NCBI GenBank assembly: GCA_004431415.1
Contig: QPMI01000064.1
Coordinates: 248,001 to 312,000 of the forward strand
Origin: Cyanophora paradoxa CCMP329
Lineage: Eukaryota; Plantae; Glaucophyta
Reading direction: 5' to 3'
DNA length: 64,000 nucleotides
Both the position numbers and the translations under genes were made by a program. This document shows positions 1 through 64,000 of this stretch, in pieces (position 1 is the first letter of the stretch; every line of letters begins with the position of its first letter). Below the pieces are notes generated by a model. The model did not search any database and had not been told where the DNA came from. It worked only from the letters and a program-made list of their open reading frames with translations.

Positions 1-3000
1 ATGCTCACGTTTTTGCACGGGAAGCAGCTGTTCTGTATTGGCGAACGAGCACGAGTGAATATACGTTCTGTGAAAGTATGTTCATGAGCGTTCAACGGAC
101 TTGATTTTCGGGTTGGTAGGTGCCAGCTGCAGACATCGATTCCGGTCAACAATTTCGTACACGTGGCACGGGCAACGGTTGAACATGTTCACGGGTAGCG
201 GGCATAATTTACGAAAGGGCGGACCAGGACAATCTATGCAGCTTGTTTGATCGTCGTTCGCGATTTGGCCCTTTGGAGATATCAACGCACAAGACAAATA
301 TTGTTTTTTATCACGTTGTCGAGGCTTTCTATCACCTTGTCGCATTGATCGCACGTCGTGCTTCCTGTCCTCGAGCTGATTTGTCCCTGCGCCGTGCATC
401 AATTAGCCTGATTGTGCATACCAGTAGTTAGCCATCATGATCAATAAGTCCGATCCAACATCAACAAGGCCATCAACAAGCCTGTCCCTGCGATTGACCG
501 CGGGCCGGAGTGGTGGAGTAACGCACGTTCGGGCAGGGCCAGCAAATGCCGTCCTTCTCAAAGTACCCGAGGGAGCAAGGCCTGCGTGCATCGCATCGCG
601 ATCGGCAAAAAAGCGTTCGCTCTCGCGATGAGAGGGAAGCGATACGTCGATGGCCGACCTGCACTCCGTACGGTCGTCTGAACTCTCTGCACCAGCATCG
701 CTATTTCAAGATCGAGGAAGACAGTTAGTCTCGGACGAGGCAAGGTAGGAAAAGGATTGCTGCACCAAGGTATGCATTCTGCTGCTCCAGACGTTTTTGT
801 GAAGAACCGGAATGGGCACTACGAGAGTTCTGATTTTAATGCTAGAGAGACAGCGACGGAGCTGATCATGAATGCAGCACTGACGGCAAGGCACGTCTTG
901 TTTTGCTCCGAACGGTAGCTGCCCTGCGGGCAGGGCTGACAAACATCTTTTGTTAGCAAGCAAGTAGAACCAGATTTACAACAAGGAGAATAAAGTTTTA
1001 CCATGCAATTTTGCCGATCCATGGAGGCGATGAACCCAGGCTGACACATTTCGCAGCTCGGGCTTCCGGAAAATGGAGTCACAGAGTTAATCGGGCACCT
1101 GAAGAACACGAAATCAAGTGTCTGTCAGTGAGAAGTAAAGGATCAGACCGGAGACACCCATCGCTTACTCGATGCAGCTGCCATCACGGACAAAGAATCC
1201 AGGTCTGCACGCCTCGCAAGCCGTGCGCTCGACGTTGGAGACGCGGCCAGCAGGGCACTCATTGCATGTCTTCGCGCCGACGCCGCTGAAGTGCCCGAAG
1301 GGGCACACCATGCACTCACTCATCCCCGCTGCACGGTATCGGCCCGGGAGACATCTGGGGAATTGTTGTCTGTTAGAATACTGTAGAGCGAAAATGGTAG
1401 ACGGCTCAGCGCAGATTTGCGCACGACAGGCAGCTCTGCCTGTCCTCGCTTGCGTAAAAGCCTTCCTCACTGTGGGGCAATAATAAAGCCAAGCAGCAAA
1501 GCTGGTAACGGATAGAAGCGAACCAATCAATGCACGACCCTCCTGCTAGGTATGGATTGTGCGTGTTGCCGGTGCACGCTCTGCAGATTCCATTTTCAGC
1601 GACAGTCCCCTTGCCTGCACACCGCAATGCGGTTCATGTTCAGGTGATATCTGAGTGCAGACCATTAAAGACCGGAACAGACCGCAGGGTGAGCAGAAAG
1701 CTCCATCGGGGCTCGGGACATTCCCGGAAAGACAGATCTCAAAGAAAGCGCTGCCTTCAGGGGCCGCGGCTCCGGTGGGCACTGCAGAGCACGAGGTCAT
1801 CGTCGCGTTCCTGTACGTGCCGCTCTTGCACGCTAAAAAGAAATGTCAGATTCTGATCCGATGCTTGAGGGCCATAAGTGGGTCTAAAGACGACGTACGC
1901 AGGCACGTTTGGCTGTCGGGGGAAGACACCCATCCGACGGGGCAACGGGTGCAGTTTGTCGATCCTAGCAAAGGAGCGATTTCGTTGACTCCGCAACTGC
2001 AACGGACGGTCGCGATACATGTGCATGCAGCTTGATCAAACAGAAAAATTTCGACCTTTCGCAGAAGTCGCCCAGCTGAAACTTTCCTCGGGGACACTCG
2101 GCGCACTCGCTAAGTCCAGCCCTAGGCACCCACCCGGGACTGCAGAACGTAATGTTGACCGCGCCCTCGGGGGCGACCGCTCTTGGAGGAACGGCGTGGC
2201 AGAAGGTCATATTCTCCCCGCGATACGAGCCCGGCCTGCACTTTATACATTGCTGAGCATCCGCTGTCGCCACTTCGCCAAGCTTGCATTCGGTGCAGGA
2301 CTCCGCCGCCTCGCGCGGCGAAACCCAGTTGAGCGGGCACCTGCTCATGATAAATTAAAAGCGGTAAATTCGTGGCTAGAAATTCAAGTACGAAAAGGCT
2401 CACGGAATGCAGGTGCCGCGATCTTTGAAAGATCCTTTCGAGCACTTCATGCACTGCTCCTTCGTCTCGTCGGGCACTTCGCCTGCTGGACAGGGTTTGT
2501 AAACCGCTGAACGTCGCTGGGACACAGCGCCCGCAGGAACAAGCACGCAGGTTGCCATCGACGCATTCCTAAAAGTCCCTGGGATACGCGTGCACGCGTA
2601 CGTGTGAGCTGATTCCACTCCAAACCAAACTTCGGAAGACACTCATGACGAACCTGCCTCACACGGATTGCATGATTGCGCGTCGTCTGCTGCAACCTCT
2701 CCCTCTGCACATTGCTCGCATCTCGAGCTACCCTCCTCTTTTGCATAATGCAGAGCCGGACATCTGAGAGTGGGCGATAATATATATAAATAACCGAGCA
2801 TTACAATTCCCAGTGCCCTTCAGCTTGCGCTCACGAACCGGAGGCAGTACTCGCCCTTCTGATACATTCCTGTGGAACCGAGCCGATTGCTGTCAAGGTA
2901 TGGACGGTAGGAAGATACTTTCATCGTATTAGCTTCATCGTATTATACGCCTCGCCCCATGAAGCCGTGACAAAAGTTCGGCTGCGAAAATCGCGCACCG

Positions 3001-6000
3001 GCCGCGCATTTGGTGCACTCGCTCTTTGCGAGGTTCGGGACGGAGCCGTTCGCGCACAGCGAGTAGTTTGCGGAGCCCTCCGGCGCGTAGGCCCCCGCCG
3101 GCACCGGCGCGCAGTACGTCATGTTCGCCGCGCGATATGTACCTGCGGGCGCGGAGCGCGCGCGAGGTCAGGACATGGCCACGCGTCGCCGGACACTGAC
3201 ATCCCTAGCGCCGCCCTGCGGCGAGCTCGCACTCGAGCAGCAGGCGCCCGCGCACCCGGCCCGCACTTGACGCATGTCTGCGAGTCCGAGGCGGCGATCT
3301 GCCCCAGCGGGCACGCCTCGCACGCCGCCGCCCCGGGCGCGGGCGCGATCGCGTTCAACGGGCACCTGCCCAGAGGCAGTCAACCGCCATGGCCACGCGC
3401 CCGAGGACGCGCGATCGGCTTCGCGAGGGCGAGCGCACCGGAGGCACTCGCGGCCGGCCTTGTGTGTGCCAGCGGGGCAGTCCACGCACTGCGCCCGCAC
3501 GTCGTCCGGGATGCGCCCCGAGGCGCACCACAGGAACGATTTCGCGCCGCGCGGCGCCGCCGCTCCCGAGGGCACCGGCTCGCACGCCGTCATCGAGGCG
3601 TTGCGGAACGTCCCTGCGGCAGGCCGGGCGTCGGGCGGGCGGGCGCGGCGGGCCGGGGGCGGGGCGAAATCGCGATCAGGAGCGGCGGACCAGCCTCGCA
3701 GGGGACGCAGGACTGGGCGTCGTCGGCGGGGACCGTTCCCTCGCCGCAGAGCTCGCACTCGACGCTCCCCTCGTCCTTCGCGAACCGCAGCCCCGAGCAC
3801 CTGCCCGTCCCGCGTGTCAGCAAGGCGCTGGCGCCAGCGCAGCCGGCCGGATCGGGCTGGAGAGGCGGCCTGCAGCGCGCACCGCTGGCACGACTCGCCC
3901 TTCTGGTACGTCCCTGCGGCCCGCAGCAGTCAGCCGCAGCACGCACTAGCTTCATCGTATTATACGCCTCGCCCCATGAAGCCGTGACAAAAGTTCGGCT
4001 GCGAAAATCGCGCACCGGCCGCGCATTTGGTGCACTCGCTCTTTGCGAGGTTCGGGACGGAGCCGTTCGCGCACAGCGAGTAGTTTGCGGAGCCCTCCGG
4101 CGCGTAGGCCCCCGCCGGCACCGGCGCGCAGTACGTCATGTTCGCCGCGCGATATGTACCTGCGGGCGCGGAGCGTGCGCGAGGTCAGGACATGGCCACG
4201 CGTCGCCGGACACTGACATCCCTAGCGCCGCCCTGCGGCGAGCTCGCACTCGAGCAGCAGGCGCCCGCGCACCCGGCCCGCACTTGACGCATGTCTGCGA
4301 GTCCGAGGCGGCGATCTGCCCCAGCGGGCACGCCTCGCACGCCGCCGCCCCGGGCGCGGGCGCGATCGCGTTCAACGGGCACCTGCCCAGAGGCAGTCAA
4401 CCGCCATGGCCACGCGCCCGAGGACGCGCGATCGGCTTCGCGAGGGCGAGCGCACCGGAGGCACTCGCGGCCGGCCTTGTGTGTGCCAGCGGGGCAGTCC
4501 ACGCACTGCGCCCGCACGTCGTCCGGGATGCGCCCCGAGGCGCACCACAGGAACGATTTCGCGCCGCGCGGCGCCGCCGCTCCCGAGGGCACCGGCTCGC
4601 ACGCCGTCATCGAGGCGTTGCGGAACGTCCCTGCGGCAGGCCGGGCGTCGGGCGGGCGGGCGCGGCGGGCCGGGGGCGGGGCGAAATCGCGATCAGGAGC
4701 GGCGGACCAGCCTCGCAGGGGACGCAGGACTGGGCGTCGTCGGCGGGCACCGTCCCCTCGCTGCAGAGCTCGCACTCGACGCTCTCCTCGTCCTTCGCGA
4801 ACCGCAGCCCCGAGCACCTGCCCGTCCCGCGTGTCAGCAAGGCGCTGGTGCGAGCACAGCCGGCCCGATCGGGCTGGCGAGGCCGCCGCCTGCCGTCGCC
4901 TCTGCAGCGCGCACCGCTGGCACGACTCGCCCTTCTGGTGTGTCCCTGCGGCCCGCGGCAGTCAGCCGCAGCGCGCACAGGCTTGATCTGATTATGAGCC
5001 TCGCCCCCATGATGCCGTGACAGAAGTTCGGCTGCGAAAATCGCGCACCGGCCGCGCATTTGGTGCACTCGCTCTTTGCGAGGTTCGGGACGGAGCCGTT
5101 CGCGCACAGCGAGTAGTTTGCGGAGCCCTCCGGCGCGTAGGCCCCCGCCGGCACCGGCGCGCAGTACGTCATGTTCGCCGCGCGATATGTACCTGCGGGC
5201 GCGGAGCGCGCGCGAGGTCAGGACATGGCCACGCGTCGCCGGACACTGACATCCCTAGCGCCGCCCTGCGGCGAGCTCGCACTCGAGCAGCAGGCGCCCG
5301 CGCACCCGGCCCGCACTTGACGCATGTCTGCGAGTCCGAGGCGGCGATCTGCCCCAGCGGGCACGCCTCGCACGCCGCCGCCCCGGGCGCGGGCGCGATC
5401 GCGTTCAACGGGCACCTGCCCAGAGGCAGTCAACCGCCATGGCCACGCGCCCGAGGACGCGCGATCGGCTTCGCGAGGGCGAGCGCACCGGAGGCACTCG
5501 CGGCCGGCCTTGTGTGTGCCAGCGGGGCAGTCCACGCACTGCGCCCGCACGTCGTCCGGGATGCGCCCCGAGGCGCACCACAGGAACGATTTCGCGCCGC
5601 GCGGCGCCGCCGCTCCCGAGGGCACCGGCTCGCACGCCGTCATCGAGGCGTTGCGGAACGTCCCTGCGGCAGGCCGGGCGTCGGGCGGGCGGGCGCGGCG
5701 GGCCGGGGGCGGGGCGAAATCGCGATCAGGAGCGGCGGACCAGCCTCGCAGGGGACGCAGGACTGGGCGTCGTCGGCGGGCACCGTCCCCTCGCCGCAGA
5801 GCTCGCACTCGACGCTCCCCTCGTCCTTCGCGAACCGCAGCCCCGAGCACCTGCCCGTCCCGCGTGTCAGCAAGGCGCTGGCGCCAGCGCAGCCGGCCGG
5901 ATCGGGCTGGAGAGGCAGCCTGCAGCGCGCACCGCTGGCACGACTCGCCCTTCTGGTACGTCCCTGCGGCCCGCAGCAGTCAGCCGCAGCACGCACTAGC

Positions 6001-9000
6001 TTCATCGTATTATACGCCTCGCCCCATGAAGCCGTGACAAAAGTTCGGCTGCGAAAATCGCGCACCGGCCGCGCATTTGGTGCACTCGCTCTTTGCGAGG
6101 TTCGGGACGGAGCCGTTTGCGCACAGCGAGTAGTTTGCGGAGCCCTCCGGCGCGTAGGCCCCCGCCGGCACCGGCGCGCAGTACGTCATGTTCGCCGCGC
6201 GATATGTACCTGCGGGCGCGGAGCGCGCGCGAGGTCAGGACATGGCCACGCGTCGCCGGACACTGACATCCCTAGCGCCGCCCTGCGGCGAGCTCGCACT
6301 CGAGCAGCAGGCGCCCGCGCACCCGGCCCGCACTTGACGCATGTCTGCGAGTCCGAGGCGGCGATCTGCCCCAGCGGGCACGCCTCGCACGCCGCCGCCC
6401 CGGGCGCGGGCGCGATCGCGTTCAACGGGCACCTGCCCAGAGGCAGTCAACCGCCATGGCCACGCGCCCGAGGACGCGCGATCGGCTTCGCGAGGGCGAG
6501 CGCACCGGAGGCACTCGCGGCCGGCCTTGTGTGTGCCGGCGGGGCAGTCCACGCACTGCGCCCGCACGTCGTCCGGGATGCGCCCCGAGGCGCACCACAG
6601 GAACGATTTCGCGCCGCGCGGCGCCGCCGCTCCCGAGGGCACCGGCTCGCACGCCGTCATCGAGGCGTTGCGGAACGTCCCTGCGGCAGGCCGGGCGTCG
6701 GGCGGGCGGGCGCGGCGGGCCGGGGGCGGGGCGAAATCGCGATCAGGAGCGGCGGACCAGCCTCGCAGGGGACGCAGGACTGGGCGTCGTCGGCGGGGAC
6801 CGTTCCCTCGCCGCAGAGCTCGCACTCGACGCTCCCCTCGTCCTTCGCGAACCGCAGCCCCGAGCACCTGCCCGTCCCGCGTGTCAGCAAGGCGCTGGTG
6901 CGAGCACAGCCGGCCCGATCGGGCTGGCGAGGCCGCCGCCTGCCGTCGCCTCTGCAGCGCGCACCGCTGGCACGACTCGCCCTTCTGGTGTGTCCCTGCG
7001 GCCCGCGGCAGTCAGCCGCAGCGCGCACAGGCTTGATCTGATTATGAGCCTCGCCCCCATGATGCCGTGACAGAAGTTCGGCTGCGAAAATCGCGCACCG
7101 GCCGCGCATTTGGTGCACTCGCTCTTTGCGAGGTTCGGGACGGAGCCGTTCGCGCACAGCGAGTAGTTTGCGGAGCCCTCCGGCGCGTAGGCCCCCGCCG
7201 GCACCGGCGCGCAGTACGTCATGTTCGCCGCGCGATATGTACCTGCGGGCGCGGAGCGCGCGCGAGGTCAGGACATGGCCACGCGTCGCCGGACACTGAC
7301 ATCCCTAGCGCCGCCCTGCGGCGAGCTCGCACTCGAGCAGCAGGCGCCCGCGCACCCGGCCCGCACTTGACGCATGTCTGCGAGTCCGAGGCGGCGATCT
7401 GCCCCAGCGGGCACGCCTCGCACGCCGCCGCCCCGGGCGCGGGCGCGATCGCGTTCAACGGGCACCTGCCCAGAGGCAGTCAACCGCCATGGCCACGCGC
7501 CCGAGGACGCGCGATCGGCTTCGCGAGGGCGAGCGCACCGGAGGCACTCGCGGCCGGCCTTGTGTGTGCCGGCGGGGCAGTCCACGCACTGCGCCCGCAC
7601 GTCGTCCGGGATGCGCCCCGAGGCGCACCACAGGAACGATTTCGCGCCGCGCGGCGCCGCCGCTCCCGAGGGCACCGGCTCGCACGCCGTCATCGAGGCG
7701 TTGCGGAACGTCCCTGCGGCAGGCCGGGCGTCGGGCGGGCGGGCGCGGCGGGCCGGGGGCGGGGCGAAATCGCGATCAGGAGCGGCGGACCAGCCTCGCA
7801 GGGGACGCAGGACTGGGCGTCGTCGGCGGGGACCGTTCCCTCACCGCAGAGCTCGCACTCGACGCTCCCCTCGTCCTTCGCGAACCGCAGCCCCGAGCAC
7901 CTGCCCGTCCCGCGTGTCAGCAAGGCGCTGGTGCGAGCACAGCCGGCCCGATCGGGCTGGCGAGGCCGCCGCCTGCCGTCGCCTCTGCAGCGCGCACCGC
8001 TGGCACGACTCGCCCTTCTGGTGTGTCCCTGCGGCCCGCGGCAGTCAGCCGCAGCGCGCACAGGCTTGATCTGATTATGAGCCTCGCCCCCATGATGCCG
8101 TGACAGAAGTTCGGCTGCGAAAATCGCGCACCGGCCGCGCATTTGGTGCACTCGCTCTTTGCGAGGTTCGGGACGGAGCCGTTCGCGCACAGCGAGTAGT
8201 TTGCGGAGCCCTCCGGCGCGTAGGCCCCCGCCGGCACCGGCGCGCAGTACGTCATGTTCGCCGCGCGATATGTGCCTGCAGACGTCAACACGCAGCGCTC
8301 GAAGTCAGCAACTTTGTTCGGGATTGCTGCCCACGCGTGACGGAACACCGAAGCCTCGATCGCGATTTCCTTTCTAAAAGGCACTCACCTGGACCGCATT
8401 CCAGACAGTTCTGTGAGTCCGAAGTTGCCACGTACCCAGGAGGGCAAGTTTCACATTCCGTCGCGCCATAGATAGACGATTTGGAATTGAAGGAGCATCT
8501 GCACCAAAGTCAGGTCTAGAGGGAGGTCTGCGAATTCTTCAATCTGTTTACGCGAACCGTTCACACATCGTCTTGTTGGCGGACAAGAAAGTGCCTTGCG
8601 GGCTGTTTGCCATGGGGCATAAGACTTCAATGAGCGAACGTGTGTTCGGATTAATATTGCTGACCACTTTGTGCACGCGGTAGCTGCTCCAGCCGAAATC
8701 TCGCCAATTGGACATGGGGTGCACTTGCGCAGCGCTCCTGTCCCACGCGGGAATAAGTTAGAAGTAAAGGCTTTCAGAGGCTTTAACGTTATACTCGTAC
8801 CGGGGCTGTTGGAGTACGTCATTGGGGGGCAAGCCGAGCAGACCGAGGCCGCTGGGTATGGGAGAAAGTACCCTTCGGGGCACACTAGAAATGAATTAGC
8901 TCGAGCGAGGCCTGGGGCTCGAAGCGGCTAAACACACGTTTGCAATCCGTTGTCCAGCGGGATGTCTCTGTGAATTCGTTTTCTTTGCAAGGTTTACACG

Positions 9001-12000
9001 GGTCACCGTCACGCTTGGAAAACGTTCCAACAGGGCACTCTGCGAAATTCCGAATTACACAATACCTGGTCGGTAAAGAGAGATCGCAATTAAAATCACA
9101 AACCAAAACAGGAGTAGTGGTCGGGCCCGGTGCCCTCTCGACTGAACGTTCCAGCCGGGCACTTCGTACCTATTCGCTCCTGATCAATCGTAGTAGCATA
9201 TGGTTAATCTTCGACGCACAGTTCGTCGCCCCAGGTCCCGAGAAGGTGCCATTGGGGCAGAAAGGCGCTTCTGTCTCATTCAAGAGACGGCCTTTCGCGC
9301 TGTAGCGACCTGAAATCGAAAGGAAAGGTCAGCAAGCGCGAACTTTGCCGTAAATGACCATCATACACACCAGGGGGCAAGGGCAAACAATCGACTCCAG
9401 ATCCATCGGTGTCGGCATTTAAGAGACCGTGGTTGAAATACTGATCGTATCGTAATATTAATACTGGTTAGTAACTACCACTATCTAATATAATGGGAGG
9501 GCACCTGCCCAGGAGGGCACTCTGTGAACACTTTGTATAGTCTGGCACTGCGAGTGCGATCCGAAATCAAATGCATGTCAGATCTAGAATCGCTATCGAT
9601 TCCTCGCGAACGCGAGAATGCTTGAACTCACGGACTGTTTGTGTAGAATAGGACATAAGGAGCTTCTGGAAAAGCGGAGGAATAACTGACTTCAAAACCA
9701 GAGTTGCGTTTAAAATAGGGGTCCGGGCTGAAAGATGCCATCCATCTATGCAATGACGAATCTGAGCGAAACGGACTAGCTATAGTCGTCAGCGAATCTG
9801 AACACGCGCACGAGTCGTATTCGGCAACTGTGAGACTCCCGCTGCGTTTGCGGGTGAATCGATTGTCTCCTTGCAAAAACTTGCAAATGAAAGATCCGAC
9901 CTAACTCTGGATGGAAACGACGTCGACGACACAACGATTTTTACTTCCTTGGTACTGATTCCAGCGGGATCCTCGACATCATCAATCTGGAAGATGCATA
10001 ATGAGTCGTTCTTGCGGAACGCCGATCCGGTGCGGGTAATTATAGTATAAGATTTAAAACTTGAACTACCTTCAGCAAAACGGCGGAAGGCACCCTCGAA
10101 CGATAAACACTTTTCCGCAAACGCGACGGCTTGGTCAGCGCAAATACATCTTTCGTCCATTCAATGCTACTCATTGTGTCCGCCTCTGTGTGTCTGCAAT
10201 GAACGTTTTCAGCGCAAGGCACGCGCAACTGCAAGCTTTAGCTATAGATGAAGTGCTATTTGCAGACCTTTCCCTGACAATGTACAACGATCCTACGCGC
10301 GCGTATCCAAGTATGATTAATTAATACAAGCAAACTTAAGGTTGCGCTCAAAGCAGCGTACCCGCTTTGTATGTGACAGCAGGCGCAGAATACCATTCGT
10401 AGTAATTAAGTCGCGTTGGGGTGCCAGACCAATCAAAATCGCCAGGGCATGGGTCATAGTAGCGGCAGCTGTAGAGATTGGGCATTTTCAATCGATCAGA
10501 AGCTTGAGGAGCGGGTCCCCCCATTGCAGACAACATGCGCGACGGTCGCCTGTGATTGACGCCAGCGACCAGGTCAGACAATATATACTAGCGACTGGAG
10601 CTCCGCGCGCGATGCGGTTGCAGTAATAATAAACCTCACCTCATTCGGATAACCTGTACGTGCACGGATCGCGATGTACATTGATGTTAGATCATCTTAC
10701 TAAACAGAGCTCATTATGAATAACAAACCTCGTCCCCCAGAACCAAAAATCCATAATCCCGACCATCTACCCATTTGCCTTCGAGTGCCTTTGCGATCGA
10801 TCGAGAGAAAACGCGGTGTTAATAGACAGGAGCACAGATGAAATTGCATATCGTTGAGCGAACCCCGACACCGGTGCCCGCAGAGCCCGTGTATCCGTTT
10901 TGAATAATGTGTGTGGAGCGCGTATCGACTTCGCGCTGCGCGAGTATAACTGGAGTTCTCGCAGGCAAAACTGTTGTTGTCTCTTTGTTAACGTTCCAAG
11001 TCCAAGCCGAGATAATGTAACGGAAAGCGTCCGGGATCCCACCGCACGGTGAACTGACAATTGTGATGATCATGCATGATGCAATTTCGAATCAGACTAC
11101 AAAAACGCGAGTTCGGTGAATTGAAGAAGAAGCACCGAACGATAGCATGATAGGTGAGAGGACCGCCTTTTGCCGTCCGTCCATCCGATGCCATGGCAAG
11201 CACTGCAAAACTCGGAAGAAGTTTGTACGTGAAAGGAGGCCATCTTGCAGGGTCTTCTTCATCTACGTCGGTGAGATTGTTACGGAGCTTGGCCAAATCT
11301 ACATCCCACGAGAACGGGGCTGAACATCCGATGCTGCTGAGGTTGCCATAGATTTCAAGTTCCAACGACGTTGCCGGCCCCGAAGAGAGATCACTCAAGC
11401 GGCACAGACGAAGCCGCGGAACAGAACGAGCTTCCGAGGCATATTCTCTCCTTTCATTCCAAATGAGCCGATCTTGTTGTCCTTCATAATACGGGTTGGC
11501 CGCGGGTATCCAGTCCCAATAAGTCATGGTTGAAAGGCGAGCCGCATCTTCGAACGTGAAGAATGACCCGAAGTACGCTGTACCACTGACATAATTGGAA
11601 GAATCTAAAATCAGGGAAAAGAGTCGATGTGTACATTTCTGAACATAGATAATTGTCTTTACCGCTGCCAAAATGAGAAGTGACGCAGGTCCATCAAAAA
11701 GGCGGGGCCGAGAAAGCCGGGTTTCGATGAGCGCACGGGCTCGTCTGCCCCTGCTCAAAACTGGTTAGAATCATCGCATAGCATAGAAGTTATAAAATTA
11801 GGCAGTCAGCACACAGATTGGGCAGTTTAGCGTCGACGACGTGTCGTGCACGAAAGCAATTTTCGTTTTGAGATTTTCTTCGAGCACTCTCATATTTGTC
11901 GCCGTCAAATCAGAAGTCTCCCCGCGCCGCAAAATTGAGCCAAGAACATTTGCCTGTGATTGATAATTCAAATTATTTTGAGACGCCCATGGCCAAATAA

Positions 12001-13300
12001 GAATGAACTAGTGAACAAGCTTACGTGGAACAAATACGTTTGAGGAGCTGCCGGTCTGCTGTCAATCATGAAGAGGTTGTCGACAAGCCACCTCCACTTG
12101 AACCTGGACAATGCGTCGTCTTTGCGAGGCTTTGAAGATGAAAAGCGCGCCACAAATTTCAGCTTGCGATATAAAATTATTATCTTGGCAACTAACCTAA
12201 TCTATAAACCTCAAAATATTCAAATTAAATGTATGTTGATGGCTTGAAGTTTAAAGCCACGCATGAATTCGAAATGTTGATGGCTTGAAGTTTAAAGCCG
12301 GAAAAAATATCGATAGAGAGAACGCACTTGGCCAGATCCGGCACGCGATTGACGAAGGGCACGGCCTCCCTTTCAGCATATTCTTTCGTTTTCGACAGCA
12401 CGTTATCGAATATACCGAGTGCGGACACATGGGTCTTCAACTCAAAGACAGGAGCGACCCATCTGAACAAAAGTGTGGGGCAAGCAGGGAAAGTGCTCGA
12501 TCGCGGGTATCTATAGATCTAGATACTTACCTAGGATCCGAGACGTTGTTCTTGATGAAATTGTATGGATCGCAGTGGCAAGGCTGGTTCACGAGCGAAC
12601 CTCTACATTGCGGCGGCGTCCCATAATCGATGTACTCCCAGAGTTGTGTGTCAAGTTGGATCGACTGTGCAACTTTTTTGCCGTAGACCTCTGCACTCCA
12701 TTCCACAGATGAGCCAGAGATCGTGCCGATTGCACTTCCTGTCGGCTCCGCTCTCTTGATAATCGGTTCTCCAAGACAATCTGGCCCCAGTGAGAGCAAG
12801 CAAAAAAATAGATGAGAAGAACATGGCCAACGCTACCAAAAAGAACGTTTGTAAATGCAAGCGCGTGAAAGTGGCGGCAGTCCGCGTACTTCGCGTTGTT
12901 GTTGATGTATTCAGCGTCGCAGGCCCACGTCTCAGTGCAATACGGTCCCCGTTTGCAGCGCTCCGAAGCAGTGGCTGGATCGTAAGCCTGAAAACCTGTA
13001 ACCCTCACCGTGCCAGCATCAATGGTGCCGGAGCCAGCGAGTCCCTGCAGGTAGACTGAAATTGGTTTGAGAGCCCCGGAAGCGCTCTTCGATGCCCACG
13101 TCCCAGGACCAGCCAAGAAGCTTGTGTTTAAGAGTTGATTGCCACGTATATCGAAGTCCTGTGTTGTACGAGTTATAATATTTAATGAACTGAAAACAGT
13201 TACAAATGCTGTAGCGCACTCTACCAGGAAAAGGAGTGAACGTTGAGAAGGAGAACTCGTTTGGAGAAAAGGTTGAATTTGCGAACTGCACGCACGATCG
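1..13300 (-). CDS. Large multi-exon gene for a cysteine-rich surface protein (GCC2/GCC3, ephrin-receptor-like repeats; N-terminal extracellular region, possibly CUB-like). Start approximate; 3' end probably lies beyond the window edge
   Basis: Many short minus-strand exons encode CxxCxxG-Y/F repeats (CQPCPQGSYR, CNECPAGRVS, CSACPPMTYSNSPG, CVPCEAG), separated by ~50-100 bp GT-AG introns. Non-repeat exons lie at 9.6-13.2 kb. Confidence 0.75.
2930..8272. repeat. Tandem array of ~5.2 near-identical exon-intron units, 1017 bp (A) or 1033 bp (B), order A-B-A-B-B plus a partial unit
   Basis: The same sequence recurs at 2967, 3984, 5017, 6034, 7067 and 8100 (spacings 1017, 1033, 1017, 1033, 1033). 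Confidence 0.95.
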
Positions 13301-16300
13301 CGATCGAGCGCGAGTCAGAAGATTCGATAAGCGTAGAGTTTGAACAGCAAATTGGAATTCGAAGCGTAGCTTATATACGCGCGTGCGGAAGCTATATTGT
13401 ACATGAATGTATGCAGGCCTGCCGGCGCCGGCGCCGCGCACGTGCACGTGTACCTACGCGTACTGTACACGTGCACGTGCTATATATAGATATATATATA
13501 TATACTATAAATATAGATATACCACCTGATAGGCCTCGGGACATGGTTAAGCGTGCACGAGTGCGGACGGCGCGCGCGGTTGCATTTATATATGCATATA
13601 TACTATTATACTAGTACTACTGATATGACTGAGTGATCATAAATAATATTAATACGTAAGTAGCTATCAATAGGTTATGCACCCCAGTTGGTTCAGATTT
13701 GCATGCTTTTATGCGTATATACGGTATATACGAACGCACGGCGGCAATCTCAGAGAACTCGACGGCGGACGCGCAGATGTCCGTCTTGAGGTCGTACTCG
13801 CCTGCCGCGCGCGGTATTCATGATCATACATATGCGTGCTCAGAATAGGAGTTTGAAAGTGCCGCAGTACTAGTGCGCGTTCTCGGCGAGACGCACATAC
13901 AGCCCAGACGCCGGTGGCGGTCCGTCCAACCACCGCCAGCCGCGTGGCGCTCGTCCCAGGCGTTTCTCCGCCGAGCGGCCCGAGCTGGACGACGAATGCA
14001 ATCTCCTTGAGTTTCCCACGCAGGCTCACGTCCCCTGCGGTCGCTGATGTCAGAATTGTCGCCAATGTCCAGAGCTAGCTGCAGGTCTGATCGTGCGAAG
14101 CTTAAGGGCCTACCGGCTTTCGTTTGCATAGGGTGGGCGAGAAGGAGAGCCCAGAACAGGACAATCAGACTGCATGTAGTGGTTCGAGTCAACGTGCTAT
14201 GTATGCGTGCTAGAGCTGTATGCGTGCTCGCCATCATGTAAATGTCTCGCTTATGATCGTGCATGTACATGTATGCCTATACGGATGCCTCTGCGCCGCC
14301 GCCACTGGGCCAGGCACTCGGCACCGTGTGGGAAGGTACTTGGCACTGAAACTTCGGAAGGTATAAGCCTACGTATACTGCAACACTGGGCCAGGTTGTT
14401 CGCTGGGCTTCTCAGCAGACTCGGCGGCGAGTCGGCGCTAGCTGCAGCCTGCAGATCCGATGATCCGATGATCTAAAGTCTAGCCTTCTGTAGTACCGGT
14501 ATAGAAGATCTCGCCGAGTCGGAGACGCGCCGACCTCAGTGACCGTCGGACCTGCAGCCTGAGGCTGGCCCGACCACCGCCGAGTCGGCGCCGACCGCGG
14601 CCGGTACCACCGTACCAGGCTCCCAGCCTCGAGTCCCAGACTCCCAGGCTGAGCCTGGGGCCCTGGACCTGATATCGATGGCACCGTTGCGCATGCATAT
14701 CATAGTAGTATATGCATGGACTCCGGGAGTGCCATGGCCCAGTGGACCGGGACGGTGAATCGTCGGTGATGGACCAGCAATGGTCCAGACCGTCCAGCAT
14801 GGTGGGCATTGCAATTGGTGGCAGGCGTGCACTGCCGTGCATGCGCAGTCTCTGAGACTCTGACTCAGTGAGTCACTGTCCGACGGTCACGTCTGTCACG
14901 AGTCACGACTCACTGAGTCAATGATCATGATCATTGGATCATGATTCATGAGTCGAGTCATGATCATGATCAGGATTCATGAGGCTCATGACTCAGTGAG
15001 TTGCCAGAGACTCTGAGAGTTGGGTGAGCACTGACTCTGCAGCTGCCACTGGGCCAGTGACTGCCACTGAGCACTAGGGCTGTGGTCGCTGGTAGGGCTG
15101 GGCCGGTGGCGGCCGGTGGCAGTGGCAACCTCCCACCGACCGACCGGGTGGAAAATCTGGCCCACCGCCATACAACGCCCGGTACCATACAAATTAAAAT
15201 TCTAGGGGGGTAGGCTCGCAAAAATGTCATATTCTCGCGCGCGAAAGTTTCATATTCCTCATCACTGAATTCGCACACACCGAGACAGTACAGCTAGTGA
15301 TGTAACTGGGGTGTCTGACTGTGTCATGTCGAAAGGTAACAATTTAGGCTAAGGCGCAATGCTAGCCATCAGAAACCGGACAGGGTGGAGCTATTGTACT
15401 GAGGAAAGCGACCTACACACACCTAGCAACGCTACTTACTCCTACCTAGAGAGCCAAATCAGGACAGAGCAACCATAACCCCCCCTCAAGACGTGGGAGC
15501 CTACAGGAGAGAACCCAGGTATAAGCGAGGATATGGGGTTGGAGCCGCGCAGCCTGAACTATAGCCCTCCATCTGATAGGGAAGATGCACACTAAGGGAA
15601 CAAAGCCAGCTAACCCAGGGAGGGCCGGAAACCGGAGCCCGTGAGAGCCCGGGTGAAAACCGGCGGGCGCACAGCGTCGCCAGCCGAGACCAGCAAGCTG
15701 TGCTCCTCGGCCGAGAGATACCTCCTCCAGCTGGCGCGCGTGCGCACGCGGAATCCGCTGCGGCGGGGGTTGGGAGGCCCCGGGCCGCCCGAGTGCTCAG
15801 AAGCACATCGCCTCGCCAGGAATCCAAGCATCTGTGCGGCCGCGACGCCCACGGCCGCGACGCGGGCGTGCACTCACACGACCGACGATCATCTGCGCGG
15901 GCGCAGCGCAGGTCGCCGACCCCATAGCCGCGGGCGGCCGATCGCTACCGCAGAGAAGTGCTTGGGCTGAACGAGAGAGCAGCTGCTAAAGCCGCCGCTG
16001 GTGTCCGCTGGAGTGGCTCGCCGAACCGACCCACGGAGCGGATTCCTAACGGACGCGCGGCTAACCAGCTAAAGGAGGGATGGAGGCGCCGCCGAGGCGA
16101 TTCGCGGCAGCCGGAGAGGCGCCCAGCGGGCAGGAGCCCGCCACCTACTTTCTCTCCAGGTCGGGGTACGCGAATCCAAAGTTTCATATTCCGTACTCAC
16201 CCAGCAAAGTGCTGCTTAGTTCATCTTCCTCCGCTCCTGCCTTGCAATCGTGAATGACGTCGGAGCCCAAGGAAGCTGACGTCGACGCCATCGATATCGA

Positions 16301-16755
16301 TATCCCGTACCCCGCCTGAGCACCAACCACCCCGGCCTCCCCCACAACTGGCTTGAACCCGCCCCAAAGCACTCGCTTTATAATAATTTAGATAGTAGGC
16401 GCGTATACGTAGCGCCTTGAAGCTGTGCCCTCCGGCCTTTGTTCTTGATACCGGACCGCCGCCTTTGCCTTCGTCTTCTGCTTCGCTGGTCGTATCCCGC
16501 CGGCGCCTGTTGTTAAGGGGAGGACCCCCCCTCAAACCAGACCGCCCCCCAAAGTCTGGTTTTACCTTCAGGGCTCCACCCCTTCTAGCGTCATCAATTA
16601 ACGATTTCCCTGAAAACAGTTAGACGTGCCAATTAGGCGTGTTGTTCGCTATATTACAGATTCATTGTTAGCTAGGCGTGTGCCAGTGTATTTTTGAATC
16701 GATATCTGTCATAAAGACATCTCAATGCAACATATAAATTGGAGATTGTGCTGCA

Positions 16756-17295
16756 ATGGAGACAAACATTCCTGTTGGTTCTACGGTGATTCAAATCAAG
16801 TCGGGTAGCAAGCATTATCAGTTGCTAGTTTCCGAGTTCGATAAAGACTTGCTTGCTGGATGGAGGATAACTGCATCTCCGGATGGATATCCCGAAGCAT
16901 CCAAACCACGGGATAAAGGATCAAAAGAATGGCTCAAAGTGCGCGATGTGATCCTTGGTAAAGCGAGTCCAGGATTTGTGCACTTGTCGCTGAATGGTGA
17001 TAAAATGGACTGTCGCAGAGAAAACCTTCGTACTGTGACGAAAGCGCAGCACCACCTTTATAATCGTTCGGGTATGCGAACAAGAAACACCAGTGGGTAT
17101 GTAGGTGTGATGTTTTTAGAAAAGAAAAACAAATGGCGCGCTAACTGCTCAAGAAGTGAGATACAAAAGACGATCGGTGAGTTTGAAACTGCAGAGCTCG
17201 CAGCGCGTGCCTACGATCAGTACGTTATTGATCATACTCCTGAGGCTGATCGTCAATTTCTGCATCTGAACTTCCCACAAATATCCCTGTTGTAA
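16756..17295 (+). CDS. HNH endonuclease-AP2 domain protein (left TIR copy)
   Basis: HNH_3-like HLSLNGDKMDCRRENLRTVT, then AP2-like NTSGYVGV...KWRA...IGEFETAELAARAYD. Confidence 0.85.
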   Translation: METNIPVGSTVIQIKSGSKHYQLLVSEFDKDLLAGWRITASPDGYPEASKPRDKGSKEWLKVRDVILGKASPGFVHLSLNGDKMDCRRENLRTVTKAQHHLYNRSGMRTRNTSGYVGVMFLEKKNKWRANCSRSEIQKTIGEFETAELAARAYDQYVIDHTPEADRQFLHLNFPQISLL

Positions 17296-17304
17296 AGGGC
17301 GGAC

Positions 17305-17436
17305 TGTTGTAAAGGGGAGGACCCCCCTCAAACCAGACCGCCCCCCAAAGTCTGGTTTTACCATCAGGGGTCCACCCCTATAAGCGTGATCATTGAGCGA
17401 AATTAGTGAGCTAGAGTAGACGTGTTGATTAGGCGT
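17305..17436 (+). repeat. Internal direct copy of the viral terminus (homologous to 16508-16640; mirrored at 41091-41222)
   Basis: TGTTGTAAAGGGGAGGACCCCCCTCAAACCAGACCGCCCCCCAAAGTCTGGTTTTACC nearly identical to the terminus; similarity continues to TAGACGTG..ATTAGGCGT. Confidence 0.9.
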
Positions 17437-17525
17437 TAGTTTAGGGAGATATCGGAACTGAGTTTAGGAGGGCGTGTGTGGGTGTACTTGGGGCCCCGGT
17501 TGCTTGCGCGCGGTCTGCTGCGGCC

Positions 17526-17894
17526 TCAATCATCTTCTTCCACGATGATCAATGTTTTTTCTGTAGAAGTTCTCCTATGCCTTGGTGAATCGTGTCTTTG
17601 GGCATTCCTGAAATTGAACGGGAGCAGAGCCAAATTTTGCATTGGAGTTTTAGGGATCGCATGCCCATGGGTCCCAGGCCACGAGCTCCGTCTATCAGTA
17701 GGAACTAGCCAGGGCACAGGGGAGTCTGTTCGAGATTGTTCACAGGGCGACACTGACCGAGAAGTGTTCGGAGTTCCATCAGTGCCGTCGGTTTCTGAGA
17801 TATTTAGATCAATAGTTGTTTCGCAGCAGCTGCTCTTGAGATTGCTTGTGATGTGAAGGTGAAACATGTCAAGACATCTCCTTATCAAATCCAT
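17526..17894 (-). CDS. Hypothetical viral protein (122 aa)
   Basis: ORF co-oriented with the fibre cluster; its stop codon coincides with the inner TIR boundary. Confidence 0.55.
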   Translation of the reverse strand: MDLIRRCLDMFHLHITSNLKSSCCETTIDLNISETDGTDGTPNTSRSVSPCEQSRTDSPVPWLVPTDRRSSWPGTHGHAIPKTPMQNLALLPFNFRNAQRHDSPRHRRTSTEKTLIIVEEDD

Positions 17895-17930
17895 TCATAG
17901 TACTTGTTGCACATAAAAGAATGAAGATCT

Positions 17931-18764
17931 CTAAGGATTAGGATCAGCCCCACCAATTGGGAAATAACGATTCGAATTGAAGGTCTCACCGTACTTAACA
18001 CCATTTGCAATCACATCTGTTCTTTCGGCAAATAGAATAATTTTGTAGGCCCCCATGAGCGTAGCCCTCACAATAAACTGGTAATCTTCAACCCCCACTG
18101 GAGTAGAATGGAAAGCGACACCGAAATTGTCAATAGGATTAATTAAAACAGCTATGTTTGGCCGGAGAGCATCGTTTCTCCTACAAAGGAAGTAGATATC
18201 CGGGGGAATATCAACAACACTCTTGAAATGATTTCCGAGTGGCTGAACGTTATCTACGATCGATGTTTGCTCATTTATGTTTAGCGTGAAGACTTTGATG
18301 ATATAAGGCGAATTCATAGAAGGCACATAGGTTCGAATTCTTTCATTTACGTTTTCAGGGTTGGGTTGATCATTAACAAATATAGGGGCACAAGCAGCTC
18401 CGCCCACTCTCAGGCCGTCTCCTATATAAGCACCTCCAAATCTGCAGGTCAAAGCTCCTATTCTTGATTCGTAGGTAAAAGTATTAACCTTGTTAGCGTC
18501 GTCATAGCTATCAGGATCGCCATAATGCGCATTAAAATTAGCATTAGTTACAAGGAGATTAGTCGTTTTAATAGTGCCATTATTTTTGTCACATCGAACC
18601 TCTCCTAAACGTAATATGTGATTCTCCCGGAAGGTGTTTAAAGTTGGCTGCTGCTCTGTGGACTCTAGGCCAGGCACATCATCTGAAACTGCATGCTGCA
18701 GGACGTGGTTGGCTGGAGCGGCGAGGGTCAACGATGGAACTACTATTCTTTCAACAGCTTCCAT
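17931..18764 (-). CDS. Fibre-like virion protein, paralogue 4 (shared N-domain; phage tail-fibre-like C-terminal domain)
   Basis: N-term HAVSDDVPGLESTE...ILRLGEVRCDKNNGTIKTTNLLVTN...GGAYIGDG shared with three neighbours; C-term KIILFAERTD. Confidence 0.7.
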   Translation of the reverse strand: MEAVERIVVPSLTLAAPANHVLQHAVSDDVPGLESTEQQPTLNTFRENHILRLGEVRCDKNNGTIKTTNLLVTNANFNAHYGDPDSYDDANKVNTFTYESRIGALTCRFGGAYIGDGLRVGGAACAPIFVNDQPNPENVNERIRTYVPSMNSPYIIKVFTLNINEQTSIVDNVQPLGNHFKSVVDIPPDIYFLCRRNDALRPNIAVLINPIDNFGVAFHSTPVGVEDYQFIVRATLMGAYKIILFAERTDVIANGVKYGETFNSNRYFPIGGADPNP

Positions 18765-18792
18765 TTTAGAAAACAGAAGATAAAACTTTCAT

Positions 18793-19641
18793 TTAAGGTA
18801 TAGGATTTTCCGGATTGCCTTCCTCATACATATTATTCAGTGCTGGATCAACGTTCAGCCCTCTAGTAGCCACTGATGCAGCCACATCGGAGCGATAGCC
18901 GATGATTAGGATAGAGTATCGGCCTATCGCAGTAGCATATAAATCGAAAAGGTGCCTTGTATTAATATTACGAACAACGTATCCACGTCCTGCGTGTCCT
19001 AGACCCTGTACAAAGAACGTGTAAACATGGCCTATTTGATCATTTTGATCTTGACAGAGCGATTGAAGTGCCTTGGGGATTTCTCTGTTTGAAAGCAGCC
19101 TCTCACCGTCCAGACCATTTGGTGTACTTGAATTTGCTATGGTTATCTCAACCTCTACTAGAGCTTGTGCATAGGGAAGGTCACAGCAAGGTACATACAT
19201 GCGAACTCGTTTACGATTTTCAACATTCTCTACTGAAAAATCCGGCACATCATTGATGGCAATTGATGATGACAGCCCTCCACTGACTCTGCAGGCTCCG
19301 GTGATAGCTGCTCCACCGGAGCGCACAGTGAGGGCAGCAGTGTTTTGATCATAGTTTATGCTTCGGAGGTCAACACTGTACGAATCAACTCCTCCTGTTA
19401 TGGGCTGGGAGAAATTGGCATTTGTAACTAATAATCTAGTTGTTTTGACAACTCCAGAGTTTTTATCTGCACGCAATTCTTTACACCGAATCACCGATCG
19501 CTGATCAAATGCATTAGTTGAATTTGGACGCTCGGTGGACTCCAAACCAGCAATAGCATCACTAACTTCATGCTGCCTCATATGGATGGCTGGGGAGCCC
19601 AGCGAGTAGATAGGTAGTTGGACCCGATTGTACTCGGTCAT
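18793..19641 (-). CDS. Fibre-like virion protein, paralogue 3 (likely start MTEYNR)
   Basis: HEVSDAIAGLESTE...VIRCKELRADKNSGVVKTTRLLVTN; C-term ILIIGYRSD, similar to paralogue 4. Confidence 0.7.
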   Translation of the reverse strand: MTEYNRVQLPIYSLGSPAIHMRQHEVSDAIAGLESTERPNSTNAFDQRSVIRCKELRADKNSGVVKTTRLLVTNANFSQPITGGVDSYSVDLRSINYDQNTAALTVRSGGAAITGACRVSGGLSSSIAINDVPDFSVENVENRKRVRMYVPCCDLPYAQALVEVEITIANSSTPNGLDGERLLSNREIPKALQSLCQDQNDQIGHVYTFFVQGLGHAGRGYVVRNINTRHLFDLYATAIGRYSILIIGYRSDVAASVATRGLNVDPALNNMYEEGNPENPIP

Positions 19642-19672
19642 TTGATAGAAACGCGAGAGAAAAAAATAGGCT

Positions 19673-19939
19673 TCACGGCTCTTCTGTGACATTGTTATAC
19701 TCGATTGCCTTTTTTACAGTTCCCCTTTGGAAAGCCTGTAAAACAATAGCCTCCTTTGAGGATGGTATTTGAATACCACCTGAGATGCAAGACTGGATCT
19801 CTTTCTGAACAATCTCATCAATTGCAATTCTTGCTCTGTTGTGGGCTGCATTATCAATCCAATCCTGAACAGAAGCAGCGCAATATTCCATTCCCAATTT
19901 CTCAGTATCTGAGAGAATCACTTGGTATATATTCGACAT
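19673..19939 (-). CDS. Small protein resembling phage tail-fibre-associated hypothetical proteins (likely start MSNIYQ)
   Basis: Motif QDWIDNAAHNRARIAIDEIV...GIQIPSSKEAIVLQAF resembles, from memory, small proteins next to C1q fibre genes in marine phages. Confidence 0.6.
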   Translation of the reverse strand: MSNIYQVILSDTEKLGMEYCAASVQDWIDNAAHNRARIAIDEIVQKEIQSCISGGIQIPSSKEAIVLQAFQRGTVKKAIEYNNVTEEP

Positions 19940-19961
19940 TCCTATTTTATGATAAGAAAAT

Positions 19962-20990
19962 TTATGTAATGCTGATAAGCTCACCTGCAAATGCTGTTTT
20001 GGAAGTATAAACCCCATTTGAATTTGTTACAAGTGTTACATATTCGTTAGCAGCAATGTAAAGAATACAATTAAGCGAAATGGTTTTGTATCCAGCAGTG
20101 TTTGAAGCAATTACATTTATTGCAACTCCACTTGGGTTTGCATCATTTACTTGAAGAGTGAGCTCTATGGGTAGTGATGAGGCTTGTGAGTAGGTAACTG
20201 CTGAAAAACGGTAATGCCCTGAAACAGGAGCAGTAAATCTCCCATTAGCAACTGCAAAATGATTTGTAGGATGATTCAGTTGAACAATTCCCCAATTTAT
20301 CAAAGCAGTGGCGCTTGTTGCTGTATGATTATAGTTTAGCTGAACACAAAACCGTGGTTGGGAATGATATTTTAAATAGTTCTGTGTGTTGATTGTCAGA
20401 CAGTTGGATTCAAGCAACGCCACAGTATTGCTATTTCTTTTCAGCAGCAGATTTGTGGCTGATCCAGTATCTATTTCAGGGGTAATTACTTTTGTTGATG
20501 CTTGGACTATCTGTTGAGATTGATTTGGTATGGAAATACCAGCAGGTGCAGTAACAAGACCAGTAAAAGAACTTGTTCCTGTTATACTTACCTGAGTTGC
20601 TGTAAGAGTTCCATCAATTCTTGCACCATCTCCTATGTATGCACCTCCACTTTTAACGACAAGAGCAGAATTATTGCTTGTGTTATCAAAAGTAACTATT
20701 TTAGGTGTGGTGACTCCTCCCACATCATCATATATCGCGGAATCAGAAACAATCTGACCTGATTGAACTTGGTTCTTGTTTGATACAATGAGACCTGTGG
20801 CTCTCACTTTACCTCCGTTTCTATCACATCTTACTTCTTTGCATCTTATGACTGAGTTTTGAGAGAATGAATCCGCTCCTGTGGTCTCTGTGCAAATAAA
20901 CCCAGGTGTTGCATCTGTAACAGTGTGGTTAAGTTGATGTATTTTTGGGGCTGCGTAACAGAAAACAGGGACTGCTATTTGAGTGGTCAT
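19962..20990 (-). CDS. Fibre-like protein with C-terminal C1q/TNF-like head, paralogue 2
   Basis: Shared N-domain plus C1q signature FAVANGRFTAPVSGHYRFS. Confidence 0.8.
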   Translation of the reverse strand: MTTQIAVPVFCYAAPKIHQLNHTVTDATPGFICTETTGADSFSQNSVIRCKEVRCDRNGGKVRATGLIVSNKNQVQSGQIVSDSAIYDDVGGVTTPKIVTFDNTSNNSALVVKSGGAYIGDGARIDGTLTATQVSITGTSSFTGLVTAPAGISIPNQSQQIVQASTKVITPEIDTGSATNLLLKRNSNTVALLESNCLTINTQNYLKYHSQPRFCVQLNYNHTATSATALINWGIVQLNHPTNHFAVANGRFTAPVSGHYRFSAVTYSQASSLPIELTLQVNDANPSGVAINVIASNTAGYKTISLNCILYIAANEYVTLVTNSNGVYTSKTAFAGELISIT

Positions 20991-21012
20991 TCTTTATATT
21001 ACACAGACAATT

Positions 21013-22068
21013 TTATGTTAAACTCACAAGCATTCCACCAAAAAGTAAACGGGAGGGATATGTTGAGTAAGGATAATAAAGTTGTATAGAGTCATTTTCG
21101 GAAAGATTTATCAAAATATCAAGTCCATAGCAAGTGACTCCAGCTTTTTCTTGGTTGTAAACTTGAAATCCGGTGTCTGCTCCGTTTTTGTATAACATTA
21201 AATAAAATATAGTCGACGAAGTTCCAATTGAGAAGAAGAACCTATAACATCCAGCGATTGGTGCTGTAAAAGTTCCTGTTGTAGGATCAAAGCAATTTCC
21301 CTGATCTACCAACTCTGTCCCATAAGAAGTTATTGGACCACTTCCAGAAGGAATGGTGAAAGTTAAAGCTCCATTTGGCGATTGCTTTGCGGCGAAAAAT
21401 CTTGGACAACCATTTCGTTTTAGATACTTTTCGTTTGATAGTGTCAGAGTCTCGTAATGAGTGGGTGTCTGTAAATTGGAAGGTATCTTTTCAAGAGAGA
21501 AAATTGTTATACCATTCCTTTTATAGTTCATATTCAAATCGGCACCATTATCTATCTCAGGTGCATTGACCCTTGTAGTAGCTGTGAGAGTTCCATATTG
21601 GATACTTCCTGAGAGACCACCATTCAACGACATTAATCCTGTAAATGAGCTTGTCCCACTCACATTTAATTGATTTGCTGTGACAGTGCCCACTACATTA
21701 GCTCCATCACCAATATAGGCTCCACCACTCCTGACCACAAGAGCCGAGTTATTGATTGTGTTATCGAAAGTAACTATCTGTGCTGTGCTAAATCCACCAA
21801 AATTATCATAGACTGCCGAATCGGGGACTACCTGGCCTGCTTGAACCTGATTTTTATTCGAGATAATAATTCCTGTGGTTCTTATCTTGCCTCCATTTCG
21901 GTCACAGCGTATTTCTTTGACTCTCAGTATATTGGTTTCGGTTAAGGAGGTATTGCTTGCTGTTTCGGTGCAGATATTTCCAGGTGTAGAATCAACTACT
22001 TCATGAGAGGTGCTGTGTAGTGATTTTGCTGCAAGTTCATAGTTTGGAATCTCTAAAAGGGAGGTCAT
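21013..22068 (-). CDS. Fibre-like protein with C-terminal C1q/TNF-like head, paralogue 1 (likely start MTSLLE)
   Basis: Shared N-domain plus C1q signature CFDPTTGTFTAPIAGCYRFFF. Confidence 0.8.
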   Translation of the reverse strand: MTSLLEIPNYELAAKSLHSTSHEVVDSTPGNICTETASNTSLTETNILRVKEIRCDRNGGKIRTTGIIISNKNQVQAGQVVPDSAVYDNFGGFSTAQIVTFDNTINNSALVVRSGGAYIGDGANVVGTVTANQLNVSGTSSFTGLMSLNGGLSGSIQYGTLTATTRVNAPEIDNGADLNMNYKRNGITIFSLEKIPSNLQTPTHYETLTLSNEKYLKRNGCPRFFAAKQSPNGALTFTIPSGSGPITSYGTELVDQGNCFDPTTGTFTAPIAGCYRFFFSIGTSSTIFYLMLYKNGADTGFQVYNQEKAGVTCYGLDILINLSENDSIQLYYPYSTYPSRLLFGGMLVSLT

Positions 22069-22087
22069 CTTTATAATTACGAAATAG

Positions 22088-25000
22088 TTAAATTGCGACA
22101 GCAATGTAATGAATTGTAACTGGAAATCCTGGTCTGTCAAAAGAACTTAATGGAACTATGTCAAGCTCACAAGTGAAATAGCTACTGTAAACTTGTTTAA
22201 GCCTAACATACATTCGATAGTAGTAGGCTGTCTCATTGTGTTGTATACCAGTTGTTACAATAGGAGGGTTAGCAAAGCTGCTGTTGAAATTAATAGTGAG
22301 GTTAAACCTATGGTCAGGATTTGCCCAAAGATAAGGAGTAGTGTAAACATACGTTCCTGCTTGGATTTTCCCATTAAAATATGCATTGAGTTGACTGGAA
22401 AGATCTGCCTCCGTAATACATCTACTTATAGTGGCATTATTGGAAGGGTTCATGGCATAGAAATTCCTTGCATAAGCATTTCCACGAACAAGTAAGGTCT
22501 TATCGAAATAATTTTGCGAATTGTGGAAAAACCATGTTTCTTCAAACATAGGTCCTGCTGGTTCTACTATCTGACCTGATCCAACATACATTGTGTTATT
22601 TGCTCTGATGGTGGTAGCTGTGAAGGGATCAAGAGTTGGTCTATTGGTCAAATCGAGGTAGTTGCCTGAGAATAACGCCGGTTTGTTATAGATGTCAGTA
22701 TTCCAATCATGGGTATGACCAACATACGAAACATTTCCCAGGTCTGTAATCTCAGCCTTCGTATGAGTGTGTGCAAAATCTGTAATCTCGCTCTTGACAT
22801 GAGTATGTGCAAAATCAGTAATCTGTGACTTCGTGTGAGTGTGAGCAAAATCTGTAATCTCTGATTTTACATGATTGTGAGCAAAATTCGTAATATCCGC
22901 TCTTGTGTGGTAGTGTGCAAAATCTGTAATTTGTGATTTTGTGTGGGTATGTGCAAAATCTGTGATCTCTGCCTTTGTGTGGGTATGTGCCCTGTTATTC
23001 AGATCAAGGAAGCTTCCCGAGAATGCTACTGGGTGCAGATTTGCAGCAGTAGGTTTGTTTAGAAGATCATTATAGTCTCCTGTGAAAGAGATGGTTTTCA
23101 GTTCACCCCTTCCTACATAATCAGAAGGTAGGTCAATCTTAATGGGCATAATAGCTGGATCAATAGGAATCTCGTACTCAGCTCCTGGGTGAACCACAGG
23201 AAAGGTTTGATCACTTTCAGTGTGAACAAAAAAGTTGTCAGCAGTCACTGTTCCATCAATAGTTCCTCCTGTCAAGGGCAGGTAATTCCCTGTCACAGCT
23301 AGACCTGCAATAACTAAAGCGAGCTCTGTTTCATCTACATAATTTTGGGCTTGAAGGTAATCCTCTGTGACCACTCTGGATATAGTCTCGTTGTGAATGT
23401 TTTTTGCTGCTGCCCTCTGATTAATTTCTAAAATGCCCTGCCCAACTCCACCGTTATAGTTCGTTTTTATCCATGCTATTTCGCATTTCTTATAATCATC
23501 TCGATTTCCTATCAGAGCATTGGGTAAAAGGCGTTCACGGCTAAAAACTAATTTCGGTCTCGATGAATCTAAATCGCTAACATCTGTTACATTAATCTGG
23601 ATTGCAGAATGAAAATCAGCATGGGAGAGAGGATCCAACGGCAGTGAAGGCAAAGGAGGTAGAACAGATGTCATTTCGATGTCAGAGGCGTAGTAGTTTG
23701 TGACATAAATACTTGGGAACGTGTCCTGCAAACCAATATTCCCGCCAGCAGCAACTATCTCCATTCCACGGGGAATCCTTACAAACAAAGAGCCTGACAT
23801 GTCAGTGTTAGCACGAATTCCCTGCCTGTGGACATAGTGGTCATTCAAATATAACCTTTCAGGGGTGTTAATTGATTTGTAGAGAGAGACAGCTAGTGTG
23901 ACAGGAAGCTCAATCTTTGCGAACTCGGGCTGCTCATCTATTTCGCTCCAAATGTGTCTGTGATCTTCCGGTGGAAATTCAAGCGGAACATTATCAAGGT
24001 CACCCCAGTCGTGTCTATGATCCTCTGGGGGGAACCGTAAAGGCTTATTATCGATCTCAGCCCAATCATGTCTGTGATCCTCTGGGGAAACCGCAACGGT
24101 TTATTATCGATTTCATCCCAATCATGCCTGTGTTCCTCTGGTGGAAAACTCCCAGGTTTATTGGTTATTGATTCCCAATCTACGGTGAACTCCAAGGGGA
24201 AGAGAATAGGTTCAAAGCCGTCTGGAAGCAGCTGCTCATGTGGAATCACAGGTTGCTCGTACTGGAGTTCTTGAACATCTAAGCCATCAGGAAGTAACTG
24301 CTCTTCAGGCTCTGTGTACATTTCGAGCGGGAAAACTTCAATATCAGGCGGCAGGTATTCTTCATGCGGATGCTTATAGCGTTCTATCACGGGGCGATTC
24401 CTGACAGCCTCCCACGAAATAATATTTTGCCCGAATGGAATTGTTTCATCTGCAACTCTCTCACGACCTGGCCCTTCAGGGTTTGGCTTCGGTAGCCCTG
24501 GAAGAGGTGGTATAGGTGGTATAGGGACAATAGGTCCGAAGTAGTAGTTGAAAATGTTTATTATCTCCGGTTCAGTGATGACCTTTTTTCCATCTTGGTA
24601 AATCGACGTGCCGTGAATATTTCGCCACTGCCTGGTGCGAAGCCCTAGGTCATATCTATCATGCAATGCCGGGAGCAGGTGTCTGTCAGCTTCCATCAGG
24701 ATCGAGCCAAAGGTGCATCCAGGAATATCTAACCTGGTGGCTGGCTCGGTATCGATTTGATTTACATCAAAACCGTATAAAATATTTGCTTCTCGTGCAG
24801 CTGTAAAAAGTAAATCCCAGGGAAACGGCTGGATTTGTGATGCTAGCACTGATATTCCTGCAGGCGCAGCGTCGCTGCTTGTCTGCGACTCTTCGCCAAG
24901 GAGAATTCGCCCTGTAATGTGAGCCGCAGTCTTGTTTGTGACAGCATTGGATTCATCAATTAGACGTAGAGCTGATATATGGATCCCTCTATCATTTTGA

Positions 25001-25329
25001 AGCCTAAATATTAATCTACCAGAATCATACTTAGAAACTGTGCCTGAGGAGGCAATGTGTAGGTGTCGTGGCAATGCCCTTGATCCGACTATTTCAGCCA
25101 CATAATTCTCAGCTGGACCCAGACAAAATCTCTGTGCGATATTTGGGGCACCGACGTGTGAATTGCGCAGAATTAACGCAGCTGGACGATTAAAAGCGGT
25201 CTGGTGTATATCCTTGTCAGAATTGTAGTCAATTAGAGTGCTCCCGAATACACGGATATTTATAAGCCGATCATCCACGGTATCTGGAGCTTTACGAAGT
25301 GGCACTGGCTTCTTCAAGATGTAGGACAT
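22088..25329 (-). CDS. Long tail-fibre-like protein (~1080 aa if the 1-nt frameshift at ~24085 is corrected; called as ORFs 23938-25329 and 22088-23848). His-repeat shaft, H-type-lectin-like tip
   Basis: FPPEDHRHDWxEIDNKP repeats continue across the frame change; about seven HTHTKSQITDFA-type repeats; LPALHDRYDLG..RQWRNI and YLPLTGGTIDG fibre motifs; C-term INFNSSFANPPIVTTG. Confidence 0.8.
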
Positions 25330-25353
25330 TTTTATATAGGCCTCCTTTTAAAA

Positions 25354-26838
25354 ATGAAGGTGATTCTCTCGTTATCAGGTGGAGGTGCTCGTGGCATAAT
25401 TATAACCAGAATTCTGCAACGGATTGAGGCAATCACTGGCAAAGCGATTCCACAACTGTTTGACTTCGTTGCAGGAACGAGTACAGGGGCTATCATAGCA
25501 GCTGGTTTGGCTATACCATCAACTCCGGGCTCTGTTCTCGCTTACCGATATTCTGCGGGCGATATCTTGAGTCTCTACCAGACAAACCTGCCAGTAATAT
25601 TTGCGAATCCTAGATCGCTAACGAGCCTGCTTGCAGGAAGCCGCTATGATGCAAACCCTCTAGAGTCGGTGCTCACAGACGTTGCCCTGGACTACACAAT
25701 TGCAGAATCGACAAAAGACATATTAATTACAGCGTTTGATACAGTTCGGATGCAGCCTGTAGTCTTTACCAAGGATGGGCCGTACTCAAGCACGCTGATT
25801 CGTGATGCAGTTAGAGCATCTTCTGCAGCGCCAACATTCTTTCCACCGAAGGTTCTAGGAGACAAAAACCTTGTTGACGGGGCCATCGCCTGTTTGAATA
25901 ATCCCTCAGTTGCTGCACTCAGCCACGCCAGCAAAATTTATGATGCAGAGGATCCAATTGTTCTTGTGAGCATCAGCTGTGGTGAGGTCCAAGCTAGTGA
26001 GCAACTGACTGCAGGCTTTTCGAATGCAGAGACGTCAGGCTGGGGCGCCCTGGGCTGGATCCTATCCCTCTCAGGCAGCCCTATTATTTCTATGCTAATG
26101 GCTGGGAGCGAGCTGGAATCGCACTTTCAAATGCAGGAGCTGCTTCCAGTTGATGCAGATAGGAATCTCACTAGATACTGGCGTTTAAGTGTTCCGCTGC
26201 CAGCTGCAGTCATGAGCAAGCTTGATGATGCCTCGCCTTCGAATATTTCTTATTTGATTTCCACGACTGATTTATGGCTGAAACAAATCGAAATAAATGC
26301 TAAAATAAATGCACTCTGCAGTTTTCTATTGGCGAACTACGACCTACTGAACGATGAGAGACTTATCATATCGTCTACTTTAACAGTTGAGCCTCCATTT
26401 GATGTCAACTGGTTTATAATTCCAGATGCGAATATCACAAGCAACGACTTCGAGGAATTGCACCCACCTTCTCATGTGCGACCCAACTCTACAGGGTTTC
26501 AGGGGGGAACATTACCTAATCCCTGGATCAAAGTCGAGTTTCCCAAGCCTTTTGAGCTACATCAAATCATTATGTATGGGCCAGCCTTTGCTGCCGGAGT
26601 CCTATTTAATTTCAGCATTCTGACCAACTTAGGATATTTACGAGACGGGGCACTATTTGAAAACACGGTCCTATCAAATGTGCTTGCTGCGAACCCAACT
26701 ATGACAGGCTTCGATCTAATGCATAGTGACTCGCATTTGATCACCCCACAGGTGTATAACTATGTGCAAATTATAACAAACGAATTTATAAATGTAAATG
26801 CATTCCGGCTTGATTTCCGGGGACGTTACCTAAACTAA
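25354..26838 (+). CDS. Patatin-like phospholipase with a C-terminal extension
   Basis: LSGGGARG oxyanion motif, GTSTG nucleophile, RASSAAPTFF, DGA catalytic Asp. Confidence 0.92.
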   Translation: MKVILSLSGGGARGIIITRILQRIEAITGKAIPQLFDFVAGTSTGAIIAAGLAIPSTPGSVLAYRYSAGDILSLYQTNLPVIFANPRSLTSLLAGSRYDANPLESVLTDVALDYTIAESTKDILITAFDTVRMQPVVFTKDGPYSSTLIRDAVRASSAAPTFFPPKVLGDKNLVDGAIACLNNPSVAALSHASKIYDAEDPIVLVSISCGEVQASEQLTAGFSNAETSGWGALGWILSLSGSPIISMLMAGSELESHFQMQELLPVDADRNLTRYWRLSVPLPAAVMSKLDDASPSNISYLISTTDLWLKQIEINAKINALCSFLLANYDLLNDERLIISSTLTVEPPFDVNWFIIPDANITSNDFEELHPPSHVRPNSTGFQGGTLPNPWIKVEFPKPFELHQIIMYGPAFAAGVLFNFSILTNLGYLRDGALFENTVLSNVLAANPTMTGFDLMHSDSHLITPQVYNYVQIITNEFINVNAFRLDFRGRYLN

Positions 26839-27720
26839 AAATTGCAGTTCACCAGACCAAGGCAGGCCATTCAGTGATACATCATCACCATCTCTGTCGA
26901 CAATGCGCAGTCGCAGAGAGGTCAGCACCAGGCGCTCTTCGATGGGGATCCACTCGCCGTCATTTTCCTGATTTATATAAACGAACTTGCCAACATCCTG
27001 GCTCATCTGGATTCGAGCGAGCCCGTAATTACACATTGATTTAGCCCCACGGCGAAGCTTCGAAGCAAACGGCCGTAGCTCTTCGCAGACAAGGAAGAGG
27101 TACTGGTCGCTGTTCATGTCGATTATCTTTGGAAATTCGACCGCGTAACCAAGTGCTATACTCTGCATTCTTCCGGTGAAATCGACGCCGTACTCAGGGT
27201 GTGCAGGTGTTACTGGAATGCCAGCAACCTCGAGGTACCGCTCAGCTGCAGTTGCTGGTCTTTGCGGCCCTTCAAGCACAATAGGAGACAGCTGGAGGGG
27301 CTCATTTCGGTTAAGCCCGAGCAGATTCGATAGAGCTTTAAACTGGCACGTCAGTGTGCAGGAACGGTTGCAATAGGCAGACATTTTCAGCGTCTCTGGG
27401 TCCCGAAATAGTTTAAAATACGCAATTGAGATCCCTTCTAGCTCAATATTGAATGATAGGCCAAAGTTGTAAATATCTGTTTCGCCCAGATTTGCAGTCG
27501 TAATTATGCCAGGCTCAAACACCTCCACGTTTTGCGTTCCAAGGTAGGGAAAGGTGATGGAAAGATACTCAGCTTTAATGCTGGTGTAAAGGCTGTTTGC
27601 GAACTCACACTGGGTTAGTCGAACAGCAACTGGATTGATTATCGGTTCATTGATTTCGAGCACAAAGTTTGCCTCTGAATCGATTGGCCTTCTGTCTCTG
27701 CTGTCAAACGTAAGCCGCAT
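26830..27720 (-). CDS. Minor capsid (penton-like single jelly-roll) protein 1
   Basis: FDSRDR...VAVRLTQCEFAN N-terminus and LTSLRLRIVDRDGDDVSLNGLPWSGELQF C-terminus, typical of PLV/NCLDV pentons. Confidence 0.75.
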   Translation of the reverse strand: MRLTFDSRDRRPIDSEANFVLEINEPIINPVAVRLTQCEFANSLYTSIKAEYLSITFPYLGTQNVEVFEPGIITTANLGETDIYNFGLSFNIELEGISIAYFKLFRDPETLKMSAYCNRSCTLTCQFKALSNLLGLNRNEPLQLSPIVLEGPQRPATAAERYLEVAGIPVTPAHPEYGVDFTGRMQSIALGYAVEFPKIIDMNSDQYLFLVCEELRPFASKLRRGAKSMCNYGLARIQMSQDVGKFVYINQENDGEWIPIEERLVLTSLRLRIVDRDGDDVSLNGLPWSGELQFLV

Positions 27721-27748
27721 TTTTATTCTCTAACTGATATAAAAAAAG

Positions 27749-28705
27749 ATGCCTACGGACTACGTCTGCATTGCAAGTCACCAAGCGGAGGAGCTGACAT
27801 CCACCTCGAAATTTAAAGTAAGACTGCCTAAAGTTTATCAGGATGTGAAAGCCGTGCGCTTGGTATCAGCTGAGATCCCCAACACTATGAGCACAATTGA
27901 TGTACTCGATCCGGCAGAGGATTTAGTCTTTAACACCTATATATATTGGTGCAAATATGATCCCACTAATGAAGGACCCGACCCACCTCAGGCCGGATTT
28001 GGAGCGTGGAATAACATTGCAATTCCACCTGGAAATTACGACGTCACCTCACTTGTGACAGAGATAAACGAAAGGTTGACGGGAACAGGAATCACGTGCA
28101 CGTATAATTCAGCGATCAAATTAATAGGGTTCACAGCTAACTTCGAGTTCTTTATTGCTCTGATGTTGCCAACGAACCAGGGTGGGCGGGAAGTCAGAAA
28201 CTACCAGGCCGTTGCAAGGGCTCAGCGAACTGCAAAGCTTCTAGGGCTGCGATCAATTCTACCGATTCGGTCAAAGACATTATCTATAAATACTGAATAT
28301 ATAGCAGGCGCTTATGAGCCTGATGTCACTCCTGATGATCATGTGCTCCTACGAATTCCTGAAATTGGTGACCTTGTCAGTATGCCGAACACGTCAATAC
28401 CTGGCTTCTTCTCGAAGCTGAGCATTCCAAGCGTACTTCGTCCAGGCGAGATAGCATACTATGATTCAACTGAAGCACATCCTTTGTACAAGTATATTTA
28501 TTCAAAGCTGGACCTCTACTCTGTGACTATTGAGATTTATGATTTTATGCAGCGAATTGCTGATTTAAATGGAGGTCCTGTCTCATTTATACTCGAAATT
28601 CGTTATGGCCCAGATGAACCCAATGGTGATGTTCTCTACGAGCTCGCCAAGCTTCAGCTCCAGAAAAGGTCAAAGACATATCCTTGGATCAATTCGTCAA
28701 ACTGA
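27749..28705 (+). CDS. Minor capsid (penton-like) protein 2
   Basis: VKAVRLVSAEIPNT, IPPGNYDVTSL, VTIEIYDFMQRIADLNGGPVSFILEI; directly upstream of the MCP. Confidence 0.8.
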   Translation: MPTDYVCIASHQAEELTSTSKFKVRLPKVYQDVKAVRLVSAEIPNTMSTIDVLDPAEDLVFNTYIYWCKYDPTNEGPDPPQAGFGAWNNIAIPPGNYDVTSLVTEINERLTGTGITCTYNSAIKLIGFTANFEFFIALMLPTNQGGREVRNYQAVARAQRTAKLLGLRSILPIRSKTLSINTEYIAGAYEPDVTPDDHVLLRIPEIGDLVSMPNTSIPGFFSKLSIPSVLRPGEIAYYDSTEAHPLYKYIYSKLDLYSVTIEIYDFMQRIADLNGGPVSFILEIRYGPDEPNGDVLYELAKLQLQKRSKTYPWINSSN

Positions 28706-28747
28706 GTCCCCGAATTATTTTCTTCCATTTGAATTATAAACACTTCA

Positions 28748-30136
28748 ATGGATGTTACCCAAAACTTGCAACGTCTTGGTCTAAAGGAGCTGCTCACAAC
28801 TCCGCAGGAAGCTAAGGATTTCTTTATGAATAACGAGCTCATGCTGGGGATGACAAGCCAAACCAAACCGGTAAGGGTCGTCGTAAACCCGAGCAATGAC
28901 TATGGAGACTGCTTCGGAAAGAGGGTTACTTATTTCCTGCCCCGTTACAATTTCCTTCAGGGGCTTGAACTCCAGTTTACCCTGCCCGAGCTGACCGCTT
29001 TTACTGGTGACACTGACCTGGTTCGCACTGGTTATCTGCGGTCTGTTGGTGCTCTTGTAAAGCGAATTGAAATCAAATATGCTTCCTACAGCTACATCGT
29101 CCCTGAAGACTGGCTTGTTCACAGCGCTCTGATTTTCAATGATGATGCACAGCTCAAAAAGAAATACCGGTCTGGTGGCTGGCTCCATGGAACCCCACCT
29201 CAGGGGACCAATCGCGCTGGAGGTATTTTCAGCGTAAAGATCCCCTGCCCCTGGGAGGGCTCAGTGCTTCCAATTGGTGCGCTCTCCGGCGAGGTGTCTG
29301 TCGAGGTTTGGTTCCGTGACCGCGCCCAGGGCTTCGTTGAGACCAGCTATGGTGGTAGGTTTGTAGCAGAATATGCCGCAAACGGTGATGCCTCTAAAGA
29401 CGATGGCCTCGGAAGCGTAGGTGCTGCCGCTGCATCCCCTGCAAACATTGGCCAGAATATAACTCCCAATGTCCTCACTGTCACTCCTGAAAAACCCGAG
29501 CTTTCGAATCCGAAGATTATAGCTCACTGCATCAACGTTGATGAGGCCACTTTTGCCCAGGTGATTGAGAAAGTCAAATCTTCGGGGATTGCGATTCCTG
29601 CAACTGAAGTTGGTTGGGTTGATGCTGACTCAATTACCTATGCAGGTGCTGGTGCGCCCACCCGGATTAATCTGTCTCAAATCAGTGGGCTCTGCTATGG
29701 CCTTTTTGTTAGCATTCGCAAGCAGACAAATATGAACCAAACTGATGGAAAACACAGCGTCCTGAAAACGGAGGCCAATGCTCGTGATATAACTATTTCC
29801 TGCGAATTGAATGGCCAGCGTCTCTATTCTAACGAGCCAGTGCCACTCCTTCAAGGTGCAGAACTCATTGCTGATGTGTTCAAATGCTCAAATCTCGATG
29901 CACCTCTTAACCGATATGTGCTGAGTGGATTGCCATTTTGCATTAGTGGAGATCAATCGATCCGAAATGCAGCTCAAACTGGTTTCGTGGATCTCACCAA
30001 TAGTAGCAGTTGCTTCTTGAATATAATGAACCCTGCCGCTTATGATGCAGCCAACAAGATTTACGTTCAAGTCCGCGCTCTCCTGCACACTGTCCTGATT
30101 GTGGATGCTGCAGGCCTCCGCAAGGTGAACCTCTAA
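28748..30136 (+). CDS. Major capsid protein (double jelly-roll, NCLDV-like N-terminal region)
   Basis: 462 aa between penton and ATPase; FGKRVTYFLPR..FLQGLELQFTLPEL...VGALVKRIEIKY; CELNGQRLY. Confidence 0.8.
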   Translation: MDVTQNLQRLGLKELLTTPQEAKDFFMNNELMLGMTSQTKPVRVVVNPSNDYGDCFGKRVTYFLPRYNFLQGLELQFTLPELTAFTGDTDLVRTGYLRSVGALVKRIEIKYASYSYIVPEDWLVHSALIFNDDAQLKKKYRSGGWLHGTPPQGTNRAGGIFSVKIPCPWEGSVLPIGALSGEVSVEVWFRDRAQGFVETSYGGRFVAEYAANGDASKDDGLGSVGAAAASPANIGQNITPNVLTVTPEKPELSNPKIIAHCINVDEATFAQVIEKVKSSGIAIPATEVGWVDADSITYAGAGAPTRINLSQISGLCYGLFVSIRKQTNMNQTDGKHSVLKTEANARDITISCELNGQRLYSNEPVPLLQGAELIADVFKCSNLDAPLNRYVLSGLPFCISGDQSIRNAAQTGFVDLTNSSSCFLNIMNPAAYDAANKIYVQVRALLHTVLIVDAAGLRKVNL

Positions 30137-30153
30137 TTTCACCGACTATCTTT

Positions 30154-30909
30154 TTGATGGATGGGTCAGACGAGCTCGCACAGTTCCAGCCTAGCGATAT
30201 GAGGGTCCCATTTAAGGCCCTGTTTATATCGAAATCTAATAGCGGCAAGTCTTTCTACTGCACCAAGCATCTGCTGCGGCTGCTCTATCCAAAGATTAAT
30301 CGAGTCGTCGTGTTTACGGCCACAAAATTCAATGGCGAATATTCGGCAATAACTAAAGAGCTTTACGACGATTTTCAGCCCTCTATCGTTGCAGAGATAA
30401 TTGACTCACAGCGCAAGCTGATCGAAAACAAAAAGAAAGCGCCACAGATATTGCTCGTCTTGGATGATCTCGTCGCCGCCTCTGAAACTGTAGATCTGCG
30501 AAACAGCAAGGCTGTAAATCGACTTTTTACTCAGGGTCGTCATTTTAATATCAGTACGATTCTTATGACCCAAAAGCTAACAGCTCTTAGTCAATCTATA
30601 AGATCGAACTCCGACTATTGTTTTTTCTTCAGTTACTCTAATCACACGGAGCTGGAGGCCATTTATAGAGAGTTTAGCCATCTCCCAAAAGAAGAGTTTA
30701 TAGCTTTATTTGAAACCTGGGCGCACGATTATCAGTGCCTAGTCCTAGATGGAACTAAGTACGATACGGCCTGGTACGTTGACAAAGCTGCTGAAGATAA
30801 GAGCTTTCGTTTCTCTAAATGGCTAAGACAAAAAGAAGAAGAAGTCTCTAAGACAGAAGAGTCTCTTGTAAGCTCTAAGAAGAAACGCCGATTTAAAATA
30901 TCAGTATAA
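30154..30909 (+). CDS. A32-like (FtsK-HerA) genome-packaging ATPase
   Basis: Walker A variant SKSNSGKS, Walker B LLVLDD, LFTQGRHFNIS..LMTQ, IRSNSDY. Confidence 0.92.
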   Translation: MMDGSDELAQFQPSDMRVPFKALFISKSNSGKSFYCTKHLLRLLYPKINRVVVFTATKFNGEYSAITKELYDDFQPSIVAEIIDSQRKLIENKKKAPQILLVLDDLVAASETVDLRNSKAVNRLFTQGRHFNISTILMTQKLTALSQSIRSNSDYCFFFSYSNHTELEAIYREFSHLPKEEFIALFETWAHDYQCLVLDGTKYDTAWYVDKAAEDKSFRFSKWLRQKEEEVSKTEESLVSSKKKRRFKISV

Positions 30910-30921
30910 GAACATTAAGAG

Positions 30922-31554
30922 ATGCCACGCGGAAAACCTATAAAGGGCTATCGGGAACGCAGGGTGCTTGCCGAGCCAAATGCTCCACTAATTGAGAGTG
31001 GTGCCACAGAGGGCGCAGCTGTCGCTGATCCTAGCGGGGAGCTCGCCAGCGACCCCCGACTAAATGCCCCTGTAGCGAAAACAATTGCGTCCGCAGCTGC
31101 TGGTGCCAGTGCAACCGATGACCGTCACGCCCAGGCTAAAACTGTAACTGAAATGCAGTCTGATATCGATGATGATGCTGCTAGAATTATCCAAGCCATG
31201 GCCTCTGAACCACGCTATTCAGGGCCAAAAATAAGAACACCAGCTATAAGCAAAAGCCAGTTTGACGAGTTAGCTGCGAAATTGCGCGATCTAGAAGCAA
31301 GATCCTCAAACATAGAGTCATACGTAAAGGAAAAGCAGGAAAGATCAAAAATTCGTGAGATGCTGCGCAGTGAGATGTTTAAGACAAGGGCGATGGATGC
31401 GCCAGATTTACGCTATTTGAAAATCGAAAAAGAAAAGGCTTCACAAGCTCTCGATGATGCCGCTGTAAAGCCCGCAACGCCTTATGTGTCTGAGCCCAAT
31501 TCTACAAGCTCTCAATTGAAGGGAGCGATGGGTGGCCGGCGGATTCGACTGTAA
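30922..31554 (+). CDS. Hypothetical viral protein with a coiled-coil region (210 aa)
   Basis: ORF directly downstream of the ATPase with an AT-rich leader. Confidence 0.65.
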   Translation: MPRGKPIKGYRERRVLAEPNAPLIESGATEGAAVADPSGELASDPRLNAPVAKTIASAAAGASATDDRHAQAKTVTEMQSDIDDDAARIIQAMASEPRYSGPKIRTPAISKSQFDELAAKLRDLEARSSNIESYVKEKQERSKIREMLRSEMFKTRAMDAPDLRYLKIEKEKASQALDDAAVKPATPYVSEPNSTSSQLKGAMGGRRIRL

Positions 31555-31810
31555 AGTCCGGCAGATCAGGCAGATCGACGAGGCTCTCCGCAAGCAAGTC
31601 TTGGCTTGCGCCCTCTTCAACTGTAGGACGTCGCTGATGCAAAGTCGCATCCTCTAATTGACAGACTTCGAAAGCGTGCTGCAGTTCACGCTTGTCGTAT
31701 TCACGCAGATGCGGCCAAGACAGTAGCCATTCAGCATATTTCGGATCGCTTACAACTACCTTAAGGTGAGTCTCTCCTCGGTACTTTCCAAATCGAATTG
31801 TTCCTGGCAT
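31502..31810 (-). CDS. Small protein with an FGKY(R/K)G motif (DUF3820/ExoX-C-terminal-like)
   Basis: MPGTIRFGKYRGETHLKVVVSDPKYAEWLL. Confidence 0.7.
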   Translation of the reverse strand: MPGTIRFGKYRGETHLKVVVSDPKYAEWLLSWPHLREYDKRELQHAFEVCQLEDATLHQRRPTVEEGASQDLLAESLVDLPDLPDFTVESAGHPSLPSIESL

Positions 31811-31915
31811 TCTTTGAATTATATCTCGGATTTATTTTCGGAATTTAACGCACCCCACTGCGATTGATGTCTTAAAATTATTTCGCTCATCATATATAAC
31901 GAGAGCCGCGCGCAA

Positions 31916-32191
31916 ATGGACACTGATTCATCACCCAAACGTCCCGGGCGGAAACCAATTGTCGTCACCCCTGAGATCGCCGCAGCTCGGAAGGCTAAGC
32001 GTGCCGAGAACCATCGCCACAGATATAATGAGGATCCGGAGTACCGTCGGCGCCACATCGAAGCCAGTCTGAAATATCAACGCAATAATACCGAGAATCA
32101 CCTGCAGGCTAATCGCCGGTATCGCAATCGAATTTACGAAAAATTAGCTCTGCTCGAGTCCCTGCAAAACAGCGTAGTTATAGCGCTTTAA
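31916..32191 (+). CDS. Small basic, putative DNA-binding protein (AT-hook-like KRPGRKP plus helix)
   Basis: 91-aa Arg/Lys-rich ORF with TATATAA upstream. Confidence 0.6.
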   Translation: MDTDSSPKRPGRKPIVVTPEIAAARKAKRAENHRHRYNEDPEYRRRHIEASLKYQRNNTENHLQANRRYRNRIYEKLALLESLQNSVVIAL

Positions 32192-32210
32192 AGGACGGCA
32201 ATAAGCCAAA

Positions 32211-32243
32211 GGAAAGGAGCCGCGGGCGGGCGGCCTTTCTTTT
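32211..32243. terminator. Hairpin between convergent genes (possible 3'-end signal)
   Basis: GAAAGG(AG)CCGC-loop-GCGGCCTTTC followed by a T-run, between the stops at 32191 and 32244. Confidence 0.45.
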
Positions 32244-33431
32244 TCACGCTCGCGGTCGCAGCGTTCGCGTATTGCTAGGGGCTGAGTACGCTGCAGTTTT
32301 ATTCTGGAACGACGAATACCAGCGCCTTGTTACGCCCCCTGGGTTCAGCTTCTCTGTGCCTGCAGTCAACAGTTGCTTCTGCACACGCTCAAGCTTGCGT
32401 GCCCTCTCGATATCGCTCTTGTCTAAATTCTCCTGCATCAGATTAATCTCTTTCTTCCTGCGCTGCTGCGCTCGCTGTGCTGCATTGCCCGCACGACGTT
32501 CCTCTGAATCTGCCGCTACTTTTAATAGTCGCTGGTAGGTCACAGCTTTGTCGTAGCCCGAAAGCGTAAATTTGAGCAGCGGCCCAAAGCCACCTATCTC
32601 CGTAATCGTATAGATTTCTTTAGAATACGTCGGCTTTGATGACTTGTCGAATCGCTGACGCTCTAGCTGCACACGCACTCGATCACCTATCTTGAAGTCC
32701 GCTTGCGCAAAGTAATGCTGCTGCTCGTAAGCCTCTCGCTGATAATCGTTGCGAGCAATCGTCTCCTTTGGATTCTCGGCTGCTGCGTTCGGCGACGTAC
32801 CGATTGACCTATGCTCTGATGAATTATAATTGCGCAAGAAAGCAGGCAGCTTATCGATATATCTGTCCGTGTCGTACGCATCCATGTACTTTGCAATGAT
32901 GCGCTTAAGCGTACCATTAAATCTCTCTATTTTGCCGTTCGCTTGCGGGCGATGCGCCTCCACTGCATTATGCTTGATTCCCATACTCGCCAGCATTGCT
33001 GCTGCGGTTCCCTTAAACTCCTGATCGGTCTGAATGACGTCCGGCTTCGAGGGGAGCTCATCAATCAATTTCTTCAAACTCGCTAGCAGAGTGCTTTCCG
33101 ATTTCGTCTTCATAGGAATGCTATACGCTTTACGCGTCGTCACATCAATACCGTTCATTATAAAAGTAATCCCTCGATTTGTTCTTGCATACGGGGTCAC
33201 ATCAATCAGATCAACTTCGTAGTACTTTTCGGGCTCCTCGTAAATAATGCTGGTGGACGGCTTTTCCTTCACGGGTTTCGCAAAACGCTGTGCCGTCGTT
33301 AATTTCGAAAGCACGTCCTGCACTTTTGATAGCGGTAAATTGAGCCGCTTAGCTATCCGCGCCGCAGACTGAAAGCCAGTTTCCGGATCGTAATAAGCTT
33401 GTTTAATTCGACTCGCCTGCTCGGTACTCAT
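32244..33431 (-). CDS. Polinton-type rve (DDE) integrase
   Basis: YYDPETGF, YEVDLID (D), IQTDQEF (D), NGKIERFNGTLK (E), YNSSEHRSIGTSP, FKIGDRVRV, FDKSSKPTYSKEIYTI. Confidence 0.95.
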   Translation of the reverse strand: MSTEQASRIKQAYYDPETGFQSAARIAKRLNLPLSKVQDVLSKLTTAQRFAKPVKEKPSTSIIYEEPEKYYEVDLIDVTPYARTNRGITFIMNGIDVTTRKAYSIPMKTKSESTLLASLKKLIDELPSKPDVIQTDQEFKGTAAAMLASMGIKHNAVEAHRPQANGKIERFNGTLKRIIAKYMDAYDTDRYIDKLPAFLRNYNSSEHRSIGTSPNAAAENPKETIARNDYQREAYEQQHYFAQADFKIGDRVRVQLERQRFDKSSKPTYSKEIYTITEIGGFGPLLKFTLSGYDKAVTYQRLLKVAADSEERRAGNAAQRAQQRRKKEINLMQENLDKSDIERARKLERVQKQLLTAGTEKLNPGGVTRRWYSSFQNKTAAYSAPSNTRTLRPRA

Positions 33432-36400
33432 GGGGGACGCTACTATAGTACTCGTCCGAAATTATCTTGCGCTTTGTATACTGCGACTTGTTCAGCTGTC
33501 GAGCAAACGGAATTTGGATCATGGAACTAAAGCTGATTCCGCTCTCCCGTTGCCGCCCGTTCGGTTTATAAACACGGGCCAGCTTTGATTCGATTGTGCA
33601 TTTGGGTTGGTACGCGGGATCCTCGAGCATGCACCTGTAAGCTTCCAGAGCGATCCTGCGGTCGAGGGCCCCCTTCCTCGCCTCTGGTTCGTCTGGCAGC
33701 CAGTGCTCCTGGATCCACAATTGCGGAATCCCCTTTGCGCGTACATGCAGATCAAACTGCGCGTCGCTGTCCCGTACAAATAAACAAGTATAAAGCTTCG
33801 GCCCAATAAAGTACGCTTCCACAATCCGCCCTTTAATGTCACAGTCAAGTTTCCCTAGTTCCTGCCTGCAAATGTCCGCATCTGTTGCTGTCGCTATATC
33901 ATATGCTGGCTTCATATAACCCTTTGCCCGCAGCAGATCGGCGTATTTTCGATGGACAATCAAAGAGTCCGTATCAGTATAAAACGGCATTGCATCAATG
34001 TTCCAGTATGCGCCTATTTCAATTAGAAACCTGTCCATGATCTCCCGCGAATATGACAGAATAAATGCGCCAATAAAGCACGGTTTAGAGACAGCTCTAT
34101 CACGCTTGGACTCCTCAATCTCGTACGTGACAAACATCCGCGTGTCTGACTCGATCGAAATGTCTGTGATCTGCGCTGATCGCTGAATTTCTCGAAATCG
34201 CTTGTAAGATGTGACTAGATCCGAGGTGGTGATGACAGGCCGCTGGCAATATTTACCGTAAAGGCCATTCATGGAAATCTTTGACGTCGCGTACTGAGCT
34301 GTCCCCTTGCGAGATCTAGCTTTCTGGCAGTACATACGCTCCATGTAGGTCTTGAATATTTGATCTTTTCCATCAAACAGGTAGACCTCGTGCACCTTTG
34401 TCACCTCGCACCCCAGCTTAATTGCACGATTAATATCGACTGACGTATACCAGCCGCGCTCAATCGGCTTAAGATTAGACCAGCCTAGATTTGATTCATG
34501 CCGCGGCAGCGGAGAGAGCAGCAGATTTTGCGGAATTGTCACGTCCACGCACGCAATAAACATCAGCGAACGCTGACTCGATTGGACAAATTTGCAGAAT
34601 CTGTCCAGTGCATCGGGCGACGTAATATGCTTGTACTTACCAGTCGGAAACCAATTCTCGTACATTGCCGTCGGATACAAGCTTACGACATCCAAGTCGA
34701 CTAAATAATCATCCGGGCCCGATGAGACGAATTTGCGTTTAAACGGGAGACACCGCCCACCGTATATTGCCTGGCGCAGCACCTGATCATCCTTGTAGGT
34801 CGGCAGCGAAATTGGATTGATCAAAGTCTGCCGATGAATCTGGAACGCCATTGCCGACGCTGTGGTTGTTTGCGTCGTGTTCACGTTTAAGCCGTAGAGA
34901 TCGAAAACTGCTGTTGAATATTTAATATAAAGCTCTGTCATTGCCTTGACGTCGTCTTCCACGTATGGCTCCCATTCAGATTTAAAGCGCTCAACGTCCT
35001 CCCACGTTTTAATCTTGCTATGATCAAAATCGCCCTTTACGTTAGTGCAGCCGTAGTCCTTGCAGGCCTGCTTGAGCGATGCCTGGATGTGCAGGCACGG
35101 ATCAAATGTACTAATAGCCCCGCCGGCAGCCGTTCTCCAGGACATATTCTTGATCTTGCCATTTGACCGCAGAACATTTAATGCGGTCTCTGGTCGATTT
35201 AAAACGAGCCACTTGTAGATGAATATATAATCGAAACCAGATCCATTGTAGAACACCAGCGTCGTCTTCTCGCTGCGGCGCTCAAGCCAGCGCATAAATA
35301 AGTCCAGCGTTTGCTCACCGTAAATTAACTCGCACGAGGACACCCCTCCTTTCTCAATCATGCAGTAGCTGACAGCGTACGGGACGTGCGTTTTACCGTC
35401 GGCAGCGAACGTTTCGAAATCCGCGCAGACAACGCTGTCCAATGCTGTTAATTCGGTCTCCGGTTTGCAGGGCTTGATCTGCCGCCCAATTACGTTCTGC
35501 CGGCGCGTCATCTCCTGACACTCCGACGTGTGGTCACCTCTAGGGTCATACGCACGCTTGCAGCGATTGCAGAAGGAGCACTGTGCCACATGCGCCGCCA
35601 AATTAAACATCTTTCCGCAGCAAGGGCACCGCTCCAAACCTAGCGTCGCTTCCTTTTTTACCAGATAGCAATGCCCGTCGATGTTGCAGAGAATTGCACG
35701 CTTCGAATAACCGAACTGGGTTCGAAAAAGCTCCTTGAATTTCGTGGCAGCCCACTCCGTCACGGTTGCATCAGTCGAATAAAATCGGCAGATCGCTTCC
35801 ACTGTGCCTCGATTAAGAGATATCATGCCCTTTCCCAGTCCAAGCCGCTCTCGAATAGATGCGTAGGGTGCCTTTGCCAGCTTTTCGATTACTGTCTTCA
35901 GGCTCAGCCCGCGTGGATTTAATTTCACATACTCAAAGCATTCGAGCACGCAGTCATTCGCTGGGGACATCGGGCAGTAAAGCTTGTCGACTGTTCTGTG
36001 ATAAAAAGGCAGTTTCGGTACGTTGCCTAGGGCGCCAGCCGCGTTATCTGCGATCAGCACTTCAATTGATGTCACTGTCCAAAAATCGTCTTCCTGGTAC
36101 GACATTTGAGCCGCCATCCACTGCGCAATGCGCTCATCCAGGCTCTCGGTCAAGGTCTGCAGTGCATTCTGTCTAATCTGAATCAGCTGCGTTGTGTACA
36201 TGTGATTGTTGTCAAAGCGGAACCGAATTATCACAAAGCGCCCTATCATCTCCGCAACGCCCAGCTGTCCGAGGATGTCAATCGTTAAATTCTTGACCGA
36301 CTCAGGATCAAAGTTGGGCTCAATCGCATATACATGCTTATCAAACAGCAAATTCGGATAGCGGTGATGCCTGTGAGAAAGCACACCATCTAGATCTCGC

Positions 36401-36729
36401 GGCACTGGTATTTCTTCAACGTCTTGAAATATATTCGGGACGTCTTCTAGTATCGCCTCCTCGGCCTGAACGGCGTTTGCGCGAGCTGCTGCAATTGCGC
36501 CAAAATGGCCTGCGAGCTGGCTTTCAAATAATCGGCGAGCTGGGCGAACTGTCCCTCGCAATCGCAGCAGTGTCGCAATATAGTTGCGAATCGTGCGGCC
36601 CCAGGTCCCGCCGCTAGCGTCCGCTAGGCGCATTAGTTTGTTTCGAAATGTCCCGTGAATATATCCACGATCGTAAAGCTCTGTCGCTAAATTTCTAAGT
36701 TCGGTCTTAAGTGCTGCAGTGGTGGTCAT
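33403..36729 (-). CDS. Protein-primed family B DNA polymerase with an N-terminal terminal-protein/vOTU-like extension
   Basis: Exo motifs CADFET, FYNGSGFDY, YVEDDV; Pol motifs YGGRC, DVVSLYPTAM, KISMNGLYGK, YTDTDSL, GPKLY, RAKGI. Confidence 0.95.
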   Translation of the reverse strand: MTTTAALKTELRNLATELYDRGYIHGTFRNKLMRLADASGGTWGRTIRNYIATLLRLRGTVRPARRLFESQLAGHFGAIAAARANAVQAEEAILEDVPNIFQDVEEIPVPRDLDGVLSHRHHRYPNLLFDKHVYAIEPNFDPESVKNLTIDILGQLGVAEMIGRFVIIRFRFDNNHMYTTQLIQIRQNALQTLTESLDERIAQWMAAQMSYQEDDFWTVTSIEVLIADNAAGALGNVPKLPFYHRTVDKLYCPMSPANDCVLECFEYVKLNPRGLSLKTVIEKLAKAPYASIRERLGLGKGMISLNRGTVEAICRFYSTDATVTEWAATKFKELFRTQFGYSKRAILCNIDGHCYLVKKEATLGLERCPCCGKMFNLAAHVAQCSFCNRCKRAYDPRGDHTSECQEMTRRQNVIGRQIKPCKPETELTALDSVVCADFETFAADGKTHVPYAVSYCMIEKGGVSSCELIYGEQTLDLFMRWLERRSEKTTLVFYNGSGFDYIFIYKWLVLNRPETALNVLRSNGKIKNMSWRTAAGGAISTFDPCLHIQASLKQACKDYGCTNVKGDFDHSKIKTWEDVERFKSEWEPYVEDDVKAMTELYIKYSTAVFDLYGLNVNTTQTTTASAMAFQIHRQTLINPISLPTYKDDQVLRQAIYGGRCLPFKRKFVSSGPDDYLVDLDVVSLYPTAMYENWFPTGKYKHITSPDALDRFCKFVQSSQRSLMFIACVDVTIPQNLLLSPLPRHESNLGWSNLKPIERGWYTSVDINRAIKLGCEVTKVHEVYLFDGKDQIFKTYMERMYCQKARSRKGTAQYATSKISMNGLYGKYCQRPVITTSDLVTSYKRFREIQRSAQITDISIESDTRMFVTYEIEESKRDRAVSKPCFIGAFILSYSREIMDRFLIEIGAYWNIDAMPFYTDTDSLIVHRKYADLLRAKGYMKPAYDIATATDADICRQELGKLDCDIKGRIVEAYFIGPKLYTCLFVRDSDAQFDLHVRAKGIPQLWIQEHWLPDEPEARKGALDRRIALEAYRCMLEDPAYQPKCTIESKLARVYKPNGRQRESGISFSSMIQIPFARQLNKSQYTKRKIISDEYYSSVPHEYRAGESN

Positions 36730-36832
36730 TGCAATCGCTTTCAAGAAGAGGGACTGAAATTATTTTCGGATTTCAACGCAACAATCTCTGACTGTCAGTT
36801 AGACTGAGAGGAATCTTTAAGCCATAGCTCAG

Positions 36833-37275
36833 ACGTTCGCGACTTTGGACAAAAGTTCACGGCGACGTTCGCGACTTTGGACAAAAGTTCACGTCCAAAA
36901 TCCTCAAGCATGCAGGCGCACCCCCACGCATCTCGCGCTCAATCTAGCCGCTAATATAGCCTCAATTACACTATAAGAGACGACTAGGCTAGTTGCTAGC
37001 CAATTCGGGCGGCGTTCTGAAGTTCGTGACTTTGGACAAAAGTTCACGTCCAAAATCCCCAAGCATGCAGGCGCATCCCCACGCATGTGTGGCATGATCA
37101 AAGCGCTAGTATAGCCTCAATTACACCACAGGAGACTACTAGACTACTTGCTAGCCGATTCGGGCGCCGTTCTGAAGTTCGTGACTTTGGACAAAAGTTC
37201 ACGTCCAAGGTCGCCTAGTGACTTTGGACAAAAGTTCACGTCCAAGGTCGCCTAGTGACTTTGGACAAAAGTTCA
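36833..37275. repeat. Six copies of GACTTTGGACAAAAGTTCA, set in 32-, 155- and 37-bp periods
   Basis: Copies at 36841, 36873, 37028, 37183, 37220, 37257. Confidence 0.9.
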
Positions 37276-37591
37276 AGAGCAATCTCTAGGCCTTATCGAT
37301 CTGGCTATCCTTATCACTGTCAGGCTTGATGATCTTCGAGATCTCTCCGCGAATGCGGCGTGCAAGTTGAATGTCCTTCGGCATGATAGTGACGCTGCAA
37401 CGGAAAACGATTAGAGGATTGCAGGACCGCAAGCTTTTTGCTTTTTGACGATTCGAGCTGCACGTGTTTTTTTAACGGTTCGTTCCGCACGTGTTCTTTT
37501 TTTTCCTGAAAAACAATTTCTATTACGTACATTGATATTTTATTATTATTACGTACATTGCGTTATTATGATATGAACATGATCACAACAT

Positions 37592-38255
37592 GGGCCTCCC
37601 ATACAAACCCCGGAGCAGCCTGGAGCAGAATTATTAATTGTTTATATATTTATTATATCATCGACGTACAGAAACTCTCCGGGCCCTACAAACCCCGGAG
37701 CAGTCTGGAGCAGAATTATTAATTGTTTATATATTTATTATATCATCTACGTACAGATCACTGAGGACTGTCGGCGGCGACAACTGTGGCTCGTACTATA
37801 ACAGGCGAATTCGAACAGTAGCTAAACCGTTGAACTGAGTCAGTGTGGTTGTTTTTTTCTCTCTCACTTCACATGCCGAAGTTTTCGTTCTTTTTTACTC
37901 AATCTGCAAATTATTATTGATAATTCTGCTCCAGGCTGATCCACGGTTTGTATGGAGGTCGCGAGTCTAGATCTGGAACGATGCGCAAAAATTATTATTG
38001 ATAATTCTGCTCCAGGCTGATCCACGATTTGTATGGAGGTCGCGAGTCTAAATCTGGAACGATGCGCAAAAATTATTATTGATAATTCTGCTCCAGGCTG
38101 ATCCACGATTTGTATGGAGGTCGCGAGTCTAAATCTGGAACGATGCGCAAAAATTGGAACGATGCGCAAAAATTATTATTGATAATTCTGCTCCAGGCTG
38201 ATCCACGGTTTGTATGGAGGTCGCGAGTCTAGATCTGGAACGATGCGCAAAAATT
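37592..38255. repeat. Two ~89-bp repeats facing four 81-bp tandem repeats that share an inverted core
   Basis: Core TACAAAC..GGA.CAG.CTGGAGCAGAATTAT.AAT on + at ~37600 and ~37688, and reverse-complemented in the units around 37921, 38002, 38083 and 38183. Confidence 0.85.
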
Positions 38256-39133
38256 ATACTACTAGCCTAGCGTACTAGCCGCTGAGCCTAGTAGGCTAGC
38301 ACTGAGCCGCCCGCGGCCCATGTTCTACCGGTACGTCCGGAGTCCGGACTCTACGGACCGGTACGGGGTACTAGTACTAGTACGGGCCCACGGCGTATAC
38401 GTCCTACGTAGTACCAAACACCAGTACCAAGTACCAATATGTACCAAGTACCAATACTAGGCTACTACCCGCACTGCACGGTCCGTTCAATTTTCATTGG
38501 TGCATGTGCAGCAGGCCCCAGAACGGTTCGCGAACAGTTAAAAATTGTTCATTATTATTAAAAAATGAAGCATATAGTATGCATTTAGCTATAATAATTG
38601 TGTGAAAAAGCATGTGGTCACGAGAGACACTCGTACCCAGAAGTAGCAGTTAGACTACCCAGCAAGCCGCGGCTTCAGCAAAACTTTGACATCGCACGGG
38701 CGACCAGCTGAGCTTTGCTAGAGTGCGCGTATCGCTGCAGACCTTCTCTCCAGACACAAGGTAAGCGGTTCCGCATGTTCATCTCTCCAGGAAAATTCCA
38801 TTTGGTGCATGTATGACCTTCCCTGTTCTCCAAAAGCTCACTTGTTCCCTGCCATCCAGAGCCCGCGCTGCCCGGAAAAGCTTGCAAGCATCATCAACTT
38901 CCCTTTCACGTGCGCAGAAGCGAGCGCGCGCGCCTCCCCCGCCCGTTCTTCCCATGCGCGGCAGGATCCCCGTTCCTCCCCCCCCCCGGCCTTTTTTTTA
39001 ATTTCAAATAGTATCGCATACCCGCCCTAGCCTTCTTCCTCCCTCGAATTCGCAAATTATAGGGTGCTTAGAGATTAATAAAATTTTGTAGCGATCGACT
39101 TACCAGTGTTCGTACGCGTTGCAGAGCATTTCA

Positions 39134-40845
39134 ATGGCAGCGCCGGCGCCGGCGGCCGCTGGCAATTGTTGTCGTCACTGGGCAGTTGTCATGAAGGCTG
39201 GCGACGTGCGCCCTGCTGAATTCATGTCTATATGCGCGTTCGGCTGGTTCAAGTACGCGGAGTATCAACTTCGCGAGGACGACAAGCTCGTTGCTATGGT
39301 GTGTATGTGCCGACCCACTCGTAGCCTCGAGTCGTAGACTCGTAGGCCACTACTGGTACTATAGCTACCGTGGCTACTAGCCTAGAATACGTATACGTAC
39401 TACCGTAGTACGGAGTCTACGTACGCATACTCGGCGCCCGGCCCAGTCACTCTAGATCTGACTCACTGAGTGCCGCGGCATACTAAGTTCTAACCTATGC
39501 ATCGACCAATTTCAAAATTTTTTCAAACATGAATGCCTAATCTACAGCTAGCATGCGCACGGCGGCCTAGCCAAGCCTAGTGTAAACTTATAATTATATA
39601 TATATATATATATATACATAATTACTCCTAAGCCACGAGGCCACTATATCGATCACCGTGGCACACTCTCAGAATCTTACGTATACGCTGGTTGATCACG
39701 CCGTGTACATCGTCAGGTCACGCTGGCTGAGACATACCCTCGAAGTGACAAGAACCTGACGAAAGTCCGCGCCGACTGGTGGATCAGCAAATTCGAGTTG
39801 GCCCATTTTGTCGAACGCGACAGCGCCGAGCCAATCGGCAACGGGCCCGGGAGTAATCAGTGGACGGCCAAGAAAGAAGAAATTTTTGATCTTCGTCCGG
39901 AGTCCTTGGCCGCCAGGCAGCTTCACAAGTGGCCGCCGTACGTGGTCAAGCCTGGCAAGTTGACAACGCTCCCGTGTCGCTTCATCGATAAAGGTTACAT
40001 CAACAACCCGTTTCCATGGCAGGTCTGCCAGCTACTATAATAAAAGTTCTTCGAAATCGTCTCGGTTGCATTTAACAGCTTAAACGTACTACGGTATGCG
40101 TACGCGTGCAGAAACGCCTTTTGGAGATTCTCATGGAGCAGCCTCACGACCGTCTCATCATCTGGGTCCATGATTTTGATCCCAACACTGGCAAGTCGAT
40201 CACAGGGACTGGAAAAACCGCCATGGTCGAATATCTGATCAAATGCTTCCGCGCCGTACAACTCAATGGAACGGAGCGTGACATGCAAATGATGATTGCA
40301 AAGATGCAGCCGTATCTGCAGCAACTTGACAGACCCGGGATTGTTGTCAAGGACTGTACGATGAGTGGCAAATTAACCGAGGATCAGTACATTATGCTGG
40401 AAACGGTCAAGAATTCTTATGGTTGTTCGACAAAGTATAGAGTTCGTACTTGGGAGATTGCACCCACGCATGCACTGTGAGTTTTAATTTATTCTTTTAT
40501 TGAAATCCAATCAATTTTTTGAGTTTTTAAACACGTTGCAGTGTCGTGGCCAACCGCCCGTTCGACCCAATGGCCGTACCTGGTGTCTCCGTCAACCGCT
40601 GGATGGATTTCCGCATTCTGCCAGACTTGACCTGTACAGAGACAATCATCGACCCGAACAACTCAGACGTTAAAAAAGCTCAAGAGATTTACCATCGGCG
40701 CGAAATGCTTAAGCAAAAGAACGAGGAGTTAAAGTATGAGTACATAGAGCGCAGGCTGAAACGCATGCGCAAGAATCCGCAGCCGGCTCCAAACTTCACA
40801 TTCACGGATGATACTGATACCGATGGTGATGATATCGATGAGTAG
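39134..40845 (+). CDS. Spliced CRESS-virus Rep-like protein (degenerate HUH domain plus SF3 helicase), ~379 aa; exons 39134-39298, 39717-40022, 40112-40476, 40542-40845
   Basis: GT-AG junctions join in frame to give FPWQ|KRLLEIL..PHDRLIIWVHD..GTGKT (Walker A), IVVKD (Walker B), YIMLETVKN..STKY, HAL|VVAN (motif C), SVNRW, matching the nanovirus-like Rep helicase layout. Confidence 0.8.
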
Positions 40846-40881
40846 TCATGTAGCCTTGATCTTTCTTTTAGATGCCAGTTG

Positions 40882-40986
40882 AAATCAGCTAGGTTTCTTG
40901 TGAGCCAAAGGCTACGCAAGCTAGCTTTAGTCAGCTTTCGAAAATCAGCTAGGTTTCTTGTGAGCCAAATGCTACGCAAGCTAGCT
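40882..40986. repeat. Two 45-bp direct repeats (60-bp period) next to the right TIR
   Basis: AAATCAGCTAGGTTTCTTGTGAGCCAAA(G/T)GCTACGCAAGCTAGCT x2. Confidence 0.85.
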
Positions 40987-40998
40987 GGCATTCTCTCC

Positions 40999-42019
40999 TG
41001 AGGCCGCAGCAGACCGCGCGCAAGCAACCGGGGCCCCAAGTACACCCACACACGCCCTCCTAAACTCAGTTCCGATATCTCCCTAAACTAACGCCTAATC
41101 AACACGTCTACTCTAGCTCACTAATTTCGCTCAATGATCACGCTTATAGGGGTGGACCCCTGATGGTAAAACCAGACTTTGGGGGGCGGTCTGGTTTGAG
41201 GGGGGTCCTCCCCTTTACAACAGTCCGCCCTTTACAACAGGGATATTTGTGGGAAGTTCAGATGCAGAAATTGACGATCAGCCTCAGGAGTATGATCAAT
41301 AACGTACTGATCGTAGGCACGCGCTGCGAGCTCTGCAGTTTCAAACTCACCGATCGTCTTTTGTATCTCACTTCTTGAGCAGTTAGCGCGCCATTTGTTT
41401 TTCTTTTCTAAAAACATCACACCTACATACCCACTGGTGTTTCTTGTTCGCATACCCGAACGATTATAAAGGTGGTGCTGCGCTTTCGTCACAGTACGAA
41501 GGTTTTCTCTGCGACAGTCCATTTTATCACCATTCAGCGACAAGTGCACAAATCCTGGACTCGCTTTACCAAGGATCACATCGCGCACTTTGAGCCATTC
41601 TTTTGATCCTTTATCCCGTGGTTTGGATGCTTCGGGATATCCATCCGGAGATGCAGTTATCCTCCATCCAGCAAGCAAGTCTTTATCGAACTCGGAAACT
41701 AGCAACTGATAATGCTTGCTACCCGACTTGATTTGAATCACCGTAGAACCAACAGGAATGTTTGTCTCCATTGCAGCACAATCTCCAATTTATATGTTGC
41801 ATTGAGATGTCTTTATGACAGATATCGATTCAAAAATACACTGGCACACGCCTAGCTAACAATGAATCTGTAATATAGCGAACAACACGCCTAATTGGCA
41901 CGTCTAACTGTTTTCAGGGAAATCGTTAATTGATGACGCTAGAAGGGGTGGAGCCCTGAAGGTAAAACCAGACTTTGGGGGGCGGTCTGGTTTGAGGGGG
42001 GGTCCTCCCCTTAACAACA
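40999..42019 (-). repeat. Right terminal inverted repeat (1021 bp)
   Basis: Reverse complement of 16508-17528. Confidence 0.95.
41232..41771 (-). CDS. HNH endonuclease-AP2 domain protein (right TIR copy)
   Basis: Protein identical to 16756-17295. Confidence 0.85.
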   Translation of the reverse strand: METNIPVGSTVIQIKSGSKHYQLLVSEFDKDLLAGWRITASPDGYPEASKPRDKGSKEWLKVRDVILGKASPGFVHLSLNGDKMDCRRENLRTVTKAQHHLYNRSGMRTRNTSGYVGVMFLEKKNKWRANCSRSEIQKTIGEFETAELAARAYDQYVIDHTPEADRQFLHLNFPQISLL

Positions 42020-42266
42020 GGCGCCGGCGTACTTCGTCTTATAGTTTAGTTCGGTCTAGTTCGGATTCTGATCGTAGTGTTGATGCTAGAGTTAGTTTCA
42101 ATACTAGCTATAGTCCTCGTGCTCGACCTGTTGTTCGCCGTCGTTTGCAGTTCGACTGCCCGCCTCGACCTTTGTCGATTATTGTCGATTTTGGCTCTTT
42201 GTCTTATCTTTCTTCGTGCTCTTGTCTTAGTTATTTTGTTTTTTTGTCTTTATGCCCCCTGGGCAG

Positions 42267-42581
42267 CCCCCGCAGTGCTGGTGTCTAGAGACTGTGGCCG
42301 GTAATTTACCAAAAAACAAATTTGCAGAATTTAGCGTATTTCCTCACGAATTTTGCCCCCGCTCATAGCGGTGTGGTTATCATTCACGCTTTTCAATTCA
42401 TGCCTTCCGTGTTCGAATCGCCCTGCGATGAGATTCACGCCTTCGAATCCCGCCCGTTCCACATAATTCCGTTCGATCATGCCCCACCTTGCCTGTGTAC
42501 GCCCCCACAGTGCTGGAGTAGACTAGAGGCTGTGGCCGGTAATTCACCAAAAAAAAAAATAGCGTATTTCCTGTCAATTTT
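42267..42581. repeat. Two ~85-bp subterminal direct repeats in the right arm of the hAT-like element
   Basis: CCCC.CAGTGCTGG...CTAGAG.CTGTGGCCGGTAATT.ACCAAAAAA...TAGCGTATTTCCT at ~42267 and ~42502. Confidence 0.75.
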
Positions 42582-43335
42582 CACGCACTGTAGCACGTAC
42601 CCCCACCTCCACCGACCGCCACCGGTGGGTAACAGTCAGCGGGCCCACCGACCCGGTGGGGGAAAACTCGGACTGTGCCCAGCCCTAGTCGCTGGTTGTC
42701 GCTTCGCTCGCGAGGTTCCAGCGGCCGCTACGCTTGGCATTTTCCGCCAGCGACGCCTCCTCGCTCAGCGTTATTTATGGCTGACAGGCGCCAAAAAAAG
42801 CTCCATCCCGCTTTTTTCTCATCTGATGGTCGACGTAGGTCGGCGACGACTCGGCGTGGCCGAGCAATCTTGCTAAATTTCGACTGTTTTCGAGAATCCA
42901 GGCGCTCCGCTTCGCCTAAAAGCAGCCTGCAGCTGGCCTTTATCCCGCAGAAATTGACGCATGGCTCGCGGAACCAAGCATTAAATCTGCATTTGCGTCT
43001 TAAAAGCTTCAAGGCTTGTACGAAATAAACTAAACGGAACAGATAGGTTTTCGGTCGGTTTCCAGCAGTTTTTCTTCAGGTTTTGGCGGTACCCCCAGCT
43101 CAGCGACGGGCCAGCGACAGGCGCCGCTCGCCGGGCTTCAGCGGCCGCTGGGCCCGGCCCCCCCCAGCGAGCACAGCTCTACTGAGCACTGAGCGCTAGC
43201 AGTGAGCACTGAGCACTGCCGCACTGCGGCAGTCTGCCGGCAGACGCCGGCAGTGCGGCGCCGCACTGCCAGCGGCACTGGTAGCGGCGGACCGGCGGTA
43301 CAGCCTTACAGGCTGTACAGTAGCTACTAGTATAG

Positions 43336-43586
43336 TACTGTAAAACATGCAATATCCAGCGTCACTTTATTTCGGCAAAACCCGAAAAATGCGCCGAAAT
43401 TGTGGTTCGTCGGCATCATATTTTCGGCAACACAGCCAGTCCGCCTGAGCGGCGGGTACATTGATCCCTCTTTTGCCATACATCTGCACAATTCTGGCAG
43501 TTTCAAATATTCGGCGCCGTGAGCCCATGCCGAATATTAATAGCGCCGAATATTAAGTGCCGCCGGAGATTTCACGTTTTACAGTA
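43336..43586. mobile_element. MITE, Tc1/mariner-pogo-like (TA-flanked)
   Basis: TACTGTAAAACATGCAATATCC ... GGAGATTTCACGTTTTACAGTA, 19/22 inverted match. Confidence 0.75.
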
Positions 43587-43705
43587 GTACGTATACTACG
43601 TACGGTATATATATGCTACATGCTCAATACTAGTACTAGTAGTGGCCGCACTGGCCGGGCCCTACCTGGGTACTACCGGTACCGGTAGCTATAGTGGGTA
43701 TCCAT

Positions 43706-44052
43706 TACTGTACTTCGGGTAATATTTGCGGTACAGAAATATTTGCGGATTCGTGAAAATATCTGTTTTACGGTACTGTTATTATTTGCGGGTGCCGGCT
43801 GAACCCTCCCTTAGCGGGCGCCAGCGAAGGCCCCCCGCCCCCCGCGCCCCTGCCCGCCCGCCCCCGGGCGAGCGAGCGAGCTTAGCTCCGCGCCTCGGAG
43901 GCATGCATATGCTTGTTCCCGCGCTAAGGGCTGTCTAAGCATGTACCCCCCTAGCCCCCTAACTTTACGGTACAGAAAATATTTGCGGAAGTCTCCAAAA
44001 AACTTTACGCGTAAAAATATACCGTATAGTAAATATTTTCCGTTCTACAGTA
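43706..44052. mobile_element. Possible degenerate MITE with TACTGTA...TACAGTA ends
   Basis: TACTGTA..CGG..AATATTT inverted ends; internal ATATTTGCGG repeats. Confidence 0.5.
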
Positions 44053-44507
44053 GTGGCCCACTACTAGGCTACTAGTGGGCCACTAGCACTGAACTCGGAA
44101 GGATTTCTCCGAGGCTCACGTGCACGGAGTCACGCGTGACTGTTAATTCAATGATTAACGGTTCCGAACTGCCGATCGCGATTCGGATTGTGACGTGTCA
44201 CACTGTGAGTCTGTGACACGTCAAAACGGTGGTCGGAGGCTCGGAGGCTCGGAGATCGGTGACTTCCGGTCGCGTCATTGATTTTCGACCGACCATCTGT
44301 CATTTTTGACGCGTATCTTCCCAGTCCGTCCAGAAACGGGATGAGTGGCATTGAGTGCCACCGTGCCACGGGGGCCGCCGGATGGGATGAATCGGAGAAA
44401 AAGGCATGAAAACGACGGATCCCGGATTGCATGCGCAAATTTACGATTACGGATTGCGATTATGAGTCAAAGTTATGACAAGTTATATAATTACAACTTA
44501 CAAAGTT

Positions 44508-46520
44508 GACCCCCCCCGGCAAGCAACGCAGCAAGCCAGCGCCCAGAGCCGCGACTACGGCGTACCAGGGGGGGTTTTCGCTGTCGCGACTTTGTATGAT
44601 GACGGGCTCCGCGTCCGGCTTACGCTTAGGCTTACGTTAAAACTTCATTAAGGAAATGTTAATTCGTAAGCTAGCCGAAATAATTTCGTAGCTAGCGCGG
44701 GACACTATTTGAGCAATTAGTGTCCCGCCTTCGGATCTAAGCCTCGTCGACGAGCGCTACGGCACGTCGCCGAGGCGAGGGGGGCGGGCGCTAGCGGGCT
44801 ACCGGCGGTACGGCGCCTCCAATCACCTTCGATGCCCTGCCCGGCTACAGGATTCTCATGGAGCTAAGGGTCCCGTTGACGTAGCTTAGGCGATCGTCGA
44901 CGACTCTTACACTCCAAAGGCCGAGTGACTTTTTCAATATCTACTCCGCCAAATTACGGAAGCTACGCGACAGCGAAAACCGGCCCAGGGTAGTGGTGCC
45001 TAGGAACGGGCTCCGCAGCGACCCCTGTGCGCGCCGGAAAGCGGCCGGACGTCCCGGCTTCGAGCTCGCCACCCAGCGCTCTCCCACAGCGACAGCTCGG
45101 CTGAGCGACGGCTACAATCGACCAGAGCACATCGCACGCTCGGCACAGACGCCCCCGGCAACGCTCCGCGCGCTCCCGACGACGCGCGTGCCCACGCTAC
45201 GTCTCCCGCCCCGAGCCCCTCGAAGCACATTCGACCGCTCACTTGATCCCTTTCGAGCTCAGAAACGTGCTCAGTCGCGCCGGTAGAACCAGCACTGCGC
45301 CTCCGCATCTCCAGCCGTCGCGCGCCTGCAGCGGCGAACCGCAGACCACAGGCTCTCCACACGTCGACACACACCGTCCTGCTCGCCAAGACCTCATCCC
45401 GGCCCGCGGCGCCGGCCGCCCGCGCGCGACGCCGGCCGCCCGCGCGCGGCGCCCCGGCCCCGCTTCTCGATCTGCACATGCAAACGCGCATGCTCCGCGA
45501 CCCGCTTCTAGTTCTGCCCGGGCCGCCCGCCTAGCAGCCACCCAATCCGCCGTGCGCGCGCGTACCTCAGCCACCGAACTAAGCTGGGCGCAGACTGCGC
45601 CCGCGCTCCGCCGGCGCGGCCGCCGCCGGCGGGCGCGGCGCCCGGCGGCTGCCGAGCTTCAGATGCCGAGCCATGCATATGCCCTTGCGTCCCTTCCGGA
45701 TCCCCGCTTGCCCGAGCCAGCCAGGCACTGATCCCCGCCTCCCTTCCACCCAGGGACTCGCCCCTGGAGTCGTTCCTACGTGCAGCCGGTGCCCCCCCCC
45801 GGCCCTCCCCGCCCGTCCGCCGCGGCCCTTGCCAGCCCATAGCCTGCCCCTAGGCATAGGCATAGGCACCCCGCCCATGGCGCACTTGTATACGCCACCA
45901 CGCCCGCCGGACCGCCGGGCCGGAAGCCTCACACTACCGCGCTGCATGCCCGGACCGATGCGCCAGCCCGCCATTGACGCTGGGTTGCGACCGTCGGCCG
46001 GTGCCCTTGCCTGCACGCCCCCCGGGCTTGGCAACCCCGGGGGGTGAGAACAGTTGCCTCCAGCGGGCGTGGCGCCCCCGTCTGGCTCGCGCGACAGCCC
46101 TGGGGCTCCCTCTCTATATATAGGCTCGATCTCCCCCCCCGCCCAGCTCCCTGCAGCTGTACATGTGCTACCCTTATGCCCTGCGCTTCTCCTGCTCACG
46201 CCTGCGCCGCCTCCCTCCGGGATCCCCCCCTTCCCCCCTTGGCCTCCTCCGGCCCTTTTCTCCCTCGGTGCCCTCGGCTGGCCTCCGCCTCCGAATCCGC
46301 CGCCGGCTTCGCCCTCGTCGCCTCCATCGACCCCCCGCCAGCTGCATCTACTTCCTGGCCCGTAGCATCTGTATACTTAGCTGTAGCTACAGCCCTCTCT
46401 CCCCCACCTTTTTGTCGGCGCCTAGCGCCACCGCACCGCCAGGTCTCTGTCCGTCCCACTGGGCGGGGGGGCCGAATGAGCAATTTACACCGTGGGGGCG
46501 ATGCCCTCACCCCTCCTGAA
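44508..46520. mobile_element. Putative 2-kb GC-rich insertion without TIRs, flanked by a 13-bp direct repeat
   Basis: AACTTACAAAGTT at 44495-44507 and 46521-46533. Confidence 0.45.
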
Positions 46521-46781
46521 AACTTACAAAGTTAAAATTACAAATTAACTTACAATTGCAAGTCACTGACTCACTGAGTTATAAATTTATAAGCAAAGCA
46601 TAGAGCTTGCGTTCGATGTTGCGAGTCAACTTGCGACTCTAACTTGCGAGATGCATCGGAACACTTTCAATTCGCTGTGCAAATAAACTTTGTTTGGTGA
46701 AAATATTTGCTGAAAGTTTTCGAAAATTTACTGAAAGTTTTCAGGGTGTTTTTTAGAAAATAAAATTTCACAAACACTGGT

Positions 46782-46892
46782 CGGGACTCGGGAGTCGCCG
46801 TCGACTCGCCGATTCGGGCCTCGGGAGTCGGGACTCGGGACTCGGGACTCGGGACTCGGGAGTCGGGACTCGGGAGTCGGGAGTCGGGACTC
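46782..46892. repeat. Heptamer minisatellite GGGA(C/G)TC
   Basis: Repeated GGGACTC/GGGAGTC units. Confidence 0.85.
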
Positions 46893-47812
46893 GAGACCGT
46901 CGGACGGGACCGTAGATCCTCTGGCATGGGGCGGAACTCCGCCGCCGCTGCTGCTGACGAGTCGCCCTCATCGCCTTCGCTGGCCATGGCCATGGGCGGA
47001 GGGCTCGAAGAGCTCGAGCTCGCCGGGCTCGCTGCAGCTTCAGGCCGTTGTTGAAACGAGATGTTGCCGTCGGCCCTCTTCAAAGGCTTGCCGATCGTCG
47101 TCTGCACGATCTTGCTCTTGGGCGGCATGCCGCTGGCCTTAAGATTGCGAACGCAGGCTTCGGCCCCCCCTAGGCCTCCCCCCCCCCCTTCTAGGGCTTG
47201 AGCCGGCTTGAGCCGGCCAAAAGCCGGGCAGGGGCTTGACCCCCCAGCCCGGCTCAAGGGCTTGGCTCAAGGGCTTGACTGCAAGCCGCAGGCCTACTCT
47301 GAGGCTGCCGCAGTGCAGAACTTACTAGTTAGAAGACGCGGGCCGGGGCCGTGCCGCTGCCGCAGTGCGCAAACTTTTGAAAACCGGGCCACTGCCAGCT
47401 GCAGCCTGCAGGCTGCAGGCTGCAGCCTGCAGCGACCTCTCCGAGTCTCGCCAGCCCGGAGGCGCCTCCGAGGAGGCCTAGGAGGCTCGCGCCAGCTAAG
47501 AGACTCAGAGTCGAATCAGTCGATCCAGGAGTACAGGACCAGGCCGGCGCCCGTCGTGAAATACAGGACCGGGCCGGCGCCCGTGCACGCGCCGGCGCCG
47601 GCGACCTCTGGTTGCAAAAATCGGTGTGATAAGCGTTCCCTTCGTGCACGGATCGGAGCTGGAGCTGTACTGTTTAGTACTCGTGTTTCGAAAAATACGT
47701 TGATATTGTGATCATGAGCTATAGCTAGAGCCTCCTCCCAAGAGCCTCGGAGGCGAGTCGGCGCCCGTCGTGAAATACAGAACGTCGACCGGGCCCGCGC
47801 CAGCGAACCTGG

Positions 47813-53490
<5,678 letters not shown>

Positions 53491-53619
53491 TTTGCGTCTG
53501 TACCCGTTTACGCAAAAAAAGGGGCGTTGCCGGCCCCTTGGCCGGGGGCGCAGCCCGCCGCTGAGCCCGGGCGCTCTTAGCAGCCTCTTCTCGGGTATCC
53601 AGGCCTCCTCGCGGGCGGA

Positions 53620-55387
53620 ATGGCCGTGGTTCAGCTTTTGGTCGAGTACCTGCCGGCTGCGGAGCTCGCGGGTGGGGAGGTGGCCGTAGCGATCGAGGAA
53701 GACGGCAGATTTCGCATCGCCTCGCTACTTTCAAGCCCCCCAGCCCCGTCCGCGTCGGTGTTGACCGGCGACACTACCAGTTCAACTGAACCAGCGGGGC
53801 AAGGCGATCATCCCCTCGCCAGTGGCTCTTCCTGCACCAGCACTCCTTTTTCCGGGGATGGATCGCAACCAGCGCTCACCAGCTCGCTTGATGCCGGAGC
53901 GGCGTCTCGCGATTTGAGCTCAAGTACCGTTTCCGCCGCGCGGACGTGCGCGGGCCTTCCCTCCATCCTTCCGACATCTCCTAGAAGATCTACAGCGACT
54001 TCGGCAGGGTTCGGAAGGTGGAGGCGACGGCCGGCGTGGCCCCGGCCCTGTCCTGCGTGCGCGTTCACCTTCCGCGGCCGGCGGAACGAGGCCCGAGCTC
54101 CTTCCGCGACTTCGTCGGGTCCTCACCCGATCGCGGCGCTCTCGCTTTGAAACCCCGAGCTGACTCTGACGACAGGTTCGCCTTGTGCCGCGTCGCGCTC
54201 GAGCTCCAGGCGCAGGAGAGCGGATTCATCAACCTGCCGTGCTGGCTGGAGCCTCGCGAGCTGAGGGAGCGCCGCGGCATAACCGTCTCGGCGCCCCGCG
54301 TCGTGAGCGTATCGCTCCATCCCTCCGACCGCGTGCGCGCATCCCCGCCCTGATCCGACGGTGCACACGCGTACGCTGACCCGGTCCGTAGCCCACGCAC
54401 GTGCAAGAGCTTCGCGTTTTCCTGCGAGGCATGCCGGCCTCGATCCCGGCCTCGGTCGGGGCCCGGGGCTCCCGAATCGGAGTCCGCATCACGGAACGCC
54501 GGAGAGCCGTGCTGGCCGAGGGCCACTCCCGCGACCTGCAGCTCCGTGCGTCTATCTGACTTCGTGATCATGAAGCACCAAAACTTCGAAATCTGATCTG
54601 CCTCGCAGCGGTCCGCTGCGTCTGAAACCGATCCTTAAGCTTCCTGGGACCGCCGGGCGCGTCATGATCATGATCACGAGTCAAGCTCCGATCCTCTAGA
54701 TCTGCCCTCCGCTTGACCGGGACCGGGCCGGCCGCGGGCCACCGCTTTCTTTGAACGTAGATGCAGCATTTTCTTTAAATTTTCTTTTTCTTCTGGAGGT
54801 CGAATTCGGGCGGGACCTGCTGCCCCTCTTATTGGCGCCCCTGGAGGCCACGCAAGAGGCCACACATGATCCTGCCCCTTCGCGAGGCTCCAGCTTCCTT
54901 TTTTCCCCATCCCGAGGTCCCCATTCTTTTCGAGGGGGTCTCGGATCTGGTGCCCGTGCCCCGGGCCCTCGGCCATGTCCAACAACTCAGCGGAAATCGG
55001 CGGAAATCTACATGTCCGTCATGATCAACGTCGACGCCCGCGGCAAGGTGTGATCGAGCCTCGGAGCTCCAGGAACGCGCCCCGCGGCCGGGCCCGGCCA
55101 GCCAGGCCCGGCAGATGTGCTCGAGCCCCGGGAAGACTCCTTCGACGCACAACGCGCCCCGGGCCGCGCCCCTTCTTCCGAGCCCGCCCGCCCGCCCCGC
55201 GGGCACCCCCCGCTGTAGTGCCCAGCTTGCCCGCCCTCGCCTGTACTTGTCGACCTGCCCAGCGAACTGTGGAGGGGCCCTGGGGGCAGGCAAGGGCCAG
55301 CTGGCATCCGGCGCCGCAAGCACAAGAGTCTGACAAGGGCCCAGGGCCCTCTGAAATTGAACTCCCTGCATACACTGCTGCGAAAGC
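53620..55387 (+). CDS. Hypothetical spliced gene, head-to-head with Vps34 (exons and end uncertain)
   Basis: ATG at 53620 opens MAVVQLLVEYLPAAELAGGEV...; later coding-like segments flanked by GT/AG. Confidence 0.4.
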
Positions 55388-55413
55388 TGCGAAAACGTCG
55401 AACCCCGCCGCCC

Positions 55414-56465
55414 TCAGCTACCGGTACCCCTCCTCTTCTTGGCGGACGGCGCGCCCTCGGGAGGCGGCGCCGGCTTCTTCGCCTTGCCGGGTGTCTTCCC
55501 GGGTACTACCTTGCCCGGCGTCGCCGCTGCCGCCTTGCCTGGCGTCGCTGCCTGCCTGCCGGGCGTCGCCGCCGCCTTTCTGGGCGCCGGCGCCTCGCCG
55601 CCGGCCTTCGCCCCGGCCCGCTCCTTCCCCGGCGTCACGTCGCCGGCCTTCGTCTTCTTCTTCTTCGGCGTCGGCGCCGCCGCCGCCTCGCCGCCGCCTC
55701 TCCTGACGAGCTCCGCCACGAGCGCCTCGGGCGCAGCGTCCCCGGGGGCCGCCCCGTCGGGCCCCGCCGGCCGCAGCCGCTCGCCCAGCGAGCCGGCCCA
55801 CATCCGAAGCGTGAAGGCGATCCCGTACGCCTCCCGGCAGGCGTCCACGCCCTCGCTCTCCGGCCTCCCGTTCACGCGCGCGAAGTGCGCGGCGTCCTCG
55901 GCAGCCTGTGCCGCCGGCGCGGTCAGGGGCGGGGAGGGCGAGAAGAGCGATGCGCCGCGCTGCAGCACCTCCTCCTTGTTCTCGGGATTCGCCGCGAAGG
56001 GCACCCACTGCTCGGCGTCCTGCATCGAGTAGCACCGCCTGCACAGGAACTGCCCCCGCGCTGCCTGAGCGGGGCGCAGCGACGCCATCGCTTAGCTAAG
56101 CGCACCTGCGCCGACGAGAGCTTGTAGAAGTAGTCGCCGTCCTCGCTCTCGGGGATCTCGAGCTCGTACTCCGTCGCGAAGAAGAGCGCATTCTCGGGCT
56201 CGTCCGGCAGCTCGCTCGGACGCGCGCCCTCGACGTCCACGTACGTGCCCGGCGCCTTGCACGCGCTGCAGCCGCCCGCCGTCGCCGCCGCCGCTGCGAT
56301 CGCGCTCGCCAGCTTCTTGCGGGCTTTCCCGTTGAATATGGCGTACAGCTGCTTGTCGTCCCGGCCCTTGACACATATCTTGGGCCTTAGCGACGGGAAG
56401 TGCTCGTGCAGCGCCCTCTGCACCGCCCGCAGGCGCGCAAGGTCCTTTTCCTCCTTCTTGCCCAT
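55414..56465 (-). CDS. Hypothetical protein with paired CxxC motifs and a Lys/Ala/TPGK-rich tail (probably one short intron near 56070-56104)
   Basis: MGKKEEKDLARL...CSAC...FLCRRC...ATPGK repeats. Confidence 0.6.
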
Positions 56466-56830
56466 GGCGGGCAAACTGCCACGCGAGTGATCTCTGGTCG
56501 TCCTCCTCGCTTCCCTTGTTAGCCGAAGCGCGCCGATCGGTGCTCGCTGGCTGCCTTCTGCTGCCGCTCTCGCGTACCCCAGTCCTACTGGTCCCCGGGT
56601 AGTGACGCCATTCGGGCCCATAGCCACACTGGCATTCGAGCGTTGCTTGACAAGCATCCCAGCTCCAGCAGCAGCGAAGCGTCCCAGCTATTTGTGAAGT
56701 TGCAAGGTCGCATTATCAGGCCAGCCAGACGCGCGCGCGCGGACTTCAGCAGTAGCTACTTGGCATTCCAGCTGGCCATCTCTTCATAGCCGGCCGCGTT
56801 GGGCAGGCCTGGCGCATTGGACAGGCCACG

Positions 56831-59507
56831 ATGGGATGCGGTTGCAGTAAGCGGGACGTGCAGTCGCTCGACGGGGGCGACTACGGGCCGGGCGCCGCGA
56901 AAGTTGCCCCTGCTGTCGGGAGGCGCATATCCACCAAGATCCTCGCGGCAGCAGACCCGCTGGCGAAAGTAGATGGGGGTGTCAGCGGTGCGCAATGCCT
57001 CTGCGCGCGCCTAGGGTCCAGCAGCCGGCCGCCGAGCGCTTAAGCTTCCCGTTCCGGATCCATGCCCGAGTTTCCACCCGGAACGCCGCGCTTTCGCCCG
57101 CGGCCGCAGCGTAGTCATATCAGAGCATTGCCACGCGTCTGACGCGCACCGCAGAGCGGTCCCTCTACACGGAGCGCATCGCGTCGCTCTCGCATCGCTC
57201 GCGTAAGGCGAAGTTCAGCATCGCGCTGGACCTCGGCTCCATGCCCTTGGACGTGGACGCGAAGACGCACAAGACGGCCGGGAAGAGCGCGAAGGGACGC
57301 TCCGTGAAGTTTCAGCGGGAGGAGGGCGCCTCGGAGAAAGGCAAGGAGGCGCCCGGCATCCCGCCGCAGCTCCCGGAGATCGTCGTTGCCCTCGAGCTCG
57401 ACTTCCAGAAGAACTTGGAGGTGCGATGGAACCCCGTTCGAGCTTCGGAAGCGCTGCCGGCGGCCGCCGACCGATCGGCGCGCAGGTGCTGGGGCGGTTC
57501 GTGGAGCGCGACCCGCGGCGGACGTACCGGACAGACCTCCTCGGCTTCTGCGCGGCTCTGGAGGTCGAGCCCGGGGACGCTCTCATGAACGCGGTCCGCC
57601 CCCGCCCCGCCCCGCCCCGCTCCATCCGCCCCGTAGTTCTCCGCCCCGCCGCTCGCTCCTGACGCCCGCAAAAGGTCTTCCGGCTCTTCGAGGAGGAGGA
57701 CGGGGCGCTAGACTACCGCGAGCTGCTCTGCGGGCTCATGGCGCTCAGGTGGGCGAGCGCCGGCGCCTCGCCGCGCCGCTTCGCCTCGGCTCACCCGCCG
57801 GCGGCGGCGCCCGCGCAGCCTGGAAGCGGAGTCGGACCGGCTGCGGCTCGCCTTTGCCGTGTATGACGTTGAGTGCCGCGACCGCGTCACGCGGGTGCGC
57901 GCGCGGATCGAATGTTGTTGTTATCGGCGGAGGATGGCCCGCTCGCCCGCTCGCCCGCCCGGATCGAATGTCGTTGTCTTCGGCGCAGGGCGACCTGGTG
58001 GCGATGATGCTGGCGAGCTGGGGCGCCTCCCGCCCGCTCTCCGAGATCGCCGCGTCCCTTCGGCGCGCCCTCGTCGCCGCCGGCCTCCGAAGGCACCGCG
58101 AGCTAAGCTTCGGTGCGGCCCCTAGCTCGCTCGTTGAGCTCAGCTTTTGAGCTCAGCGGCCTCGTTTGCAGAGGAGTTCGGGCGGGTGTGCGCGGGGCTC
58201 CCGGACCTCGTTCCCTCCCGCGAGGCCCTCGGCCGCCGCGTGGCCGAGCGCGGCGCCCGCGCCGAGGCGGCCGCCGCCGCGGGGGCGGCCCCGCGCGCCG
58301 CCGCCGCCGCCTCGCCCCGCGGGGGGACGGCCTCGGCCTCGGCCGGGCCGCGCCCGATCGAGGCGGGGCGGCCGACGCTGGCGAGGGCGCTCCAGCGGCT
58401 GGAGGCGATGCTCCTCGAGGGTGGCTCCTCCTCCATGCTCCTCCGCGCCGGCAGCGCCGGCGCCGGAGCCGGGCCGCGGCCGGGTCGCAGCCGGCCGCGC
58501 CGCCCGCGCAGGACAAGGCCGTCGCGAGGAAAGCGACGACCGCCGCCGGGCTGCGGCTGAGGGAGGCGGCGGAGGCCCTGCAGCGCCTTCTGGACGGGGA
58601 CGCCCCCGCCAGCGACGACGGCTGCGGCGACTCAATCGGGGGCCCGCCCGGCGTACCCCCGGGCCCCGTCTGCTCCCCCCAGCAGACGACGGCCACGCAC
58701 CGTACCCTGGCGCCGCTCGACGGGGCCGGCACGGCGGGGTACTCGGCCTCGTGGATGGGGCCCGCCACCCCCTCTGCCGAGCCGGTCCACGACCCCTGGG
58801 GCTCCGTACCCCCCTCGCCCAACCCCCCGGCGCCCCCCCCGGCCTCCGCGGCGGCGGCGGCTGCGGCGTCGGCGGCGGCCGCCGCCTCCGCCGCCCCCGC
58901 GGTCATCGCCGAGATCCGGCTGCCGTCGGCGGTGCCGCGGGCCGAGGCCGTCGAGGAGGAAGAGGAGGTGGGGGCCCTTCACGAGGCGGCCATGCGGCCC
59001 GTGCTAGAGCGCCTCGCCTCGCTGCCCTCCGAGGTCTCCTGGGACCCCCTCGCTTTCCTCTCCCGCCCCCCCGCCCAAGCCCAGGCCCGCCCGCCCCCCG
59101 CCCCCCGCCTCGCCCCCGTCTCCGCCTCCTCCTTCGCCCCATCCTCCGCCGAGAGCGCCCGCTCGGCCGGCCTACCCCTCGCCTCCCCAGTCCCCCCCGG
59201 CACGGTCTCCCAGTCTTCCGGATCCCCCCCCGCCCTCGCCCCCGCCCCTGTGCCCGCCCCCGCGCCCTTCCTCGTGACGCCGCGCGCGCCCCCGCACGCG
59301 TACGCACCCTTGGCGCCCCTCATCCGTACCCCCTCCCTCGTCTCGGGCCCCCCCAGCATCGCGGCCCCCGTGCAGGCATTCTTCCCCCTCCCGGCGCCCA
59401 CTACCCCTCCGACCCGCTCGTACCCCGGTTCGGTCCCCACGACCGGGGGTCCTCCCAGCCCCTCTCCCACCGCCTTCCTCCGATGGGACACCCCTCTTGC
59501 CCTGTAG
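56831..59507 (+). CDS. Spliced EF-hand protein (calcineurin-B/NCS-like) with an N-terminal acylation motif and a Pro-rich C-terminus
   Basis: MGCGCS N-terminus; exons VFRLFEEEDGALDYRELLCGL, DRLRLAFAVYDVECRDRVTR, GDLVAMMLAS. Confidence 0.65.
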
Positions 59508-62173
59508 ACCTGCAGTCCATGCCCCACATACCGTCCCGGTCTTATTGAGTGAGTTTCACACTGTGATCGCAGCTGCAGGCTGTTCGGACTCCGGGATACG
59601 GTATTTCCCGTTCTTATGATGAAATATATGGTTTCATGGCCAGGACACTTCAGAACAGATATCGATGCTAGTATGTGATACAATTCTGGATTCACAATTG
59701 CTAGAATCAGCTATGTGCAGGCTCTAATATTAATACAGGGCTAGCGCTGGGCCGAGAATCCAATTGAAATAACAGGTACGCATGTGCATACAATATAATT
59801 GTCTCATGAATTCGAACAATATGAACGGAACAGGGACACTAGTACTGCAGTTGCACTGCCCCTGTTGGAGGGGAAGGCCCTGAGGACCTCTAAAGGTTGA
59901 GCAGGATAGTTCACCCCTGCAGCTGGTCACGTTATAATTAGCTTTGAGCCGAGATAGTGTGGTAACTGTGTGGACTCTGATAGCAGCTCGATGCTTTTTT
60001 CAGAAGTGGGGGAGGACGAGATCTAGCTCAGCCGCTGAGCGGAGGACTAGATCTTGAAAAGCGCCGTTGCCCGCCGCGCGCGCCTCCGCCGCGGCGTCCC
60101 GCCCTGCGAGCCCGGCGGCCGCGCCGCCCCGAACGCGCATGCGCCCCGCCCGTCGAGACGTGCCGCCGCCCGCCGCGCCTCCGAGTCCGCCCCGCCCGGA
60201 TAGCCGCTCTGCCGCCCGCAGCGCCTCCCGCCTCGCCCGACGAGCCGCGCAGCCGCCCGTCGCGCCTCCGCCCCCGAGGAGCGGGAGGCCTAGGAGCCCG
60301 GCGCCCGGCGGCCCCTCAGGGCCTCCGCCGCGCCGGCGTTGGCCCGGCCGGCGTCGGCGCGGGCTACCGTCACTTGGTGAGGCGCTAGATCGCATTTTTC
60401 GAAAATGTGTTAAAACGTTATTGCCCATTCCTGCCAGGCTGATCGACCCGACGTCGACGGGACCGCGGCCGTTTTCGGGACCCTGATCTCCCGGTACACG
60501 TTTTCGGGCTCCTGGGGACATGCCTTGCTAGGCCGATCCGGCGAGAAAACCCGGATTTTGGGAGGTCGGGACATTTCATTTTGGCCTAGGGTGGGCTGCC
60601 GTGGGCACCCGAACACCCCTTAGTGGGGGAAGCTTTTTTTAAGGGCCGGGGAAGGGGGTCCTTCCCCAATTACTGCATCGGGCATATGATAAATCGATAT
60701 CAACTAATCGAATTGAAATCGACGTGAAACTTCAAATCGACGGAGCCATATGCGCTAGGAGCCTCGCCGAGTCGGAGGCTCGGAGCTCGAGCCTGCTAAG
60801 TATACGTAGTAGCCTGCCTAGCACGGTAGTAGCACCCCGCGCGCGCGCGGACGCCGGCGCCAACTTGTAACTTCAAGGCTTATATAATTATAAGTTATAA
60901 GTTGTGACTCTTCAATTTCGACTCTTGTGAGTTGCAACTTGCAATCCAAGTTCAACGGTTGCAAGTTTTTTTTTGCAACTTGCAACTACAATTATATGCT
61001 AGCGCTAGGCGCCGCTAGCCTGTTTTATATATATACATATATATATAATAATAGCCAGGCTAGTATCAGCATGGCATGATCATATCATATAGCATAGTAT
61101 GCATGACGTCAAGTGCAACGCCGTGACCTCGAGCCTGAGCTCGCCGCCCGGGCCGAGTCGAGCGCCTAGTTCAAGGGCTTAACTTAGTAACTTCCGAAGT
61201 TCTGAGGCCCGTACGCGCCGCGGCGTGTACATGTCATGATCACGTGACCGTCGGACCGTCGGACGACCTCGGAGGCTCGGACCGTCGGACCTTGTTTTTT
61301 CGTCACGTTCTTGTCACCGCCGGATGCATATGCATGCGCAAGCTTAAGCTACTACTAGCCTACTAGTACCTGGGAAAGATATCGATACTAGTAAAGCCTC
61401 CGACTAGGCTCCGAGTCATTAAGAAGCCTCTGAAGCGCGAGTCCGAAAAGACTCCAAAATCGTCCAAACAGGCTCCGAAAGCCTCCGATCCTGGACGGCT
61501 GTACCTAGTACTATCTAACTGACGTACTTAGGACCGGATCTGCTGGTTCGATGGTCCAGTGCCGGAGTGCGATTCGATCCGACCCCCCGCGGCCAGTACG
61601 TCGGCGCCGGCGCCGGCGCCGGCCGCGGCGGCTGCGGCGCGGCCGGCGCCGCCGGCGGTGGTAGACTAGTAATACGTAGGGCACTAAATTAAATTACGGC
61701 TGGGGCCGCTGCCGGCGCTGCGCGGCCTGGGAGGCTGGGAGCCTGGGACTCTGGCCAGCCCCAGTGGGAGGCTGGGCGGCTCAGCGGCTGGGAGGCTGGG
61801 CGGCCTGGGGCATGGGCCCCGCGCCGGGCGCCGCGGCGGCCCCGCGCCGCCGGCCGGCCCGGCCCGGCCCGGCCGGCGGGCTAGCGCTCGCCGACTCGAC
61901 GCCGAGTCGGCCGGCCCGGCCCGGGCCGGCCGGCGGCCGGCCGGCGCGGCCCCGGGGGCCGGGGCCCGGGCCCGGGCCCCGGGCCCGGGGCCCCGGGGGC
62001 CGGGGCCCGGACCGGACCGTCGGACGGACTCGGACGGGAGTCGGTCGGAGTCCGTCGGACTCCGGGACTCGGTCCTCACTGACTCCTCAGTCGGACCCCA
62101 CATGTAGAGCCTCGGAGGGCCCAGACTCCAGAGGCCCCAGACTCTGAGACCGTCGGACTGTATCATATACCGG

Positions 62174-62427
62174 TACTGTAAACGTAGGAATCTTCGACAG
62201 CGTCTTTATTTCGTCTATATTCGTCAGCCCTGCACTTTGACGAATATTTGATACTCTTGAACTGAAATTTTGTATGGAGAGGGGTACTAATTATAATATA
62301 ACGGCTGACCCTTCTATGGCGGAGTCGCGGGGCTGACGAAAATTTGATGCCGTCGAACCATATTTTCGTCACGATTTTCGAGTTTTGTCGAAATTAAGTC
62401 TCGACGAACATTTCTACGTTTACAGTA
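62174..62427. mobile_element. MITE, Tc1/mariner-pogo-like, same end type as 43336-43586
   Basis: Perfect 14-bp inverted ends TACTGTAAACGTAG ... CTACGTTTACAGTA. Confidence 0.8.
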
Positions 62428-64000
62428 CTACTAGGCTAGTAGGTAGTACGAGCTTATACTCACTGAGTCAGCAGGCTATGATACGTATACGCCGTCACGA
62501 TGGTCACGGCCGCGGTGCACATCTAGATCTACCGGTAGATCTGCGCGCGGCGGACGTCGACTCGGGAGCTCGATCGAGCCTGGCGAGCTGGAGTGCCACC
62601 GTGGCACGGTGGAGCGGCAGCACGCCGGCAGTACGCCAGCAACGTGTACGTTCAAACGGTTTACGAACAAAAGTCTCATGGAGAGCGCCGGCCTTCCCCC
62701 GTTTTCGAGCGCGAGCAACAGCGCTAGCCGCTGCGAGACGCCCTCCGCGTCGGACAGTGATCCCGAGCTCTTCCCGTTCGAATTCGGCCGATCACTTCAC
62801 AGCAAGCCTACCTCCAGCGCCCCTCCGCTGATGCGCTTGTTCAGGGCGCTGAATGCTGTGGCACAAGACGAGGCGCCGGCCTCGCCCCCGTCGCCGCGGC
62901 CGAGTTCGCCGCTGCGCGGGCGCCGGCGCAAGTCTAGATCTGCAGAACCAGCGGCACACTCGGCCACCTCGTCGCCATCGCCAGCCGATGTCGATGCATC
63001 TGTGCGCTGCTTCAATTTGAATATTATTATCAATTTGACACCGATGTATACGTATATATATGCTGACCGTGCGGTCGGATTTGCCACGTGCACAGGGCAC
63101 AGCGCTGGATTTTGCTGTTCACCAGGCGCTGGCTATGGCCTTGAGGGGCGAACAGCACGCGCACGCGAGCCTTGAAAGCCTTGCGAAACGAACTCGAAAT
63201 CTGCCTCGCTTCCCCACATGCCCACATGTTCACCTCCCAACTCCCCATCCCCCTGGCGGGCGCGGCGCGGATCCGCGGCCGGAGCTACAGGCGGTGCCGG
63301 CGCCCGCGCCGTATCTCTCCCTGGCGCCCATGGCCGCGCTGGAGATTGCCCCCCGCGCGCCCTGTGACCGCGACGCCAGGGCCATCTTTTGTGCGTCCGC
63401 TTTTTGAAACCTGTCTGCCAACTGTCTAGATCTTAACATTGCCTTTGGCCTGACATTTTTCTGCGCAGGGACTACAGACCCCAGCTGTTATGCCTTTTCG
63501 CAGCGATACAAGAGGCGACGCGTTCCGCTTCAAATTAATTCTAGACTTGCTGCGGCTGATCATAAGGACTACAGCTAGTATATTTAAATATGAAACTGAC
63601 GCTTTCGATTTCAGTGTACGTGCATGTATACGTACGGTAGGGGCCGAAAGGCAATGGGCTGAAATCTAGTTCTTTTACTCGATCGCGATAAGCTGCATTT
63701 TTTTCGTTTAGACTACTCTGATAGCTAACAAACTTTCGATCTGCCCAACAGGTATTTAACTGCAGTAGTGCAGTTCCTATCACAGTGTCGCATTTTCGCG
63801 ATCGTTATTATTACGTCTTCTTTGCGTGTATCATAATATTGTAAATTATCGCGCATGAGCAGCGTCTGGATGCCGCCCCCCGGGACCGAAAGACCGCCGC
63901 CCCCCACCCAAGGGTCGCTTCGTGCAATCGTTCAGATGTAAACCCTAACGAACAGACCGCTCTCTTGCGGTTGGGCGGCCGGGCTAGGTCCCGCCCTTCA

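Follow-up and report, generated by a model that had tools for sequence, protein, structure and literature searches.

How does a gene come to lie between two copies of a viral genome end, within the TIR of an integrated virus, and what does its product do there? This question is raised by an element in the window analyzed here, a 64,000-nt stretch of contig QPMI01000064.1 of Cyanophora paradoxa CCMP329. A first-pass annotation of the same sequence proposed that an HNH-AP2 endonuclease cassette of about 800 bp had added itself, with its own copy of the origin, to the end of an ancestral virus, and that it homes to genome termini.

The element is integrated, measures 25.5 kb (16508-42019) and has GGCGCC on both sides as a 6-bp TSD (Table 1). 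Because it encodes pPolB, an rve integrase and an A32-like ATPase, it is a Polinton-like element; the pairing of an rve integrase with a 6-bp TSD is typical of Polintons and Polinton-like viruses (PLVs), and its 1021-bp TIRs and length lie within the range of this group (long TIRs, 14-40 kb). The 462-aa ORF labeled as the putative major capsid protein adjoins the ATPase gene and has no match in Pfam, PHROG or PDB. Its only homologue is a Cyanophora paradoxa gene model (64% identical), which makes a glaucophyte alga the likely host, and its fold model reaches a pLDDT of 37.7 from a 2-row alignment. An Rfam search of positions 14500-44000 returned no match.

Table 1. Features of the Polinton-like element and its borders (positions in the window).
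Feature	Position	Strand	Remark
Left TSD GGCGCC	16502..16507	.	Palindromic empty site in high-copy host repeat
Left TIR, 1021 bp	16508..17528	+	Identical to right TIR
Outer terminal module: TGTTGT start, ~80-nt hairpin, three AG(A/G)CGT islands	16508..16693	+	Hairpin z -3.0
41-bp block identical in outer and inner module (= 17322-17362); predicted crossover site	16526..16566	+	Coincides with contig break points
HNH-AP2 ORF, 179 aa, intact	16756..17295	+	TATAA ~20 nt upstream
17-nt degenerate stub of terminus nt 1-18	17288..17304	+	Holds the ORF's TAA stop
Inner terminal module and 224-bp inner TIR	17305..17528	+	Hairpin z -3.6
ORF overlapping the inner TIR end; its stop codon is the last 3 nt of the inner TIR	17526-17894	-	
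Putative major capsid protein, 462 aa	28748..30136	+	Label from size and position
A32-like packaging ATPase	30157..30909	+	PF04665, E 9.5e-10
rve integrase	32244..33431	-	PF13683, E 2.2e-8
Protein-primed PolB (pPolB)	33403..36729	-	PF03175, E 4.9e-52
Right inner terminal module and inner TIR, mirror copy	40999..41222	-	
Second HNH-AP2 ORF copy, identical	41232..41771	-	
Right outer terminal module, mirror copy	41834..42019	-	
Right TSD GGCGCC	42020..42025	.	

From the outside inward, each TIR consists of the outer module, the HNH-AP2 ORF, the stub, and the inner module with the inner TIR; left and right TIRs (the latter 40999-42019) are identical at 1021/1021 positions. The TSD adjoins the outer modules, i.e., the outer end is the one joined to host DNA. 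As the first-pass annotation had noticed, the first ~133 bp recur in direct orientation: positions 16508-16640 match 17305-17436 at 82% (E 3e-30), and the arrangement is mirrored at the right end, at 42019/41222. The similarity extends beyond the span first reported, to 16693/17489. It is graded, with 58/60 matches over the first 60 nt and 7-16/20 per block from nt 61 to 200, and the two modules are ~80% alike overall. Their longest exact block has 41 bp, an ~80-nt hairpin is predicted in both, and the islands TAGACGTG, TTAGGCGT and GGCGTGTG are conserved between them.

The AG(A/G)CGT islands are thus repeated and kept in both modules. In the form AGRCGTGT, the motif occurs six times in the element, always within the TIRs; since 5 of 100 shuffles also reach six, this enrichment by itself lacks significance. 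TGTTG at the terminus is complementary to CAACA, the RAV-type AP2 site, and TEM1 is among the top fold matches of the protein; this was rejected as evidence, as fold similarity shows no specificity.

The stub abuts the inner terminus. It had been described as a 12-nt sequence (17288-17299) supplying the ORF's stop codon; it does hold the TAA, and its true extent is 17 nt. The chance expectation for its 12-mer is 0.0016 per strand in the element. Besides the stub, one substitution and one missing C distinguish the inner start from the outer one.

The protein encoded between the termini matches HNH_3 in Pfam with 25.0 bits (cut-off 24.8) and AP2 with 24.8 bits, below the cut-off of 33.3. Its predicted model (pLDDT 92.3, 62-row alignment) has two domains: the N-terminal part superposes on I-HmuI (Z 6.8, rmsd 2.6, 78 aligned) and the AP2 part on WRI1 (Z 10.7, rmsd 1.5, 64 aligned), which gives the predicted HNH beta-beta-alpha fold together with a DNA-binding domain. 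The AP2 part shows a three-strand sheet and a helix, and it retains the conserved YxG V, W, G-F, AAxAYD and NFP residues. The protein matches PHROG 99 with E 5.8e-19, and the top BFVD matches include HNH/AP2 proteins of Fadolivirus, Klosneuvirus and Yasminevirus (E 3e-13 to 3e-11); WD40 matches were spurious. The gene descends from the I-HmuI-like HNH-AP2 family. Its GC3 of 0.43 is similar to that of native genes, and its upstream TATAA is shared with 10 of 21 ORFs, a count taken without a background control.

The active site is where the protein departs from its family. According to the accessible part of PMC12724721, the catalytic residues of I-HmuI are D74, H75 and N96; mapped through the alignment of homologue P0006, they correspond to L77, S78 and H99 here. 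The first-pass annotation had read HLSLNG as an atypical HNH motif with a catalytic His, but that residue is H76, two places upstream of the catalytic His position, and the D-H pair itself has become L-S. For comparison, 137 homologous domains were available after 22 of 159 proteins, whose match did not span the HNH core, had been dropped. Among them, 130 retain D, 134 retain H and 129 retain N; a conserved upstream His is present in 129, and 121 have all four positions; the equivalents of D74 and H75 are both changed in only two (P0051 and P0120). In the Cyanophora protein, the upstream His is Arg. A second metal ligand is present in register (H99, or H100), and a His at the N96 position is permitted by the HN(H/N) motif (PMC12724721, in its accessible part); the positions truly lost are therefore those of the D-H pair and the upstream His. 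H76 is unique among the homologues, 120/137 of which have V or I there, and an active site shifted to it is unlikely.

Structural HNH residues and the AP2 core are thus conserved, while the catalytic ones are lost. Phage and giant-virus HNH-AP2 proteins of the I-HmuI type share the same two-domain fold; unlike them, this protein has lost its catalytic residues. On the basis of the model and the alignment, it is likely a nuclease-dead DNA binder, which agrees with the fallback offered in the first-pass annotation, that the protein binds rather than cuts. Since the catalytic D-H pair is lost, active homing to termini at the present day is not supported, and an active, self-spreading homing gene is unlikely. 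The protein would be a clear case of an HNH-AP2 protein keeping its fold while losing catalysis, a step that has been proposed for the origin of AP2 transcription factors. In a quick tree of 138 HNH-AP2 domains, it sits on a long branch (1.54 vs. a median of 0.77); this tree leaves it unplaced, and therefore no donor is claimed. The searches returned no catalytically intact close relative, the best identities being 35-46%, and a weak search among 780 candidates returned no longer fused form.

The reality of the arrangement and its variation among copies were followed in sequencing runs. The stretch or part of it is contained in 20 of 24 listed runs, four of which were examined: the DNA runs X1, X5 and X14, and X20. 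In all three DNA runs, one contig spans 16654-17351 without differences and so contains the junction of gene, stub and inner terminus, and overlapping contigs cover both flanking modules. Because the junction lies within a single contig in each DNA run, it is not an assembly artefact. Run X20, which we guess to be RNA, covers an inner-type TIR variant and leaves the cassette without cover; it was not counted as evidence. At position 17650, all three DNA runs have C where the window has T, either through misassembly or as a change particular to one copy.

The cassette, inner TIR and left interior had contig depths, which are not copy numbers, of 139.6/403.1/257.5 in X1, 266.6/649.4/447.2 in X5 and 82.4/235/194 in X14; the contigs also differ in GC (0.45, 0.55, 0.49). 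The cassette/inner-TIR ratios are thus 0.35, 0.41 and 0.35. The left-interior/cassette ratios are 1.84, 1.68 and 2.35, where 0.5 would be expected if all copies had the cassette at both ends; these ratios, uncalibrated against single-copy sequence, come from runs that may represent one strain. As a soft hint, most copies of this body and inner TIR appear to be without the cassette, which would then be a minority form, present in at most 21-30% of left-interior copies. Such additional copies might be fragments, or bear a different cassette. This element by itself would already produce the contig branch points at the 41-bp block, which leaves depth as the ground for assuming cassette-free copies; a complete cassette-free end was not seen in contigs of the examined DNA runs. 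It had also been suggested to look for copies that start at the exact inner sequence. The cassette contig is unbroken through 17305-17351, and hence no such copy is visible in any of the three DNA runs, in contigs that can drop rare variants; short-ended copies, if real, start differently from the inner sequence, by as little as one C.

Where, then, did the outer end come from? In all three DNA runs, a separate contig holds the outer sequence 16537-16683. Its depth exceeds that of the cassette contig, which begins at 16654, and this suggests that the outer terminus has a second continuation. Between 16566 and 16641, the outer end agrees with a sibling terminus at 67/76 positions (9 differences) and with the inner end at only 51/76; in the DNA-run contigs, this sibling terminus then departs into unrelated sequence. 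Being nearer to a sibling terminus than to the inner end of its own genome, the outer end fits capture from a relative better than self-duplication, and sequence comparison suggests that it was taken from a related lineage. The earlier picture of a cassette added to the virus end therefore holds insofar as depth softly indicates a separable module, but a plain copy of the virus's own origin is not supported. The run contigs contain no visible donor in which the HNH-AP2 gene continues into an interior of its own; the gene always runs into the stub. Likewise, viral contigs and metagenome contigs yielded no relatives by terminus pattern, HNH-AP2, putative capsid protein or pPolB. As a separate observation, the most abundant sibling terminus, about four times as deep as the cassette, follows the outer module up to 16641 and then continues as unrelated sequence that begins with ATG.

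The reading we prefer, held at even confidence, is that the cassette is the captured end of a related Polinton-like virus, a terminus with its first gene, placed head-to-tail on the element's own terminus, with a protein predicted to be a non-cutting DNA binder. A single event would have joined the two, through template switching or end joining between sibling genomes replicating together, and the 17-nt stub would be the scar of the join. Strand-displacement replication with TIR pairing would then copy the cassette to the other end; copying between ends in this way is established for protein-primed linear genomes. The outer module would take over as origin and integrase site. Ordinary recombination through the identical 41-bp block could excise the cassette or transfer it, without any nuclease, and because this block permits loss and transfer, ends with and without the cassette would coexist. 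The protein may serve as an accessory DNA binder, acting on terminus motifs or promoters and dispensable in cis. End capture from relatives with a built-in exit would offer a route by which the variable, kilobase-long TIRs of PLVs grow and gain genes.

A broader version, tentative and on balance doubtful, is that PLV siblings trade end cassettes, each a terminus with one gene, which add themselves outside the genome end, replace the former origin and integration site, and reach both ends. The present cassette would then carry a terminus-targeting HNH-AP2 endonuclease disarmed into an origin-binding protein. If this were true, the cassette would be a selfish element that parasitizes genome termini instead of interior sites.

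Among the alternatives, the cassette may be the relic of a terminus-homing endonuclease, a history that we regard as unlikely. A once-active HNH-AP2 enzyme would have nicked ends that lacked the cassette, which would then have been added by one-sided repair through the inner module; as the new outer end resembles the target, self-cutting would have selected for the loss of catalysis. The descent of the gene from the I-HmuI-like family fits this history, as do the depth hint of cassette presence and absence and the altered inner start, whose substitution, missing C and stub are what an immunized target might show. HNH insertion elements are also described as parasites of Tlr1 and PLVs in the accessible parts of PMC5499653 and 10.1101/2022.07.28.501842. 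However, no catalytically intact close relative emerged, neither from the searches nor among longer proteins, and the timing is discordant: the lack of differences between the inner TIR and the deeper shared contig suggests that the split is recent, but the long protein branch suggests an old inactivation. Homing alone would also leave the likeness of the outer module to another sibling family unexplained.

Next, and quite improbable in our view, the long TIR could be ancestral and the protein a domesticated origin-binding or transcription factor, with short ends arising by deletion between the 41-bp blocks and helped in trans. The intact ORF, with its structural and AP2 cores conserved despite catalytic loss, its native-like composition and upstream TATAA, and the repeated AG(A/G)CGT islands kept in both modules are all consistent with such a history. 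The lack of visible copies with the exact inner start is also expected if crossover gives short ends the outer start; yet the smallest difference needed is one C in a homopolymer run, which says little on the direction of gain or loss. Against an ancestral long TIR stand the apparent minority status of the cassette, soft as that estimate is, and the sibling termini that run into unrelated sequence after 16641.

That the protein is at present an active terminus-homing nickase with a rearranged active site, H76 serving as base and H99 as metal ligand, is highly unlikely. The predicted HNH fold is retained, H76 is two residues away from the lost His and on the same strand, and the His at the N96 position is a permitted variant; but the D74 and H75 equivalents are both replaced, a change this complete is rare among the homologues, and the otherwise conserved upstream His is Arg. 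Moreover, the virus's own outer ends would share their first 60 nt with any target. Least probable by far is an assembly artefact of collapsed repeats, for although multi-copy PLV ends are hard to assemble (PMC8547959, in its accessible part) and the window departs from the runs at 17650, the junction contig recurs without differences in the three DNA runs with overlapping contigs over both modules, and these modules are only ~80% alike.

The gene bracketed by two termini is thus a real and unusual architecture, a variation on known systems. With Polintons and PLVs, the element shares pPolB, the rve integrase, the A32 ATPase, TIRs of about 1 kb and the 6-bp TSD. In the accessible portions of the literature, the TIRs of Polintons and PLVs are hundreds to thousands of bp long and rve goes with 6-bp TSDs (PMC12220804), EMALE TIRs range from 0.2 to 2.3 kb (PMC8547959), long and variable TIRs are known (PMC8547959; 10.1101/2025.10.09.676808), and Adintovirus-like contigs occur in C. 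paradoxa data (PMC8502044). The difference is the gene between two terminal modules inside the TIR, which the accessible PLV literature does not describe. A search of main texts found no account of it in a PLV TIR, and the PLV tables in the supplements of PMC12220804 and PMC8547959 may hold similar TIRs; the accessible parts of PMC10120064, PMC5182062 and PMC11071308 contain nothing on the arrangement.

Genes of the HNH family are themselves no novelty in these elements. Tlr TIE proteins carry AP2 domains. The HNH insertion elements of Tetrahymena Tlr1 (TIE genes) and free-standing homing endonuclease genes of PLVs resemble the present case in that an HNH-family gene is patchily distributed among related PLVs; the cases described in the accessible text include PgVV/Gezel-14T Seg2, the Montjoie2259 HNH gene and a Symbiodinium NUMOD4-HNH-AP2 gene (PMC5499653; 10.1101/2022.07.28.501842; PMC12220804), the last being an HNH-AP2 fusion in a PLV (PMC12220804). 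Where these accounts give a position, the genes are internal, between capsid genes or fused to helicases. The gene studied here, in contrast, lies at the terminus in duplicate, comes together with a genome end, and has no catalytic D-H pair.

A second group of comparable systems comprises genomes whose ends are repeated, and in all of them the difference is that the two termini here apparently derive from separate sibling lineages, with a foreign-type gene between them. The embedded ITRs of adenoviruses are an example of reiterated or embedded termini in protein-primed genomes. The trinucleotide reiteration used by adenovirus for jumping-back initiation resembles the TGTTGT start found here (PMC5175343, accessible part). 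In PgVV, the terminal sequence is likewise repeated inside the end, as TIR units (10.1101/2022.07.28.501842, accessible part), and the TIRs of megamimiviruses carry genes and are presented as hotspots of gene gain in the accessible part of PMC13712841.

Several further observations concern the interior of the element. On the minus strand, four tandem ORFs (17931-22068) share a related N-terminal region with a CDKN/CDRN-containing stretch, and two of them end in C1q domains; next to them lies a fibre-like protein (22088-23800) with 12-aa repeats and an H-lectin-like end, so that the 17931-23800 region looks like an expanded fibre/receptor-binding cluster. A patatin-like phospholipase (25354-26838, plus strand; PF01734, E 6.4e-25) is a possible entry lipase. 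The ~3.4 kb at 36730-40100 are nearly without ORFs and contain tandem repeats of 81-bp, 85-bp and ~155-bp units, 40-bp inverted repeats (37599-37638 vs. 37916-38217) and host-like low-complexity tracts; the region may represent nested non-autonomous transposons or an internal regulatory region. Two short consecutive frames at 39696-40480 (plus strand), the second with a Walker A-like GTGKT, look like a broken helicase or Rep gene, with no Pfam match of note and no PHROG match.

The element is inserted at the center of a 14-bp palindrome, CGCC-GGCGCC-GGCG, which corresponds to the empty site; a further copy of this palindrome lies within the element (39141-39154). The flanks 16428-16507 and 42020-42090 belong to a very high-copy host repeat, with a summed depth of 28703 vs. 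140 for the cassette in X1, and a target preference for this repeat is possible. X1 and X14 also contain another contig, which matches from 16497 onward and has a different flank upstream of it. Farther out, positions 2925-8390 hold a host tandem array of ~1017/1033-bp units that are 99% identical and encode cysteine-rich (CxxC) repeats.
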